Source of the DNA: Mantamonas sphyraenae STR306
Taxonomy: Eukaryota; Protista; CRuMs
Direction: 5' to 3'
NCBI GenBank assembly: GCA_026936335.1
Contig: JAPMXV010000053.1
Coordinates: 186,001-250,000 of the forward strand
Length of the DNA: 64,000 nt
A program made the position numbers and the translations under genes. Position 1 is the stretch's first letter. Each line of letters opens with the position of its first letter. This document shows positions 1-64,000 of this stretch, piece by piece. The notes below the pieces were generated by a model, which was given only the letters and a program-made list of their open reading frames with translations, ran no database searches and was not told where the DNA came from.

Positions 1-2427
1 GCTGTTGCTAGCGGATGAAACCTGTCCGCTGCTGCTGCTGCTGACGGAGGCCGACTCGTCTTCGTCGGCAGGTGGGACAATGGGCTCATTGGGTGTGATG
101 TCGTTGGCACGCATGTAGCTGAGGAATTGGTTGGGGATCTCACTGAGCACCTCCTCGGCCAGCTTGGCGGTGGAGGTGTTGACAAAGTCACGGAAGGGCA
201 CAAACTGCACAATGTCACGCTTGGCCTGGCGTCCCTTGGAATCGCACAGGGGTTCCACGTCAGCGTCCAAACGCTCCATGTTGGCAAAGTTGGCCTGGCC
301 AATGCCCACAATGATGACCGACAGGGGCAGCTCCGAGGCACCCACCAGGCGGTCGATGGTCTTGTCGATGTCTGTGATCTCGCCGTCGGTGAGAATGAGC
401 AGGATGTTGTAGTGCTGGTCCTCCTGCGAGTTGTGTCGTGCGGCCAGGTTGGAGGCGGTGGCGATGACCTCGGCAAAGTTGGTGGGACCAAACAGGGTCA
501 CCGTGTTGACTGCGTTGTAGTAGGCGTCCAACACCCCCTGGATGCCCTCACACTCGGCATCGTCGTAGTTGAAGTTGGCAGGGAAGCAGTGGGAGGTGAT
601 GGGTCCACCCTTGGGGTTGCGTGGGTCGGGCACCTTGGCTCCAAAGCCCCACACGGGGAAACGCTTGTCCGAGTCATAGTTGGCCACAATCTCGCCCACA
701 GCCACAATGGCCTTTTGATAGTCGTTGGGTTGGTACGGGTTCTGGTAGTGCAGGGAGCCCGAGTACAGCTGGTCGCCATTGGAGGCAGTAAAGTCGATGG
801 CCACCATGAGGGAGATCTCACACCCACCACGGATGTAATCCAGGAAGGAGTTGACCTTGGTGAGCACCACGTTGTTCAACACAAGCTTCCCACTGTTCTT
901 GTAGCTCTTCTTCTTGCGCTTGGCCGGATCCTTAAACTCAAACTCCCGCTCGTTTGCCATCAGCTCGCCCATGTCCGTGATCAGCTCGCCGATAAAGTCC
1001 GAGCTGCCCGACCGGTCCCAATCGTAGCACTCAAACTTGATGGGACGCTGCATGTCGCCTCCACACAGGCCCTGCAGCGAAATCATGAACGGGGCCCACG
1101 TAGGGTTCAGGTTCTTCATCACCACCTCTGTTTTGTGCACGGGCGTCCAGTCCCCATCCTCACGCGCCTTGGAAATCACAAGGTAGGGGTCACTCTTGCC
1201 AAAGAAGTCCTTCTTGTCCAAGTTGGTGGCACTGAGTTCAAAGCTGTTTGGATGTGCGTGTGTGGAAGAGCGGGGGGGGGGAATGACGTGAGTGATCAGC
1301 GTGGGAGGACCGAGTATGATGCACAAGGAAACGGTGACAGGGTGCATTGGAAGGCGACCGGGGAAGAGGGAGGGGGGGATTGCAAACACTTGGGGTGAAC
1401 AGCGACTGGGGGAGGGAGGGGATGATACGTACCGGATGTTTGCGTTGAGATCACCCAACTCTTCGGCAGACACAGTCATGGAGCCAACCTGGATGCCGCC
1501 CTTTTTCGAGTTGCTGTGAGAGAGCACAGACAGGTGCGGAAGGAGGACGCGGGGGGGGGTGGCATGGGTACACGTTCATGGGTGTCAGCACAATGGATGG
1601 TTTGGCGGCCGGCGGAAAAGTCTCAAAGAGGGAAAGGAGTGGCCAAGGCCTTACGTCAGCGTGAACGTCTTGCGGCTAAAGGTGTGACCAACAATCTCGC
1701 CAAGGGTGGTGAGCTGTGTGTGCACGAGAGGGTCAGTATGGTGGCAGGGTTGTATGAGCCAACATGTGGGCTGGGGGGGGACAAAAACCATTGGGAGCGG
1801 GCCGCCGCACGAAAACGTACGCACGAGCCGATGTAGTCGTGCCGAGACAAGTCGTTTGTGTCGCTGTCGGCATCCCACACCTCAAACTTGAGGCTCTGGA
1901 CAGTCTCAAAGTAGTAGTCCATGACAATGGGTGTGATGAACACGGGCGAGTTGTTGTCGCTGCAGGGGGCGCACACACAGGGGATTTCACCGGGAGGGAT
2001 GAAGGGGTCAGTGAACACACCACCGCCTCTCGTGTACAACCCGCGCGCATCGTAACAAATGTGGAAGGGGTGCCATCCACGCCACTTACGCAATTCGCTC
2101 GGTGCGTGCCAGCTCCTTAAACTGGGTGCCCTCCTTGATGTATACGACCACCATGGGATCCGAGGCGCTCATGAGGTCCATGGAAGGGAGGTCCCTGGTG
2201 TGGCACAAGGGTTAGTGAATGTGCAACGCAAACCCAGCGGCGGGTGTGGTGTGGACACCAGTGATGGCCTGTTGTGTGACACCATGGTGGGGGTGTGGAA
2301 GGGACGTGGGATGGCTGGAAAGAGCTAGGAGAGAGGGGTGATTAACTCACTTGCACGAGATGTGCAGTTCCACCTTGTGGACGAGCTCGCTCATGTCGGT
2401 CAGGTTTGCGGCCATAGTACTGCTCAT
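1..2427 (-). CDS. Copine (C2-C2-vWA Ca2+-dependent phospholipid-binding protein), 3' end runs off the window
   Basis: Exons 2427-2351, 2194-2090, 1959-1821, 1713-1655, 1513-1433, 1243-<1, all GT..AG and in phase. Translation gives KVELHISCKDLPSMDLMSASDPMVVV, DNNSPVF, LDKKDFFGKSDPY and a vWA region (AIDFTASNG..., FGPTNF), all typical of copines. Confidence 0.93.
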
Positions 2428-2679
2428 GGTGTGCAGGTGATTTTGACACTGTAGGGAGGGGGGAAGGGAGGGGGTGAGTGGGAGTGCGATTTGAGGGAGG
2501 AGTGGAGAGAGAGGAACGGAGTCCCGCAAACTCACCGAATCGGTCGGGTTGGATGCGCGCGTGCGCATGCAGGACGGATGAACTGGGTTCCAACAACACC
2601 ACACAGTGGGTTGTTGTCATCTCATGACACCCGGGGTGGTGGCAACAACCACAGCAGCAACAGCAGCAACAAGACAAGC

Positions 2680-4479
2680 ATGGAGGAGGAGCTGACGACA
2701 GCGTGGAGGCTGTATGAACTGGCTGTGAGCTGCATGGGCATGCATGGATCCGTGTGTGCCATGAGCACCCACCAAAAGGTGCATGAGGGCCACGTATGGA
2801 TGTCCAGCCAATGTCACCGCTGTGTGCACAAGCTCAACCTGACTCGGCAGCCTCTGTGCAAGGTCCTTCTCAGCCTCGTCCGCCAACACGTCGACACCTT
2901 TGGAGATTCAGGGTGGCTATGCATGGCACTGACTTTTGGGTGAGTCCATGGGGATGGTTGTGTTGTGTCTATGTGCAGCCATGCAGTGACAAAGCGAGGG
3001 GCAAAGAGGGGGAGGAGACCACTCACCCACTCACCCACTCACCCACACACACACAGCCTCTTCCACGACCTTCGACGTGCACTGGACCAACCCGAGGACC
3101 ATGGACGCATGGATGTACATAGTATGACACAGGCAGTGCAGGCATGCCGGACATGGTGTCTGCAGTGGCTGGAGCAGGAGGGGCAGGAACTACGCGTGGA
3201 ACTCTCCGTCAGTGACATGGACACACAACTGGACCTGTTGACCTCCTGTCTCCACACCAAAGGCACCTGTGCATTGGATGACCAATCAGCACGCTATCTG
3301 GCCTTGCTTCTGCTCCAGGGCTTTGTGGCCACCGTCAACTCCGGCAACAACAACAACGACTCTACCAAGGAGAAGGAGGCGCAGGGAGGAGCAGAGCCAT
3401 CGTCTGGGGATCTCATGGTCCCATTTGGCTTTGATGCCATGCCTTATGTTCGCTACCTGACCGTCACAGGTCTGGATCCTGGCGAGTCCGTTCTGGAACA
3501 GGCACTCTTGCTTGACTTGCCCTTGTGTCCCTCCACACCCATCCAAGGACTGTTGGACACGCCACACACAAACCTCTGTGTCCTTGTCTATGATGTCCCT
3601 CTGGAGTATGCCATGGCTGATGCCGATGCCTGGCAATCCTCCTCCTCCTCCTCCTCCTCCTCCTCTGCACGCTCTCTGGCCAAACACCTGCCCATCAAAA
3701 CCACCTCTTCCCTTTCGGCCACAGACAGAGACCATCTGCTTGACCAGGAACGTGCTCGCTTGCAGGCCCTGTTTGACCTGTGGTTGGATGCCGGTGTCCA
3801 CATGGTCTTCTGCCAGAAGGGCATCCAGCACTGGCTCAAGCGCAAATGCGCAAAGGCTGGCATTCTCTTTATGGAACGCCTGGGCCTCAGACACACCCCG
3901 GCCGTGTGTTCTCTCTCCGGTGCCGTTGCCCTCTCCCAATTGTACAGTGTGCCCACTGAGGCCATCGGAACTCTCGCCTCCGTTTCACGAGCCACCATCC
4001 ACGCCACAGACTATATCCGCCTCGAACCTGCCCAGGACCAACGTGCCGTCGCCACTCTCGTCCTCTGTGCCCCCGATGAATCCTCCCACGACGAGCTCCT
4101 TGCGGTCTGCAACGGCGCCTTTGTCGTTCTTCGCAAAACACTCCTTTCCAACCCGGTCCAGGCATTGCATGGTCGAGGCCTCGTCGAGTTGGCCCTGGCT
4201 GACCATGTCCAACTCAAGGCAGACTCGCTCTGTGCCCATCCCGACGTCGCCTCCCACCGCGTTGTCCAGCGATCCTTCTCCTTTGTCGCCAGCCTCGTCG
4301 CAGAGCTCTTTCGCGTTGTTGCCGCCCAACTTCAGGACGACGACGAACAAGACACGGAGTCGGGCGACAACGGGCCTCGTATCCTCGACTCCTACCATGC
4401 CAAGCGCAATGCCATCGCCACGGCTTTCGCAGCTGTTCTCACTGTCCTTCGCGTTGACCAGGTCATCGTAGAGCCGTGA
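2680..4479 (+). CDS. MKKS: MKKS/BBS6-like group II chaperonin-related protein (~560 aa)
   Basis: Exons 2680-2939 and 3057-4479 (GTGAGT...CACAG). Motifs SCMG, FGDSG, VFCQKGI..LK......I...ERLG, ATLVLC......DEL...C and the C-terminal ILDS..AK.NA...A resemble MKKS more than canonical CCT subunits. There is no intact GDGTT. Confidence 0.75.
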
Positions 4480-4572
4480 TTTGCCGTTTGAATTTTGATT
4501 GATGTATAAATGTGTACAATGTTTGCTCGCAAGGAAATTGGTTCTCAATCAAAATTTACTCCTTCGTCGTGC

Positions 4573-7500
4573 TCACACGGACTCGGACGTGGCAAAATGC
4601 AGCGCCACCTGTGAGAGGTCGTGCGGAACCTTCTCTGCGAGTAGATCATGTGTGGAAAACACCGTGGACAGCGGGAAGCGGTCGTCGGGGAGCACTCGCT
4701 GCGTGGGCGGGAAGATCGGCTCGGTCGAGTTGGGATGGCGCAGCTTTTCTTGGTTCAGCAGCATCACTGCGCGTGCAATGGGCTCCGCCTCCAACTTGGT
4801 GGGACACAACTCCTTGTCTACCAGCCACTGAGCCAGATCGGTGCCGAGAATGGCGTCCTGCGACGACAATCGCATGTACGTCGTCAGCTGCCGTGTCACA
4901 GGTTCCAGAGCGTAGCCGAGAACCACTCGCACCGAGAGCACGCCCAAAACGGCTTGTTTGATGTTGTGGTGGAGTACGTCTGCACCCAGCTCGCCCCTGT
5001 GGCGCAGCGTCTGGTGCAGCAGGTTGCGGGCGATGGTAGACACACGTCGCTCAAACGCAGCCGTGGTGGCGCACACGTCGATCCAGCCCACCATCTCGCT
5101 GGCAGCCTGCACTTTGCTACGCACCATGTCCTCACCCTCGCCCATGTGCACCCGCTGCAACACTCGCGAAAGCATGGGCGTTGCCAACATGGGCGACATC
5201 GACCCCGAGTGTTCACTGCCCCCTTCCAGGGCTGAGAGGGTTTCCATGGCCAGAATTCCTCGTTCCATGGAGCCCAGTCGACTCGTGCGACTTGCCCTGC
5301 GTGCCGGTGTGTTGTGTCCTGTGCTGCCCATCGTACCTGCCGCCGACAGGGTGCCCATCTCGTAGGCCATGGCATCCCCATTGCTCCACACGTGCACACC
5401 ATGCATGCCACTGTCGTGTGGATGGTGCTTGACAAACGCCGTCTCCGACAGCTCCCGTCCTGCCTCGTCGGCAAAGTGCAGTGCCGTGCCCCACACCTCG
5501 CTGCTGTCGATGGTGCTCTGCACAAGGTATGCACACTGGTACATGATAAGTTGCGACTCATACGCATCATTCGGTGCCAATTCCACCACAGCCTCCTCGG
5601 CGTCCGCAAACAGGCTCTCGTCGCCCGTCAGCAGGGCCACATCCATCAACATGCGATTCAACGCAAACCGAGGCTCCTTCAGATCCTGCCGTTCTGCAGC
5701 GCGTGCATACTGCACCAACTCCTCCTTGGTTTGAAACACACTGTCGTGCTTGAGGCTGTCCTCCAGCATGTAGCTCAACGCACCATACATCAGTGTCTTG
5801 TCGTCCAGCCACGCAGCACTGCGTGCCACCGCACGGAAGTACGGCAGGCCTCCCTGGCCCATGTGTGTGCTGTACTGCAACCTTCCGATGCCAAACAGGC
5901 CCTGGAGCTCCTGTGCTCGCATCCCATGTTTCTGTGCATGTCTCAGCAGTTCCGTGTACACTCCCATGGCTTTGTCGTACCGATGGCTCAGCAACAGAGT
6001 GTCTGCGTACTGATGCAAACAACGAGCACGCACCTTGAGGTAGCCCCACTCGTCCATGCCTTGCAACTCGTCCTTGTCACTCACCTGTGCATGGAGCTCC
6101 AGCGATCGCACAGCCCCTTTGGCTGCACGACGACCATCCGACACGTTGCCCTTGCTCAGCAACTGGTGTGAGTGCTGCAGCATCAGCACCGCCCGGTGCA
6201 GGAAGCTAAACACAAACGCGCACATCTCTCCCATGCTCGCCTGTGCCATGTACCCGAAGCCCAGGTCCATGCAGCACTCAGTACGCAGTGCATGCACGTT
6301 GACAATCAAATGCATGTCCACGTCGTACACCTTGCATGCGTTGCCCAGCATCGTTTCCACATCCAACTCCTCGCCCACAATCGTCTCCTGTCGTCGTGCC
6401 GGATCCAGGCTGTATCCAATCGTTGTCGTCGATGTGCTGCTCATCATTGCTTCGCTGCTCATCTCATCGTCTTCCTCTTCCACCACCACACGTGTGTTGT
6501 CCTCTTCTCCTCCTTCGTCGCTGATCCCACGTGTGTTTCGGTTGGCAAACCGCATCATCAGAGTGCGCCGCGGTCGTTTGCTTCGATTCTTTCGCTGCTC
6601 CCGCTCCTCTTCCATTGTCTGTTGCAGCTGGTACAGCCGTTCCTCGTGTCGCACCCACTGTGGCTTCTTCACCACCTTGGGTTGCGCCTGTGCCAGATTG
6701 AGTTCGTCCAACAGATGGTTGAGCAGCGTGAGACACTGCGAGTGCAATCCGCGTGTGTACAACGATTGGGCAATGTCAAAGATCACACCCGCATGCTTCT
6801 CCTCCGCCTGGAAGTGCGACAGATGGTTCACCACAATCATGGGTGTCAAGTCCACCATCTGATCCTCAATCACCTGCTCCAGGATCATCTGTCGGATGCG
6901 CTGCTGTTCTCGCTCCGTCAGCGACGTCAGTAGCACCCGACGTGCCACCGCACTGTTGAACACATACCACTCGCCACCTCCCACCGTACGATTCACCAGG
7001 AAGTAATTCACCTCCTGCAGATGGAAGAACAGCTCGTCAAACGGCCGGCGATCGTCCACAAAGAACGGCAGCCTGCGTCCCCGTCCCTGATACTGTTGCT
7101 GCTGGTGCTGCTGTTGCTGTCGGGACCGAGCGTTGCCACCACCTCCACTTGTGCTTGGGTTGGATGTGCTCGTGTGCGGCTCCGGGGTGCTCTCTGCCTC
7201 GGACACTGCTTGCCATTCACGCGTGAGACTGCCTGTGCCCAGCAGCGTTTCTGACAAACTGGCCCAATTCTCAAAGACCCCCTCGAGCACACTCAGGGGC
7301 GCCAATCGACCCAACACACTGGCAATGTTGAAGATGGCACGTGTGCGTGGGCCATACCGTTGCGACAGCATGTGCAGAAAGTGTTCGGGGCAGTGCAGGT
7401 GGTTGGTCGAACACACCCATGGATGTGACACCGACGGGTGCAACTTGCCCACCAGACATTGTTCCTTCAAATTCTGCAGCTCCTTGCCCGACATGGTCCG

Positions 7501-10500
7501 CTTCATGAAGCGCATGGCCTTGTCGCTCAGCGTATCTTCATCGGTCGACCCACCGCCACCGTGCAGCTGCACCTTTTCCTCCGGCACCGGTTCCAGCAGC
7601 CCCGACGAACGCACACCCGGCAACTGGCCGAGTGACAGCCGTTGTTCCTTGAGTGCATTCTTGGTGTGCGGTGCATCGTGTCCCACCACCTTGTTCAACC
7701 CGTGTTGGCTCACACCAAATTCCACACTGCTCTTGCTGCGACTGCTGCTGTGTCCCCCTTTGGGACTCTCTGGTTGCACCACCATTCCTGGAAGCTGCAG
7801 TGTCGACATCTGTGTCCCTTCGTCCTGGCTCTTGGATTTGGTTGGGCCTTGCAATGTGGCATCGTCATCGTCATCGTCATCATCGTCATCATCGTCATCC
7901 TCGTCATCCCCGTGGCCACTGACCAGCAATGTACTGCTTCCATCTGTGCCCAGCAGCTTCAGTGAGGGTGTGCGACCTGGTAGGCCACGTGGGGGGCTGC
8001 TGTTTTGGCGTGGTCGTGAGCCACCTCCGATTCCACTCCCAATCTCCAATGCACCTCCGCCTCCGCCTCCGCCTCCGCCGCTGTGGCTGTTGCTCATTGC
8101 CAATGACATGCGCAGTCCACTCGTCGTGTTGGAGCTGCTACGTGCGCGATTGACCCCCTGTCCATCCAGACCTTGGCCAGTTGCAGCTGCCGACTCGTTG
8201 CTCATGGACGACTCTAAGCTGTCCATGCGCAGGTTGCGACGTACCAGAGGCCGATGCAGAATCACAGCCGTGGATGGGTCGAAGCTTTCTGTCCTTTCCA
8301 TCGCCTGCTTGCCGTTGCCGCTGCTGCCTCCTGTGGATGCACCAGCCCCTTTGCTCGGTGTGCTTTTGTGTGTGGATGACTTGCCCGATTCACTGCCACT
8401 TGTGTGTGATGGTGACGCTGCACGGCGTCGTGCTTCGTCCATGAAGCTGTTGATCGATGAGCGTCTGCCCAAGGAGGCATCGCTGAATTTGCGTCGGAAT
8501 CGATTGCTACCCATGCGTGCTCGCCCTGGTTTGAGGGAGTTGTCAATCACCACGGCACTGTGCATGCGCATGGCCAATGAACGCAGCTCTACACGCATCG
8601 AATCCACCGTCTTTTGCGTGCCCCGTGCTGTGGTGCTGCGCTGTCGATGCTTCGGTGCCACCAGGTTGGAGTTGTGTCGTGCCAACACAGGTGCACGCGC
8701 TGCATTGAACTCCTCCTCTGTCAGTTCGCCCGAATGGGCACTGCCACTGCGTCGCATGGCATTCCCTGCGACCCCTGCGGCTCCGTTTCCACCTGTGTTG
8801 TGTGCACTTAGGCTGTTGCGCATGCCTCTGGATGCGTGGTTCCCCATGGGCAGTCCACCACTCGAACCCAAGCTCGACAGGGCCAGGGCACTCACTCGTC
8901 CTCTTGACGCCCCCGATGCCCTGCCATCCTCGGTGGACGATGTCACAGCCCCATCCGATGGTCCTGCGCCATTCAACACAGAATCTTTGCTGTCACTCTT
9001 GCCCATGGCCAGCACGCTTCCTGTGCTTCCGCTGCTGGAGCTCTTGACCACACGCAAAGGCGACGGCTGAGCGCCACTGGCCTGTCTGCCGCTCTGCTGC
9101 GACGGTGGTGGACGGGACAGCATGGGCGACGGTGCAACTGCCATGGATTGAGCATCCAATGGGTCGTCGCGTGAGCCACGGGAGGCCATGGAGCCGCGTG
9201 AGAAGGAGCCACCGGCGGCAGTTTGTACGGCAGAGACATGGATGCGAAAGAGGGCATTGCCACCCCAAATGTTGTTGTCTGTCTCCAGCATACGTCGCAT
9301 GGTGCCCTTGGTAAGATGAGGTTCGTAATGGGCGGTGAGGACAAAGGGGACGCTGCCTGTGCTGGCCAGACGAGTGAGCACGTCGACGGAAAAGTCGTCG
9401 GCCATGTGGATGTTCTGCACAATAATCACCACGGGGAAGAAGGGCATTTCCAACTGCGGGTTTGCCGGTCGGTCGTTGCCCATCACTCCCATCTGACCCA
9501 ACATGTCCCATCCTTGCGATTGCCGCACAAACGACGGTCGCGACGGATTCTTGCCCGCGTTGTAGTGAGTCAACTCACGCAACAGATCCAACACGGACCG
9601 GTACACATCGCCCACTTCCCAATTGTCCGCTGCTGTGCTGTCGTTGTTGATCAACTCCAGAAGCACCGCCAGCGTGTCCTCCTTCAGGCGACGCTCCGTG
9701 GCAAAAGCCAAACAGCGCCTTGCCAGGTGTTGGGTGGAGTGTGCCGCCATGGTTTCGCCTCCAAACAGGGTCCAAAGGATGCGTTGGATGAGCATGGGCC
9801 GCGGAGTGGTCAGCGGCGGTGGTTTGTTGGACGATGATGAGGTGGCAATGTGGTCGGATGGCTGCTGCTTGGCCTGAAGGATGCCATCGAGTTCGTTTGT
9901 GGCGCCCTCCACTGCAAGTGTGGACTCCTTGGCCAACCGTGCAGCTTCTGTGGATTGGTTGACAAACGTGTCGTGTTTGCTGGTGTCGATGGGGTTGTGT
10001 GCACAGTCCAGCCACATGGAGATGGCTTTGCGTTCGCGTACGCGACGATGCCACTCCAGAAACATGTTGTTGAGACGCACCTGGCTGTCCGCCGCACAGG
10101 AAACAATGAGCATGGAGGACTTGGGCAGCCTGTGCAGCGTGTGCTCAAAGTAGAAGGAAAACGGTTCAAACTCGTCGGGTTTGGTCTTGATGCGCCAGTA
10201 CTTGCTGATGAAAAAGGTACGGAAGGAGCCCTTGTAGTCAGCCGAGGACTGGAAGTGGAAGTAGCGGTCGGCATCGGCCTCGTTGGTGCTGATGTCCGAC
10301 AGATAGCTTGCAAATTGACCAATGCGTGCTGGGGAACGCAGGAGGTGGGCCAGGTTCAGATCCACAAGGTCCTTGTTGGTAAAGGTGATGGATTGCAGAC
10401 GCAGGTATGTACACAGGCGCACAATAAGCAACTGGTTCTTGAGTGTAGCCGGTAGCAACACAAACGAGAGGACCAGAATTGGAAGCAAGGGCGCAAGGAA

Positions 10501-12210
10501 AATGGTGGCGATCACGTCGAGATCAGACAAACCCGTGAGCTCAACCACAAGCACAGAGATGGCCACCCACGCCACGGCAGTATACAGTGCAAATCTCTGT
10601 GTTGGGGGAAGAGAAGGCAAAGAGTGTCAGTGATCATGTGTTGGAAATTGGGCAACGGGAGGGAGGGCGGATATGATCGGGAAGGGGGGGGAAACGCACA
10701 AGGCGGTTGATGGGGCTCCAATAGTAGGGTTGAAAGAGCGCTGCAGCGATGGCAAAGAGAACCATGACGATGGAGTAGAAGAAGGAGGCAGCGAGGGAGT
10801 GGCCAGCTGCGTTGAGGGCGACAATGACCACAATGGCAATGGCCTTGAGAACAGTGGTGGAAAACTCAAGGAGCGGGTGCTCGCGACGCAGCAGATGACG
10901 CTGGTGGGGATCCTCTGGATACACAGCAAGGATGACCAGGGCGGCGGTGGCGAGTTGGATGAGAACCAGAAGGACAGCAAGGACAGCCTCCAGACTGTGA
11001 ATGGGTCCCATACAGGAGAAATCGAGGGTTGTGCCTGTGACAGGAGGGAAGCTGCAGACGACGAGTCGGGCACAGAGGAGGATGGAGGGGATGAAGAGGA
11101 CGGTGACAAGGGCCAAGGAAACCGAGTTGAAGTAGCCCAGAAGGAAGCGATTGGTGTCGATGCTGCCATAGTAGAGATTGCTGTGGGGTGGGATGGAATG
11201 GAATGGGGGGAGGTTTGACGTGTCATTGCAGTGTCAGCAGGTGTGCAAGGCAAAGAGGGCAGTGCCGCGGTTTTTGTGTTTTCGTGCGCTTGATGGATTT
11301 TGTTTGTGCGAGCGTTCCGGACTTACCGAGCGATGGTATAGGCGCTTGCAATGGAGATGATGGAGAGGATGGCAAGGACGAGGAGTAGCACGTGGATAAG
11401 CACTGTCGATGATCTGTCCAGGACAAAGTTGAAGACGGAAAAGGCGAGTGCGACGCCGTCTGGGAGCGAGTCGCCAAAGCCCGAGCCTCCTGTGAAGAGC
11501 AGGGCAAAGCTGACCAGTTGAAGGGCTTCGAGAAAGACCTGTAGGATGGGGAAGGCCACGGTGTGGGACCATGTCTCACGTTCAGCCTCGACCAGGGTGA
11601 GGATGAGGCCAAAGAAGGAGCGACGCAAGGCGAGGTGAGGGGTGTTGAGAAAAGGGGTCCGTGTGTGGATGAGCGACCGACTGTGGGAGATCCTGCCTGT
11701 GGTGGTACGTGGGGAGGCACTGTGTGCACTCTTTACAGAGGGTGATGCGTCGTCATCCACTGTGTATGCAAACAAGGTCTGGCGGGTTGCCCCTTTGGGT
11801 TTCCTGGTCTCGTGTGGGTCCTTTCCCGGGTGTTTGGACGGTGTCACTGTCTGGTCGAGTGGATCAAACACGTGTGGGTTGGTTGGGTCACCGAGTTCGG
11901 TGCCAGAGCCGTGGTGACGCGTAAGGAGGGTGGGGGTTGCTGGCGAGCGCGTATTTGCCTCGGCGGCGTCGACCAGCAGGGCTTGCCCCGGCGATGGATG
12001 TGTGGCTTGGTCGTGGAGAGGGGAGTCACTGTGTTCGCTGTGTTTCTTTGCAGAGCGCGCCCGTGTGTGATGTGTGGAGGTCGGCTGACCCTGTGAGCGA
12101 GCCGGAGAGGCGGGCGCTTTGGTGACCCCATGCGAGGGTATCCTGCTTGCAGACGAGGAGGCAGGAGAAGACGAGGCCACCGCATGTGATGATGCGTGTG
12201 GCACGTCCAT
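4573..12210 (-). CDS. 2462-aa protein: N-terminal multipass membrane region (TmcB-like), degenerate STAND/AAA NTPase with winged helix, TPR-like C-terminal helices
   Basis: Exons 12210-11327, 11180-10700 and 10596-4573 join in frame (7389 nt). Many hydrophobic helices (LEALQLVSF, FQPYYWSPINRL). Walker-B-like PVVIIVQNIHMADDFSVDVL, winged-helix-like IFNIASVLGR and YVFNSAVARRVLL. Confidence 0.75.
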
Positions 12211-12353
12211 GGTTTGTTCGTCGTCTGATATAGACACTCCCTCGACACGGGTGTCTGTGAGTGTGAGTGTGAGTGTGGGTGTGTTGCTGCGCAGCACTTG
12301 CTTTGCGGCAAAGGGCGCAGTCTGTCTGCGCAGACACATCCACTCCAACACTC

Positions 12354-13043
12354 ATGTCCACATCGTCAGCGTCGTCGTCAGGAATCTCATTGAGACTGCC
12401 CAATCGACGATTGCCCGCAGCAGAGTTGCACTATCTGCCATGCAACGTGGACGAAACGGGCAAGGCTCGCGTGGCAACCTTTTTCCAGCCGCAGCTGATG
12501 AAGGAGGGTGACAGAGACAAGAGTGCCCCCGAGTATGGCTCAGGTGAGGGCATTACATCGGCTGCCAAAAAGCCAAAGCGGGGGCGGACAGAGGAGGCGC
12601 AGGAGGGCCTGCAGGAATCCGACGGGGGTGATCAGACGTCGCAGCTGCAGGATGTCAAACGAGCGCGTGTGGAGGTCCCTACAGGAGCGAGTGGCAATGG
12701 GGAGGAGGAGGAGGCGGTGTGGAGGGCAACGTTGCGTGGGAGGGAGCTTGTGGGCAAGGAGATGGAGGTGCCGAAGAAGGTGAAAGGGTGGGTGGTGGGT
12801 GCGCCCAGCACAGACACGGCGGCAGTGGCGCAAGTGCTGGCCAAGTTTGAGCGGTACACATACTGGAACCACGACGACGTGCCATCGGAAACAGACACAG
12901 TGCAGGCGGCCATGGACTGGTTCACCATGAGCAAGTTGGTCCATGGGCCAGCCGAGGAGGGCGACGGGGAGGCGGATGCTGGGTGCACCTTTCAGGAGCT
13001 GCAGGCCCAGCTTCTGGCTCAGCAGCAGCAAGAAAATGTGTAA
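12354..13043 (+). CDS. RNASEH2C: Ribonuclease H2 subunit C (229 aa)
   Basis: LHYLPCNV..TG.ARV..FF, ATLRGRELVG, F..YTYWNHD.VP...D....A.DW are the signature blocks of RNase H2 subunit C. Confidence 0.92.
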   Translation: MSTSSASSSGISLRLPNRRLPAAELHYLPCNVDETGKARVATFFQPQLMKEGDRDKSAPEYGSGEGITSAAKKPKRGRTEEAQEGLQESDGGDQTSQLQDVKRARVEVPTGASGNGEEEEAVWRATLRGRELVGKEMEVPKKVKGWVVGAPSTDTAAVAQVLAKFERYTYWNHDDVPSETDTVQAAMDWFTMSKLVHGPAEEGDGEADAGCTFQELQAQLLAQQQQENV

Positions 13044-13102
13044 CAAACAATGGGTAGACTTTTTCTCTTATGCACGTCTCCTTGTGTGTGTGTGTGTGTG
13101 GT

Positions 13103-14730
13103 TTATGCCGAAAGAGTAAAGGCTCGTGTAGCAAGGTGAGAGTTGAGCAGATCGAGCGTCTGTTCCAGCACCAGTCGTCGCTTGGCAGTGTTGAGCCAGT
13201 CCTCGGTGACATCTGCATACATGTCTGGCAGAGTATCCATCTCCTGCACAGCCTTTTTCAGGTTGCCGTGTTTCTGTGCATTGCGGGAAAGGAAGGGTGA
13301 GTGTGTGCCGGGAGAAAAGGATGAGGGAAAGTGGGGGGGGGCAAGAAGGTGACAGTGACACAGAGGACACAGAGCCAACAAGCAGCAGCCAATCAGGACG
13401 CAGGATATCGTCAGAACGCAAGTACCACCAATGTGGCCCCACGTTTAGCCCATGTTATGATCACAGAATGTGTTTGTGAGACACTGTCATACGGCACTTC
13501 CTGAAATAGGAACTTTTCATCACTCTTATCCTGTTGCTGATTGTGTGGTGCTGCTGCTGTTGCTGCTGCTGCCTCTGCTGTGTATGTGAGGTGGGAAACG
13601 GGGGGGGGGGGGGGGTGGGTGCCACCACTTACAAGATGAAACTCTGCGCGTGCAAGGATGGCCTCTGGATGGTTGCCCGGAACGAGACCGGTTTCGTGGT
13701 AGGTGATGTTCTCCATGGCGATGGAGTAGGAGCGCCAGAGGAAGCCCTTTGCTCGCTTGGGTAGATACATGGCACGGCGCACCTCCTGGCTGACGGTGGA
13801 GTAACGCTCGGTGAGGTCGCGGAGGGTGGAGACGCCCGTGGAAGCCATGAGGGAGCCAATGGAGTCAAGGCAGGCCTCGATGACTTCGTCGCCCTTGCCC
13901 AGGGTGACCAGGTTGTTGAGGGGTTCCATAAACGGTTGGTCGCTCTCGATGGAACGTGCCAGCTGGTAGGTGGCAAACCAGAGACGGTGCACCTGTTGGC
14001 TCTGCTCCTCGTACACCAGCTGATTGTCCATGATCTTGTTGATGGCCGCCACGCGCAGACGCAGGTTGTTGATGGCCTGCACACGTTCCTCGCGCTCCGT
14101 GTGCAGCTGTGTGTCATACCTGCGCTTGAGTTCTGCCTTGGTCACTTCGTACTCCTTGGCCAGCTTCTGCTTGCCTGCCTCCAACTTGTCCTCCATGGCC
14201 TTGAGTTGCTCCTGCTTCTCCTGTTCGTTGGCGGCAATGGTCTGCTGCTGCTCCTTGAGCACCTGTTCCTCAAACTGCTTCATGCGAGCCTGCATCTCTG
14301 CCTCCTTCTCTGCGTACTCCTTCTGCATCTGCTCCACACGTGCGTTGTACTGCGCCTGGTAATACTCCGAGTTGCGTTCCAGTTCCGTCTCGTACTCCTT
14401 CTTCAGGATCTGCGACTGTGCAATCAACTGCTCACGCATCTCCGGGTCATCACTCTTGTGGGCCATTGTCAATGCTCCCCGGTTCTGCAGCTCAACCTCC
14501 TTTGTCTGCACCACAGACGGCTTCTCCGGCGACGCATCCTTCTTGCTGCCCAGGTCCAATGCCAAGGGTGCAGACGTGGCTGCTGCTGTTGTTGATGATG
14601 ATGATGATGAGGATGAGGATGAGGGTGTCGTCGTGCTGTTGCTGTTGCTGTTGCTTTCGCTTTGTGCCTTGTCCCCTGCGTCGTCATCATCCGTCTTCTC
14701 CGAGGCCTCTTCCAGCTCAGCTTTGCTGCC

Positions 14731-14765
<35 letters not shown>

Positions 14766-15625
14766 CCGTGTCCTCGCCATCCTCCTTCTTGTCCCCAAGG
14801 GCGGGCAGTTGCACACTCGTGACAATGTTCCACAGGTCCGGCTGTGCGTTGAGGAAGCAAAGGGGGCAAAGTTTGAAGGGTGTGTGGAAGGGTCGGGGCC
14901 CCGGAAAAATCGGAAAACATCGGAGGGCCGGCGTCGGATGTCACACAGACGCACAAAGACGCACACACAAGCGTTGGGACGAGGTGGTGTTGCAAACACA
15001 GCGTAAGAGTGTGAGTGTTTGGGAGACGGAGGTGGAAGAGTGGAGGCGCAGGGAGGCCGAGGAAGAAGTGTGAAATGCAAACCGACCTGCTTGAGGGCAT
15101 CGGCGACTCCCGGGGCGTATTCGGCGACGGTGTTGTATGCAGAGTCGTCTGTGGTGATGAGATAAGAGGGGATGCCCACAGCACCACCCACAAGGATGAT
15201 GGCGGGCAACAGTCCTCCGCCTCCTCCTCCACCGCCGCTGTTTGCTTGGGCGGCGGCTTCTTTCGGAGCACTTCCCTCTGCTGCCTGCTTGAGCAGCCGA
15301 GAGTGGCGGCTGAATGTGCGGCTCTGCGATGCAGATTGACGCACCACAGCGCCGGTGCTGCTACGTGTGGCCCTAACCAACGGTTGTTTCTGTGTGTCCA
15401 TGTCTGGGTGTCAGTGGTGCCGCCTGTGTACCCCCACTGACAAGAGGGTAAAAAACGCCGACACAACACACACACGGCCCACACACGGCCCACACACACA
15501 CACACACACACATAACCCGAGTTCAGGCTGCGTGTAGTGTGTGTGGCTGTGTGCACATCCACACATCAGGTGTGTGCATGCACATGTGGAAGGGTGTGTG
15601 CTCAACGTACGACTCGCGCAAACAT
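13103..15625 (-). CDS. MIC60: Mitofilin / MICOS subunit MIC60 (~565 aa)
   Basis: Exons 15625-15611, 15389-15087, 14841-13633, 13273-13103. Arg/Ser-rich acid-free presequence (MFARVKQPLVRATRSS...), one TM helix, long coiled coil, then a mitofilin domain (ILARAEFHL-KHGNLKKAVQEM..L......DWL..AKRRLVLEQ). Confidence 0.9.
13401..13533 (-). ncRNA. Candidate intronic box C/D snoRNA in the last MIC60 intron
   Basis: On the minus (host sense) strand: 7-bp terminal stem CAGGATA/TATCCTG, box C GTGATGA (13523-13517), box D CTGA (13414-13411), internal D'-like ATGA and C'-like GTGATCA. It is a high-complexity island in the longest intron found (359 nt). Confidence 0.7.
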
Positions 15626-15789
15626 GTTGCCTGATGGGATGGATGCGCAGGCGCAGGACACACACATCCCATGAGCCAGGTGGATGCCATGGAACACATC
15701 CACTCGTTGGAACGAGGTGCATGGTTGCGCATGGGCGCAAGACACACAAGTGCAAAAACGGGGCGGGGGGTTGGATCTGTACATTCGAT

Positions 15790-16318
15790 TCAGGCTTCGG
15801 AGCCTCCCTCTTGTCCGCCACCCTTGTTGGGGTTGTTCTTGAGCAGAAAGGCAGCCAGATACTCAACGGGGTCCTCTGGTCGTTCGCGGCTGACTGCATG
15901 CATGCCCTGGATGAGCAGAGGCACCAAACTCTGCTCCAGGTACGCTCGGGTTGGCACACTCTGCAGATGAACTTTGGCGTTGGTCATCTGTGCTGCCTGG
16001 TTGGCCAACTGGGCCTGTGTGGAAAAGAGGGGAAGGGATAGGGGAGGAAGGGGTAGAGGAGGAGGGGGGGGTGTTGGGTTGGTGCTGGCGTGTTAGCGGT
16101 TTGGCCCGCGCGACGACCGTTGCGATGGAGTGCCACTTTCTTCTCCCCCGTCTTGCTACCACTCCACACACTCATGCCCCTCCTTTCTTCTTGTGTGATT
16201 CCCCCGCATGCCCATCCCTCCTCTTGGCTGTGTCTGCATGCAAACCCACCTCGACTGTGTCATCAAACTCGGCCCCGGGCACGGGCATGGGCAGGTCTTC
16301 GTCGCCGTTGTCGCTCAT
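15790..16318 (-). CDS. DPY30: Dpy-30 family protein (~97 aa)
   Basis: Exons 16318-16250 and 16014-15790. [43 protein letters not shown] is the Dpy-30 motif. Confidence 0.9.
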
Positions 16319-16408
16319 CGTTTCCTTTGGCCATCCTGGGGCATCCACAGTGCACACGAATGGCAAAAGTCGGCACGGAGGATGGTGTCATGTGTTGGAG
16401 TATCATGA

Positions 16409-16436
16409 GGTGTGTGTGTGTGTGTGTGTGTGTGTG
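16409..16436. repeat. (TG)n microsatellite, representative of similar (CA/TG)n tracts near 13085, 15495, 17525, 31070, 51220, 52095 and 63225
   Basis: Directly visible dinucleotide runs, all in introns or intergenic gaps. Confidence 0.9.
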
Positions 16437-16486
16437 CATGTGATGCGCTTGGCCATGCAACCCGACCACCCCCCCCCCTCCTGCCA

Positions 16487-16753
16487 ATGCCGGCCAAGTC
16501 GAAAGGCAAGTCCAGCAAACCCAGCAGCAAAAGCAAAAAGGGCGGCGGCAGCAGCTCGTCATCGTCTGTGTCCAGCAAGAAGAAGAGCAGCAGTAGCAGC
16601 AGCAGTGGCACCAGTGGCACCAGTGGCACCAGTGGCAAGAAGCTCAAGTCATCGCGATCGGCGAGCTCCAGCAAGTCGCGACCCAGCAGTCGCTTGTCCA
16701 AGAAGCACAGCAACAGCACCGGAAGTGTGGCCGCCAAGAAAGGCAATAGCAAT

Positions 16754-16791
<38 letters not shown>

Positions 16792-17519
16792 TGGAAAGGC
16801 AGTCAAGAGCATCAGCAAGAGTAGCAGCGATGGGGGAAGCACACGCACGGGGGGTGTCCATGGACCCGAGAGCAGCACCAGCAAGTATCTCAACGGCCCA
16901 CGCACAGGACAGGAGAGCCTTGCCCAACTGTGCCTGGAGAGTGTGGTGCACCATTCATCACGATTGGAGGTGCCTTCTCAACTCCAGGAGCCTGTGCTGA
17001 CCATGGTCCTCGATGCCCTGCGCAACAGCAACAAGATGACCAGTTCCTTCCTGGCCAAGCTCGCCAGCAGCCCCGTGCACGCCCTCAACCTCAGCGGCTG
17101 CAATCTACTCTTCAAGAAGAACAGCCCTGCCGTCGACCTCTCCGAATTCAGCAGTCTCGTGGCCCTCGACGTCTCCAACATCTCCAAGAGCGAGCTCCAG
17201 GCCCTTGTCAGCTCCTTGCCCAAGGCCGCCCCACAGCTCGAACTTCTCAACGTCTCCAACACCCCCGTCATTGCCCCGTGCTTCGTCCAATTCTCCTCCA
17301 TGCGTTCCCTCCACACTATCAACATGTCCCACTGTCCTCAGCTGGCCGATGACGCCATCAAGAACCTCTGCGGTAGGTTTTGTCGCCCCCGGCGGTGTCC
17401 CGTTTCCCGTTTCGCCCGTTTTCCCCTTCTGGCTTCCGTTTCCAATCGACGCTTTCGCCTTCCCCCTCCTGTGTGCCCACATGGGGCCACTCACACAACC
17501 CGAAACATACCACCGCCGA

Positions 17520-17551
<32 letters not shown>

Positions 17552-19964
17552 TGCACACATACGCACACACACACCCCACAGCCAACGGAGCGTTGACGGA
17601 CATTGACTTGTCGTGGTGCCAGAACATCACCAACGACGGTCTGTTGTATCTAAACACCCTTCGCAACCTGCAACGATTGGACATCTCCTTCACTGGGGTC
17701 ACCACCAAGGGCATCCGTGCTCTGTCGAAACAGACGTCGCTTGCCGATCTACGCCTGCGCTACATTGTCAACTCCACAGACATCCAGGCATTGTCCTCGT
17801 TGAGCAACCACCTGAACATTACCACATTGGACCTGAGCAACTCCCGGGGCACAGATAAGGGCATTGATTACCTGCAGACGCTACGGTCGCTCAACACAAT
17901 CATGCTGGCAGACAGTGCCGTCACCGACGACGGCCTGGAGATCCTCAGTGCATTCCCACAGCTTCACACGGTCACATTGAACCGTACACGCATCACAGAC
18001 ACCGGTGTGGGACATCTCACACACATGTTGACCCTGAGCAATCTGGAGTTGATCAAAACGCGGATCACCATCGAATCTCTGCAACTGCTGACCCAGCTGC
18101 CACAGCTCCAGTCCCTGGACGTGTCCCAATGTGAATTGAATGACAGTGCAGTGGAGTACATGACACAGATGCCCTCTCTGGCCAAGGTCGTTGTGCGTGG
18201 CACCCACATCACAGACGCAGCCTTTGCCCACTTTGCTGGCATCCTGGGCCTGCGTGACCTCCATGTGGAAGCAGGCTTTGGCATCCACTTTACAGACATG
18301 GCCTGTTGCCACCTGCGTGGCATGTCCAACCTCCACTCGCTGGTCATTGGCGACGTACACCTGTCTGAAATGGGTGCCACCTGCCTCATGACCCTTCCTG
18401 CCCTGCAACGCCTGCAACTGCGCAGGTCCCACATCGACACCAAAGCCATGCCCGTGCTCCGTGCCATCTCTGTCCTCGATCCCGTTCTGGATGAGGCCTA
18501 CGAGAATGTGGTCAAGGAGAGCAGCAGCAGCAGCAGCGGAAGCAGTGGCGGAGGCTCAGGCAAGGCCGCATTGAAAAAGGTGAAAGCAGTGAGCAAACTG
18601 AAAGGAGGAAAGGGAGGAAAGGGAGGCAAGAGCAGTGGGAAGGATGGGAAGAAGAAGGGGGGAAAGATCATCAAGTCATCCAAGGCAGTGCGCAAACAGC
18701 GACGGCTGAGTGGGGAGGTGGTGACCGCAAAGGACCTGCCAGCACTGCGCAAGGTGCGCAAGAGCGACGATTTGACATCCACGAGTGGCAGTGTGGACAG
18801 TGCCGATTCGTTGGACAGCGAATACTTTAGCGAAGACAACAGCAGCAGCAGCAGCAGCAGCACCACACTGCCCTCCGCCAGTGTACAGGGAGACAGTAAC
18901 ACCAACGCCATGCGCAACCCAAGGGACGTGGTGGCGCAGGCGTGCCCAGTGTGGTGACCACGCGTCCGTCCGGCATCAACATCAGCCCCGCCAGCAGCCC
19001 GTCGCAATCGCCACGCGAACGTGTGGGCAACTTTACACGCAACCAACGCACGGGTAGCATCCATCGTGACGCCATGGAATCCCCCATGCGCACGCTGGTG
19101 CAACAACTGGCAGCCAAGAACATGGCCGTGGCTGCGTTTGGTGGTGGCGGCAACGGGACAGCTGGGGTGGTCAGTCCACAGGGCAGCGGCAACGACAGCA
19201 CCAGTGGAAACACCACAGCCTCCTCACCGTCGGCCAGTGTCAGTCAGGATGGCCATTTGAGGGTGACACCGCCTTCGCATCCACGTGTGGACATGGTGGG
19301 CAACTACACACGCAACCAACGCACAGGAAGCATCCACAGGGCAAACATCAACGATTCGGACAGTCCCACCAGCTCCTTGATCCGCAAACTGGCTGCACAG
19401 CAGGCTCAGAAGGAGCAGGGAGTGGCGCCCACAATTGGTAGCAACGACAGCCCGGGCAGCAACTCCCCGGCATCCTCCTTTATCAACGGTGCAGGTCTCA
19501 ATGCTCTGGCAGCCATGCAGTCGAGTGGTGTGGGCGCCACCAACGGAGGCATCAGCTTTGTGGGCAACTCGGGCGGCGTCACTCAGTCCGGCGTGGTCAC
19601 GGGCAATGTCTATGCTGCCAACAGTCCCGTCCACAAGACGCCGTTGACACCCACTGTCAGTGAGATGGAACGTGCACAGAAGCAGGTGGACAGTCAGTCG
19701 ACCACATCGTCGACCACCACCACCACCACCACCACCACCAGCACGTCAACGAGCAGCAGTACCGGCAGCTCTGGCTTCATCAGCACACGCAAGAGCAATG
19801 ATGCACCCAAGCCACGCATCAAACGAGGAGGATCCATTGTTTCTGCGCAGCAGGTGAATGTAAGTGACATCAAGCCGTCGTCGGACGACGGAGGCGACAC
19901 CGGAGCTGGTGCCTCGTCCTCGACGCGCAAGAGCGGTGGCTGGCGAGGAAAGATCAAGCGGTGA
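16487..19964 (+). CDS. Leucine-rich-repeat protein (AMN1/RNI-like LRRs) with a BC-box-like motif and Ser/Lys-rich disordered termini; apparent frameshift near 18920
   Basis: Exon 16487-17372, intron, exon from 17582. Repeated LxxLxLS...ITD.G motifs. The frame stops at 18957, but coding-like sequence continues in another frame to 19964. Confidence 0.8.
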
Positions 19965-19995
19965 ACGAATGACCACAAATGTATTCAAAAGAGGA

Positions 19996-22900
19996 TCACT
20001 CAATGGCACGGAAGCGAGCCTCCTCGAGCTTCGTTTTGGCATCGACCACACGCAGGTCGACTTCGGACAAAACTTCTCGCAGGATCGCCACGGCATGTGT
20101 GTATGCATCTGCTGCATCGGACCAGAGAAGATGGCGTGCCAACACATCGCCACAGGCCAACCACAACTGACCCGACGCATGACTCAAGCCACCGCCGTGA
20201 ACCACCTCTCCCAATCGTCGCACACGGCCCAACACCTGCTTGCCTTGCTCCACCTCTGCCAACTGGAAGTGCAGCCCTGCCAAATGGAGCAGGTGTTGGC
20301 AGCGTCTCAGCTGCAGGGCGTGCATGCGTGCGTGCAACACACCCTCCTCCGAAGGAACAGACGTGGGCGCACTCTCCTCCTCGCCAGCATGCACTCTTGC
20401 CTCTGCATCCTCAACGTCTGCATCGTCCTGCAGGCTCTCAAGCAACTCATCTTGCAACTGCAAAGCTTGTGAGGCTGTGGCGCGTGCGGTATGTGTGTCT
20501 CCGCGCGACTGCTCAATGTCACTCATCAACATCATTGCCTCCACGTAATCCTCGCTCAGCTGGCCTTGCATGCGCTCTTGCATGCCCAGCACGTCCTTTG
20601 TGTGTTTGCTGGCCACCTGGATGTTGCCCAAGGCCAGTTCGATCTCCGCGAGCGTGTGCACCAGCTGTGCCATCAGACGACTGTCCTGTGCACTGCGTGC
20701 TGCCAGTGTGTCCACGGCAGCCTTCAACAACACAGACGCTTCAATGGACTTGCCAGCCTCATGCAGGGTCTGCGACAGCCGGAACTTGGCCAGAGTGACC
20801 CAGTACAGCAGGGCCACCTCCCCAATGGCACTCGACGCAGGGATCTGCTGCCACGGCACCAGGATCCGTTGCTCCGTACCCATCGACATGGTCGATGGCA
20901 TGTCTTCTCCATTGTCCTCTGCCTCCAGAAGGTCCTGGAATGTGTCTGCAGCCGAGCGGAACAGCTGCTCCGCCTCAAACAAATCGCCCTGATCACGTCG
21001 GATCATACCCAGATCCAACCAGGAGCGAGCCACGTCTTCTGTGTCCTCATCGATGTCCTCTCCAGACAGCAATGCATCCTTTTTCAGTTGCAGTGCCTGC
21101 CGTGCCAGCGTCTCGGCCTCTTCATGCTCACGCTTTGCATGCAAACAACCCGACAGCCTGTCCAGCACCATAATGCGCAACTCTTGTCTCTCCTCCCGCT
21201 CGTCATCACTCTCCTCCTCTGCCTCTGCCTCGTCGCCACCAGCAGCCGCGTCATCATTGCTGCTGCTGGTGCTGCCCAACGTCGTCGGGGTGAGCTCGGC
21301 CAACACCTGACGCAGGGACAATTCGGCTGCGTACAAATGGCCCTGAAGCTGAAGGGTGGATGCCAATTGGGCCATGGAGTGCAACGTGCGCACGTCTGTG
21401 CTTCCGTAGGTCTCTGTGCTAAGAGTGACAAGACGCCGGTACACCCGCTCTGCTTCTGCATACCTCCCCTGCTGGCTGGTCATTTTGCCCAACACCTGCA
21501 GGGTGTACACCAGCCGTTCGTTCTCTTGACCCTGTGTGGCGGTGTAGATGCTGTTTGCCTTGCGGAAGAGCATCTCTGCATACGAGGCCCCCTGGTGGCT
21601 CTTGCCAAAGCGCACCTGACCACGGTGCCGCTCGTACACCCTGTCTGTGTCCAGACTGCTCTTGCGCAACAAGTCACCCAGGTGACACAGGCGATCGGCG
21701 ACAATGGCACTCTCGGGGCCGTACACGTGTTGAAGGATGGCCAATGCCTCGTGGTAGGTGTTCACGGCCTCATCCACCAACCCATGTGTGCTCTGCGCAT
21801 CCGACAACAGTTCCAGTGTCGTACTCAACTCCACGTCCGTCTCGGTGGCATACCGTCGCCGGAGACTCACCGCATGTGTGAAGCTGGCCATGGCATCGGG
21901 CACCTCACCCTGTTCCAACTGCACACTCGCCAGTTCACACCACAGGTTGGCCAGCATGCGTTGTTGTTCCACCACATGCTCCTTGCGACGCATGCTCTCC
22001 TGCTGCTGTTGTGACGAAGCGTGCGAGGCGGGCGACGACGCACGCATCAATTCCTCCTGCGGCGACACCGTCAACGACAGTGACGACGAGGATGAGGATG
22101 AGGATGAGGATGAGGATGAGGATGAGGAAGCACCGGGTGTGCTGGGCATGGTCAACGAAGAGGTGCTGCGCGAGGACGGCGAAGGATGCACAGAGGCAAA
22201 CTTGCCTGTGGTGCCAGCCGATTCTGTGCCGACCATCACCTGCAACCCTTTGCCTCGATCCTGTGCCGATGCACCCACCTGTCGCTTGCGCAATCCCAGT
22301 TTCTCTTCGCGTGCGCGAATGATGCGTCGGTACAGGCGCACAGCGTCCTGCAGATGGCCCAGCTGCTTCAACAGAGCGACCATTTCCAAAAGGGATTCTT
22401 CCACACGTGTTTCGCCTGCATGCGCTTGCATGGCTTCCACGTGTTGCTCAAACACACGGAATGCCTGCGACAGTTCGCCACGACGCACCAGTGCAAACGC
22501 CAGCTGCTTCATGGTGTCCATCATCAGCCAACGATCGCCACTGGACAGCGGCCGAGGCAGCGCTTGCAGCAAAGCCAATGCCCGCCTGCAACACGCCTCC
22601 CCTCGCTCCACGTGGCCCACCTGCGCATGAAACTGTGCCATTTCCACCATGGTACTTGCCAGTTGTACACGTCTACCGTTGTCCTGTCCTGCCGACCGTG
22701 CCATCTGTGTCTTCTGTGCCTTCTGTGCCTCCTCCTCGTCCTCGTCGTCCTCTTGCTCTCCTCGCAACACGGCCACGGCTCTGTCGAAACAAGCCTCTGC
22801 CTCATCAACCTGCCCCAACTCGCAATGGATCCACGCCAGACTCTTGTGTGCCTTTGCAAGTTCCTCCACCACCGCATGTGCACGCTGAGCACGCAGGATG

Positions 22901-25900
22901 GCCACCGCCGTCTCCAAATGGCGCCTGCCTTCTGTGCGCCTCGAGTGGTGCACTGCACACAGACCCAACCCTTCCAGCGCCATGGCCAGATCCACTGCGT
23001 GGGGCGATGTCTCCAACCCAGGCAGTTGCGACGGATCCCATTGCAGCCAGTCTGGAGGGCCATCATCGTTGTCGTTCTTCGAATTGTCTTGCTGTTGCTC
23101 CTGCACCACCAAACTATGGTAGCCATTGGCCACCTTTAGATAAAACGCCAACGCCTCCACGTACTTGTGACGCTGCAGGAGCACACCGGCGAGACGGGAC
23201 TTGATCAGCAGGGCACGTGCATCCACACGACCCGGATGCAACTGCAAGTCGAGCATGGCAAGCGCACGGCGCAGCTCAAACTCGGCTTGCATCAGCTCCC
23301 CATGGGCACCCATCAGTTCGCCAATCTTGGCAATGGCAGTGGCTGCCAACAGACTCTCCTGGCCCAGCAGTGATTGGAACAGGCCCACACAGCGTTGGTA
23401 CGTGTTCACTGCGAGCTCGTGCTTGCCTTGCATCTGATACAGGTCACCCAGCACCATCAGCATCTGCGTGGACTCGACGGACGGCTCCTGATGTTGCAGG
23501 GTCAGCACCGCTGCAAGGGCATCGTGCATACGCTTCTCTGCAGACGCATACTCCCTGTTTTCAATTTTGATGGCCACCAAACGTTGCAGACACTGCACCA
23601 CCAGTGCGTGGCCCTCGCCCAAATTGGCCTTTAGACGAATCAGCGCCTCCTCCTGCCATTCCTCGGCAAGCTCGCTTTGGCCAAGTCCCATCAGCATGTC
23701 AGCCAGCTCTGAACACATCTCTGCCACTGCCACGCCGTCCATGGCACTCGATCCTCCATGGGGAGACTCGGATGAGGACGAGGATGAGGATGAGGATGAG
23801 GATGATTCTGATGTCTCGTCTGCGTTGTCTTCCGTCGCCTGTGTGGATGTGCCGCTCTGGTTGTGACTGGCTGCTGCATCGTCGCCCCCGCCACCCATGT
23901 TGGAGTACAACACAATTCCTTGCTGCAGGAGATCGCACGCCTCCTGTGAAGGCCCAGAGGAGATGTGCAGCACGCGGGCCAGACCCACAGTGGCATTGGC
24001 CTGGTCCCACGGGTCGAGGTGAACACTGCCAGCGGCGTCGTGCAGCTGCAAACTGCGTCGGTACAACTGCTCGGCCGTGTCGAGGTCGTGTTGGAACACA
24101 CGCAGGCCTGCCAGCACCTGCAGGGCAACCGCCAGATTTCGACTGTCGTCGTTGCCTCCATCACGGCCATTCAGGGAGTCCATGAGGTCGACAGCACGTG
24201 CACACACGTCTGCTGCCAGCTCCAGGTGACCGTCCTCCTGGAGCAGAGTGGCGCGTTGGAAGAGGAGGGAGGCCAAATCGGGCAGGTCGTTGGCTCGTTC
24301 GCAGGTGGCAATGGCCCAGCGGTAGGTGGCGTCTGCCTGCACACGGTTGCCCACCATGCGCATGCAATCACACAGTTGCAAGCTGATGTCAGCCAGCATG
24401 GGTGCGCGGTGTCCGTTTTCTCGTTCCAATTCCAACGCCTGCTGCAGTGCCAATTGGGCCTGTTCCACACGTCCCGTCACAGCCAGAATGCCTCCCAACT
24501 GGGTGTGCAGTTCCACCAATTGGCTGTGGTGTTCTCCAAACAGTCGCACCGTCATCTCAATGGCCAACCGTGTGAGCCGTTCCGCCTCTTTCATCTGGCC
24601 CTGGTGGATGCGCACCTGTCCCAATCGTCCCACACACTGAACGTGTGCACTCCCACCACTGAATGCAGGCACCACAAGCGCACCTCCAGAGCCACCGTCT
24701 CGCGTCACATCACTGTCCGATGCACCCTCAAACACACGCAAGGCCTCGCTCAGCAGCTGTTCCGCCTCTTTCAACGGTGCCACCAACCTTCCACGCGCAT
24801 CGTGCCCCACTTCCACCACTGCCGCCACCTCCTGATCCGCAGCAGTCTCATCGTGCACCTGCGAGGCCGCCTCGTCAAACACAAAGTAGCGATCGTGGAC
24901 CTCGTCGTCGTCCGCATCCTTGTTGTGCTCAGAAGAAGACGTGCTTGTGGCATCCTCTGCAACTGCTGCCCTGCTGGTCACCAGAGCACTTTCGTGTGCA
25001 TGGCGTTCAGCCTCGAGCGCTGCAAGCTGCTCCTGGCGTGCATGCAGTGCCTCTTCGTAGGCGTGCTGATGGTGATCCAAGTCGTGGAGGATGGTTGTGG
25101 CCAACCGTTGCTTGGTGGTGGCCACATGTTCCCCGTCTTCTCCCTGGTGTCGAATGTACAGCTGAAGGAGCCGCCTCTCCACCTGCTCCGCCTGCTTCTG
25201 CCGTCCGGCCAGCCACAGTGTGCTGTCCAACCCCTCCAGTGCATCCACGAGGGTGACATCATCCTCGCCATGAAGGTTGCCCAGAATACGCACAGCCTTT
25301 CGGTAGTATCGCTCGGCGTCGTCCATGCGGCCCAGCTGACCGGAAATCAGACCCAATTGCTGCTGACACAACGCCACCTCGTCGTGCTCCTCACCCAATG
25401 CGCTTTCAAACAACGACAAAGCCTTGCGAGCCAACGGTTCGGCCTCTGTGGTGCGTCCATACTCCACCATGAGTCCTGCCTGGGTGCTGTAGATCTTGGC
25501 CACGTCGCTCTGGTGTTTGTCACCGGGCAATGCCGCGTACCGATGCGACGCCTCGTCAAACATGTGTTCGGCCTTGACAAAGCTGCCTGCACGCCACAGC
25601 ACAATGGCCAATTCGTACTGCAGGCGAGCAAGCAGAGGGTCGTCTTGGCTCACACGTGTGCGAATGTCGATGGCTCGTCGAAACATGCCCTCTGCATCCG
25701 TGAGCCGACCCGTCTTGGCCAGCACTCGTGCCAGGTCTTCCACGCCGGTGACCGAGTCCGGATGGTTGGGTCCCATCACCTGCTCGCACAAGGCCAGTGA
25801 CTTGCGATACATGGCCAGCGCCTCGTCAAGACGCCCCTGCTTCTCCAGGACATCGGCCAAACAGCGTTCCACAATGCTCATTGCGAAAAGGGTGTCTTCG

Positions 25901-28900
25901 CTGCCGGTCTCGTACACAGCCAGCATGCGTCTGTACAACGGCTCCGCTTCGGAATACTTGCCCCGTCGCACGAGCAACACACACAACGCATCCAGAGCAC
26001 CCATGAAATGGGCGTTGATCCCCTCGCCTGCCACAGCGCTTGCCACCTCCAACGCACGCCTTCGCAAGGCCTCCGCCTCCTCCAGCGACTCGTCCACGTC
26101 CAACTCGTCATCGTCCGCCTGGGCGCTCTCATGGAACGTCGCCATGCGCGACAACGCCTGAAGGTGTTCCACATACTCATTGCTCTCGCCGTGGCCGTGG
26201 CCGTAGCCGTCGCCACTGCCCCTCCTCCCTTTCTCGAAGCGTTCCAGACTGGTCTGGAAGTGTGTGACGGCGTCGCTCCAGGCCTCCTGATCCCAGTAGA
26301 GTTCGCCCAGGTGGAAGAGAAGCACCGCCACATGGTCGTCCATGTCTGCGGCCTCGTAGATGGCAATGGCACGGTCGTATTGTTCGCGAGCCTGACCGTA
26401 CTCCTGGCGGCGAAAGTGACACTCGGCCAGACGGTGGTGCACTACAGCCAAGTCGGGGTCGCCCGGTGCCAACTGGTCCTGGTACAGATGCAACGCCTGC
26501 GCGTAGCTCTGGATGGCCTCAAAGTAGGTATCCGCAGCGAGGAACATGTCGCCTCGCAGTTCCAGGACATGTGCCGCCAACAGAGGTTCGTCCAGGGCAT
26601 GGTAGATGCGCCAGGCACGCAAGGAGGGTGTGTCCATATGATGGTGATGCTGGCGCAGTTTGTACAACTCGGCACTGGTGTGCAGTGCGTTTGCCTTTAG
26701 CAGCAGGGCCTGACGCACCACAGGATCGTCCAAGGGCAGATCACCACCGTTATCATCCTGCAGGTGTGCCTGGTGTTGGTGCTCATTGGCGTCATTGTCA
26801 TCACCGAGGCCGTCGTCTCCTTGCAGGAGCAGATCTTCGTCGCGGTAGTCGGCAAGGCGTGCAATGACAGTTTGCAGGGTCACTTGGGCCTCGTCGTACA
26901 GCTCGATGGGAAGCATGGAGCGCACCGAGGCAAGCTGTAGACGCAGAGCGCAGAGGGATGGCAGGGGCATGAGGAGGAAGGGTTGGTCTTCCAGGGCAGT
27001 GCACACATCCAGGGCCTGGGAGTAGCACTCGACGGCACGGGCGTAGTCTGCGTGGCGTTCGTGTACATCGGCCATGGCTTCGAGAATCCAAATGAGGTCT
27101 GGATGCAATCGAGAGTCGAGGGAGCCTGTGTAGAGCTCAAGGGCACGGGCAAGCCATTGGAGAGGCACCTGAGCTGCGTCTGCGGTGGGCAGCATGCGTG
27201 GGATAGACAAGTGGCTAAGTTGCAGATAGAGATGGGCCACGTGAGTAAAGGCGTGATGAGGAGAGGTGGTGCGTGCACGGATGCCAAGGATGCGGTGCAG
27301 ATGATCGGCCACCACGCTGTGGCGTGGCACCATGTCATGTCGCACCCACAACAAACACAACTCTTGCAAGGCATGGGCTGCCAGCGGGTGGTCGGCGCTG
27401 CCAAACAGGCGCTGTGCGTCGAGAAGGGCACGGAAGCTGCAATACTCGGCCAGCTGCAATTGGTCGTAGGCCAGAGCCAGCTGGTGGTCCGAAACGGAAC
27501 ACAGGGTGTGGAGCATGCAGGCGGTGGCTGCCACGTCGGAGCGTTGCAGTTGTGGGGAGGAAGACGAGGCATCGTCATCAAACTCCACGTCGACGTCTTC
27601 GTGCAAATGAAGCCCAACAAAGTGGCACACACGGTACAGCAACGCCTGACGCCACATGGCGCGTGCCTGTGTGCCCTGTGCATGCACAATGTCCAACAAG
27701 GACCCCTTGCGTCCTTCGTCGTCCAGAAGGTCCATCTCGCTGCGTGTGAGTGCCAACGGGAAACGACGCAGAAGCGGTTCCAGGAGGGTGTGTGCAGGCA
27801 GAGGGGAGTCACCCAGGACCAGGGTGTTGATGTCTGTGAGAAGCAGTTCCACAAGGGCGTCGGGTGCCTCTCCATGGCCGTACTGTGCACTCGCTTGTGC
27901 TTGGGGCAGGGTCACGGTGCGCATGTGCTGCTGGAGGATGTGTTTGAGCACACGCGCCACCATTTCCATCAGCAACCAGTCTGCCAGCAGGCGGTTGTGC
28001 ATGAGATGCCTTCGCAGCAGCGAGAGATGGCGCAGGTTGATGCCTGCACTCTGGATCATGCGTGTCACCATGCTCGTATTGCCAAACAGGCTGAGCATGG
28101 CCGCTTCCGAGGCCATGGAGGAATTGGCCGACGCCGTGGAGATGGATGACCGTGGCGAAGATCCTGGCGACCCGGACTGGCTTCCACCACGTGGGCTTCG
28201 AGGACTATCACGAGGACTGCCACGAGGACTGCCACGAGGACTGCCACGTGGGGTGCTGCGTGGGGTGCGTACATGAGGCACGGGGAACAGGGCATCCAGT
28301 TCTGCGGCCATGCGAGGGATGGCATGCTGTACAAGCCACTTGGTGGCATTGCGAGCTCGCACAGTGTGTCCAATGTCCCTTGTGCTACTGCTGCTACTGC
28401 TGCTGCTGTGGTGAATGTCCACAGAGGGGTCCTGTGAATACATCCAATCACCAGCAATTGGTTTTTGGCACCTATGCAGCAGCTCTGGGCGCAGTCGACG
28501 TGCCAGGCGGTGAGTGCGTGTTGGCAATGCTCCAGCCGGGTACTCGCTCGCCAACAGCGTCGGGTTCTGATCGAAATACACCCGGCCCGTCTCTGCGTCT
28601 GTGTACATCTGCACGGGTGTGGACGGAGAAGACGACGATGATGATGATGATGATGACGCGGTGAGGCAGTCACTTGTGTTTTGCGTGCTGACAGCGTCCG
28701 CGACGTTCAGGAGTGAGGCAATGTGCTGACGAGCACGCAGCATGCCATCACTCATGGCCTTGTCTGTGTGTGAGGCATCGTCTTCCGGGAGGGGAAAGTG
28801 GGCAGTGGCCACAATGCGTCGTCCAGCATAGTCGATCTGCACAGTCAGGGGCACATGGACGCCAGGGACGGCCGTGTGCAACACAGCACGTCGATGGGCA

Positions 28901-29991
28901 AGCAGGGAAGCAGCCGCTTTGTGGTGGGAGGCCCTATGGACGAGAAGAAAGTCGATGCCAAGCAGGGAGTAGAGCGAGTGAGGAAACGGAAGTAGCGCCG
29001 TCTCCACAGGGGCCAGCGTGCGTTGCTCCTCATCCAAACTCTGCTCATGCACAATACGCTTGGCAATGGGCACACAGGTGAGTGCAAACCGGTTGGTGAG
29101 TTGGGTCAGCAGGTTGCGTTGCACGGCTTCGTCCTGGCCGTTCCACACGCCGGCTTGACACCACGCCTGCATGACTGCATCCCACTGCGGCGGTCCTCCG
29201 TGCTCCGCATCCACCTCTTCCATGCGATGGTTGGTGTCCAATTCCACGTCCAGGCAGTATGGCGAGGCAAGCGCCTGTGCAGCGCTGATCTGCAGCGACC
29301 CCAGCGCGTGTTCTTCGGGCAAGGCGTGCCCAGTCTCCCCCTGGCTCCAGAGAGAGGACTTTGCACCTGGGGTGTGGATGAGGGCGTCCTCCAATGGGTG
29401 AATGGGTGGCAAGATGATGGAGGGCACGTCTGGATGTGCCTGCGCCTGAACGGGGGCCTGTTTGTGTGCGTTGCCCTCTTGCCACTTGCCGGCCCAGCCC
29501 TGCTGCACTTGCATCTCCACCGCGTTCAGCGAGTGTCTCTGTGCATTCGTCCCACTGCGCCCACTGGACGACATTGTGTCTCCCAGTGCATACCGTGTGC
29601 CCATGCCCGTGCCCCCGCCACCCGCTCGTCCTCCTGTTCTGTTGCCTCCTGCGCTACCAACGCGCAGGGCCATGTCGTCTAGCGTCAACACCGGCTGTTC
29701 CCTGGGCCACCACGTCGTCGTCTCCTCCCTATCCCGTTGCTCTTCCTCCTCCCCTTCCACAAACCCCTCCTGCCACAATTGCGTCTGCAAATCGACAGAG
29801 TGTTGTCGCGTGGTGCTGGTCGACGACGATGCCGATGCCGATGTCGTCGTCGTCGTCGTCGTCGTGCGTCGATTGTTGCGTCGTCCTTGCAGTTGCAACC
29901 GTTGAGGCTGCAGGGACGACGGCGACGACTTGGCCACATTCGTGCCCACTGGTGACAACAACGAGTCGCCTGAGATGGGTTGATCACTCAT
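19996..29991 (-). CDS. Giant single-exon CLU-like-domain plus TPR-repeat protein (3331 aa)
   Basis: About 10-kb ORF. VPLTVQIDYAGRRIVA, LRPELL and GINLRHL...LLMEMVARVLK are CLU-like blocks, followed by many kinesin-light-chain-type TPRs (GKYSEAEPLYRR, GRLDEALAMYRKSLA..EQVMGPNHPD). Confidence 0.85.
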   Translation of the reverse strand: MSDQPISGDSLLSPVGTNVAKSSPSSLQPQRLQLQGRRNNRRTTTTTTTTSASASSSTSTTRQHSVDLQTQLWQEGFVEGEEEEQRDREETTTWWPREQPVLTLDDMALRVGSAGGNRTGGRAGGGGTGMGTRYALGDTMSSSGRSGTNAQRHSLNAVEMQVQQGWAGKWQEGNAHKQAPVQAQAHPDVPSIILPPIHPLEDALIHTPGAKSSLWSQGETGHALPEEHALGSLQISAAQALASPYCLDVELDTNHRMEEVDAEHGGPPQWDAVMQAWCQAGVWNGQDEAVQRNLLTQLTNRFALTCVPIAKRIVHEQSLDEEQRTLAPVETALLPFPHSLYSLLGIDFLLVHRASHHKAAASLLAHRRAVLHTAVPGVHVPLTVQIDYAGRRIVATAHFPLPEDDASHTDKAMSDGMLRARQHIASLLNVADAVSTQNTSDCLTASSSSSSSSSSPSTPVQMYTDAETGRVYFDQNPTLLASEYPAGALPTRTHRLARRLRPELLHRCQKPIAGDWMYSQDPSVDIHHSSSSSSSSTRDIGHTVRARNATKWLVQHAIPRMAAELDALFPVPHVRTPRSTPRGSPRGSPRGSPRDSPRSPRGGSQSGSPGSSPRSSISTASANSSMASEAAMLSLFGNTSMVTRMIQSAGINLRHLSLLRRHLMHNRLLADWLLMEMVARVLKHILQQHMRTVTLPQAQASAQYGHGEAPDALVELLLTDINTLVLGDSPLPAHTLLEPLLRRFPLALTRSEMDLLDDEGRKGSLLDIVHAQGTQARAMWRQALLYRVCHFVGLHLHEDVDVEFDDDASSSSPQLQRSDVAATACMLHTLCSVSDHQLALAYDQLQLAEYCSFRALLDAQRLFGSADHPLAAHALQELCLLWVRHDMVPRHSVVADHLHRILGIRARTTSPHHAFTHVAHLYLQLSHLSIPRMLPTADAAQVPLQWLARALELYTGSLDSRLHPDLIWILEAMADVHERHADYARAVECYSQALDVCTALEDQPFLLMPLPSLCALRLQLASVRSMLPIELYDEAQVTLQTVIARLADYRDEDLLLQGDDGLGDDNDANEHQHQAHLQDDNGGDLPLDDPVVRQALLLKANALHTSAELYKLRQHHHHMDTPSLRAWRIYHALDEPLLAAHVLELRGDMFLAADTYFEAIQSYAQALHLYQDQLAPGDPDLAVVHHRLAECHFRRQEYGQAREQYDRAIAIYEAADMDDHVAVLLFHLGELYWDQEAWSDAVTHFQTSLERFEKGRRGSGDGYGHGHGESNEYVEHLQALSRMATFHESAQADDDELDVDESLEEAEALRRRALEVASAVAGEGINAHFMGALDALCVLLVRRGKYSEAEPLYRRMLAVYETGSEDTLFAMSIVERCLADVLEKQGRLDEALAMYRKSLALCEQVMGPNHPDSVTGVEDLARVLAKTGRLTDAEGMFRRAIDIRTRVSQDDPLLARLQYELAIVLWRAGSFVKAEHMFDEASHRYAALPGDKHQSDVAKIYSTQAGLMVEYGRTTEAEPLARKALSLFESALGEEHDEVALCQQQLGLISGQLGRMDDAERYYRKAVRILGNLHGEDDVTLVDALEGLDSTLWLAGRQKQAEQVERRLLQLYIRHQGEDGEHVATTKQRLATTILHDLDHHQHAYEEALHARQEQLAALEAERHAHESALVTSRAAVAEDATSTSSSEHNKDADDDEVHDRYFVFDEAASQVHDETAADQEVAAVVEVGHDARGRLVAPLKEAEQLLSEALRVFEGASDSDVTRDGGSGGALVVPAFSGGSAHVQCVGRLGQVRIHQGQMKEAERLTRLAIEMTVRLFGEHHSQLVELHTQLGGILAVTGRVEQAQLALQQALELERENGHRAPMLADISLQLCDCMRMVGNRVQADATYRWAIATCERANDLPDLASLLFQRATLLQEDGHLELAADVCARAVDLMDSLNGRDGGNDDSRNLAVALQVLAGLRVFQHDLDTAEQLYRRSLQLHDAAGSVHLDPWDQANATVGLARVLHISSGPSQEACDLLQQGIVLYSNMGGGGDDAAASHNQSGTSTQATEDNADETSESSSSSSSSSSSSESPHGGSSAMDGVAVAEMCSELADMLMGLGQSELAEEWQEEALIRLKANLGEGHALVVQCLQRLVAIKIENREYASAEKRMHDALAAVLTLQHQEPSVESTQMLMVLGDLYQMQGKHELAVNTYQRCVGLFQSLLGQESLLAATAIAKIGELMGAHGELMQAEFELRRALAMLDLQLHPGRVDARALLIKSRLAGVLLQRHKYVEALAFYLKVANGYHSLVVQEQQQDNSKNDNDDGPPDWLQWDPSQLPGLETSPHAVDLAMALEGLGLCAVHHSRRTEGRRHLETAVAILRAQRAHAVVEELAKAHKSLAWIHCELGQVDEAEACFDRAVAVLRGEQEDDEDEEEAQKAQKTQMARSAGQDNGRRVQLASTMVEMAQFHAQVGHVERGEACCRRALALLQALPRPLSSGDRWLMMDTMKQLAFALVRRGELSQAFRVFEQHVEAMQAHAGETRVEESLLEMVALLKQLGHLQDAVRLYRRIIRAREEKLGLRKRQVGASAQDRGKGLQVMVGTESAGTTGKFASVHPSPSSRSTSSLTMPSTPGASSSSSSSSSSSSSSSSLSLTVSPQEELMRASSPASHASSQQQQESMRRKEHVVEQQRMLANLWCELASVQLEQGEVPDAMASFTHAVSLRRRYATETDVELSTTLELLSDAQSTHGLVDEAVNTYHEALAILQHVYGPESAIVADRLCHLGDLLRKSSLDTDRVYERHRGQVRFGKSHQGASYAEMLFRKANSIYTATQGQENERLVYTLQVLGKMTSQQGRYAEAERVYRRLVTLSTETYGSTDVRTLHSMAQLASTLQLQGHLYAAELSLRQVLAELTPTTLGSTSSSNDDAAAGGDEAEAEEESDDEREERQELRIMVLDRLSGCLHAKREHEEAETLARQALQLKKDALLSGEDIDEDTEDVARSWLDLGMIRRDQGDLFEAEQLFRSAADTFQDLLEAEDNGEDMPSTMSMGTEQRILVPWQQIPASSAIGEVALLYWVTLAKFRLSQTLHEAGKSIEASVLLKAAVDTLAARSAQDSRLMAQLVHTLAEIELALGNIQVASKHTKDVLGMQERMQGQLSEDYVEAMMLMSDIEQSRGDTHTARATASQALQLQDELLESLQDDADVEDAEARVHAGEEESAPTSVPSEEGVLHARMHALQLRRCQHLLHLAGLHFQLAEVEQGKQVLGRVRRLGEVVHGGGLSHASGQLWLACGDVLARHLLWSDAADAYTHAVAILREVLSEVDLRVVDAKTKLEEARFRAIE
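28199..28246 (-). repeat. 12-nt tandem repeat encoding (G/D)SPR, about 4 copies, inside the CLU-like domain
   Basis: Plus-strand cgaggactgcca units; peptide TPRSTPRGSPRGSPRGSPRDSPRSPR. Confidence 0.8.
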
Positions 29992-30077
29992 CTGTGTGGG
30001 CCACGGGAAAACGTGTTTTGTTTTCGTTTGCCGAGCCGTCGCCGCCACTCAACCAACACAACCAACCAAAAGAAAGC

Positions 30078-30991
30078 ATGAGCAGCAACGATCTGAGTGG
30101 AAAGGTGGCGTTTGTGACGGGTGCATCGGCGGGCATTGGCAAGGCCATTGCCACGGCGCTGGCTGCGGCAGGTGCCAGTGTGGCTCTGGCCGCTCGACGT
30201 GTGGAGAAGCTGGAGAGTCTGGCCGAGGAGATTGAGGCGGCAGGTGGCAAGGCCATGGTGTGTGAGGTGGATGTGACAGACAAGGAGAGTGTGGAAGCAG
30301 GCATGAAGGCCACTGTGGAAACTCTGGGAGGCGTGGACATTCTCGTCAACAACGCTGGTGTCATGCTCCTCAGCTACGCAAAGAACTGCAAGCTGGACGA
30401 GTGGAACACCATGATCGACGTCAACGTAAAGGGTCCACTCAACTGCGTTGCCGCTGCCCTTCCCTACATGCGTGAGGCAAAGAGTGGCCACGTGGTGAAC
30501 ATCAGCAGCGACGCGGACCGCAAAGTGTTTCCCGGCGGGTGAGTTGCCTTTCCCCCCCCCAGCATATGTCACCTGCCACTTGGTTGGGGTTAGACGTACC
30601 CCCCCCTTCCCTCCCCTCCCCCCACTGTTTGTCAACATGCTATTGTGCATGACCCGCCCATGCTGACACGAAAGAGTGTGTGCTGCTGGGTCACAGATCC
30701 GTTTACTGCGGCACAAAGGCATTCCTGTCTCTGTTCTCCGAGGGATTGCGTGCTGAGTTGAGCAGCGAAAAGATGCCCATCCGCGTGACGAGCATCTCTC
30801 CCGGTGCATGCGAAAGTGAGCTGTTCTCCCACGTCACCGACGACGAGATTGTCGAGCTCTTCACCAGCGGGCCTGGCATGGAGATGCTCCAACCTGAGGA
30901 CGTGGCCGAGGCTGTCCTCTACGCCGTCACTGCTCCTGCACGTGTCAATGTCCACAACGTCATGTTCCGTCCCTTTGAACAGAGCTCGTGA
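30078..30991 (+). CDS. Classical short-chain dehydrogenase/reductase, probably NADP-dependent (251 aa)
   Basis: Exons 30078-30538 and 30697-30991. TGASAGIG, AARR, NNAG, NISS and catalytic YCGTK. Confidence 0.93.
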
Positions 30992-31065
30992 GATGGATCA
31001 GCACCACGTGCGGGGGGGGGGGGGAAGGGGTGGAAAATGAACTGTGGTTGCATGTGGTGTGTTCT

Positions 31066-31096
<31 letters not shown>

Positions 31097-31179
31097 CTGT
31101 CGTCGAATCTCTTGGTTTGAGTGTGTGTGGGTTCCTTGCGCCCGGTGAGCAAAGCAAAAACGGCCCGCTTTGTGCACAC

Positions 31180-31842
31180 ATGAGTGAACTCGACTCGGAA
31201 GGGGTGGACAACGTGTCGGAACAGGAGCAGGAGGGCATCAAGGAGGAGAAAGCAGTGGAGGAAGGGTCTGCCGAGGTGGAAGAGAGCCAAGAGGGAGGAG
31301 CAAACTCCGCACCCAGCGAGAACGCTGTCAAAATGGCACGTGGATACACAGGAAAGATGGGAGCACCCTTGGAGCAGGTGCAAGGCAAGCTGGGTGAGCT
31401 GAAAGAGACTCAGGAGGTTCTGATGGAAACGATGCAGGCGCTGGACGGATTCAAGTTTGTGGACGACGAGCAGACGCGGTTGGTGATGGACACGGTGAGT
31501 GACATAGGTTCGCAGTGGGGTGCATGGGAAGATGGGAATGGGTGGGAGAGGGAGGGGAGGAAGGCGGGGGAGGGGGCGGGGGATGGAAGGGAGACGGCAC
31601 TGACGTAGGAAGGCTGTGTGTGATGTGTGTGGCAGTTCCTCGCCCTGCCGGAGTACACACGCAAGATGAGTGTGATGCAGAACAGGATGGAATTGATGGT
31701 GGAGCGAATGGGAAAACTGTCCGACAGGGTGGCCAAGTTGCAGGAGAAGAAGAGGGAAGACGAGGCGGAACGGGAGGCCGAAGAACAGCGTAGGAAAGAG
31801 CATGAGGAGTCGTTGGTGGCCAAAGTGGCAGTCAACAAATAA
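31180..31842 (+). CDS. BLOC1S6: BLOC-1 subunit 6 (pallidin)-like coiled-coil protein (173 aa)
   Basis: Exons 31180-31494 and 31636-31842. The pattern P.L......L.EL...Q.VL..T.......F...Y..K........KL..R..KLQ.K...E.ERE......E..L.A follows pallidin. Confidence 0.75.
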
Positions 31843-31870
31843 CAATGATTGAGTCAAATCGGTTCTTCTT

Positions 31871-34800
31871 CTATTCTTCTTTGCTCTCGTCGGCCAAGAG
31901 CTCCTTTGTGGGCTCTCCTGCATCCTCTTCCTCACCGGGGCCTCCATCGTCCTCGTGCACACTGACCTCCTCGCCATCGACCACTCCATCCACTTGGACA
32001 CGGGTGTTGTCTCTGGCGTCGTCGTCGTCGTCGTCGTCGTTGTTGTCGTCGTTGTTGTCATCTTTGGCGCTGCCTGGTCCGGATGCTTCCAGGACGAAGG
32101 AATCCATGTCCTCCTTGGTGGCCTTGTCATCACCATTGTCGTCGACATCGTCGCTTGCGTGCAGACTGACTTGTGTCATGCGGATTGTGGTTGCAGTCGA
32201 GGCTGGCGAAACCATGGTTTCCTCCTCGGGTCCATCGGCCTTCTGGGGCTTGCGGCCCATGAGGCGCATGAGCCAACTGATCTTGGAGAGGACATCCTCA
32301 AACAGCAGAATGGCGGCGTAGAGTGCCACGCTGACGTTGACAGCAAAGAGGAGGATGGTGAAAAAGGTGATGAGCTCGGGGGTGAGGGCTCCTGCCTGGA
32401 ACATGAGACCCGTGAGCATGCTGAGAAAGACGGCCAAGAGACCGAGAAACTCGAGCAATTGCATCTGTTGGTTCTTAAAGGGCAGATAGCGCACCTGGGT
32501 GATGATCACCGCCTGGATGACCAGCACGGCAAAGACAACCTGACGCTGCGGCGAGGCGCTGAGGAAGACCAGGATGGCCATGATGAGCAACTTGCGTGCG
32601 GCAATGACCACTTCCCAGTAGTAAGTCTCCTTGCGGAAGCCGTCGTAGAGGAAGTAGTACACGGCCTCCTTGGCATCTACACCCTGCTGCCACAGCGTGT
32701 CCCTGTTCTTGCGCAGCAGCGCCACGACAATCAAGGGACCACCAATGGTGTACACAGCCAGGATGAACGCCGACACAGCCACCATGAGGTCGTACTCGGG
32801 ACCCGAGCAGAGGGTGGCGACGTTGGCAAGCAACACCTGCTGGCCGTCCACCTCCTCGCAGGCAAAGACACTCATGGCCTTCTTGCTGACAATGGGGTGG
32901 AAGAGGTAGAGGATGAGCACAGCCACGGGCTTGTAAAAGTTGCGGAAATACTCGCCTGCCTTGCCCTTGCGACGCATCACAGCCCACACCAGCAGCAACA
33001 CCTCGGCCAGGACAATGACCAGCACGGGCGACAGCAGCGTGGCCGTGAACTCGTCCACAAATGAGAAGTTGACGGTGCAGTCGACGCTGTAGCCACTCAC
33101 GTCCACGTTGGACGACTTGGAGTAGGAAAGGAAGCTGGCAAGTTCGGGAGGCAGCGACAGGGGAAAGTCGATGGCAAAGCCCATGAGCTGCAGGTAGTTC
33201 ATGTACACACGAAGCACACGTGTGGCCTTGGCCTTGTGCGAGTGGATCACGAGACCTCGGATGATAAACGCAATGTAGCCCAAGATGGCCAGGATGGCAA
33301 GGACAATCAGTGCCCAGGAGGTTTCCGGCTGAGGTGGACACGGCTGGCACACATCCTGCACCAAACCATATCCCTCCTTGCACAAGGAACACAGAGGGCC
33401 CGTGTGTCCGTCTGCACAGCCCTGTGGCTTGCACGCGGCCTCGTTCACACACTGCTTGAAGCTGAACGAACCGGTCTTTTCCTGATAGAACCCCTGCTGG
33501 GCGACAATGGACGAGCCACCGGCGCACACAGCACCAGGCGGACAGTTGGTGCAATATTCGGTGTTGACGTTGGTGGCCTGGAGGGTGGTGCCGGGTCGGC
33601 TGAAGTAGCCTGCGTTGCACAGGCAAGTGGCACTGTCGGCGCTGCTGGCACTGTTGGGCGGACACAGAGAGCATGTGGATGCACCCTGCACGTTGCTGAA
33701 CGCACCCGAGGCGCAGTCTTCACAGACAATGGCCTCGCCCACGCGGAACTTGCCCGCGGCACAGAACAAACACTGCCTGCTGGCACTCTTTTCGGTAAAG
33801 TTGCCAGCGGGACAGGCAAGGCAAGCAGAGGCACCGGGGCTGTTGGAATAGGTACCCGAGGCGCAGGGCTGACAGATGGCAGAGCCGGCGGGGGCAAAGA
33901 AGCCCTCGCCACAAGGCGAGCACGTAGATGCACCCTGTGCAGCAGCAATGGTTCCCGCTGTGCAATCAGTGCACGTGGTGCTGGCGGTGCTTGCGGCCAC
34001 CTTTCCTGAGGCGCAGATGGAGCATGCAGAGACACCTTCGTCGGCGCTGAAGCGTCCGAGATCACAGGCGTAGCATCCGGTGCTGGCGGTGGCGTTGGCA
34101 AAGTAACCCACGGGGCAGCGTGTGCACACAGTGCTGAGGTTTGTGGCAGCACGTGTGCCCACGGGACAGGCGGTGCAGGATGTGGAGCCTGCGCTGGGGG
34201 CAATGTAGCCTGGGGAGCACGGCGAGCACGACGATGCTCGCGTGCCGTTGGGGTTGTACCATCCTGCGGGGCACGAGGAACACACAGCCGCCTTGGCAGG
34301 TGAGACATGGCCCAAGGGACACTCCTGGCAGGTCGTCTGGCCCGTGGTGGGCGAAAATTGCCCCACCAAACAATCTTGACAGCCGGACGAGCCTGGGGCG
34401 GCGCTGAACTGGCCCTCGCTGCATTGGAAGCAGGCCGTGGCCTGAGTGCCGGCGGAAAACTCGCCCGCTGGGCATACGTCGCAGCTGGACTGGCCCGAGG
34501 TGCCTTGGAAAGTGCCTTTGGAACAAGCTTCGCATGTGCTCATCGAGGCGTTGCGGTACTTGCCCGCTTCGCATGCGACGCATGACGTGCCGATGCTTTG
34601 GTATCCCGGAGCACACAGTTCGCATGCGTCGCCTGTGAAGAGGGAGGAAACACAGACACACTGGCCGTTGCCAGCAAGCCCGTCGCTGCAAGCACCTCGT
34701 CCACTGCACGTGGTGCTGACACATGCCTTGCATGAGGGGCCGTAGAAACCCGAGTTGCACTCCAGCTTGAGGTGGGTGACCCGCATACGATTGAAAGCGT

Positions 34801-37095
34801 CACCGATGCGAGCTCCCGCCACTTCCACCCGCCACAGCTGTGGAGTGGGCGTATTCGGGTTCCCAAATGTATCTACATCCCATGTTTCCTGGGTGTAGGC
34901 CACAAGAAGGGTGCGGCGACTGGCGGACCAAGCAATTGGCCGTTTGCCGAATCCAGCCGAGTTGCGATCGGGAATTTGATCTCCGGGCATCTGGCCAAGG
35001 TTGCCCGTGACATAGGGGTCCAACGTGGTCGTGTTGTACAGGACAATGCGGCGGTTTCCTCGGTCCTGGATGACCAGGAGGCCGTCGGGACCCATCTGGA
35101 CGCCTGAAGGGAACTGCAATTCGGTCAATGCAGTGCCGGAGGAGCCAAACACCTTTTCCTGGGCAAAGTTGAGGGTGCTTCGTACACGAACAAACGCATT
35201 GGGGTCAGCGGCGTGCAAGATGAAGAGACGATTGGTTGCACCGTCCACCTCAAAGTCGAGTAGAAAGCCGTCGTCGATTGCGGATCCATCTGACGTCTCC
35301 AGATACTTGGATTCGGTAAGGTTGGAGAGGTGGACACGTGTCATGGGCATGTTGATGGAGATCGGATGTTCTTGTGGGACTGAGCCCAGGACGCCAGCAA
35401 ATGCCACCCAGAGGGTTTGGTGCTCGTTGTCCAGCTTCATGTTGACAATGACGGTGCTGGAGTCGGTGGCATTGACGGTGAACGTGCGAATGACATTGCC
35501 ATTCAGATCAATTTCGGCCACCTCATTTGTGTACCGCTTGAGAAGCGTGAAGAGATTGCCCGTGGTTGGATTGTACGCAGAACCGAAGCTTCGTGACCAG
35601 TAGGCACCGCGAAGGACGTACATCCACCAAGGCCGGGTGAGATCCGCGACCAGGGGTTGGTAGTTGAGTTGGCGTCGGAGCAACGTGCGTTGGTAGGTGC
35701 CGTTCCACGAATAGACGGTGATGTTGGATGCGTTGTCAACCAGCACAGTGTCATTGTCGACAACGACAAGAGTCTGCACATCTCGGATGTTGTCGATGTT
35801 CGCACTGCCGTAGGGTGTGGTCCAGTTGGTGAGTGGGGTCTCGGTCAGCGTGATGGGTGATGCATGTTGGCAGGCGGTACCCCAGAAGCCTGAATTGCAA
35901 TCACAGGTTCCTGGACTGCCAATGCCACTGCGGCATGTGCCGTGGCCATTGCACGGGTTGGCTGCGCCACCGGGGCATTCGTTTTGGCACGAGACGTTGC
36001 CTTCGGGTCCGTAGTAGCCCGGTTTGCATTCACGCTGCAGAATCTTAACCTGGCGGTTGTCTTGGTCGGCGATGTACAGGTTTCCACGCGAGTCGACGTC
36101 GAGAGCAGTGATGTGCAGAACACCACCGCGCTGGGCGCCTCGCGTGAGGGAGAACGTGGCCTCCAGCTGGCCATCCACAGTGTAGCGGCGGACGATGGCA
36201 AAGATGGAGTCGGCCACATACACAGTGCCGTAGCGTTCGTCGACTGCCACATGCGGTGCCCATGTGCTTGCAGTGGGCACCGACGTGCTCCACAACGGCG
36301 TCGTCTGTGTGAGGTTGTATGCACGCAGGAAGTGGTTGTTTGCGCTTGTCTCCACCAAAGCGTACATGCGGTTGCGGGTGCAGTCGAAGCCGATGCTATC
36401 ATAGTGCGGATACGTCACCGCAGAAGGATTCACCGGGGTGAAATCGGCATTCGTTTGGTACGTAGCAGTGTTTGTGAAGTTTGTGGTGTCGAACCACTGC
36501 ACAGGGGGTGTGAACCGTCATGCAATGGTGTCGTACAGGCAGTGGAGGGTGTTTTGTGCACATTAAAAGTCAAGATGCAGTGTGAGGGCCAGGTCCGGGG
36601 AAGGCGCGAAAAAGAAAAAGCGTGATGCGCGTTCGCAAAAGCTTCCACGAGTTCCCGTCCACTTACGTGCACAGTTCCCGCTGCGACCAGATAGAGACTG
36701 CCCTGACACACCGCAACTATGCTGTGACCTGACTCGGATGTTTCCGGGGTTGTCTTGACACCATTTGCATTGACGGCAAAGATATTTGGGCCGGCAGTGC
36801 CAAACGAGTTTGTCGTTCCGACATTTGGAAACAATTCGACAGTGGCGTCGGTGACCTCGACAAAGTTGCTGGATGCACTGACGGGGATGCGAACGCCCTT
36901 GTTATCCATGAGGGTGATAACATTGGAAGTCTTGTCCACGTGAAGGAGCCTTGGTTGGGTAAAGTCCCTGTTGCCGACCGTTCCCTTCAGGCGTGTTCCG
37001 TAGACCTGCGTCACCGTGTACTGCTCGTTCACGGTTGCATGGATGGCAGGCACGAGAAGAACAGCAACAAAGAAGAGGATCGTCGCAGACTGCAT
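31871..37095 (-). CDS. Secretory-pathway receptor-like protein (1684 aa): signal peptide, NHL/beta-propeller regions, EGF-like domains, Cys-rich GCC2/GCC3-type repeats, C-terminal multipass membrane domain
   Basis: Exons 37095-36667 and 36496-31871. Signal MQSATILFFVAVLLVPAIHA; DVDSRGNLYIADQDNRQV; CNGHGTC; about 14 C..C.AG.F repeats; GHTGPLC..C; YLQL; FLYDGF....YYWEVV...RK; acidic tail. Confidence 0.88.
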
Positions 37096-37143
37096 TTTGG
37101 GGTTGGGGGGTTGGGTTGGTGGTAGGGTCGCAGTGCATCGGGT

Positions 37144-40100
37144 TCACCTCTGTGCAGTGCTGCTACCGGTCTCATCTGTGCCTGTGTTGCTTCCAAACTT
37201 GCTGCCTGTGCTTGACTTGCTTCCAAACTTGCTGCCTGTGCTTGAATTGCTTCCAAACTTGCTGCCTGTGCCTGACCTGCTTCCAAACTTGCTCCCTGTG
37301 CCCGATTTGCTTCCAAACTTGCTGCCTGTGCTTGACTTGCTTCCAAACTTGCTGCCTGTGCCTGACCTGCTTCCAAAGCTGCTGCCTGTGCTTGATTTGA
37401 GTCCCAAGCCGCTGCCTCCAAGTGTGTCGAGTCCCACCGCGGCAGCGCGACCAAATCCCCATGTCTTCTTGCCACTCTTGTCGCTCGGTGGTTCCTCCAC
37501 CACACCTTTTCTCTCGGGAATGGAAGCCCACACGTCATCATGATCTTCTGCCAACCACCGGAGCACCCTGTCCAACACCTCGTCGGGCATCGTCCACCAC
37601 TGCGCACTGGCTTCGTACGCCTCCATCCCACCTGCCTCAAACATCACCTCCCTCTCCTCCATATTCATGCTCACCACGGTCTCGATCTGCTTGTCCAGTC
37701 CCTCTGGGAACAGATGATGCTGTGCCTTCGCCCATGGGATCAATGCACGCCTCATCACCGGAGCCTGGTTCTGCCGTGTTCCTGTGCTGGAGACCTCAAA
37801 CATATGGGACCTGATCCAGTTGTCATTCATCCCAATCTTCACTAGATTTTCGTATCCGTGGATGTTGTTTGCGAGCAGAATCGTTCGATTCATCTGGGCA
37901 CGCTGGTGCAGGAAATCCGCAGCAGAAGACATGTCTGTGCCCATCTCGAGCATGACGCGCACTGCATGCTCAACGTTTCCCTTCAGTGCCCGTGAAAGTC
38001 CAGTGTGTCCGTTGCCGTCGTCCAGGAGCGGGTCGGCACCGTTGCGCAGGAGAAGCGCCGCAATCTCTTCGTCCAACACAAACAGCGTGATCGGCAACAA
38101 GGAATAGAACTCACCAGGTGGTCGAAACTGGGTGTTGATCCTCGCATCAGCACCTGCGCGCAGCAGTCTTTGAACTTCCGCCACGCCCCAGGTCTTCTCT
38201 TCCTTCACGCACCACCAAGGCACCCAAGTCGGCATATCTTCGTCTATACGCGCCCCATGGTCAAGCATCAGCGCCACAACCTCCCAGTTTCGGCGTGGCG
38301 AGGTCAGCGCGACCATGAGCGGTGTTCGGAGAGTCCCACCACGGGACATGGTGGCCGCGACCTTTGTGCTCGCCCCCGCCTCCAGAAGCCTCCTGACCAA
38401 GTCACTGCTGCGCATGGTAACGGCGAGATGGAGTGCAGTGGTTCCAAAGATCTTGTGCGCCATGTTGGGATTCGCTCCGTGGTCCAGCAGCTGTTGGACA
38501 AGCTGCACGCCAGCTGCAACCATGTCATGGTTGTGTCTCGAGTTCAACGTCACAATGGTGTTCAAAATCGCCACAAGGAACGGGGTACGGTCTGCAAACC
38601 TGCAATCGGGATCCAATCCACGCTCAAGCAAGTCTGGGAGCAACTCTGTGTCCTGCAGCATTGCCATGATCAAGTTTGTCAGCGTTTTGTTGCTCTCCTT
38701 GATATTAGAGATGTCGCCCAGCACAAAAGGGTCGGCTCCGGCGCGAAGAAGCGCGGCAATGTGCTCGAATGAGCCGTTCTCCTCGATGTGCCCCTCGCAC
38801 GCGAAGTGCAGTGGCGACTTCCCCCACGCGTCCAAAAGAGAAGGATTGGCACCTGCGTCAAGTAGTTCCAGCACACAAGCAATTTGCACTGGCTTGTTGG
38901 ACAGTGCCAATTGCAAAGCCGTGCGTCGCTTCCCGTTGACGGCATCCAGATCATCGTTGTCGCCAGCGCCTGCTTTCAACAGCGCCCGCACATTCTCCAC
39001 AGGTCCATACGACGCTGCATAGTGCAGCGGCAAGAACCCCTGCCCATTCACCACGTGCACATCAGCCCCCGCTGCCAGCAGAATCCTCACAGACTCCACG
39101 TGCTTCTCCACCAGCGCCGGTATCAGCGGCGTGTCCCCATGCTTGCTCACCGCATTCACATCCACATCTGCACGTTCCATCAGCCACATCAGACACGCGT
39201 ACGACCCCTTGCTTGCGTGGTGTGCCATCGTCAGTCCCGCCTCTGTCACGTGTGTCAGACTCGCCCCTGCCTCGTGCAGCATCTCCACACACTCCAAGTG
39301 GCCGTTGCGCATCGCACATCCCATGGCAGACATGTTGCTGTCGTTCCTCCAGTCTGCCTTTGCCCCCGCATCCAACAGCACCCTCAACGTCTCCACAGCT
39401 CCCGCGTCCGCTGCATACATGACCAGTGAGTCACCTCCATCCAGTCGCCTGTTCACATCTGCCGCCCCAGCTTCAATCAGCACTGCCACCATCTCTGCAT
39501 CGTTCGTCTGCACTGCCACCAACTCCAACGGTGCCACGCCCTCCGATGAACGCTTTGTGATGCACCCATGGCCCAACAGACACTTCACTATGTCTGTGTG
39601 GCCCATGTGCACCGCATGCTCCACTGCACGCATGCCCAGGTCGCTGGCGTTCACGTCGGCGCCGTGCTCAAGCAGAAGCTGCACCAGCTCGGTCTCGCCA
39701 GCCACCACAGCTCCCACCAGCAGCCTCCCCATCTCCTCAATGTCCACCATATCATCCTGCTGCAGCATGGACACGGCTGCGGCAATGTTGCGGGCGGTGA
39801 TGGCGTTTGTCAAGGAAAGCTCAGCTTTCGCGTGGACAGCCTCCTGGGCAGCTGCCAGCATGGCCTGGACAAACTCTGTGTCCATGTTCTTGCTTGCGTA
39901 CGGTTCCATACGCACCCAATCACACCTCGAATCCATGTCAAGAACCCTCGCATCGAACAATTGCTTTCTCAGCGGGAACCCTGAGCTGGGACGTTCGCAC
40001 GGCGCCAGAACAGCAAGGACATCGGTGGCCACTCTCCGCCGCACTGATTGTCCTTCTTCGACGCTAATGGGCCAATGAACCGGCACAACCGTGCATGCAA

Positions 40101-40404
40101 ACATGGCGGGCTGCGCTGGAGGCTTCCGCTGGACGAACCCAGTGTCCTTGTCGTCCTTCTTCACCCAAACGCGCATGTTGTCACCGTTCCAGACCACGTA
40201 CTGCCCTGCCAACATCTTGTGCTTTGTTTCCTTGGGCAGAAGTCTGGAGGACCTTGAGGGGACCGTGGGGGGCCGCCCGAACTCAAACATCGTCACTGTT
40301 GTGGCTTCCCCGAGCAGGAATGCAATGGATTGCAACAGCTCGTCCCACCTCCATTTTGTCATGGAATCTGCACGCATGACGTGAATGTTCATGGGACTTG
40401 TCAT
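37144..40404 (-). CDS. Ankyrin-repeat protein, paralogue A (1086 aa), with C-terminal F-box/PRANC-like motif and FG-like repeat tail
   Basis: ATG 40404 chosen by alignment with the paralogues. Many ANK repeats (GDTPLI.A, GFLPLHYAA, GTTALHLAV) and WWTMPDEVLDRVLRWLA. Confidence 0.88.
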   Translation of the reverse strand: MTSPMNIHVMRADSMTKWRWDELLQSIAFLLGEATTVTMFEFGRPPTVPSRSSRLLPKETKHKMLAGQYVVWNGDNMRVWVKKDDKDTGFVQRKPPAQPAMFACTVVPVHWPISVEEGQSVRRRVATDVLAVLAPCERPSSGFPLRKQLFDARVLDMDSRCDWVRMEPYASKNMDTEFVQAMLAAAQEAVHAKAELSLTNAITARNIAAAVSMLQQDDMVDIEEMGRLLVGAVVAGETELVQLLLEHGADVNASDLGMRAVEHAVHMGHTDIVKCLLGHGCITKRSSEGVAPLELVAVQTNDAEMVAVLIEAGAADVNRRLDGGDSLVMYAADAGAVETLRVLLDAGAKADWRNDSNMSAMGCAMRNGHLECVEMLHEAGASLTHVTEAGLTMAHHASKGSYACLMWLMERADVDVNAVSKHGDTPLIPALVEKHVESVRILLAAGADVHVVNGQGFLPLHYAASYGPVENVRALLKAGAGDNDDLDAVNGKRRTALQLALSNKPVQIACVLELLDAGANPSLLDAWGKSPLHFACEGHIEENGSFEHIAALLRAGADPFVLGDISNIKESNKTLTNLIMAMLQDTELLPDLLERGLDPDCRFADRTPFLVAILNTIVTLNSRHNHDMVAAGVQLVQQLLDHGANPNMAHKIFGTTALHLAVTMRSSDLVRRLLEAGASTKVAATMSRGGTLRTPLMVALTSPRRNWEVVALMLDHGARIDEDMPTWVPWWCVKEEKTWGVAEVQRLLRAGADARINTQFRPPGEFYSLLPITLFVLDEEIAALLLRNGADPLLDDGNGHTGLSRALKGNVEHAVRVMLEMGTDMSSAADFLHQRAQMNRTILLANNIHGYENLVKIGMNDNWIRSHMFEVSSTGTRQNQAPVMRRALIPWAKAQHHLFPEGLDKQIETVVSMNMEEREVMFEAGGMEAYEASAQWWTMPDEVLDRVLRWLAEDHDDVWASIPERKGVVEEPPSDKSGKKTWGFGRAAAVGLDTLGGSGLGLKSSTGSSFGSRSGTGSKFGSKSSTGSKFGSKSGTGSKFGSRSGTGSKFGSNSSTGSKFGSKSSTGSKFGSNTGTDETGSSTAQR
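37188..37397. repeat. 30-bp coding minisatellite, 7 copies (peptide S[S/G]TGSKFGSx)
   Basis: The unit tgcttccaaacttgctgcctgtgc plus 6 variable nt recurs at 37188, 37218, 37248, 37278, 37308, 37338 and 37368. Confidence 0.95.
38955..39904. repeat. About 950-bp near-identical duplicate, copy 1 (copy 2 at 43404-44351)
   Basis: Direct comparison shows roughly ten substitutions clustered in the left ~290 bp, a 2-nt deletion in copy 2, and otherwise identity. Confidence 0.95.
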
Positions 40405-40440
40405 TGTGTGCTTCCACCACTCGTGTGGGTGCGCTTGCGC
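40394..40440. repeat. 47-bp perfect direct repeat, copy 1 (extends imperfectly 40381-40447)
   Basis: ggacttgtcattgtgtgcttccaccactcgtgtgggtgcgcttgcgc is identical to 41724-41770. Confidence 0.95.
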
Positions 40441-40583
40441 TTGTCCCAAACTCGTTGCCCCCGTCGTCGCAGCTGGACGATTGATGGCATGCTGGTGATG
40501 TGGACGTCTTGGTGCACATGCGGGGCTGTTGTGTGCTTTGATTTGGTGGTGTGGGCGTGTGCGTCTTTTTGACTCACATCGGA

Positions 40584-40613
40584 TGACGTCAACTTGGGGC
40601 GCCGCTGACGTCA
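40584..40613. promoter_or_regulatory. Pair of CRE/ATF palindromes (TGACGTCA) in the divergent promoter between ankyrin gene A and the orphan ORF
   Basis: TGACGTCA at 40584-40591 and 40606-40613 (22-bp period). Confidence 0.45.
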
Positions 40614-40699
40614 ATCGCGCCCGGGCGGCCCCAGATGCCCCAACGAAATGCCGCCCAAATCCAGATGCGCCCACACATGCAACCGTACCTTGATTGGTG

Positions 40700-41692
40700 A
40701 TGCAGCAGCGATTGCGGCAAGCCCGGCAGTCCTGCATGCAGGCGCCGCTGTGTGCGGTTGTGTCGGCGGCGGCAATCGTTGTCATGGCGCTGGGAAACTG
40801 GTGGATGGTGCTGACGGTGCAGAGACACTCCCATCGCACACATGTGCTGCCCCGTCTTCTGCGGACGGTGGAGGTGCACGAGCTGTGGCTCAATCGCATC
40901 GACCGCGAACTCGCGGATCATAGCCGGAGAATCTCGTCAGCCACGTATCAGCAGCAAAGGTACGCGGGTTGGAGTGCACCGCAGGTGCATGCCCTGCAAC
41001 GTCAGGTGCGCGAGCTTTCGCATGAGCTGCAGGATTTGCGCGCGGACATCCAGTTTGGCCATCTCAAAGGTTGCCCCAAGGAGCCCAGGACAAGGACCAA
41101 GACCATGAGAGGGATCCCGCGGTCCTCGGAATCCACATCCAATGCTGAGCCACCGCTACGCATGTTGGCACCATCGACACAGGGGTTGCCCCCAGGGCAC
41201 AAACCGCTGTTGCTGGCGACCAGGCAGGCGGGACCAGCCATGACCCCGGACATCAAAGACGGGGTCATTGTGGCGTTGTGTGCTCGCGGGAAGGAGGAGG
41301 CGACTCGGCGGGTGAACAGCTTGCGCGCGTGGGAGCGCAACGACTTTGTACAGCACATGCGCATGCAGTGTCGCATGCTGGATGAGGACAAGGTGGATGT
41401 GGGACTGCGTGAACGCGCGTGTCGGTTGCTGCGGTGGCTGCATGAAGAGGACCTCTCGGCGTTGGTGGAGCACTGTGAGGCAGAACTTGCTGCCGGGCAG
41501 AAAAAGGACGTGATTGAGCAGCTGGAGCAGCAGCTGTTGATCTCTGACGAGAGCGAGCGCAGGGGAAGGGTGTGGGAGAGCATGTTGGCGGTGTTGGAGC
41601 GTGCTCTGAGAGCAGATGGGAGTGTGCAGCGAGCCAACGAGATCTCGGAGATCCGGCGTGATCCAAAGGATTGCGAGTGTCGATGCAGGTGA
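40700..41692 (+). CDS. Orphan protein (~330 aa) with an N-terminal hydrophobic helix and coiled-coil/helical regions
   Basis: Uninterrupted ORF, LCAVVSAAAIVVMALGNWWMVL hydrophobic stretch, heptads LQRQVRELSHELQDL. No recognisable family. Confidence 0.6.
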   Translation: MQQRLRQARQSCMQAPLCAVVSAAAIVVMALGNWWMVLTVQRHSHRTHVLPRLLRTVEVHELWLNRIDRELADHSRRISSATYQQQRYAGWSAPQVHALQRQVRELSHELQDLRADIQFGHLKGCPKEPRTRTKTMRGIPRSSESTSNAEPPLRMLAPSTQGLPPGHKPLLLATRQAGPAMTPDIKDGVIVALCARGKEEATRRVNSLRAWERNDFVQHMRMQCRMLDEDKVDVGLRERACRLLRWLHEEDLSALVEHCEAELAAGQKKDVIEQLEQQLLISDESERRGRVWESMLAVLERALRADGSVQRANEISEIRRDPKDCECRCR

Positions 41693-41723
41693 CGGGTGGC
41701 GGATACAGTGCTGTGAATTCATT

Positions 41724-41770
41724 GGACTTGTCATTGTGTGCTTCCACCACTCGTGTGGGTGCGCTTGCGC
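41724..41770. repeat. 47-bp perfect direct repeat, copy 2 (extends imperfectly 41713-41778)
   Basis: Identical to 40394-40440; contains the stop codon of ankyrin gene B. Confidence 0.95.
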
Positions 41771-44700
41771 ATTGTCCCGCGCCTGAGTCCGATCCGCTGC
41801 CCGATTCCCACTCCACTCGCGCGTGCGGCGTTGGAGGACCGTGAAAACAGCGACGATCCGTGGGTTCCCCTTCCCCTTCCACCTCCACCGAACAGAGATG
41901 CCCCCTTCTCAGCTGACGTGCGCCCGCCCCATCGAGAGGACAAACTCGCCGATCTGGCCTTCAGTGAAGCCCACATGTCATCATGATCCTCTGCCAACCA
42001 CCGCATCACCCTCTCCAACACCTCTTCGGGCATCGTCACCCACCCTTCCCACCCTCCCTCCTCCACATACTCCTCCATCCCACCTGCCTCAAACATCACC
42101 TCCCTCTCCTCACTGTTCATGCACACTACTGTCTCGATCTGCTTGTCCAGCCCCCCTGGGAACAGATGATGGTGTGCCTTTGCCCATGGGATCAATGCAC
42201 GCTGCACTTGCTCTCCATACCCGTGGTCCCGCGCCCACATCGCAGCTGCTGAATCTGATGAATACATGTTTGTCTTGATCCACGTCTCATCAAAGCCCAA
42301 GGCAATCAATTCCTCGTACATGTGGATGCGATTCGCCACAAGCACCGCCCTGTTCACCCGGTCCTTGTCCTCCAGGTACTCTGCAGCACAGGACATGTCC
42401 GTGCCCATCTCAAGCATGGTACGCACCGAAAGCTCAAAGTTCCTTTGCAAAGCATGTTTCAAGCCGTCCATGCCGGAAGGGGATCGGTGCAGCGGGTCCG
42501 CTCCGCAGCGCAGCAGTTTCGTCATTGATTGGTCGTCCTTCACCTGTGTCAGGACCACCCTTGAGTCCCGTTCGACGGGTGCTTTGTACTCCACATTGAC
42601 AAAAGCATCCGCGCCAGCGCGCAGCATTCTGTCAAGCAGTGATTGGTCTTGCAGCCCAACTGCCAAAGCAAAGCTCCACACCCTGAACAGAGCAATTGTG
42701 TCGTCCAAACGCACGCCATGGTCCAAGAGCAGCATTACAACCTTGCTGTTGTTGTAGGCCCACATGGCTGCGCAGAGTGGACTACGCTGAAATCGGTCCG
42801 CCGTGTCCTCTGTCTCCAGTGCCTGTGTGTCTGCACCCGCGTCCAGCAGGAGTTGGACGAGTGGCACGTTTCTTTTCAGGACGGCTACGTGGAGAGCTGT
42901 TGTCCCAAACTCCTCGTTTGCCAGGTTCACATCAGCCCCGAACGCAAGCAGCGTTTCGATTGCTGCCATCCCTTCCAGTCGCCCATCGACCAGCTCCTGA
43001 TCATCTTCGGCCAAGTGGTCGATCAAAACCACGAGCAGCGGGCTTCCATCTGCAAACTTCCCGTTTGGATCCATGCCACGTTCCAGCAGAGTGCTCAGCA
43101 ACGTTCCGTCGTTCCCCAACAGGTGGCGAGCCACGTCTGCACGTGACCTCCTGCGTGCATCCAAGTTCCTTCCAGAGCCCGCCACAAATGGGTTGGCTCC
43201 ATGTTGGAGCAGTGTCTCGAGCAGACCGCGCGTGCGTCTGAATTGACGACCGAGGACCAGACCCTCCAACGGCGTTCGGCCTTTGCTGTCCAGCGCATTT
43301 GGATTTGCACCTGCGCCCAGCAATTCCACAAGAACATCTACGTGGCCATTTGTCACTGCCAGATGCACAGGCGACAATGCGTCGACGTTCTCAATTGAAT
43401 TGACGTTGTCGCCAGCGCCTGCATCCAACAGCGCCCGCACATTCTCCACCGGTCCAAACGACGCTGCATAGTGCAGCGGCAAGAACCCCTGCCCATTCAC
43501 CACGTGCACATCAGCACCCGCTGCCAGCAGAAGCCTCACAGACTCCACGTGTTTCTCCACCAGCGCTGGTATCAGCGGCGTGTCCCCATGCTTGCTCACC
43601 GCATTCACATCCACATCTGCACGTTCCATCAGCCACATCAGACATGCGTACGACCCCTTGCTTGCGTGGTGTGCCATCGTCTGTCCCGCCTCTGTCACGT
43701 GTGTCAGACTCGCCCCTGCCTCGTGCAGCATCTCCACACACTCCAAGTGGCCGTTGCGCATCGCACATCCCATGGCAGACATGTTGCTGTCGTTCCTCCA
43801 GTCTGCCTTTGCCCCCGCATCCAACAGCACCCTCAACGTCTCCACAGCTCCCGCGTCCGCTGCATACATGACCAGTGAGTCACCTCCATCCAGTCGCCTG
43901 TTCACATCTGCCGCCCCAGCTTCAATCAGCACTGCCACCATCTCTGCATCGTTCGTCTGCACTGCCACCAACTCCAACGGTGCCACGCCCTCCGATGAAC
44001 GCTTTGTGATGCACCCATGGCCCAACAGACACTTCACTATGTCTGTGTGGCCCATGTGCACCGCATGCTCCACTGCACGCATGCCCAGGTCGCTGGCGTT
44101 CACGTCGGCGCCGTGCTCAAGCAGAAGCTGCACCAGCTCGGTCTCGCCAGCCACCACAGCTCCCACCAGCAGCCTCCCCATCTCCTCAATGTCCACCATC
44201 ATCCTGCTGCAGCATGGACACGGCTGCGGCAATGTTGCGGGCGGTGATGGCGTTTGTCAAGGAAAGCTCAGCTTTCGCGTGGACAGCCTCCTGGGCAGCT
44301 GCCAGCATGGCCTGGACAAACTCTGTGTCCATGTTCTTGCTTGCGTACGGTACCACACACGCCCAATCACCATTTGAAACCTTGTCAAACTCCCTTGGAT
44401 CACCCTGTCTCTCGCCCCCCCAGTTCCCGTGGTGAACCTGGGCTTGCCTGAACGGTGCCAGGACGACTGTGGAAGACACGGGCGCCAAACTGCGCTCCAG
44501 CATCGACTCAAAGGCATCGTCGGATATGACGGTGAACACAGGCACAACGACACACGCAAACATGGCAGCACAGGGAGGCAGCCTGGTTGTGCGCTCGTGA
44601 ATCCGTGCCTGCGTCCCTTCCATCAACCACAAACGCACCTCTCCAACCGTCCACACCTGGAAATACATTTGATCGACGGCTCCTTGTTGTCTCCGCTTTG

Positions 44701-44872
44701 GTTTCCTGTCTGCTTTTGTGAACAGGATTTTTTGGCTGGGATTCTGGGGAACATACTCGACACAGACCTGCTCCTTCGTGCCCAGTTCCGCAAGGGTCTC
44801 CTCCAGTGTCACCCATTGGGATGCTCCTATAGCGTTCACTCTCTGGAGGAGGATGTTGACTCGCGAAGTCAT
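41731..44872 (-). pseudogene. Ankyrin-repeat paralogue B, frameshifted or split at about 44199 (ORFs 44872-44186 and 44202-41731)
   Basis: 2-nt deletion relative to paralogue A (CAG GAT GAT ATG GTG versus CAG GAT GAT GGT GGA CAT TGA). Both halves are otherwise open; C-terminal WVTMPEEVLERVMRWLA. Confidence 0.75.
43404..44351. repeat. About 950-bp near-identical duplicate, copy 2
   Basis: Matches 38955-39904. Confidence 0.95.
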
Positions 44873-44892
44873 GAAAAGCCACAAGGTTGGCT

Positions 44893-47795
44893 TCACCGGC
44901 GCCGCTTCTTCCCACCCCCTTTTGCGAACGGTTGCTGCGCATGTCCATCCCTGGTTGTCCTCAATGTAGCACGTACCTTGGTTCGGCGTGAACGTTTGCC
45001 CTTCCAGATGCTGCTGTCCACATCCGAGGCGAACCAGCGCACAACTCGCCACAGCACCTCGTCGGGCAATGTCCACCATTCCCGGGTCGCTTCGTACTCG
45101 TCCATGCTCCCAGCGTCGAACATCACATCGCGTTCCTCCCAATTCATCACCAACATCGTTTGCACAGGCTCATCCATCGTCCTCGGAAAAAGCCAATGGT
45201 GCCGTGGCTCCCAGTCGATCACAGAAGGGCCATCTTCTGCACGCGCCGGGTACATGTGTGAGGCAATCCAATCGTCCGTGCCACCCTTGAGAGAAACCTT
45301 GTCATAGGTGTGCACACCAAGCCCTGCCAAGAGAGCGCGTGTGCACTCCCTCTCAGTCAGCACATCTCGCTGCATGGGGTGCACTCCCATCGACCTCAAC
45401 GTACGCACGACGCGCTCGTGATTGTTTGCTAAAGCACGATCACAGGCGTTTCGCCCTTTCCGGTCGCGTCGCCTGGCATCGGCACCAAACTCAAGCAGCA
45501 GCAGCACTGCGTCCTCGCTCTCCTCCAGGTGCTCCAGTGGCATACGAGACTGTCTCTTGAAGTCAGAAAAGGGTGTGTCCAACACCTGTGACGCACCCGC
45601 CTCCAACAGCATTCGGAGAGTCTCCGAGCTCATGTCGGCGATTTCGACTGCGATGCACCGCCAAAGCTTGGCCAGATCCTCAGACTTGCCACCTCTGGGC
45701 AAACCAACATCGAAAGTGACGCCGTGGTTGACAAACTCCATCACAGTCGGCATGGAGCGTTTGGAAATTGCCTTGGACAACGCTGTTGTTTTCCCGGATC
45801 CGCCACGAAGCGGATGATGAATGCTCCATCCGAGGATCTCTGGGTCTGCGCCTGCTTCCAAAAGGACACGCACGGTGAATGGATGGGCAAGATGTGCCGC
45901 GATGAACAGCGCCGTCCGCAACGTCCCCTCCTGCTGCACGTTGACATCCACCCCGGCATCCACGACCGCTTGCACAGCGTTCAACGTCGCTCTGGACTCT
46001 TCGCGTGTGCTCACCACCAAATGAAGAAGCGTGCTTCCTTGGGGAGTGCGAGCATCGTGCAAGTTCGTCCCCAGTCCCAGCAGCACGTCAAACTGTTCCT
46101 CAGCGATCATCTGCTCGATCACAGCCATCATGTCCTCCTCCCTGTCCATCAAGAACAGATTGGCACCGGATCGAAGCAGTAGCGCAATCATTTGTGTGTG
46201 CTTGTTTCTTGCGGCGATGGAGAGCGGGTGCCCCCGGCTGCATCTGGTGTTGACCAAGTCGTGATCACCCCCACCAGCGTCAAGCAACGCCTCCACCAAA
46301 GCGATCGTGCCGTACTCAACAGCTGCGTGCAACGGGAGCACACTCTCGTTGGTGCCGATCCTTGCATCTGCGCCGAGCTTGAGCAAGAGGACCGCACAGT
46401 CCTCTGTTTCCTTTGTGCCGCATGCCAGGAACAAGGGTGTGATTCCGCTCTGATTCTGGGCGTTGAGGTCCCACGATGAATGCTCCATCAACCACTCGAT
46501 CGATTGCGTTTTCCCCACGGCTGCTTCGTGCAACAGGGTCGACCCGTCGCCACCAATCCATCCCAGGTCTGCACCCTCTTCAACCAAGCGCGAAGCATGC
46601 AGCGTGCATCCATTCTTCAACAGGGCACGCAGAGCCGTTGTGTGATCGCTCTCTTTGCAGATGCGATCGAGCAAAAAGCGCGTCACTTGTGTCGAGCCTG
46701 CTTCCGCCGCAAACCACAGCATCTGCTTCCCATTCATCACGTTATCTTGCAAACCGAGCCCATGAGACAGAAAAACCTGCACGAGTTCAACAGAGTCGTT
46801 GCGGCAGGCCACAACGGGGGCACAGAACAGTTTTCGACCCTCATCATCATCGCTCAACAGCCTCGTGTTCTGCTGCCGCTGGAGCATCCACGCACGATGC
46901 TCAAGCAACACGTGAACACAATCCACATTTTCCGCGTACGTGGCATGCACAAGCAAGGGCAAGCCAGCAACACCGGTGGCCGCCTTTGCCCCAGCCTCCA
47001 GAAGTACCTGCACCATCTCTGCGTCGCCCTTGAGAACAGAAACTGTAAGGGCAGCCTCCAAATTCCATGGTGGGCCTTCCGACTCGTACAGCGCCTCGAT
47101 CAACTCCGAGACCCCTCCACACGCGGCGATTTGTCCCAGTGTCGGATTCGCTCTGCTCTCAAGGACGCCAATCGCAGTATCCAACGCCTGTCTTATGTAC
47201 TCTTCCTCAGAAACTGTGCCGTTGTACACATTGGCACATGTCCAGAGGCCCCTTTGCACTTCATGGATGCTTTGCAGAGTCTTTTGTCTTCCAGCCCGCT
47301 TTCCTGACTGCTCGTCTTCCACAACAGGGGCCAGAATGACTGTGCTAACCCGGGTGTCCAGAATGCGATTGTATTCGGACGAGTTGGTGAGTTCGCGTAA
47401 CGCGAATACCGTGCAGGCAAAGATGGGAGGCGCGCGGAAACGATCCACGAGTCGACTGCCCTCTCGAGCCACCTCGTGCTGCATGATCCACACACGCAGG
47501 TCGTCACCCACAGTCCACACAAGGTATGGCACATCCAGAACGATCTGAGGATACGCTGAGGCTGCGCCTCTGGGAGACAATGGCATGCCGTGCAGCACCT
47601 GGGTTTCCTTGTGGCTAGCCATCGAGTCCAGAACTGCCCAAGACACCCCGTGTCAGCGCACGGTTTCCCCCTGCACAGTTCCACACCCACTCACTCACTA
47701 GACTCGATGTCACCCTTCGACTTTGCCGACACGGAGGCGTAGTCGAAGAGGACGTTCCGAACCATTTTCACTGCCTCTGTCTGCGCCACACACAT
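44893..47795 (-). CDS. Ankyrin-repeat paralogue C (~935-945 aa) with a 65-nt intron
   Basis: Exon 1 from ATG 47795 (or 47765) to 47699, intron 47698-47634 (GTGAGT..CTGAC..GCAG), exon 2 47633-44893. Splicing restores the family N-terminus (MVRNVLF...DIESILDSM). C-terminal WWTLPDEVLWRVVRWF. Confidence 0.85.
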
Positions 47796-47799
47796 TCAT

Positions 47800-50691
47800 T
47801 CACCTCACATGGTCCTTGTCCACCGCCAACCACCGCATCACCCTCTCCAACACCTCGTCGGGCATCGTCCACCACTCTGCACTCGCTTCGTACGCCTCCA
47901 TCCCACCCGCCTCAAACATCACCTCCCTCTCCTCCATGTTCATGGCAAGCACTGTCTCGATCTGCGTGTCCAGCCACGATGGGAACAGAGTGTGCAATTC
48001 TTCCTGCCAGTCAAGCAGTGCCCGGTCGGCCGCAACTTCGCCGTACGCCAGTGGAACGTCCTCCCCGTACATGTTTTCCCTCAACCATTCGTCGGTGATC
48101 CTCCAAGCAAGTGCATCCTCGTATGTCGTCAGACCCTGGGCCACACGTGCAGCGCGACACATCAACGTGCCCTTGTGCAGGGCAAGCGTCGAAGACGCGT
48201 CCAATCCTCGCTCGACAAGCATGCGAGCAACCATGGAATGATTGTTCTTCACAGCCACATGCATCATCGTCACATCCACGCCACGTCGTTTCACCACCCC
48301 GTTGACATCCGCGCCGTGTCTCAGCAGAATCACTGCACTTCCCTCGCCCAGCTTTTCAAACAGATCCACCATGCTCAGAGGCCGTTGAGCCTCGTGCCCT
48401 TCGCACATCGGCATGTGCAGTGTCTCGTGTGCACCAGCCTCCAGCAGCATGCACAAGAGATCCAGATCTGTTGTGCGCAGAGCTCCCCACACAAGCCGCG
48501 TGGGCGTGTCTTCATCCACCCGTGCGCCATGCTCGATCAACGACCGCAGGATGTCTCCCAGCACAAAGCCGGGCTTGATGGCCACCATCTTCAAATGGGG
48601 CTTTCCGAGAACGTGCACAAGAGGTGACAGCACATCCTCCCGACCCTGCCTCCGCCCGGGACGGCTCGCATCCGCACCTGCCTCCAACAGGGCCTGCACA
48701 CAATCGCTGCTCTGTGCATCAATGGCCTCAATCAACGGCGTCGTCTCTCCCTCTGGCGTCCACCCCTCCACATCGGCACCGGCCTCCAGGAGCGCCCGCA
48801 CAGCCGCCACAGAGTTTCTGCGAGCTGCAACGTGCAGTGGCGTGCCTGGTGCCAATTTCCACGACGACACTGCGTTCACATGAGCGCCTGCGTCCACGAG
48901 CAAGCGGACACACTCCATTTGGTCCGCCGTGTCCAACGGTCCTGCCGCAGACATGCACATGTGCAGCACGGTCTCACCATCCTCGTTTGTGCCATGCACG
49001 TCCAACGTGCCTGCATCCAGCAGTTGTTTCAACACGTCTGCCTTGCGCAGTTGCGTCCCAAGAATCTTCGTCCGGCCGTTTTGCGAGCTCACACGCAGAG
49101 GATCCGCCCCGGCCTGCAACAGCTCAAGCACAATGTCTGGCCATTTGCTTTCCGCCGCCTGTGACAGCGGCGTCACAGGGTCCTCCTCCTGGGACATGTC
49201 CACGGCTTCCAGCATCCCATTCTCACCCGCACCATGTGCAAGCAGCAAGCGGATCTTCTCCACGGGCCCATACCCTGCAGCAAGGTGCAACGGCGTCATG
49301 CCGGACTTACTCACGGACACTGCGTCGGCTCCTGCATCCAGCAATGCTTTGAGGAGGCCCACGTCTGTCTTTTGGCACGCAAACGCCACGGGGCCATCGC
49401 CGTTGCTCGTGAGGGCATGAACATCCACCACGTTTTGCTCCAACACCCACTGCAAACACTCCAAGGTGCCCACAGCGCAAATGTGGATGGCATTTTGGCG
49501 CGAAAGCGTCTCTCTCGCGAGATCCGCTCCAGCTTCGTACAGCAGCTGGGCACAGCGCAGATTCCCACGACGCAATGCACTGCACAAAGCGCTCACACGG
49601 CCGGGATTGGATGGCTCCAATGCAGCACCGGCCTCCAGCAGCCAGCACAGACTCTTCTCAGCCCCTTCGTACGCCGCCCACGCAAGCATGCCGTCCTCCT
49701 TCACCTCCATATTGGCCACATCCAACCCACTGGCCTCTTGAAGCACCTGCAGCATCTCAGGCATGTCATGCGTGCAAGCATGCCGCACAGCATCTCGGAT
49801 CACGTCCGCATCGCACCCTGCTTCAACGAGCACACGCACACACGCGCCGTGTCGTCCATTCACAGCATGCTTCAGCACAAAGATGCCACAGTGCTTCGCG
49901 AATGGCTTCGCTCCAGCACCGAGAAGGCTGGCGCAAATATCGGCATCTCCGATCACCGCGGCCATTCCCAGCAATTGATTCAGCTCGTGCCCTTCCTCCT
50001 CGCCCAGTGGCTTCTCACCCTCCGAACTTTTCTTGGACTGTGCACGTTCAGCCAGAAGAGTGGCCACAGAAGCTGCATCTCTGGCCGTCACGGCGTGTTG
50101 CAACGATCGTGCGCTCCGTTCGTTCACCATCGCCTTTGCAGTGAGCACCATGGAGTGCACATACTCCACATCTCCCCAAACCCCCGCATACGGGGCACTG
50201 CAGCCCCATGTGCCCTCCTGCACCTGTGCAAGCTCACACAAATCTGCTCGCACTTTCGTGTTCCTGGTCTCCTCCAACGGCGCAAGCATGACGTTTGGAA
50301 ACAAAGATGCCAATCGCTCATCGATCACGTTGCCCACATCTTGGAACGGCACCAGACGCATGGAGGGCACCAAAACGGCGGCAAACCCAAAGTTGTCCTT
50401 CTGCTCGGTTGGGCCGTGCTTGGTCCACAACGACACATTGTATGATTTGTTTGTGCAGCACCACACACGCACACCGTGCAATGAAACCACGCGAAAGGGC
50501 ACTGTGGTCTTTTTGGACCCCTCTTTTCTGAGAAGCTCGTGGTCCTCCACAGGCTGCTCTGCCGCCTCTTCCAGCGTTTTTCGCACCTCTTCAATCCCAC
50601 CTCCGGTGACATTCGTCAAATGCACCAACAGAACATTGGGGCAGCGTTCGGATGACTGGAAATTGCTCATGAGCTGGGTCGAGCCGCGCAT
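47800..50691 (-). CDS. Ankyrin-repeat paralogue D (963 aa)
   Basis: Intronless ORF; ANK repeats (GMTPLHLAA, GTPLHVAA); C-terminal WWTMPDEVLERVMRWLA. Confidence 0.9.
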   Translation of the reverse strand: MRGSTQLMSNFQSSERCPNVLLVHLTNVTGGGIEEVRKTLEEAAEQPVEDHELLRKEGSKKTTVPFRVVSLHGVRVWCCTNKSYNVSLWTKHGPTEQKDNFGFAAVLVPSMRLVPFQDVGNVIDERLASLFPNVMLAPLEETRNTKVRADLCELAQVQEGTWGCSAPYAGVWGDVEYVHSMVLTAKAMVNERSARSLQHAVTARDAASVATLLAERAQSKKSSEGEKPLGEEEGHELNQLLGMAAVIGDADICASLLGAGAKPFAKHCGIFVLKHAVNGRHGACVRVLVEAGCDADVIRDAVRHACTHDMPEMLQVLQEASGLDVANMEVKEDGMLAWAAYEGAEKSLCWLLEAGAALEPSNPGRVSALCSALRRGNLRCAQLLYEAGADLARETLSRQNAIHICAVGTLECLQWVLEQNVVDVHALTSNGDGPVAFACQKTDVGLLKALLDAGADAVSVSKSGMTPLHLAAGYGPVEKIRLLLAHGAGENGMLEAVDMSQEEDPVTPLSQAAESKWPDIVLELLQAGADPLRVSSQNGRTKILGTQLRKADVLKQLLDAGTLDVHGTNEDGETVLHMCMSAAGPLDTADQMECVRLLVDAGAHVNAVSSWKLAPGTPLHVAARRNSVAAVRALLEAGADVEGWTPEGETTPLIEAIDAQSSDCVQALLEAGADASRPGRRQGREDVLSPLVHVLGKPHLKMVAIKPGFVLGDILRSLIEHGARVDEDTPTRLVWGALRTTDLDLLCMLLEAGAHETLHMPMCEGHEAQRPLSMVDLFEKLGEGSAVILLRHGADVNGVVKRRGVDVTMMHVAVKNNHSMVARMLVERGLDASSTLALHKGTLMCRAARVAQGLTTYEDALAWRITDEWLRENMYGEDVPLAYGEVAADRALLDWQEELHTLFPSWLDTQIETVLAMNMEEREVMFEAGGMEAYEASAEWWTMPDEVLERVMRWLAVDKDHVR

Positions 50692-50733
50692 CGTCGCCCA
50701 CCCTTTCTCTTTTTCGTGGTCATTGCCTCCCGC

Positions 50734-51204
50734 ATGAACAAGCGCCGTCTTAGCGAGGCATCAGCGGTCATCTTCTTCCTGGTGATGCAGGCAGTGACCA
50801 CATATCTTCTGGTGGCCTGGTTGTTCCCCTCGGTGGTGGCCACGGCATCGTCGTCCGCCGCGTCGGCCTCCGCCGCCGACGACGACACACTGCCCACTGA
50901 CGGCCGCCACACTCCATGGCCACAATACTCGCTGGCTCAAATCAAAGCCAACCACAGTCTGATGATCATCAACGGCGCCGTCCTCGACGTGGGGGCCTTT
51001 GCCAGGGAACATCCAGGCGGCAGCAACGTCATTCGCCACTGGGCCAGCAAGGCCAAAGATGCAGGCTTCTACTTTGAACAACAGGGACACTCGCACCAAG
51101 CAGTCCAGTTCATGCACACCCTCCAGGTTGGTGTAGTCGACCAACAGGGCATGGTGAAGCTGCGAGCCAAACGAGCCAAGTTGGAAGCCATGCATGGCCA
51201 ATGA
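50734..51204 (+). CDS. Cytochrome b5-like heme-binding protein with N-terminal membrane anchor (156 aa)
   Basis: IINGAVLDV..F..EHPGG...I......DA...FEQ.GHS..A: both axial His residues are present. Confidence 0.9.
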   Translation: MNKRRLSEASAVIFFLVMQAVTTYLLVAWLFPSVVATASSSAASASAADDDTLPTDGRHTPWPQYSLAQIKANHSLMIINGAVLDVGAFAREHPGGSNVIRHWASKAKDAGFYFEQQGHSHQAVQFMHTLQVGVVDQQGMVKLRAKRAKLEAMHGQ

Positions 51205-51347
51205 CAATGAAGCCACACACACACACACACACACAACCCATCCATGCGCTGCCAAACCCATCCATTCATCCATCTGTCCATCCATCCCATGCTCCCTTCC
51301 ATGCTCTTGCCACCCTGCTCGTCCGCACCCAAAACAAACCCGTCAAG

Positions 51348-54300
51348 ATGTCCTCCCAGGCTTCGTCGAGCGTCGCATCGTCTCGCCCACATGCTCATGC
51401 AGAGTCTGTGGAGCACCATGCGAGCTTTGACTTTCGTTCCGTTCTCCTGGCTGCAGAGGCTCTGGGCAACCAGTTTGTACGTCAGCTCACAACCGTCCTT
51501 CCCCCCCCCCCCCTTGTTCCTGTACCCTTACCCTGGTGCACCTCCCTCTCCTCCACCCTCACTCCCCTCACTCCCCCCCCTTTCCCCCCCTTCCTACCTG
51601 GCACTTCCCCTATCTCAGGACTTTGCCGACAAGGAGCGCGCTCGCAAACACTGGCAGCTCCTGATCGAGGCGCTGGGCGCAACCGAGGGCTCCGAACGCC
51701 ACTTTGTTCTCAAATGCATCATGGTGGCCCTGGGATCGGTGGAAGAGAGTCTCGACTCGGAAAGCATGCAGGTGCACCTTGCACGTGTGCTGTGTGATAC
51801 TGTGTCCGGCGACGAGTGTGCATCCAACCGCCCGTTCGCCGCGCACGTCCTCGGCATGCTCTTCTCCACTTCCCTTCGTGCACATATCCACTGGCTCCAC
51901 ACGTCGGGCTTCTCCTCTGTCATGATTGAGGTCGAATCCGCCTTTCCCAAGCTCAGGTACGTCGTCCTACGGGCCTCCGTTTGCCCAGTCGTCCGTTGCG
52001 CGCCTCTCCCCCCGTCGACCCTGCCTGCCCGCCGCAAGCCCTGTGTGTGGTCACACCAAAACCTGCCGAACCCATTGTGTTCACTTTTGCTCACACACAC
52101 ACACACACTCTTTCTATCATCCTGGACATCACCGTAGCCTGCAGAAAGTGGTGCAGGACTTTGTGACCTCGGGTGACCAGTCGCACCTCAACGTCTTTCG
52201 CAAGGCGGTGCGCATGGTTTCGTCGGGCTCTGTGGACAGCCCACGTCAAAAGGCCATCCACACCAGCGTGTCCTCACGCATCTACCTACTCTCCGCCCTG
52301 GGCCACTTTATGGAATGCCAGTCTGCACTGCAGAACACGCTGCGGCACAAGATCGACGATCTCCTCCTCCGCGCCTTGGAAGACACCTCCTCCATTTATG
52401 TCCAGATTGCCGTTGTCCGCCTCCTTCACCTCAACTTGACACGCACACCGCGCAATCGCAAGCGCATCCGCAAGTTCCTCGCCGGCGTCCACGCTCTCCT
52501 TGATCCGCATCACGTCGATGACATTGTTCACGATGCCATCCACCACGAGTACGCACGCTCTGCCGTCGAACCTGTCAACGCCGTTGGTTCCCACGACATG
52601 CCCAAGGGCAAACCTGCACCGCATCACAAGCAGGGTGGGTCGTCGGCAAAGAGGAGGGGCAAACACACACAGGGCCGCAAGGACGACGACGACGACGACG
52701 ACAACGATGACGACGACCAAGTCGAACGTGGCCTCGTACACGTCGACTCCATTGGCTCCCATGACGACGCAGTCACCACCCGTTCGTTGGCTCCCTCGGA
52801 AAAGGTGCTGCTCCTCTCGGAAATCTCCCGTTTCTGGAGCAAGTGGTACCCGCGTGCCTACGACGAAGTGCTCCTCATGTTCCCCAATCCGGATTTGCTG
52901 GTGGGCTATGCACGTCTGCAGAAGCGTGCCCTGACCGAAAGCCAAAACCAGGCACGTCGTTCCGGTGCCTACTCGCCTGCAGGCATGTCACGTAGCTCAC
53001 GACGCAGCTCCACCTCCTACCGCGCCGCAGGCGCTTCCTCCTCGTACTACGACGATGATGAAGGCGACGACAGTGACGACGACGAAGATTCCATCTTCTA
53101 CACCGCCGACCAGAACGCTGCCATTGCCGCGGTGCCCGACCTCGACTTTGAGCAGTACTTTCCCGTCTTTACCGCCCTCACCTTCAATCTCACCTCTCGC
53201 GACATCACCTTTGACGGCTCCTCCAACTCGCGCAAGGTGTACCTGCAGAACCACTTTGACTATCCCATCATCTTTTACCTGCAAACACAACCCTACAAAT
53301 TCTTCAACGCCTTTCCGGCCTTTGGCTACCTGGGCCCCGGCCAAACCACACCCATTGTGGTCAACTTTGTGCCGCATCCCTTTCACAAGCTGCGCTCCAG
53401 CAAGATCGAGGGTTACCTGCGCGTACGCAACAACTACGGCTTCCCGCTGGAGCGCATCGACCTCACCGCCTTCAACGGGCCCCAACTCAACCTCATCACC
53501 AAGCACGTCAGTTGCGGCTACTGCCCCGTGGGCGACCGCCGTGCATTCAACGTCATTGTCAAGAACATCGGCCTCGCCACGGTCACCTGTACATTCCACA
53601 CCGTCGCCGACGACGTCTTTCGCATCCAGCCCGACACAATCAACATCAAACCCGACCAACTCGGCGTCGTCAACGTCTGGTTCGAGCCACGCGACCACCG
53701 CGAGTACGAATCCACCGTGCGAGTCATGTGCATGACCGAAACCTACACCCTGCACTGCACCGGCCGCGGCGGCGAGGCCCTCAAAGTCGTCACGCAGGGC
53801 ATCGACTTTGGCATGTGTGAGATTGCCAAGGATGCACGCTACCAGCGCAGCATCACTCTGGTCAACCAGAACCCGTCTCTGCCCCTGCCCGTCAGTTTCC
53901 ACGCCAACAGCGAGTGTGTCGAGGTCAGCAACCTCACCCTCGATCCCATGATGACCATTCAGGTGCCCGTGGACTTTCTCCCGGCCACCAATGGCAAGTG
54001 GACAGAGAGTCTGGGCATCATTGCGCCCAACAGCAAGCCGGCTTCCGTCGACCTGCAGGCCTTTGTCGGTCCCATGGTCATCCTGCCATGCGCCAACCAA
54101 ATCTTCTTCCCGGCCAGCGTGGTGGGCCTTGTACAAACCCTGCGCATTCCCGTCATCAACCGCTTCGACCGCGCCGTGGAGTTTACCATCCACACGGGAG
54201 CGCCCTTTACCACCGCCGGCGACGGCATCTCGGCCAGCAGTACCACGTTTTCCCTCTCTGCGCACTCGTCCATGACGTTTGATTTCAGCTTTGATCCCAG

Positions 54301-57300
54301 CCACCCGGGCGTGTACAGCTCCGAGCTCGAGGTGGTGATCCACAGACCCGTCCCCGCGGTGTACCTCAACCACACCTTGTTTGGCTTCTGCACCTCGCCC
54401 TCCCTCAGTTCCAGCGACGCCAACGCCAAGCTTGTCCTCGACACCGTACGTCGCTACCTGCGCGACCCCTTCAACAACGAGCCTGCGGGCCCTGTGTTCC
54501 CGCCCACCGAGGAGGTGAGTCCCGTCACAGAGGACCTGTCCAGTCGCATCTACAGCATCTTTCCCAGCGCCGTGGCTCTGTTTCGCGACCCCAGTGGCCA
54601 GCAAGCGCAGGCCAATGTGGTCCTGCAGAACATCAGCAACATGTCACGCGCCTACCACATCCTCGTCAGCGACCCCTTTGTGGTCGACGTGCCTCTCGAT
54701 GGCCTCCTCATCCCCAACGAGCGCCTGACCATCAATGTGTCCATGGTGGCCGAGGACATGGTGTTTGAGGACGACATCGATGCGGGCGTGTACGTGGGCA
54801 TGCTCTCCGTGTTGGACCACAACGAGCAGATTGTGTGCTCCGCCGAACTGCGCGGCCTGCCCGACTACATGGTCACCATGGATATGGACAACCCAGAGGT
54901 GCACCTGCCCAGCACCTACCCCAACGCAAAGGTCACCACCTCGTTCAGTATCCGCAACTGGTACAACGCCAACATCGAGTGGGAGGCCAGGCAGATTGGC
55001 AACGGAAGCAGCTCGTCAAGCAGCAGCAGCAGCAGCAGCAGCAGTAGCAGCAGCAGCAGCATGGACATTGGACGTTTGCTGGGTTCGGTGTCTCCCTTTC
55101 AGTTTTCCGAGCACAAGGGCACACTGAAGCCGTACGAGCAGAAAACCATAACGGTGGAGTTTGTCAGCGATGTGCAGGGTGTGTTTTCGCAGGAGTTTGA
55201 CATTGTGTACACGGAGCCGTCGTTTCTGTCGGGCACACGCGTGCAAATGTTCCACGGGCGCCTGAACGGCTCGGTGGGCGAGTCACAGTTCGAGGTGGAC
55301 CACAGCTTGGTGGACTTTGCCGTGGCCGAGGTTGGCAAACAGAAGCGCTTCTCGGTCAACTTGGTCAACACCGGACCGCAGCAGGAAACGGTGCTGTGTT
55401 CATTGCGTGCGCCCTTCTCCACGCCCACTCCCGAGCTCACCGTCCGTGCGAACGAGTCGCAACCGTTGGAGATTGTGTATACGCCCAGCGGGGTGGGCAC
55501 GCACGTGGACTATGCCATGCTGTACTTTTCCACCAGCACCACCTCCCTGCCCTTGATGGGCTCCGCCGGCACCCTGGAGCTGTCGTCCAACTTTGGACCG
55601 CCCAGCAATTTGCACAGCGCCACCACAATTGACTTTGGCCTGTGTGCCACCTCGCAGCAGATGATCAAGCGTCTGACGCTGACCAACACCGGAACGCTGG
55701 ACATTGTGTTGGAAGACATCACCTCCAGCTCCTCCATCCTATCGTGGGTGTGCTGGCTGGAAAACCAGGCGCATCGTGGGCCGCCCGACTTTGCAAAGGT
55801 GCACATGGACGACCCCGAGGTGGATTGGGACGAGCTGGACTACCACGCAACCGAGAAGCAGCGCGAGGAGCACATGGGCATTGCCTCGAGCTCGGCAGAC
55901 AAGGCCGACGACGCAGCGTTGCACTTTCCACACACTCTGGCCAGTGGCGAAGCCATCACTCTGTCGCTGGCGTTGAAAAGTGCACAGATGGGCGAGTTTT
56001 CGCCGCACATCAGCGTGTGGACCAAGCCCTTTGACACCCGCGATGGCGACACTGCGCAGGAAACGTACACGTTTCAGTGTTATGCGGCCGTGCAGCCTCC
56101 GTTGTTGCTCACAGTGGACACATTGGATTTTGGCAAAGTGCAGGTGGGCAGCAACAAACTGTTGGGCACCGTGGTGCGCAACGAAGGCAGCATGCCCGTC
56201 AGCTGGAGTATCCATCCACCCTCGACCGCCACCGATGTACGTGCCACAGGTGCAGGCGACTCGGGCGCTTTCAAGCTGCCCTTTGACGTGTTCCCTGTGG
56301 AGGGCACGCTGGCACCGGGCGAAAACGCACAGATCAGCGTTGTGTTCAAACCCACCGAGCCGCAAACCGAAGTGTCGCTGCAATACTATCTGTCGTACGG
56401 CGACCTGGGTGCGCAGCGTCTGACCATGGAGGGTGTGGGTGCCACGGCCATCCCTGTGTTGGATTTGACCAACATCGACTTTGGCTGTCTGCGCATTGCG
56501 CACAGCGAAACACGCACGGTGCGGCTGCGCAATCTGGGCATGCTGGACACCAAGTTCTATCTGGAGAACCAGAGCAACTTCTTCTCTGTGGATCCCGAGA
56601 TTGGCCTGCTGGAGGGCCAGAGCAGCGAGCTGATCAAGATCACCTTTACGCCTTCGCGCGACACAAACTACAAGAGCAAGTGCCACTTGATCTGGGACGG
56701 CTCACCCTCGCTGGAGCTGGGCCTGACAGGAAGTGGAGGCAATCACGACGTGGTGGTGCGCGATGCTGAGCTGGATTACGGAACTGCGTTGCTGAACTAC
56801 AGCAACCAGTTGCGCCTCAACGTGTACAACGAAGGAAACGCAGAGGGTGACGTGGAAATCATCTCCATGCACCCGTACATCTCTGCCGAACCCTCGCGCT
56901 TCACCATTGGGCCCAGCTACTCGCGCGCTGTCATCCTCACCTACCAGCCCGTGGAGGTGGAGGACTTGCAGCACGACATCATTGTCAAAACCACAGTGTA
57001 TCCGTACAAACAGTACACGGTGACGCTGCGAGGCACAGTCGGCGCCCCAAACCTGTTCTTTGAGCCCGAAAACATCTTTGAGCAGCCAATCGACTTTGGG
57101 GTGTCGCTCATCAATCGCACACACCGCATGGTTTTCCAGGTGACCAACCAGGGCAACATCGACCTCGACTACCGCTTTGTGTTTATGCGCTCCAGGCACC
57201 ACACCACAAACACATCCACAGCCTCGCTGCTTGCATCGACGAGCAGCACCAGCAGTGACGGCAGTGGCGGAAGCGGCGGCGCAGGTGCAGGCGCACACGG

Positions 57301-59404
57301 TGTGGCCGGGTTGATGGGTTTGCACGGCGGGTTGCTGCCGACCACAAGCAGCACAGGAAGCGGATCATCGTCGACGGCGTACCACCACTCGTCGAGTGCA
57401 CATGCGCTGCCCCCGTTGAGTATCGAGTGGGACGATGGCCACATGGAAGAGTACGATCCGCGGATCCTGAAGATCGAGCCGCACCACGGCATGGTCAAAG
57501 TGGGCCAGAGCATCTCGTTCACGCTGACGTTCCTGCCGAAGCACTTCCAACAGACAAGCGAGTGCTTCCTGGTGCTCAAGAACAAGTTCCAATGGTTCCG
57601 CGTGCCCGTGCGTGGCGTGGGCGGCGACGCATTTCTGGACTTTGAGTCGCCGTTGCGCAACGTGGACTTTGGCCTGTGTCGCACACACAACACCTGCGCC
57701 TCCTCGGTCAAACTCAGCAACACGGGGAACATCGGCTGCAACTTTTTCATCCGTCCCATGCCCAGCGACGGCAACTGGAACTTCTACCTGCAGGAGTTTG
57801 CCATGAAGCTGGCCAACCCGAGGCCTGTGGACAAGGAAAGTTACAGCGAACAGGTGCCCGAGTGGCTGCGCGACTTTCACGACGCAGGCTTCAAGATGGA
57901 CACGTACGACGGATACTGCAAGAGCACACACACGACGACGGTGAACATTGCCTTTACACCGCGCGACACGGAGCGCTACAGCTTTACGTTTGCGCTGTTC
58001 CATCCCAAGGGCGTGGAGGAGTTTCAGATCAGCGGGCAGGGCGGCGTGCCCAAACTGGAAGTGTTGAACGGCGACGGGGTCACCATCGACCTGGAGAAGC
58101 AATTCGACCTTGGATCCCACTCTGTGGGGCGTCCCTACCTGCACACTCTGTTCCTGCGCAACACAGGCTCGTTTGTGGCCCCGTTCTTTATCCGGCCCGA
58201 GTTTCCCGAGGAGTTCCGCCTGACTCCAATGCAGGGCAACCTGACGCCCGGGCGCAGCGTGCCCCTGGAGGTGGAGTTCAAGCCCAAGGACGACAAACAC
58301 CACAACATCGTGGTCAAGGTCATCTGGGACGGTGCGCCGTTGTTTCTCAAGATCCACGCTGTTGGTTCCATGGGCAAGCTGGAAATGACGTACATGTCGG
58401 AAGCAGACGCACACATCCAAGCGCTGGACTTTGATCTGGTGGCTCTCAACACACGCGGCCTCCGGTACGTCAAGGTGACCAACGCGGGCAAGGTGGACGT
58501 GCCCGTGTACGTGTTTAGCAAGAGTTCGGCCTTTACCGTGGCCCAGCTGGACGAGGAGATGACGCGTCGCCTGACATTGACGAAACTGACAAACCGAGAC
58601 GATTTCAGCCGTGAGTTGGAGCGCATCCAGGCGCAGGACGACCTGCGGGAGGGGTTCGAGACATTCCTGAAAGCCGGGCAGATCATGTACATGCAGGTGT
58701 GCCTCGCGCCGGAGCGAGAGGGCCTGTACAGCAGCTACATCAAGGTGAAGTGCGAGTACAACTCGCTGGCAATCCAGTGCCGCGGCACAGGAGGCGCGTT
58801 TACCCTGGAGTATGTTGAACACCTGGGCTTTGGCGAGATTGCACGCAACCACAAGTACACGCGCAACATCACGCTGTACAACACGGGCAGCACACCCTCA
58901 CTGCTCAACTTTTACTGGAAGGTGGAAGGCCACGATTCCAACGATCAGCGCCTGCCGCTCGTCAGCCTCGAGGTGGATGGGAATGCGGATGGCGACGGCG
59001 ACGAGGAAGAGGGCGACAACTCGCTGGAGGGCAGCGGACACAGCACGGGAAGCCATAGCAGCGACGACCACAGCGTGAAGCGAAGCAAGCGTGCACGGTC
59101 GTTGTGGAAAAAGACAGGGCGGGTGGCGCTGGAGTACGAGAGCAGGCGCAAGGCAAAGCAGAGGGCACGCCGCCGCTGGATGATGTTGCGCAGTGTGTTG
59201 ATGGGCAGTGCGCCAGAGGAGCGTGAGGCTCTGAGTGCAAGTGTGCAGGCCATGAAACTGCAGGAGGAGCTGGAACGCATCCAAGAGGAGGCGTTGGCGC
59301 AGCAGCAGCAGCAGCAGCAGATGGATGGCCAAGACGAAGACGGGGGCGAATCACGTGGTATGGTGTCATCATCATCAACGTCATCGACATCATCGTCGTC
59401 ATCA

Positions 59405-59436
<32 letters not shown>

Positions 59437-62400
59437 TGTCCCCGGCCTTTCGCGTGGACAAGAGCTTGCGTTGTCGTCTGCACGCGCGTCATTGCTGAGC
59501 ATGAGCGAATCGGTGGCATCCATGGACGTGGGAGAAATCCAAGTGGCCGGATTGGGCAGGAGCGACAACCACACGCGCCTGATCAATCTGGGCAACGAAA
59601 TGGTGGCCAAGATCCGAGGAATCACGGCACAGGATGCAAAGCAGCAGCAGGAGCGTGACAGCGCGTTGCAAACGTTGTACACAGCGATTCGCAACCGACC
59701 GATCAAGACGCAATCGCCGGAAGCCGGCACGCCGCATCTGTACGTGTCACCCATGCAGGCTACACTGTACCAGTACGGCAAGCTGGATCTGGAGGTGACA
59801 TTGATGCTGGACGCGAGTGTGGACCTGCAGGCGGTGCTGGTGTGCGAGTCGTCGCTGCCCGGTGTGGAAAAGCTGGAGATCCCGCTTTCGGCCAACGTCC
59901 GCAAGGCAGACCTGATTGTGGACAACAACAGCACGCTGAACTACGGTCGGCAGCCCATGGGGGAGATTGAAAACAAGATCCGACGCTTCACCAACACGGG
60001 TGCGCTGGACATCCAGTATCGCATCCGCAGCGACAACCTGGGCCTGACCATCACGCCGCATGAGGGCGTGCTGCCCGCGGGCAAAACGGTGGACGTCAAG
60101 TTTGCGTTTCGGCCCATGGTGGAAACGGTGCAGTGTTGGCCCGTGCTGTTTGAGAGCGACGTGGCGCCGACGATCAAGTTGCACTTTTACGGGTCTGGCG
60201 GCGTCAGCAAACTGTCCTTGCCCAATTTCGACCACTACGACTTTGGCCGCTGCATGATTGACAAGGACACAGTGCACCATCTCAAGATGGGCAACACGGG
60301 CAATGCGTACCTGCGCATCTACTTTTTCGACCTCGCAGACTCGCACGTGTTCCGTCGCGGCACGGGCTGGCCCAACGGCGAGGTGACCATCAAGCCGGGC
60401 GGCCACTTCCACCTGCCCGTGGTGTTCCATCCGACCACCGAGTCGCCGTCGCCGTCGCGTCTGACCATCCACTGCAACGTGGGCAGCTTCACCATCGATC
60501 TGCTGGGCACGGGCCGCCAGGCATTGCTCAACATCGGCAAGCCGTACCTGAACTTTGCCAACTGCCTGGTGGGCAACACATACTACGAAACCGTGGAGTT
60601 TTCCAACGTGGGCGACGTCAACTACCCGCTGACGTTCAAGTGGAAGACCAAGTTTGCCGACGCGGTGCTGATCCCGGAGACGGTGGTTCTGTCGCCGTTT
60701 GAAAAGATGAACCTGAACGTGATCTTCAAGCCGACGGGCTCGATGGAAGAGGAGGTGGCGCTGGTGATCGACTCGCCGTACACCAACAAGCAAATCCCCA
60801 CCCGTTTTGTGGCCGGGTCGGCCGAGCTGGTGTTTTCCACCACCGAACTCAACTTTGGTCTGTTTTCCTACGACAAGCAGGAGATGCGCAGTGTGACCCT
60901 GCTGAACAGCGGGAACATGCCGCTGGAGTTTACGCTGCTGTGGGACAACGCCAAGGACCTGGTGCGTGTGTCGCGCACACAGGGCACCATTGGCCCGGGC
61001 GAGATCTGTGAGCTGTACGTGCACTTTATCGGCGACCGCATTGTGGCGTTTGACGAGGAAATTGTGGTGGCCACGGATTTGGAGTCGGAAACGTACCGGC
61101 TGCGCATTGTGGGCCAGGCCGACCGCCCAGAGGTGGACTTTGCGGCGTTTTCCAACGTGTCGTTGGGAGTGTGTGCGGTGGGCGAGCTGGCGACGACGAC
61201 GTTTACGATCGACAACCTGGGTGGGTACCCGCTGGAGTACAAGCTGAAGGCGACGCAGCCCGTGCGTGTGTCTCCCAAGGAGGGAGAGATCATGGGCCAC
61301 GAGTCGCAGACAGTGCAGGTGACGTGGTTGCCCACGGGCAGCTACGAGTTGAACAGCGTGGTGCGCATGTTTAGCAACGATGGCAACTATTCCATTCACG
61401 TGCGCGGCACGGCCACGTTTCCCGACTTTAGCATCGGGCGAAGCGTGCTGGAGTTTGGAGTGTGCGAAGTCAACTCGGAGTATCTCAAGTCGGTGGTGAT
61501 TCGCAACACGGGCCGTGTGCTGCTCAAGTGGCGCACGCCCGAGTTGCCGCCAGGATTTCAGATCTCGCACGACCACGGTGTGCTGCAACCGGGCGAGGAG
61601 TTTGCGTCGGACGTGCACTTTTGTCCCACGCGTGTGAAGAAGTACGGCGGCTCGTTCTTTGTGGAGGCGCCCGGCCGGAACAAAAAGGTGAGCGTGAGCG
61701 GTGTGGGCGGACGCCACCTTATCCAGATGACACCGGCCGACGTGTACGACTTTGGCAACACTGCGTGTGACATGTGGCTGGAGATGCCGCTGCTGGTGAG
61801 CAACACAAGCGACGTGCCGGTGGGCATGGAAGCAGAGGCGTTTGAGTCGCCCCTGCTCAGTCTGCACACAGAGCCGCGCGATTTCAGCATCGAGGCACGT
61901 ACGACGCGACAGGTGCAGCTGATGGTGCACTGCAAGCAACCGGGGCCATTCGAGCAGCGGTTGTTCTTCAAGGCATTTGGACGCACGTGGACGCTGCTGG
62001 TGAAGGGTGTGGGAGTGCGCATTGTGCTCAGCAGCCTCAGCCGCAGTGTGCTCTCCATGGAGGTGTTGGAACAAGCGAACCAGCCCGGCGTGTTGCGACG
62101 CGATCCGAACGAAGTCATGACAGATCTGGTGCGACGCAGTCCTCGCGAGGTGCTGTTCCAGGGCGTGAGCAAGCTGCGCACGCAAGCGCTTGGCAGCATG
62201 ATTCGACACAGCAAGGGTGGAGCCGGAGCCTCGAGTGGCGTACAGGTGATGGAGGGTGGTTGGATGCAGCAGAGTGGGCCACAGGACGGTGGCGAGGCAG
62301 ACGGAGGCGGTGGATCGTCATCGTCGTCCGTCGTCGTGGATGACGGAATGGACATGTGGACGTCCGACGTGGAGGAGGTGGCACCGGGCGTGTTGGGATC

Positions 62401-63082
62401 GTTCCGGGAGCAGGTGGATCAGTACTACGAACAGATGAACGCGTACTCGTTTGCACCCAACGTGCACGAGGCGCCGCACACGCAAGAGGCACGCAAGATG
62501 CTGAGCATCGAGACGCAGCTGCGTGCACAGAAGCAACACGGCGAGGGAGACAGTCTGCTGGACATGGTGACACAGTACGAGCCGCGCTTGTTCTACGCAG
62601 ACACGACGGAGCTGCGCAGGCATGTGGAACCGGACACAAAGACACGCAGCGTGCAGGGACTGACGGCACGTCCGCCGGCACTGCATCCCGCGCCCACTCG
62701 CTATTTTGTGAGCAAGTATGCACCCATGCTGTACTATCCAAAGGTGGTGTGGCAAGAAGCGAGCAGGAGCGGGCCATCGCTGCCTGTGACTGCGTTGATC
62801 CGCGGTGAAGTGACCGCAGAGGAGCTGCTGGAGATGGATGAAAGCACGGAGGATGTACTGGGCAGCGACGTCGTGGAGGGAGTGCTGTTGCAAGGCGGTG
62901 TAGGTTTGGAGGTGGCCGTGCACGGCCAAGAGGAGGACTACGACGGGGATGTTGGCGAAGATTTCCAGCCCGCACAAGGAGAGTTTGTCAAGCCGGCGGA
63001 AGAGACGGATGAGGGGGACGAAGGAGAGGATGGAGAGGATGGAGAGGAAGGGGAGGAAGAAGACGAGGAAGATGAGGATTGA
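51348..63082 (+). CDS. Giant ASH/MSP (ASPM-SPD2-Hydin) Ig-like repeat protein, Hydin/CFAP47-like (~3803 aa)
   Basis: Exons 51348-51476, 51619-51956 and 52138-63082 join in frame (11412 nt). Around 20 or more repeats of [L/I]DFG.C.......L.N.G.....F...P..G.L.PG......V.F.P after a helical N-terminus; acidic tail. Confidence 0.85.
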
Positions 63083-63706
63083 AAATGATGTGCTGTTGTG
63101 TCGATTCTACTCTCTGCATTCCTGTGTCTTTTTGTTCCAATGGCCAACTGCTTGCCTTGCTGCTGACTGCGCACTCAACAACATGGTCAATTCAAACTTT
63201 TTCTCTATTTTCTTGTGTGTGTTGTGTGTGTGTGTGTGATTTCTCTGTACATCTGCACATCTGTGCGCCCGCCTGCGCTGTGGTCCTTCTCTGGAGTCAT
63301 CGCGTTCTGCGTTGTCGTTTCCAGTGGTCAGCTTCAGCTTCTCGCTCTTGCCCGTGTTTCCCCGTGCGTGTGTTTGCGACGCCCGTTGTCGTTCATGTAT
63401 GCCACGTCTATGACCATGGTCCGTGTCCATGTGTGTGTATGTGTGTGCAATGGTGGGGATGGAGGCTCGTGGTTGTCTGATTGACCGTTGTCTGCGTGGT
63501 GGTGGTGTGAGTCTGTGCTTCGGGAGGCCCTTTCAAAGCACTCCATCCACACACACTCACACACTCACACCCACTCACACACACGGGTACAAGCACACAA
63601 TCCACTGCCACCCATCTCTCCAACCCAGCACACCCACATCCATCCACACTCTCCCCCCTTTCAAAACATGATCCTTGTGCCACACCCTACTCCAACAGCA
63701 GACATC

Positions 63707-63973
63707 AACATCAACGCATTGGGCTGTGTGGACAGCGATGCCAATGGCCCCTCCACTGGCGCAGCGCGTGCCTCCAGAGCCAGCCCCAGCACAGACAACA
63801 GCGCAACAATGCCATGCAGCAGCAGGGTCCTTTACCCTGCTCCCACATCCCCGTGCATCTCGCTCTGTCCTACAAGTGCTCCCTGGCTCCTGGTACGCCC
63901 TGCTGCCTCCTCACACCCGTCACCGTGCCGATACAGCACCCATGCTGTATCGGAACGGTGTTGCGTTGATGTT
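63707..63973 (-). other. Highly self-complementary element (structured 3'UTR, ncRNA or fold-back)
   Basis: 12-bp perfect inverted repeat 63707-63718/63962-63973 enclosing a 17/18-bp hairpin (63921-63960) and a long imperfect rod centred on an 8-bp stem (63821-63841). Confidence 0.55.
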
Positions 63974-64000
63974 CAGCCCGCTAGACGACGACGACGACGA
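63920..64000 (-). CDS. Possible 3' end of a gene entering from the right (poly-Ser, PAM2-like LNINATPF, TGA)
   Basis: Translation SSSSSSSGLNINATPFRYSMGAVSAR*; only 27 codons are visible. Confidence 0.3.
   Translation of the reverse strand, partial: SSSSSSSGLNINATPFRYSMGAVSAR

What the first reader, a model, noticed from the sequence alone, without database searches (positions are those of the whole stretch)
37144..50691. Four-gene tandem array of ankyrin proteins with a C-terminal F-box/PRANC-like motif: candidate variable E3-ligase adaptor repertoire
Seen: four co-oriented paralogues share an N-terminal alpha/beta domain, long and highly divergent ankyrin arrays, and a conserved end L..W....H.LFP..[LM]D..[IV][EQ]T...MN.EER[ED]VMF[ED]AG.M..Y......W.T[ML]P[DE]EVL.RV.RW. 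Known: L/M-P-x-E-hydrophobic is the core of the SKP1-binding F-box. ANK plus a C-terminal F-box (PRANC) is the architecture of poxvirus and Orientia/Wolbachia-type effectors, whereas cellular F-box proteins usually carry the motif N-terminally. Inference: a protist locus coupling variable binding surfaces to a constant cullin-RING adaptor, which could serve defence (tagging pathogen or virus proteins) or derive from a viral or endosymbiont lineage.
Basis: partly seen in the sequence, partly recalled or inferred. Interest (0 to 1): 0.85.

Follow-up and report, generated by a model that had tools for sequence, protein, structure and literature searches.

The report
Ankyrin gene array, orphan tail module
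Four neighbouring ankyrin-repeat genes of the marine flagellate Mantamonas sphyraenae end in a constant 65-75-residue tail that marks a family of at least 240 genes in this genome; the tail copies only the first helix of an F-box, so the proposed ubiquitin-ligase role is still untested.

Summary
Observation confirmed.

Interpretation only partly supported.
- The tail is not special to this locus. It is the constant C-terminal module of a family of at least 150 profile hits and 241 exact-motif copies. Most members carry RI-type LRRs or ankyrin repeats, and many lie near chromosome ends.
- Against 1.84 billion proteins the module has one outside relative, an environmental singleton.
- F-box membership fails: Pfam scores are 13-15 bits against a cut-off of 25.5, and only helix 1 is matched. 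In 33 of 44 members the protein ends within 9 residues of that helix, so helices 2 and 3 cannot exist.
- The PRANC and SOCS-box models find nothing, and fold searches find nothing.
- This genome's 73 canonical F-boxes are detected easily, none at a module.

What is new for this array:
- Its N-domain occurs only in these four genes.
- Genes 1 and 2 share a 969-bp conversion tract.
- The frameshift in gene 2 is probably an assembly error.

The scan met this family twice before on other contigs of this genome, with the same verdict. Best reading: a lineage-specific docking module on variable scaffolds, with recruitment of a ubiquitin ligase as one unproven possibility.

The parts
37144..40404 (-). 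Gene 1: N-domain + ankyrin array + C-terminal module + low-complexity tail. The likely start is the ATG at 40404. The ORF runs on upstream to 40899, but that part is probably not coding.
39760..40404 (-). Gene 1 N-terminal domain (about 215 aa), found only in the four genes of this array.
37525..37899 (-). Gene 1 extended C-terminal domain. The core module is 37525-37752.
37188..37397 (-). Gene 1 tail built from a 30-bp repeat that encodes G-S-K-F-G-S-type units, downstream of the module.
41731..44872 (-). Gene 2. In the window it is two frames (41731-44232 and 44186-45142, likely start at 44872). They are joined if the AT seen in read contigs behind 44197 is present.
41968..42351 (-). Gene 2 extended C-terminal domain. 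The core module is 41968-42204.
43404..44370 (-). Tract of gene 2 that is 98.3% identical over 969 bp to 38955-39923 of gene 1: a recent gene conversion or segmental copy. It covers the end of the N-domain and the first ankyrin repeats.
44893..47646 (-). Gene 3: N-domain + ankyrin array + module + 36-aa basic tail. The ORF opens with GTG at 47646; the first ATG is at 47622.
45004..45378 (-). Gene 3 extended C-terminal domain. The core module is 45004-45231.
47800..50691 (-). Gene 4: N-domain (50047-50691) + ankyrin array + module. The protein ends 8 residues after the F-box-helix-1-like helix.
47803..48174 (-). Gene 4 extended C-terminal domain. The core module is 47803-48027. AlphaFold2 model: helices at residues 58-63, 66-88 and 106-117 of this 124-aa piece.

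Best explanation
The four ORFs are real paralogous genes of Mantamonas sphyraenae. They form a chromosome-internal, divergent ankyrin branch of a very large lineage-specific family. Each family member is an intracellular repeat scaffold (RI-type LRR or ankyrin), followed by an ankyrin-like repeat and a constant module of 65-75 aa at or near the C-terminus. The module is an undescribed small helical domain: a long helix, a conserved G-G-M-x-x-Y loop and a terminal helix. It is conserved at the protein level, and its last helix resembles F-box helix 1. It is not an F-box, PRANC or SOCS-box domain by any membership test available here. Inferred, not shown: the module docks the variable scaffolds onto one shared partner or assembly. 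Recruitment of a ubiquitin ligase is the most obvious candidate. The array itself arose by local duplication, added its own N-terminal domain, and still exchanges sequence by gene conversion.
For: Genes and domains.
Organism: 25.06 Mb, 78 contigs, longest contig 751,365 bp and 59.19% GC all match PMC10492846.
Family size: 150 scored profile matches out of 354 candidates, all with E below 1e-15. The DNA pattern for M-N-x-E-E-R-x-x-M-F occurs 241 times, and 0 times in the reversed control.
Architecture: LRR_6 in 20 of 36 sampled members and Ank_2 in 14 of 36. The module lies within 9 residues of the stop in 33 of 44 members. The sampled N-termini begin directly in LRR or ankyrin repeats, with no hydrophobic leader obvious by eye; no signal-peptide predictor was run.
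Protein-level constraint: median pS 0.60 against pN 0.33 over 1035 pairs, with 14 invariant residues. Gene 3 against the other three has saturated pS (0.75-0.77) yet 52% identity.
Lineage restriction: one hit (E 9e-5) among 1.84 billion representatives. hhalign confirms it as a homologue over 113 columns, probability 96.5%.
Fold: AlphaFold2 pLDDT 81.8, with 87-93 over residues 51-110.
N-domain unique to the array: 4 matches in the genome.
Conversion tract.
Host-like composition.
Against: No partner has been identified and no binding is shown. The docking role is inferred only from architecture and conservation. The fold rests on one predicted model, and the five models range from pLDDT 52 to 82. 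No RNA data could be reached, so expression is not shown. Relatives of Mantamonas may be missing from the protein libraries, so 'lineage-specific' could be overstated.
Confidence: 0.6

Rival explanations
1. The module is a true but truncated or rearranged F-box, PRANC-like. The terminal helix binds SKP1, and the upstream long helix replaces F-box helices 2 and 3. The roughly 240-350 proteins would then be SCF substrate receptors.
For: Helix-1 likeness: hhalign P 3.9e-4 over 21 columns against this genome's own F-boxes; F-box_5 E 0.016-0.1. The outside homologue P0001 has an even more F-box-like helix, with weak F-box-like (E 0.023) and PRANC (E 0.12) hits. SKP1 is present, with a second divergent copy beside it. 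Large, tandem, fast-evolving families with a variable repeat and a short constant box are typical of E3 substrate receptors (established knowledge of FBXL, ASB and poxvirus ANK/PRANC proteins).
Against: All Pfam scores are below their cut-offs, and only 4 of 46 modules hit any F-box model. PF12937 finds 73 canonical F-boxes in this genome, none at a module. PRANC gives 0 hits. There is no room for helices 2 and 3 in 33 of 44 members. The invariant residues are mostly polar (H, D, N, E, R, Y, T), unlike the hydrophobic F-box core. Nothing in PDB or BFVD resembles the fold.
Confidence: 0.2
2. The module is a SOCS-box or BC-box-like element that recruits Elongin C and a Cul2/5-type ligase, as in animal ASB proteins (ankyrin repeats + C-terminal SOCS box).
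For: Ankyrin repeats followed by a short C-terminal helical box that ends in an L-P-x-x-hydrophobic helix recall ASB proteins (from memory, a lead only). One weak ESM Atlas row is a VHL-family cluster, TM 0.41.
Against: The SOCS_box model finds nothing at any module. The Skp1_POZ model, which as far as I recall also covers Elongin C, detects only the two SKP1 genes. TM 0.41 is below the level that indicates a shared fold.
Confidence: 0.05
3. The module descends from the C-terminal part of the prokaryotic PRiA4_ORF3 (MM3350-like) domain, which has a C-G-G-x-x-G-Y ... P ... W-x-G tail.
For: 14 of 46 modules hit PF07929, always on profile positions about 101-165 of 173, best E 9e-4. All 10 best PF07929 hits in the genome are module copies.
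Against: All hits are below the cut-off (at most 17.9 bits against 26.6). The hits are not independent, because the copies are homologous. hhalign of the module against 82 bacterial PRiA4_ORF3 sequences gives only 31 columns, P 0.006, probability 6%. The family's function is unknown in any case.
Confidence: 0.05
4. The constant 3' block is kept alike mainly at the DNA level, as a recombination handle for shuffling cassettes among family members, and not for a protein function.
For: There are near-identical copies near contig ends. Genes 1 and 2 share a conversion tract. Synonymous divergence in the module is lower among genes 1, 2 and 4 (0.24-0.44) than in the flanking ankyrin parts (about 0.65-0.70).
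Against: Across the family, synonymous sites are near saturation (median pS 0.60) while 14 residues stay invariant. That pattern indicates selection on the protein.
Confidence: 0.05
5. The array was acquired from a virus or an endosymbiont, as poxvirus or Wolbachia-type ANK effectors are.
For: Language-model neighbours of a 121-aa family-member piece (the ankyrin-like repeat plus module of an LRR-type member) include ankyrin clusters of Nucleocytoviricota. These hits come from the ankyrin features and are leads only.
Against: GC content is 0.56-0.60, as in the rest of the window. The module is shared with hundreds of host genes. There is no viral fold or PRANC match. The neighbours are ordinary host genes, a HYDIN-like gene and an NHL/ephrin-receptor-like gene.
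Confidence: 0.03

Closest known systems
F-box domain (Pfam PF00646, PF12937, PF18511) and F-box-LRR substrate receptors
   Same: The terminal helix T-[LMV]-P-D-E-V-[ML]-x-R-V-x-x-W-[LM] follows the L-P-x-E-hydrophobic pattern of F-box helix 1. A short constant helical box is attached to LRR or ankyrin arrays. The family is large, tandemly arrayed and fast-evolving.
   Different: Only about 20 residues match. Helices 2 and 3 are missing. The motif lies at the extreme C-terminus. A conserved stretch of about 50 aa upstream (W...H...D...E...M-N-x-E-E-R-x-x-M-F-x-x-G-G-M-x-x-Y) has no F-box counterpart. All scores are under the cut-offs.
PRANC domain of poxvirus and Wolbachia/Orientia ankyrin proteins (PF09372)
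   Same: Ankyrin repeats followed by a C-terminal, truncated F-box-like element.
   Different: The PRANC model finds nothing in the whole genome at E up to 0.1. No BFVD structure resembles the model. The module also sits on LRR proteins.
ASB proteins (ankyrin repeats + C-terminal SOCS box, PF07525)
   Same: Ankyrin array with a short C-terminal helical box that ends in an L-P-containing helix.
   Different: No SOCS_box match. No Elongin C was detected. The spacing and the conserved residues differ.
PRiA4_ORF3 / MM3350-like domain (PF07929), C-terminal tail
   Same: Motif-level likeness of G-G-x-x-G-Y ... P-[DE] ... W-x-G. 14 of 46 modules give weak hits on the same part of the profile.
   Different: The hits are sub-threshold. 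Profile-profile probability is 6%. The first 100 positions of that domain are absent.
Large variable gene families that cluster near chromosome ends in other protists
   Same: Many copies lie 4-20 kb from contig ends with the 3' end toward the telomere. There are long tandem arrays, near-identical copies and conversion tracts.
   Different: These proteins look cytosolic (ankyrin and RI-type LRRs, no signal peptide or membrane anchor seen by eye), and the four-gene array studied here is chromosome-internal.

Membership tests
Ankyrin-repeat proteins | Multiple Pfam ANK repeats above the cut-off | tested here: met
   Ank_2 E 8.9e-71, 5.6e-57, 1.8e-45 and 1.1e-49 for the four genes.
F-box | Match to a Pfam F-box model at or above its gathering score | tested here: not met
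   The best hit is F-box_5 at 13-15 bits against a cut-off of 25.5, in 4 of 46 modules. The genome-wide PF12937 search finds 73 loci over its cut-off, none at a module.
F-box | Three-helix domain of about 40-48 aa, with helices 2 and 3 following the L-P-x-E helix | tested here: not met
   In 33 of 44 members the protein ends within 9 residues of the helix. Gene 4 ends 8 residues after it. The AlphaFold2 model shows the helix as the last element.
F-box | Helix-1 consensus L-P-x-E-[IVL]-[LM]-x-x-[IV] | tested here: met
   hhalign against 12 of this genome's own F-boxes aligns 21 columns, P 3.9e-4, probability 35%.
F-box | Binding to SKP1 | tested here: inconclusive
   One complex prediction with a heterologous full-length SKP1 gave no verdict. 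It counts neither for nor against binding.
PRANC | Match to PF09372 | tested here: not met
   0 matches in the genome at E up to 0.1. None for the four tails at E up to 10.
PRANC | Structural likeness to the C-termini of viral ANK/PRANC proteins | tested here: not met
   Foldseek against BFVD: best E 2.0, and no ankyrin or PRANC protein is listed.
SOCS box / BC box | Match to PF07525, and presence of Elongin C | tested here: not met
   There is no SOCS_box hit at a module. Skp1_POZ detects only the two SKP1 genes.
PRiA4_ORF3 (MM3350-like) | Match to PF07929 at its cut-off, or a convincing profile-profile match | tested here: not met
   At most 17.9 bits against a cut-off of 26.6. hhalign probability 6%, P 0.006.
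Mantamonas C-terminal-module family (undescribed) | Core W-x4-H ... D-x3-E ... M-N-x-E-E-R-x-x-M-F-x-x-G-x-M-x-x-Y ... W-x-T-x-P-[DE]-E at the C-terminal end of a repeat protein | tested here: met
   All four genes score E 1e-55 to 1e-65 with the profile. At least 146 further loci score E below 1e-15. There are 14 invariant columns in 46 sequences.

The most novel reading that the evidence does not exclude
The module is a new kind of E3-ligase receptor box, made of a single F-box-like helix and a novel long helix. It would couple about 250-350 fast-evolving LRR and ankyrin binding surfaces, many of them near chromosome ends, to one degradation machine. That would amount to an innate-immunity-like or prey/virus-recognition repertoire invented in a deep-branching eukaryote (CRuMs).
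Probability: 0.15. Interest if true: 0.8.

Novelty: new variant of a known kind. Interest (0 to 1): 0.45.

Why it matters
Mantamonas belongs to CRuMs, a lineage near the base of Amorphea, and its genome paper does not mention this family (no 'ankyrin' or 'leucine-rich' in PMC10492846). By my estimate roughly 3% of its genes share one undescribed terminal domain on variable LRR or ankyrin scaffolds. Elsewhere that design marks ubiquitin-ligase substrate receptors or immune-type repertoires. If the partner of the module were found, it would show how a free-living protist wires hundreds of recognition surfaces to a common output. It would also show whether F-box-like adaptors can be reduced to one helix. 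For annotation, the practical point is that these genes should not be labelled F-box or PRANC proteins.

Tried and rejected
1. Complex prediction of the 75-aa module with a full-length SKP1 (P0013, 87% identical to the Mantamonas SKP1 C-terminal exon): 'no answer', score 0.03 against a mark of 0.34. This is not evidence either way. The Mantamonas SKP1 gene has introns. I searched its exons apart by reference and did not join them, so the cognate full-length SKP1 was not tested.

2. Fold searches with the module model all returned only generic helical hairpins:
- PDB Foldseek: best E 2.2.
- VIA-align wide: best Z 4.3.
- BFVD: best E 2.0.
- ESM Atlas: best TM 0.41.

3. Sequence and profile searches against PDB: nothing below E 1.

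4. The search for homologous proteins with the tail of gene 4: no hit. With P0001: only itself.

5. PRiA4_ORF3 lead: weak Pfam hits in 14 of 46 modules. I fetched 82 bacterial family members through a DNA pattern. hhalign gave probability 6%, so I rejected it as homology. An earlier attempt to find such a gene on plasmid pRi1724 found none.

6. NCBIfam on the modules: nothing.

7. N-domain:
- Pfam: nothing.
- Protein-atlas features: at most 0.79, uninformative.
- AlphaFold2 with 4 sequences: pLDDT 45. I ran no fold search on it, so the 'dead Ras-like fold' idea of another note could not be tested.

8. dN/dS on the ankyrin surfaces: synonymous sites are saturated between paralogues (pS 0.64-0.70), so no test of positive selection was possible. 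The only hint is the count of differences between the window and read contigs: N14:S5 in gene 2's ANK-and-module piece (41734-44196) and N6:S9 in gene 3. The numbers are small and paralogue cross-mapping is possible.

9. Expression: no RNA run was found.
Full report
WHAT IS IN THE SEQUENCE

The window has about 59% GC and long, mostly intron-free ORFs. Between 37.1 and 50.7 kb there are four large minus-strand ORFs: 37144-40899, 41731-44232, 44893-47646 and 47800-50691. All four are ankyrin-repeat proteins (Ank_2 E 1e-45 to 1e-70).

A four-way alignment shows three parts:
- a shared N-terminal region of about 200 aa;
- long ankyrin arrays that align poorly;

Three corrections apply.
- The first ORF is over-extended. 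Gene 1 most likely starts at 40404, because both it and gene 2 then begin M-T-S and align from there.
- Gene 2 has its N-domain in a second frame (44186-45142).
- Gene 3's ORF opens with GTG, with the first ATG at 47622.

THE FRAMESHIFT IN GENE 2

Logan contigs of three DNA runs of the same organism carry two extra bases (AT) behind 44197, at full depth. Gene 1 has the same AT at the equivalent place. With them the two frames of gene 2 join.

One caveat applies. This place lies inside a tract shared with gene 1, and the contig has twice the depth of its flanks, so it represents both copies. An unbroken contig at double depth argues that both copies carry the AT. Gene 2 is therefore probably intact, and the window has a 2-bp assembly error or a rare allele. 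I treated the two pieces separately throughout and did not join them.

THE ORGANISM

The assembly has 25,061,354 bases in 78 contigs, and the longest contig fetched is 751,365 bp. These figures, together with GC 59.19%, are those of the FALCON assembly of Mantamonas sphyraenae (PMC10492846). That paper does not mention ankyrin or leucine-rich repeat families.

THE TAIL IS A FAMILY MARKER, NOT A FEATURE OF THIS LOCUS

A profile of the four tails, searched over the whole genome, gave 150 scored matches out of 354 candidates, all with E below 1e-15. The matches cover profile positions about 55-118, that is the core W-x4-H ... D-x3-E ... M-N-x-E-E-R-x-x-M-F-x-x-G-G-M-x-x-Y ... W-x-T-x-P-D-E-V-x-x-R-V-x-x-W. 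A DNA pattern for M-N-x-E-E-R-x-x-M-F occurs 241 times, and never in the reversed control.

I fetched 44 further members and found the following.
- The module lies within 9 residues of the stop codon in 33 of them.
- Of 36 full-length members, 20 have RI-type LRRs (LRR_6, best E 1e-106) and 14 have ankyrin repeats.
- The LRR-type members also carry an ankyrin-like repeat just before the module.
- The sampled N-termini begin directly in LRR or ankyrin repeats, with no hydrophobic leader obvious by eye; no signal-peptide predictor was run.

Many copies lie near chromosome ends. Of the first 100 pattern matches listed, 29 lie within 20 kb of a left contig end. A series sits at about 4.1-4.2 kb from the end, all on the strand that points the 3' end toward the telomere. 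By my arithmetic, 78 left ends of 20 kb make about 6% of the genome. There are also long internal arrays (contig 15: 240-277 kb; contig 29: 11-67 kb; contigs 70 and 73).

The four genes of this window are chromosome-internal. They lie between an NHL/ephrin-receptor-like gene and a HYDIN-like gene, at 223-236 kb of contig 53.

Two earlier follow-ups of this scan, on other contigs of the same genome, reached the same family-level verdict. My results were obtained independently before I saw them, and they agree.

WHAT IS SPECIAL ABOUT THIS ARRAY

- The N-terminal domain occurs in these four genes only (4 matches in the genome). Its fold could not be modelled (pLDDT 45).
- The tails of the four genes share a further 50 aa of conserved sequence upstream of the core. 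Only a few other family members have it.
- Genes 1 and 2 share a 969-bp tract that is 98.3% identical (38955-39923 = 43404-44370). On both sides, amino-acid identity drops to 31-52% (mostly 31-38%) and synonymous sites are near saturation. This is a recent gene conversion or segmental copy.
- The module cores of genes 1, 2 and 4 are somewhat closer at synonymous sites (pS 0.24-0.44) than their flanks are. Gene 3 is saturated (0.75-0.77) and yet keeps 52% identity.
- In three of the four genes the module is followed by a low-complexity tail of 36-127 aa. In gene 1 this tail is built from a 30-bp repeat.

IS THE MODULE CONSERVED AS PROTEIN?

Yes. Over 1035 pairs of 46 modules, the median proportion of synonymous differences is 0.60 and of non-synonymous differences 0.33. 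Fourteen residues are invariant: W, H, D, N, E, R, F, G, M, Y, W, T, P, E. Homogenisation at the DNA level cannot explain this, although it does occur among near neighbours.

IS IT AN F-BOX, PRANC OR SOCS BOX?

- Pfam on the whole proteins finds only ankyrin repeats.
- On the isolated tails the best hit is F-box_5 at 13-15 bits (cut-off 25.5). It covers only profile positions 3-21 of 42, that is helix 1, and appears in only 4 of 46 modules.
- The genome's canonical F-boxes are easy to find: 73 loci are over the PF12937 cut-off, and none coincides with a module.
- The PRANC model finds nothing. SOCS_box finds nothing at a module.
- hhalign of the module against 12 of the genome's own F-boxes aligns 21 columns: the last helix against F-box helix 1, P 3.9e-4, probability 35%. 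The resemblance of that one helix is therefore real at motif level.
- An F-box needs two more helices after it, and in three quarters of the family the protein stops within 9 residues.
- AlphaFold2, using a 46-sequence alignment, gives a long helix (66-88), a conserved loop and the terminal helix (106-117). Mean pLDDT is 81.8, though the five models vary from 52 to 82.
- Nothing in PDB, BFVD or the ESM Atlas resembles this model beyond generic helical hairpins.
- The single complex prediction allowed, against a heterologous full-length SKP1, returned no verdict and is not used as evidence. The cognate SKP1 has introns. I searched its exons apart and did not build a joined model.

RELATIVES OUTSIDE THE GENOME

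A profile search of 1.84 billion representative proteins gave one hit, P0001 (E 9e-5). It is a 321-aa singleton from a 1-kb JGI metagenome contig. It has a weak, sub-threshold PSI-domain hit (E 0.0035, 18.1 bits against a cut-off of 23.1) and a hydrophobic stretch that I take for a membrane span.

hhalign confirms homology over 113 columns, including the last helix, at probability 96.5% and E 8e-10. In P0001 the M-N-x-E-E-R / G-G-M-x-x-Y core is degenerate. The last helix (I-P-K-E-I-L-Y-M-I-F-E-Y-L) looks even more F-box-like, with weak F-box-like and PRANC hits (E 0.023 and 0.12). About 55 further residues follow it. The extended domain therefore exists in at least one other, unknown eukaryote, in a different architecture.

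A SECOND WEAK LEAD, REJECTED

Fourteen of 46 modules give sub-threshold hits to the last third of the prokaryotic PRiA4_ORF3 (MM3350-like) domain. That domain's tail has a C-G-G-x-x-G-Y ... W-x-G motif. I collected 82 bacterial members through a DNA pattern search. The profile-profile comparison gave only 31 columns, P 0.006 and probability 6%, which is weaker than the F-box helix match. I treat it as chance or motif-level likeness.

HOW IT MOST LIKELY WORKS

Shown:
- a very large, lineage-restricted family of probably intracellular LRR or ankyrin scaffolds;
- a small constant C-terminal helical domain under protein-level constraint;
- tandem arrays, an excess of copies near contig ends, and gene conversion.

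Inferred:
- The constant domain is a docking or assembly module that ties many different binding surfaces to one partner or process.
- This design is typical of cullin-RING substrate receptors (F-box-LRR, ASB and poxvirus ANK/PRANC proteins, from established knowledge), and one helix looks like F-box helix 1. An E3-adaptor role is therefore the leading specific candidate.
- I give about 0.2 to SKP1 binding and about 0.05 to an Elongin-type box. The rest goes to an unknown partner, self-assembly or localisation.

Diversifying selection could not be tested between paralogues because synonymous sites are saturated. The only hint is from differences between the window and the read contigs: 14 non-synonymous against 5 synonymous in gene 2's ANK-and-module piece (41734-44196), and 6 against 9 in gene 3. 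The numbers are small and paralogue cross-mapping is possible.

VERDICT

The thing itself is a new variant of a known kind, a repeat-scaffold family with a constant terminal box, and its box is an undescribed domain. Interest is moderate. The family is striking for a deep-branching protist, but its function is open, and the scan has already reported the family twice on other contigs.

Noticed in passing
window 44197-44198: The window lacks two bases (AT) that contigs of three DNA runs carry, and that gene 1 has at the equivalent place. This splits gene 2 into two frames. It is probably an assembly error in a tract shared by two paralogues.
   Followed up: yes
window 38955-39923 and 43404-44370: A 969-bp tract is 98.3% identical between genes 1 and 2, with sharp edges and saturated divergence on both sides. 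This is a recent gene conversion.
   Followed up: yes
window 40401-40447 and 41731-41778: A 48-bp direct repeat (97.9% identical) joins the start of gene 1 and the end of gene 2. It brackets the 1.3-kb spacer between them.
   Followed up: partly
window 37188-37397: The tail of gene 1, after the module, is built from a 30-bp repeat that encodes G-S-K-F-G-S-type units. The other three genes lack it.
   Followed up: no
G000, many contigs, about 4.1-4.2 kb from contig ends (for example C7:4119, C9:4199, C18:4217, C22:4163, C15:340327): Nearly every listed chromosome end carries a family member at the same distance from the end, with its 3' end toward the telomere and near-identical DNA in the motif. 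This looks like a conserved gene beside the telomere, homogenised between chromosomes.
   Followed up: partly
L031 and L032 (G000:C35:33-38.5 kb): Two SKP1 genes lie 4.5 kb apart. One is canonical (105 bits, with introns). The other is divergent (53 bits), with an altered last helix and an acidic tail. It is a candidate dedicated partner for an expanded adaptor family, but this is untested.
   Followed up: no
P0001 (JGI metagenome contig, 1083 bp): This is the only outside homologue of the extended tail domain. It is a 321-aa protein with a weak PSI-domain hit and a likely membrane span. The domain is internal, and a cysteine-rich stretch of about 55 aa follows it.
   Followed up: partly
window 41700-47690 against runs X1-X3: About 40 single-base differences and a 3-bp deletion (47561) separate the window from the read contigs. 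Several are seen in only one or two of the runs, which suggests haplotype or culture polymorphism. The differences in gene 2's ANK-and-module piece (41734-44196) are mostly non-synonymous (14 against 5); those in gene 3 are mostly synonymous (9 against 6).
   Followed up: partly
window 41900-42099: Summed contig depth jumps about 20-fold (1133 against about 40-60) exactly over the module core of gene 2. This reflects the many family copies in the reads.
   Followed up: no
window 13411-14814, 31871-36502, 51926-63082: The neighbours are ordinary host genes: a Mitofilin/Mic60-like gene, an NHL + NCD3G + ephrin-receptor-like protein of 1543 aa, and a 3718-aa HYDIN/CFAP65-like ciliary protein.
   Followed up: no
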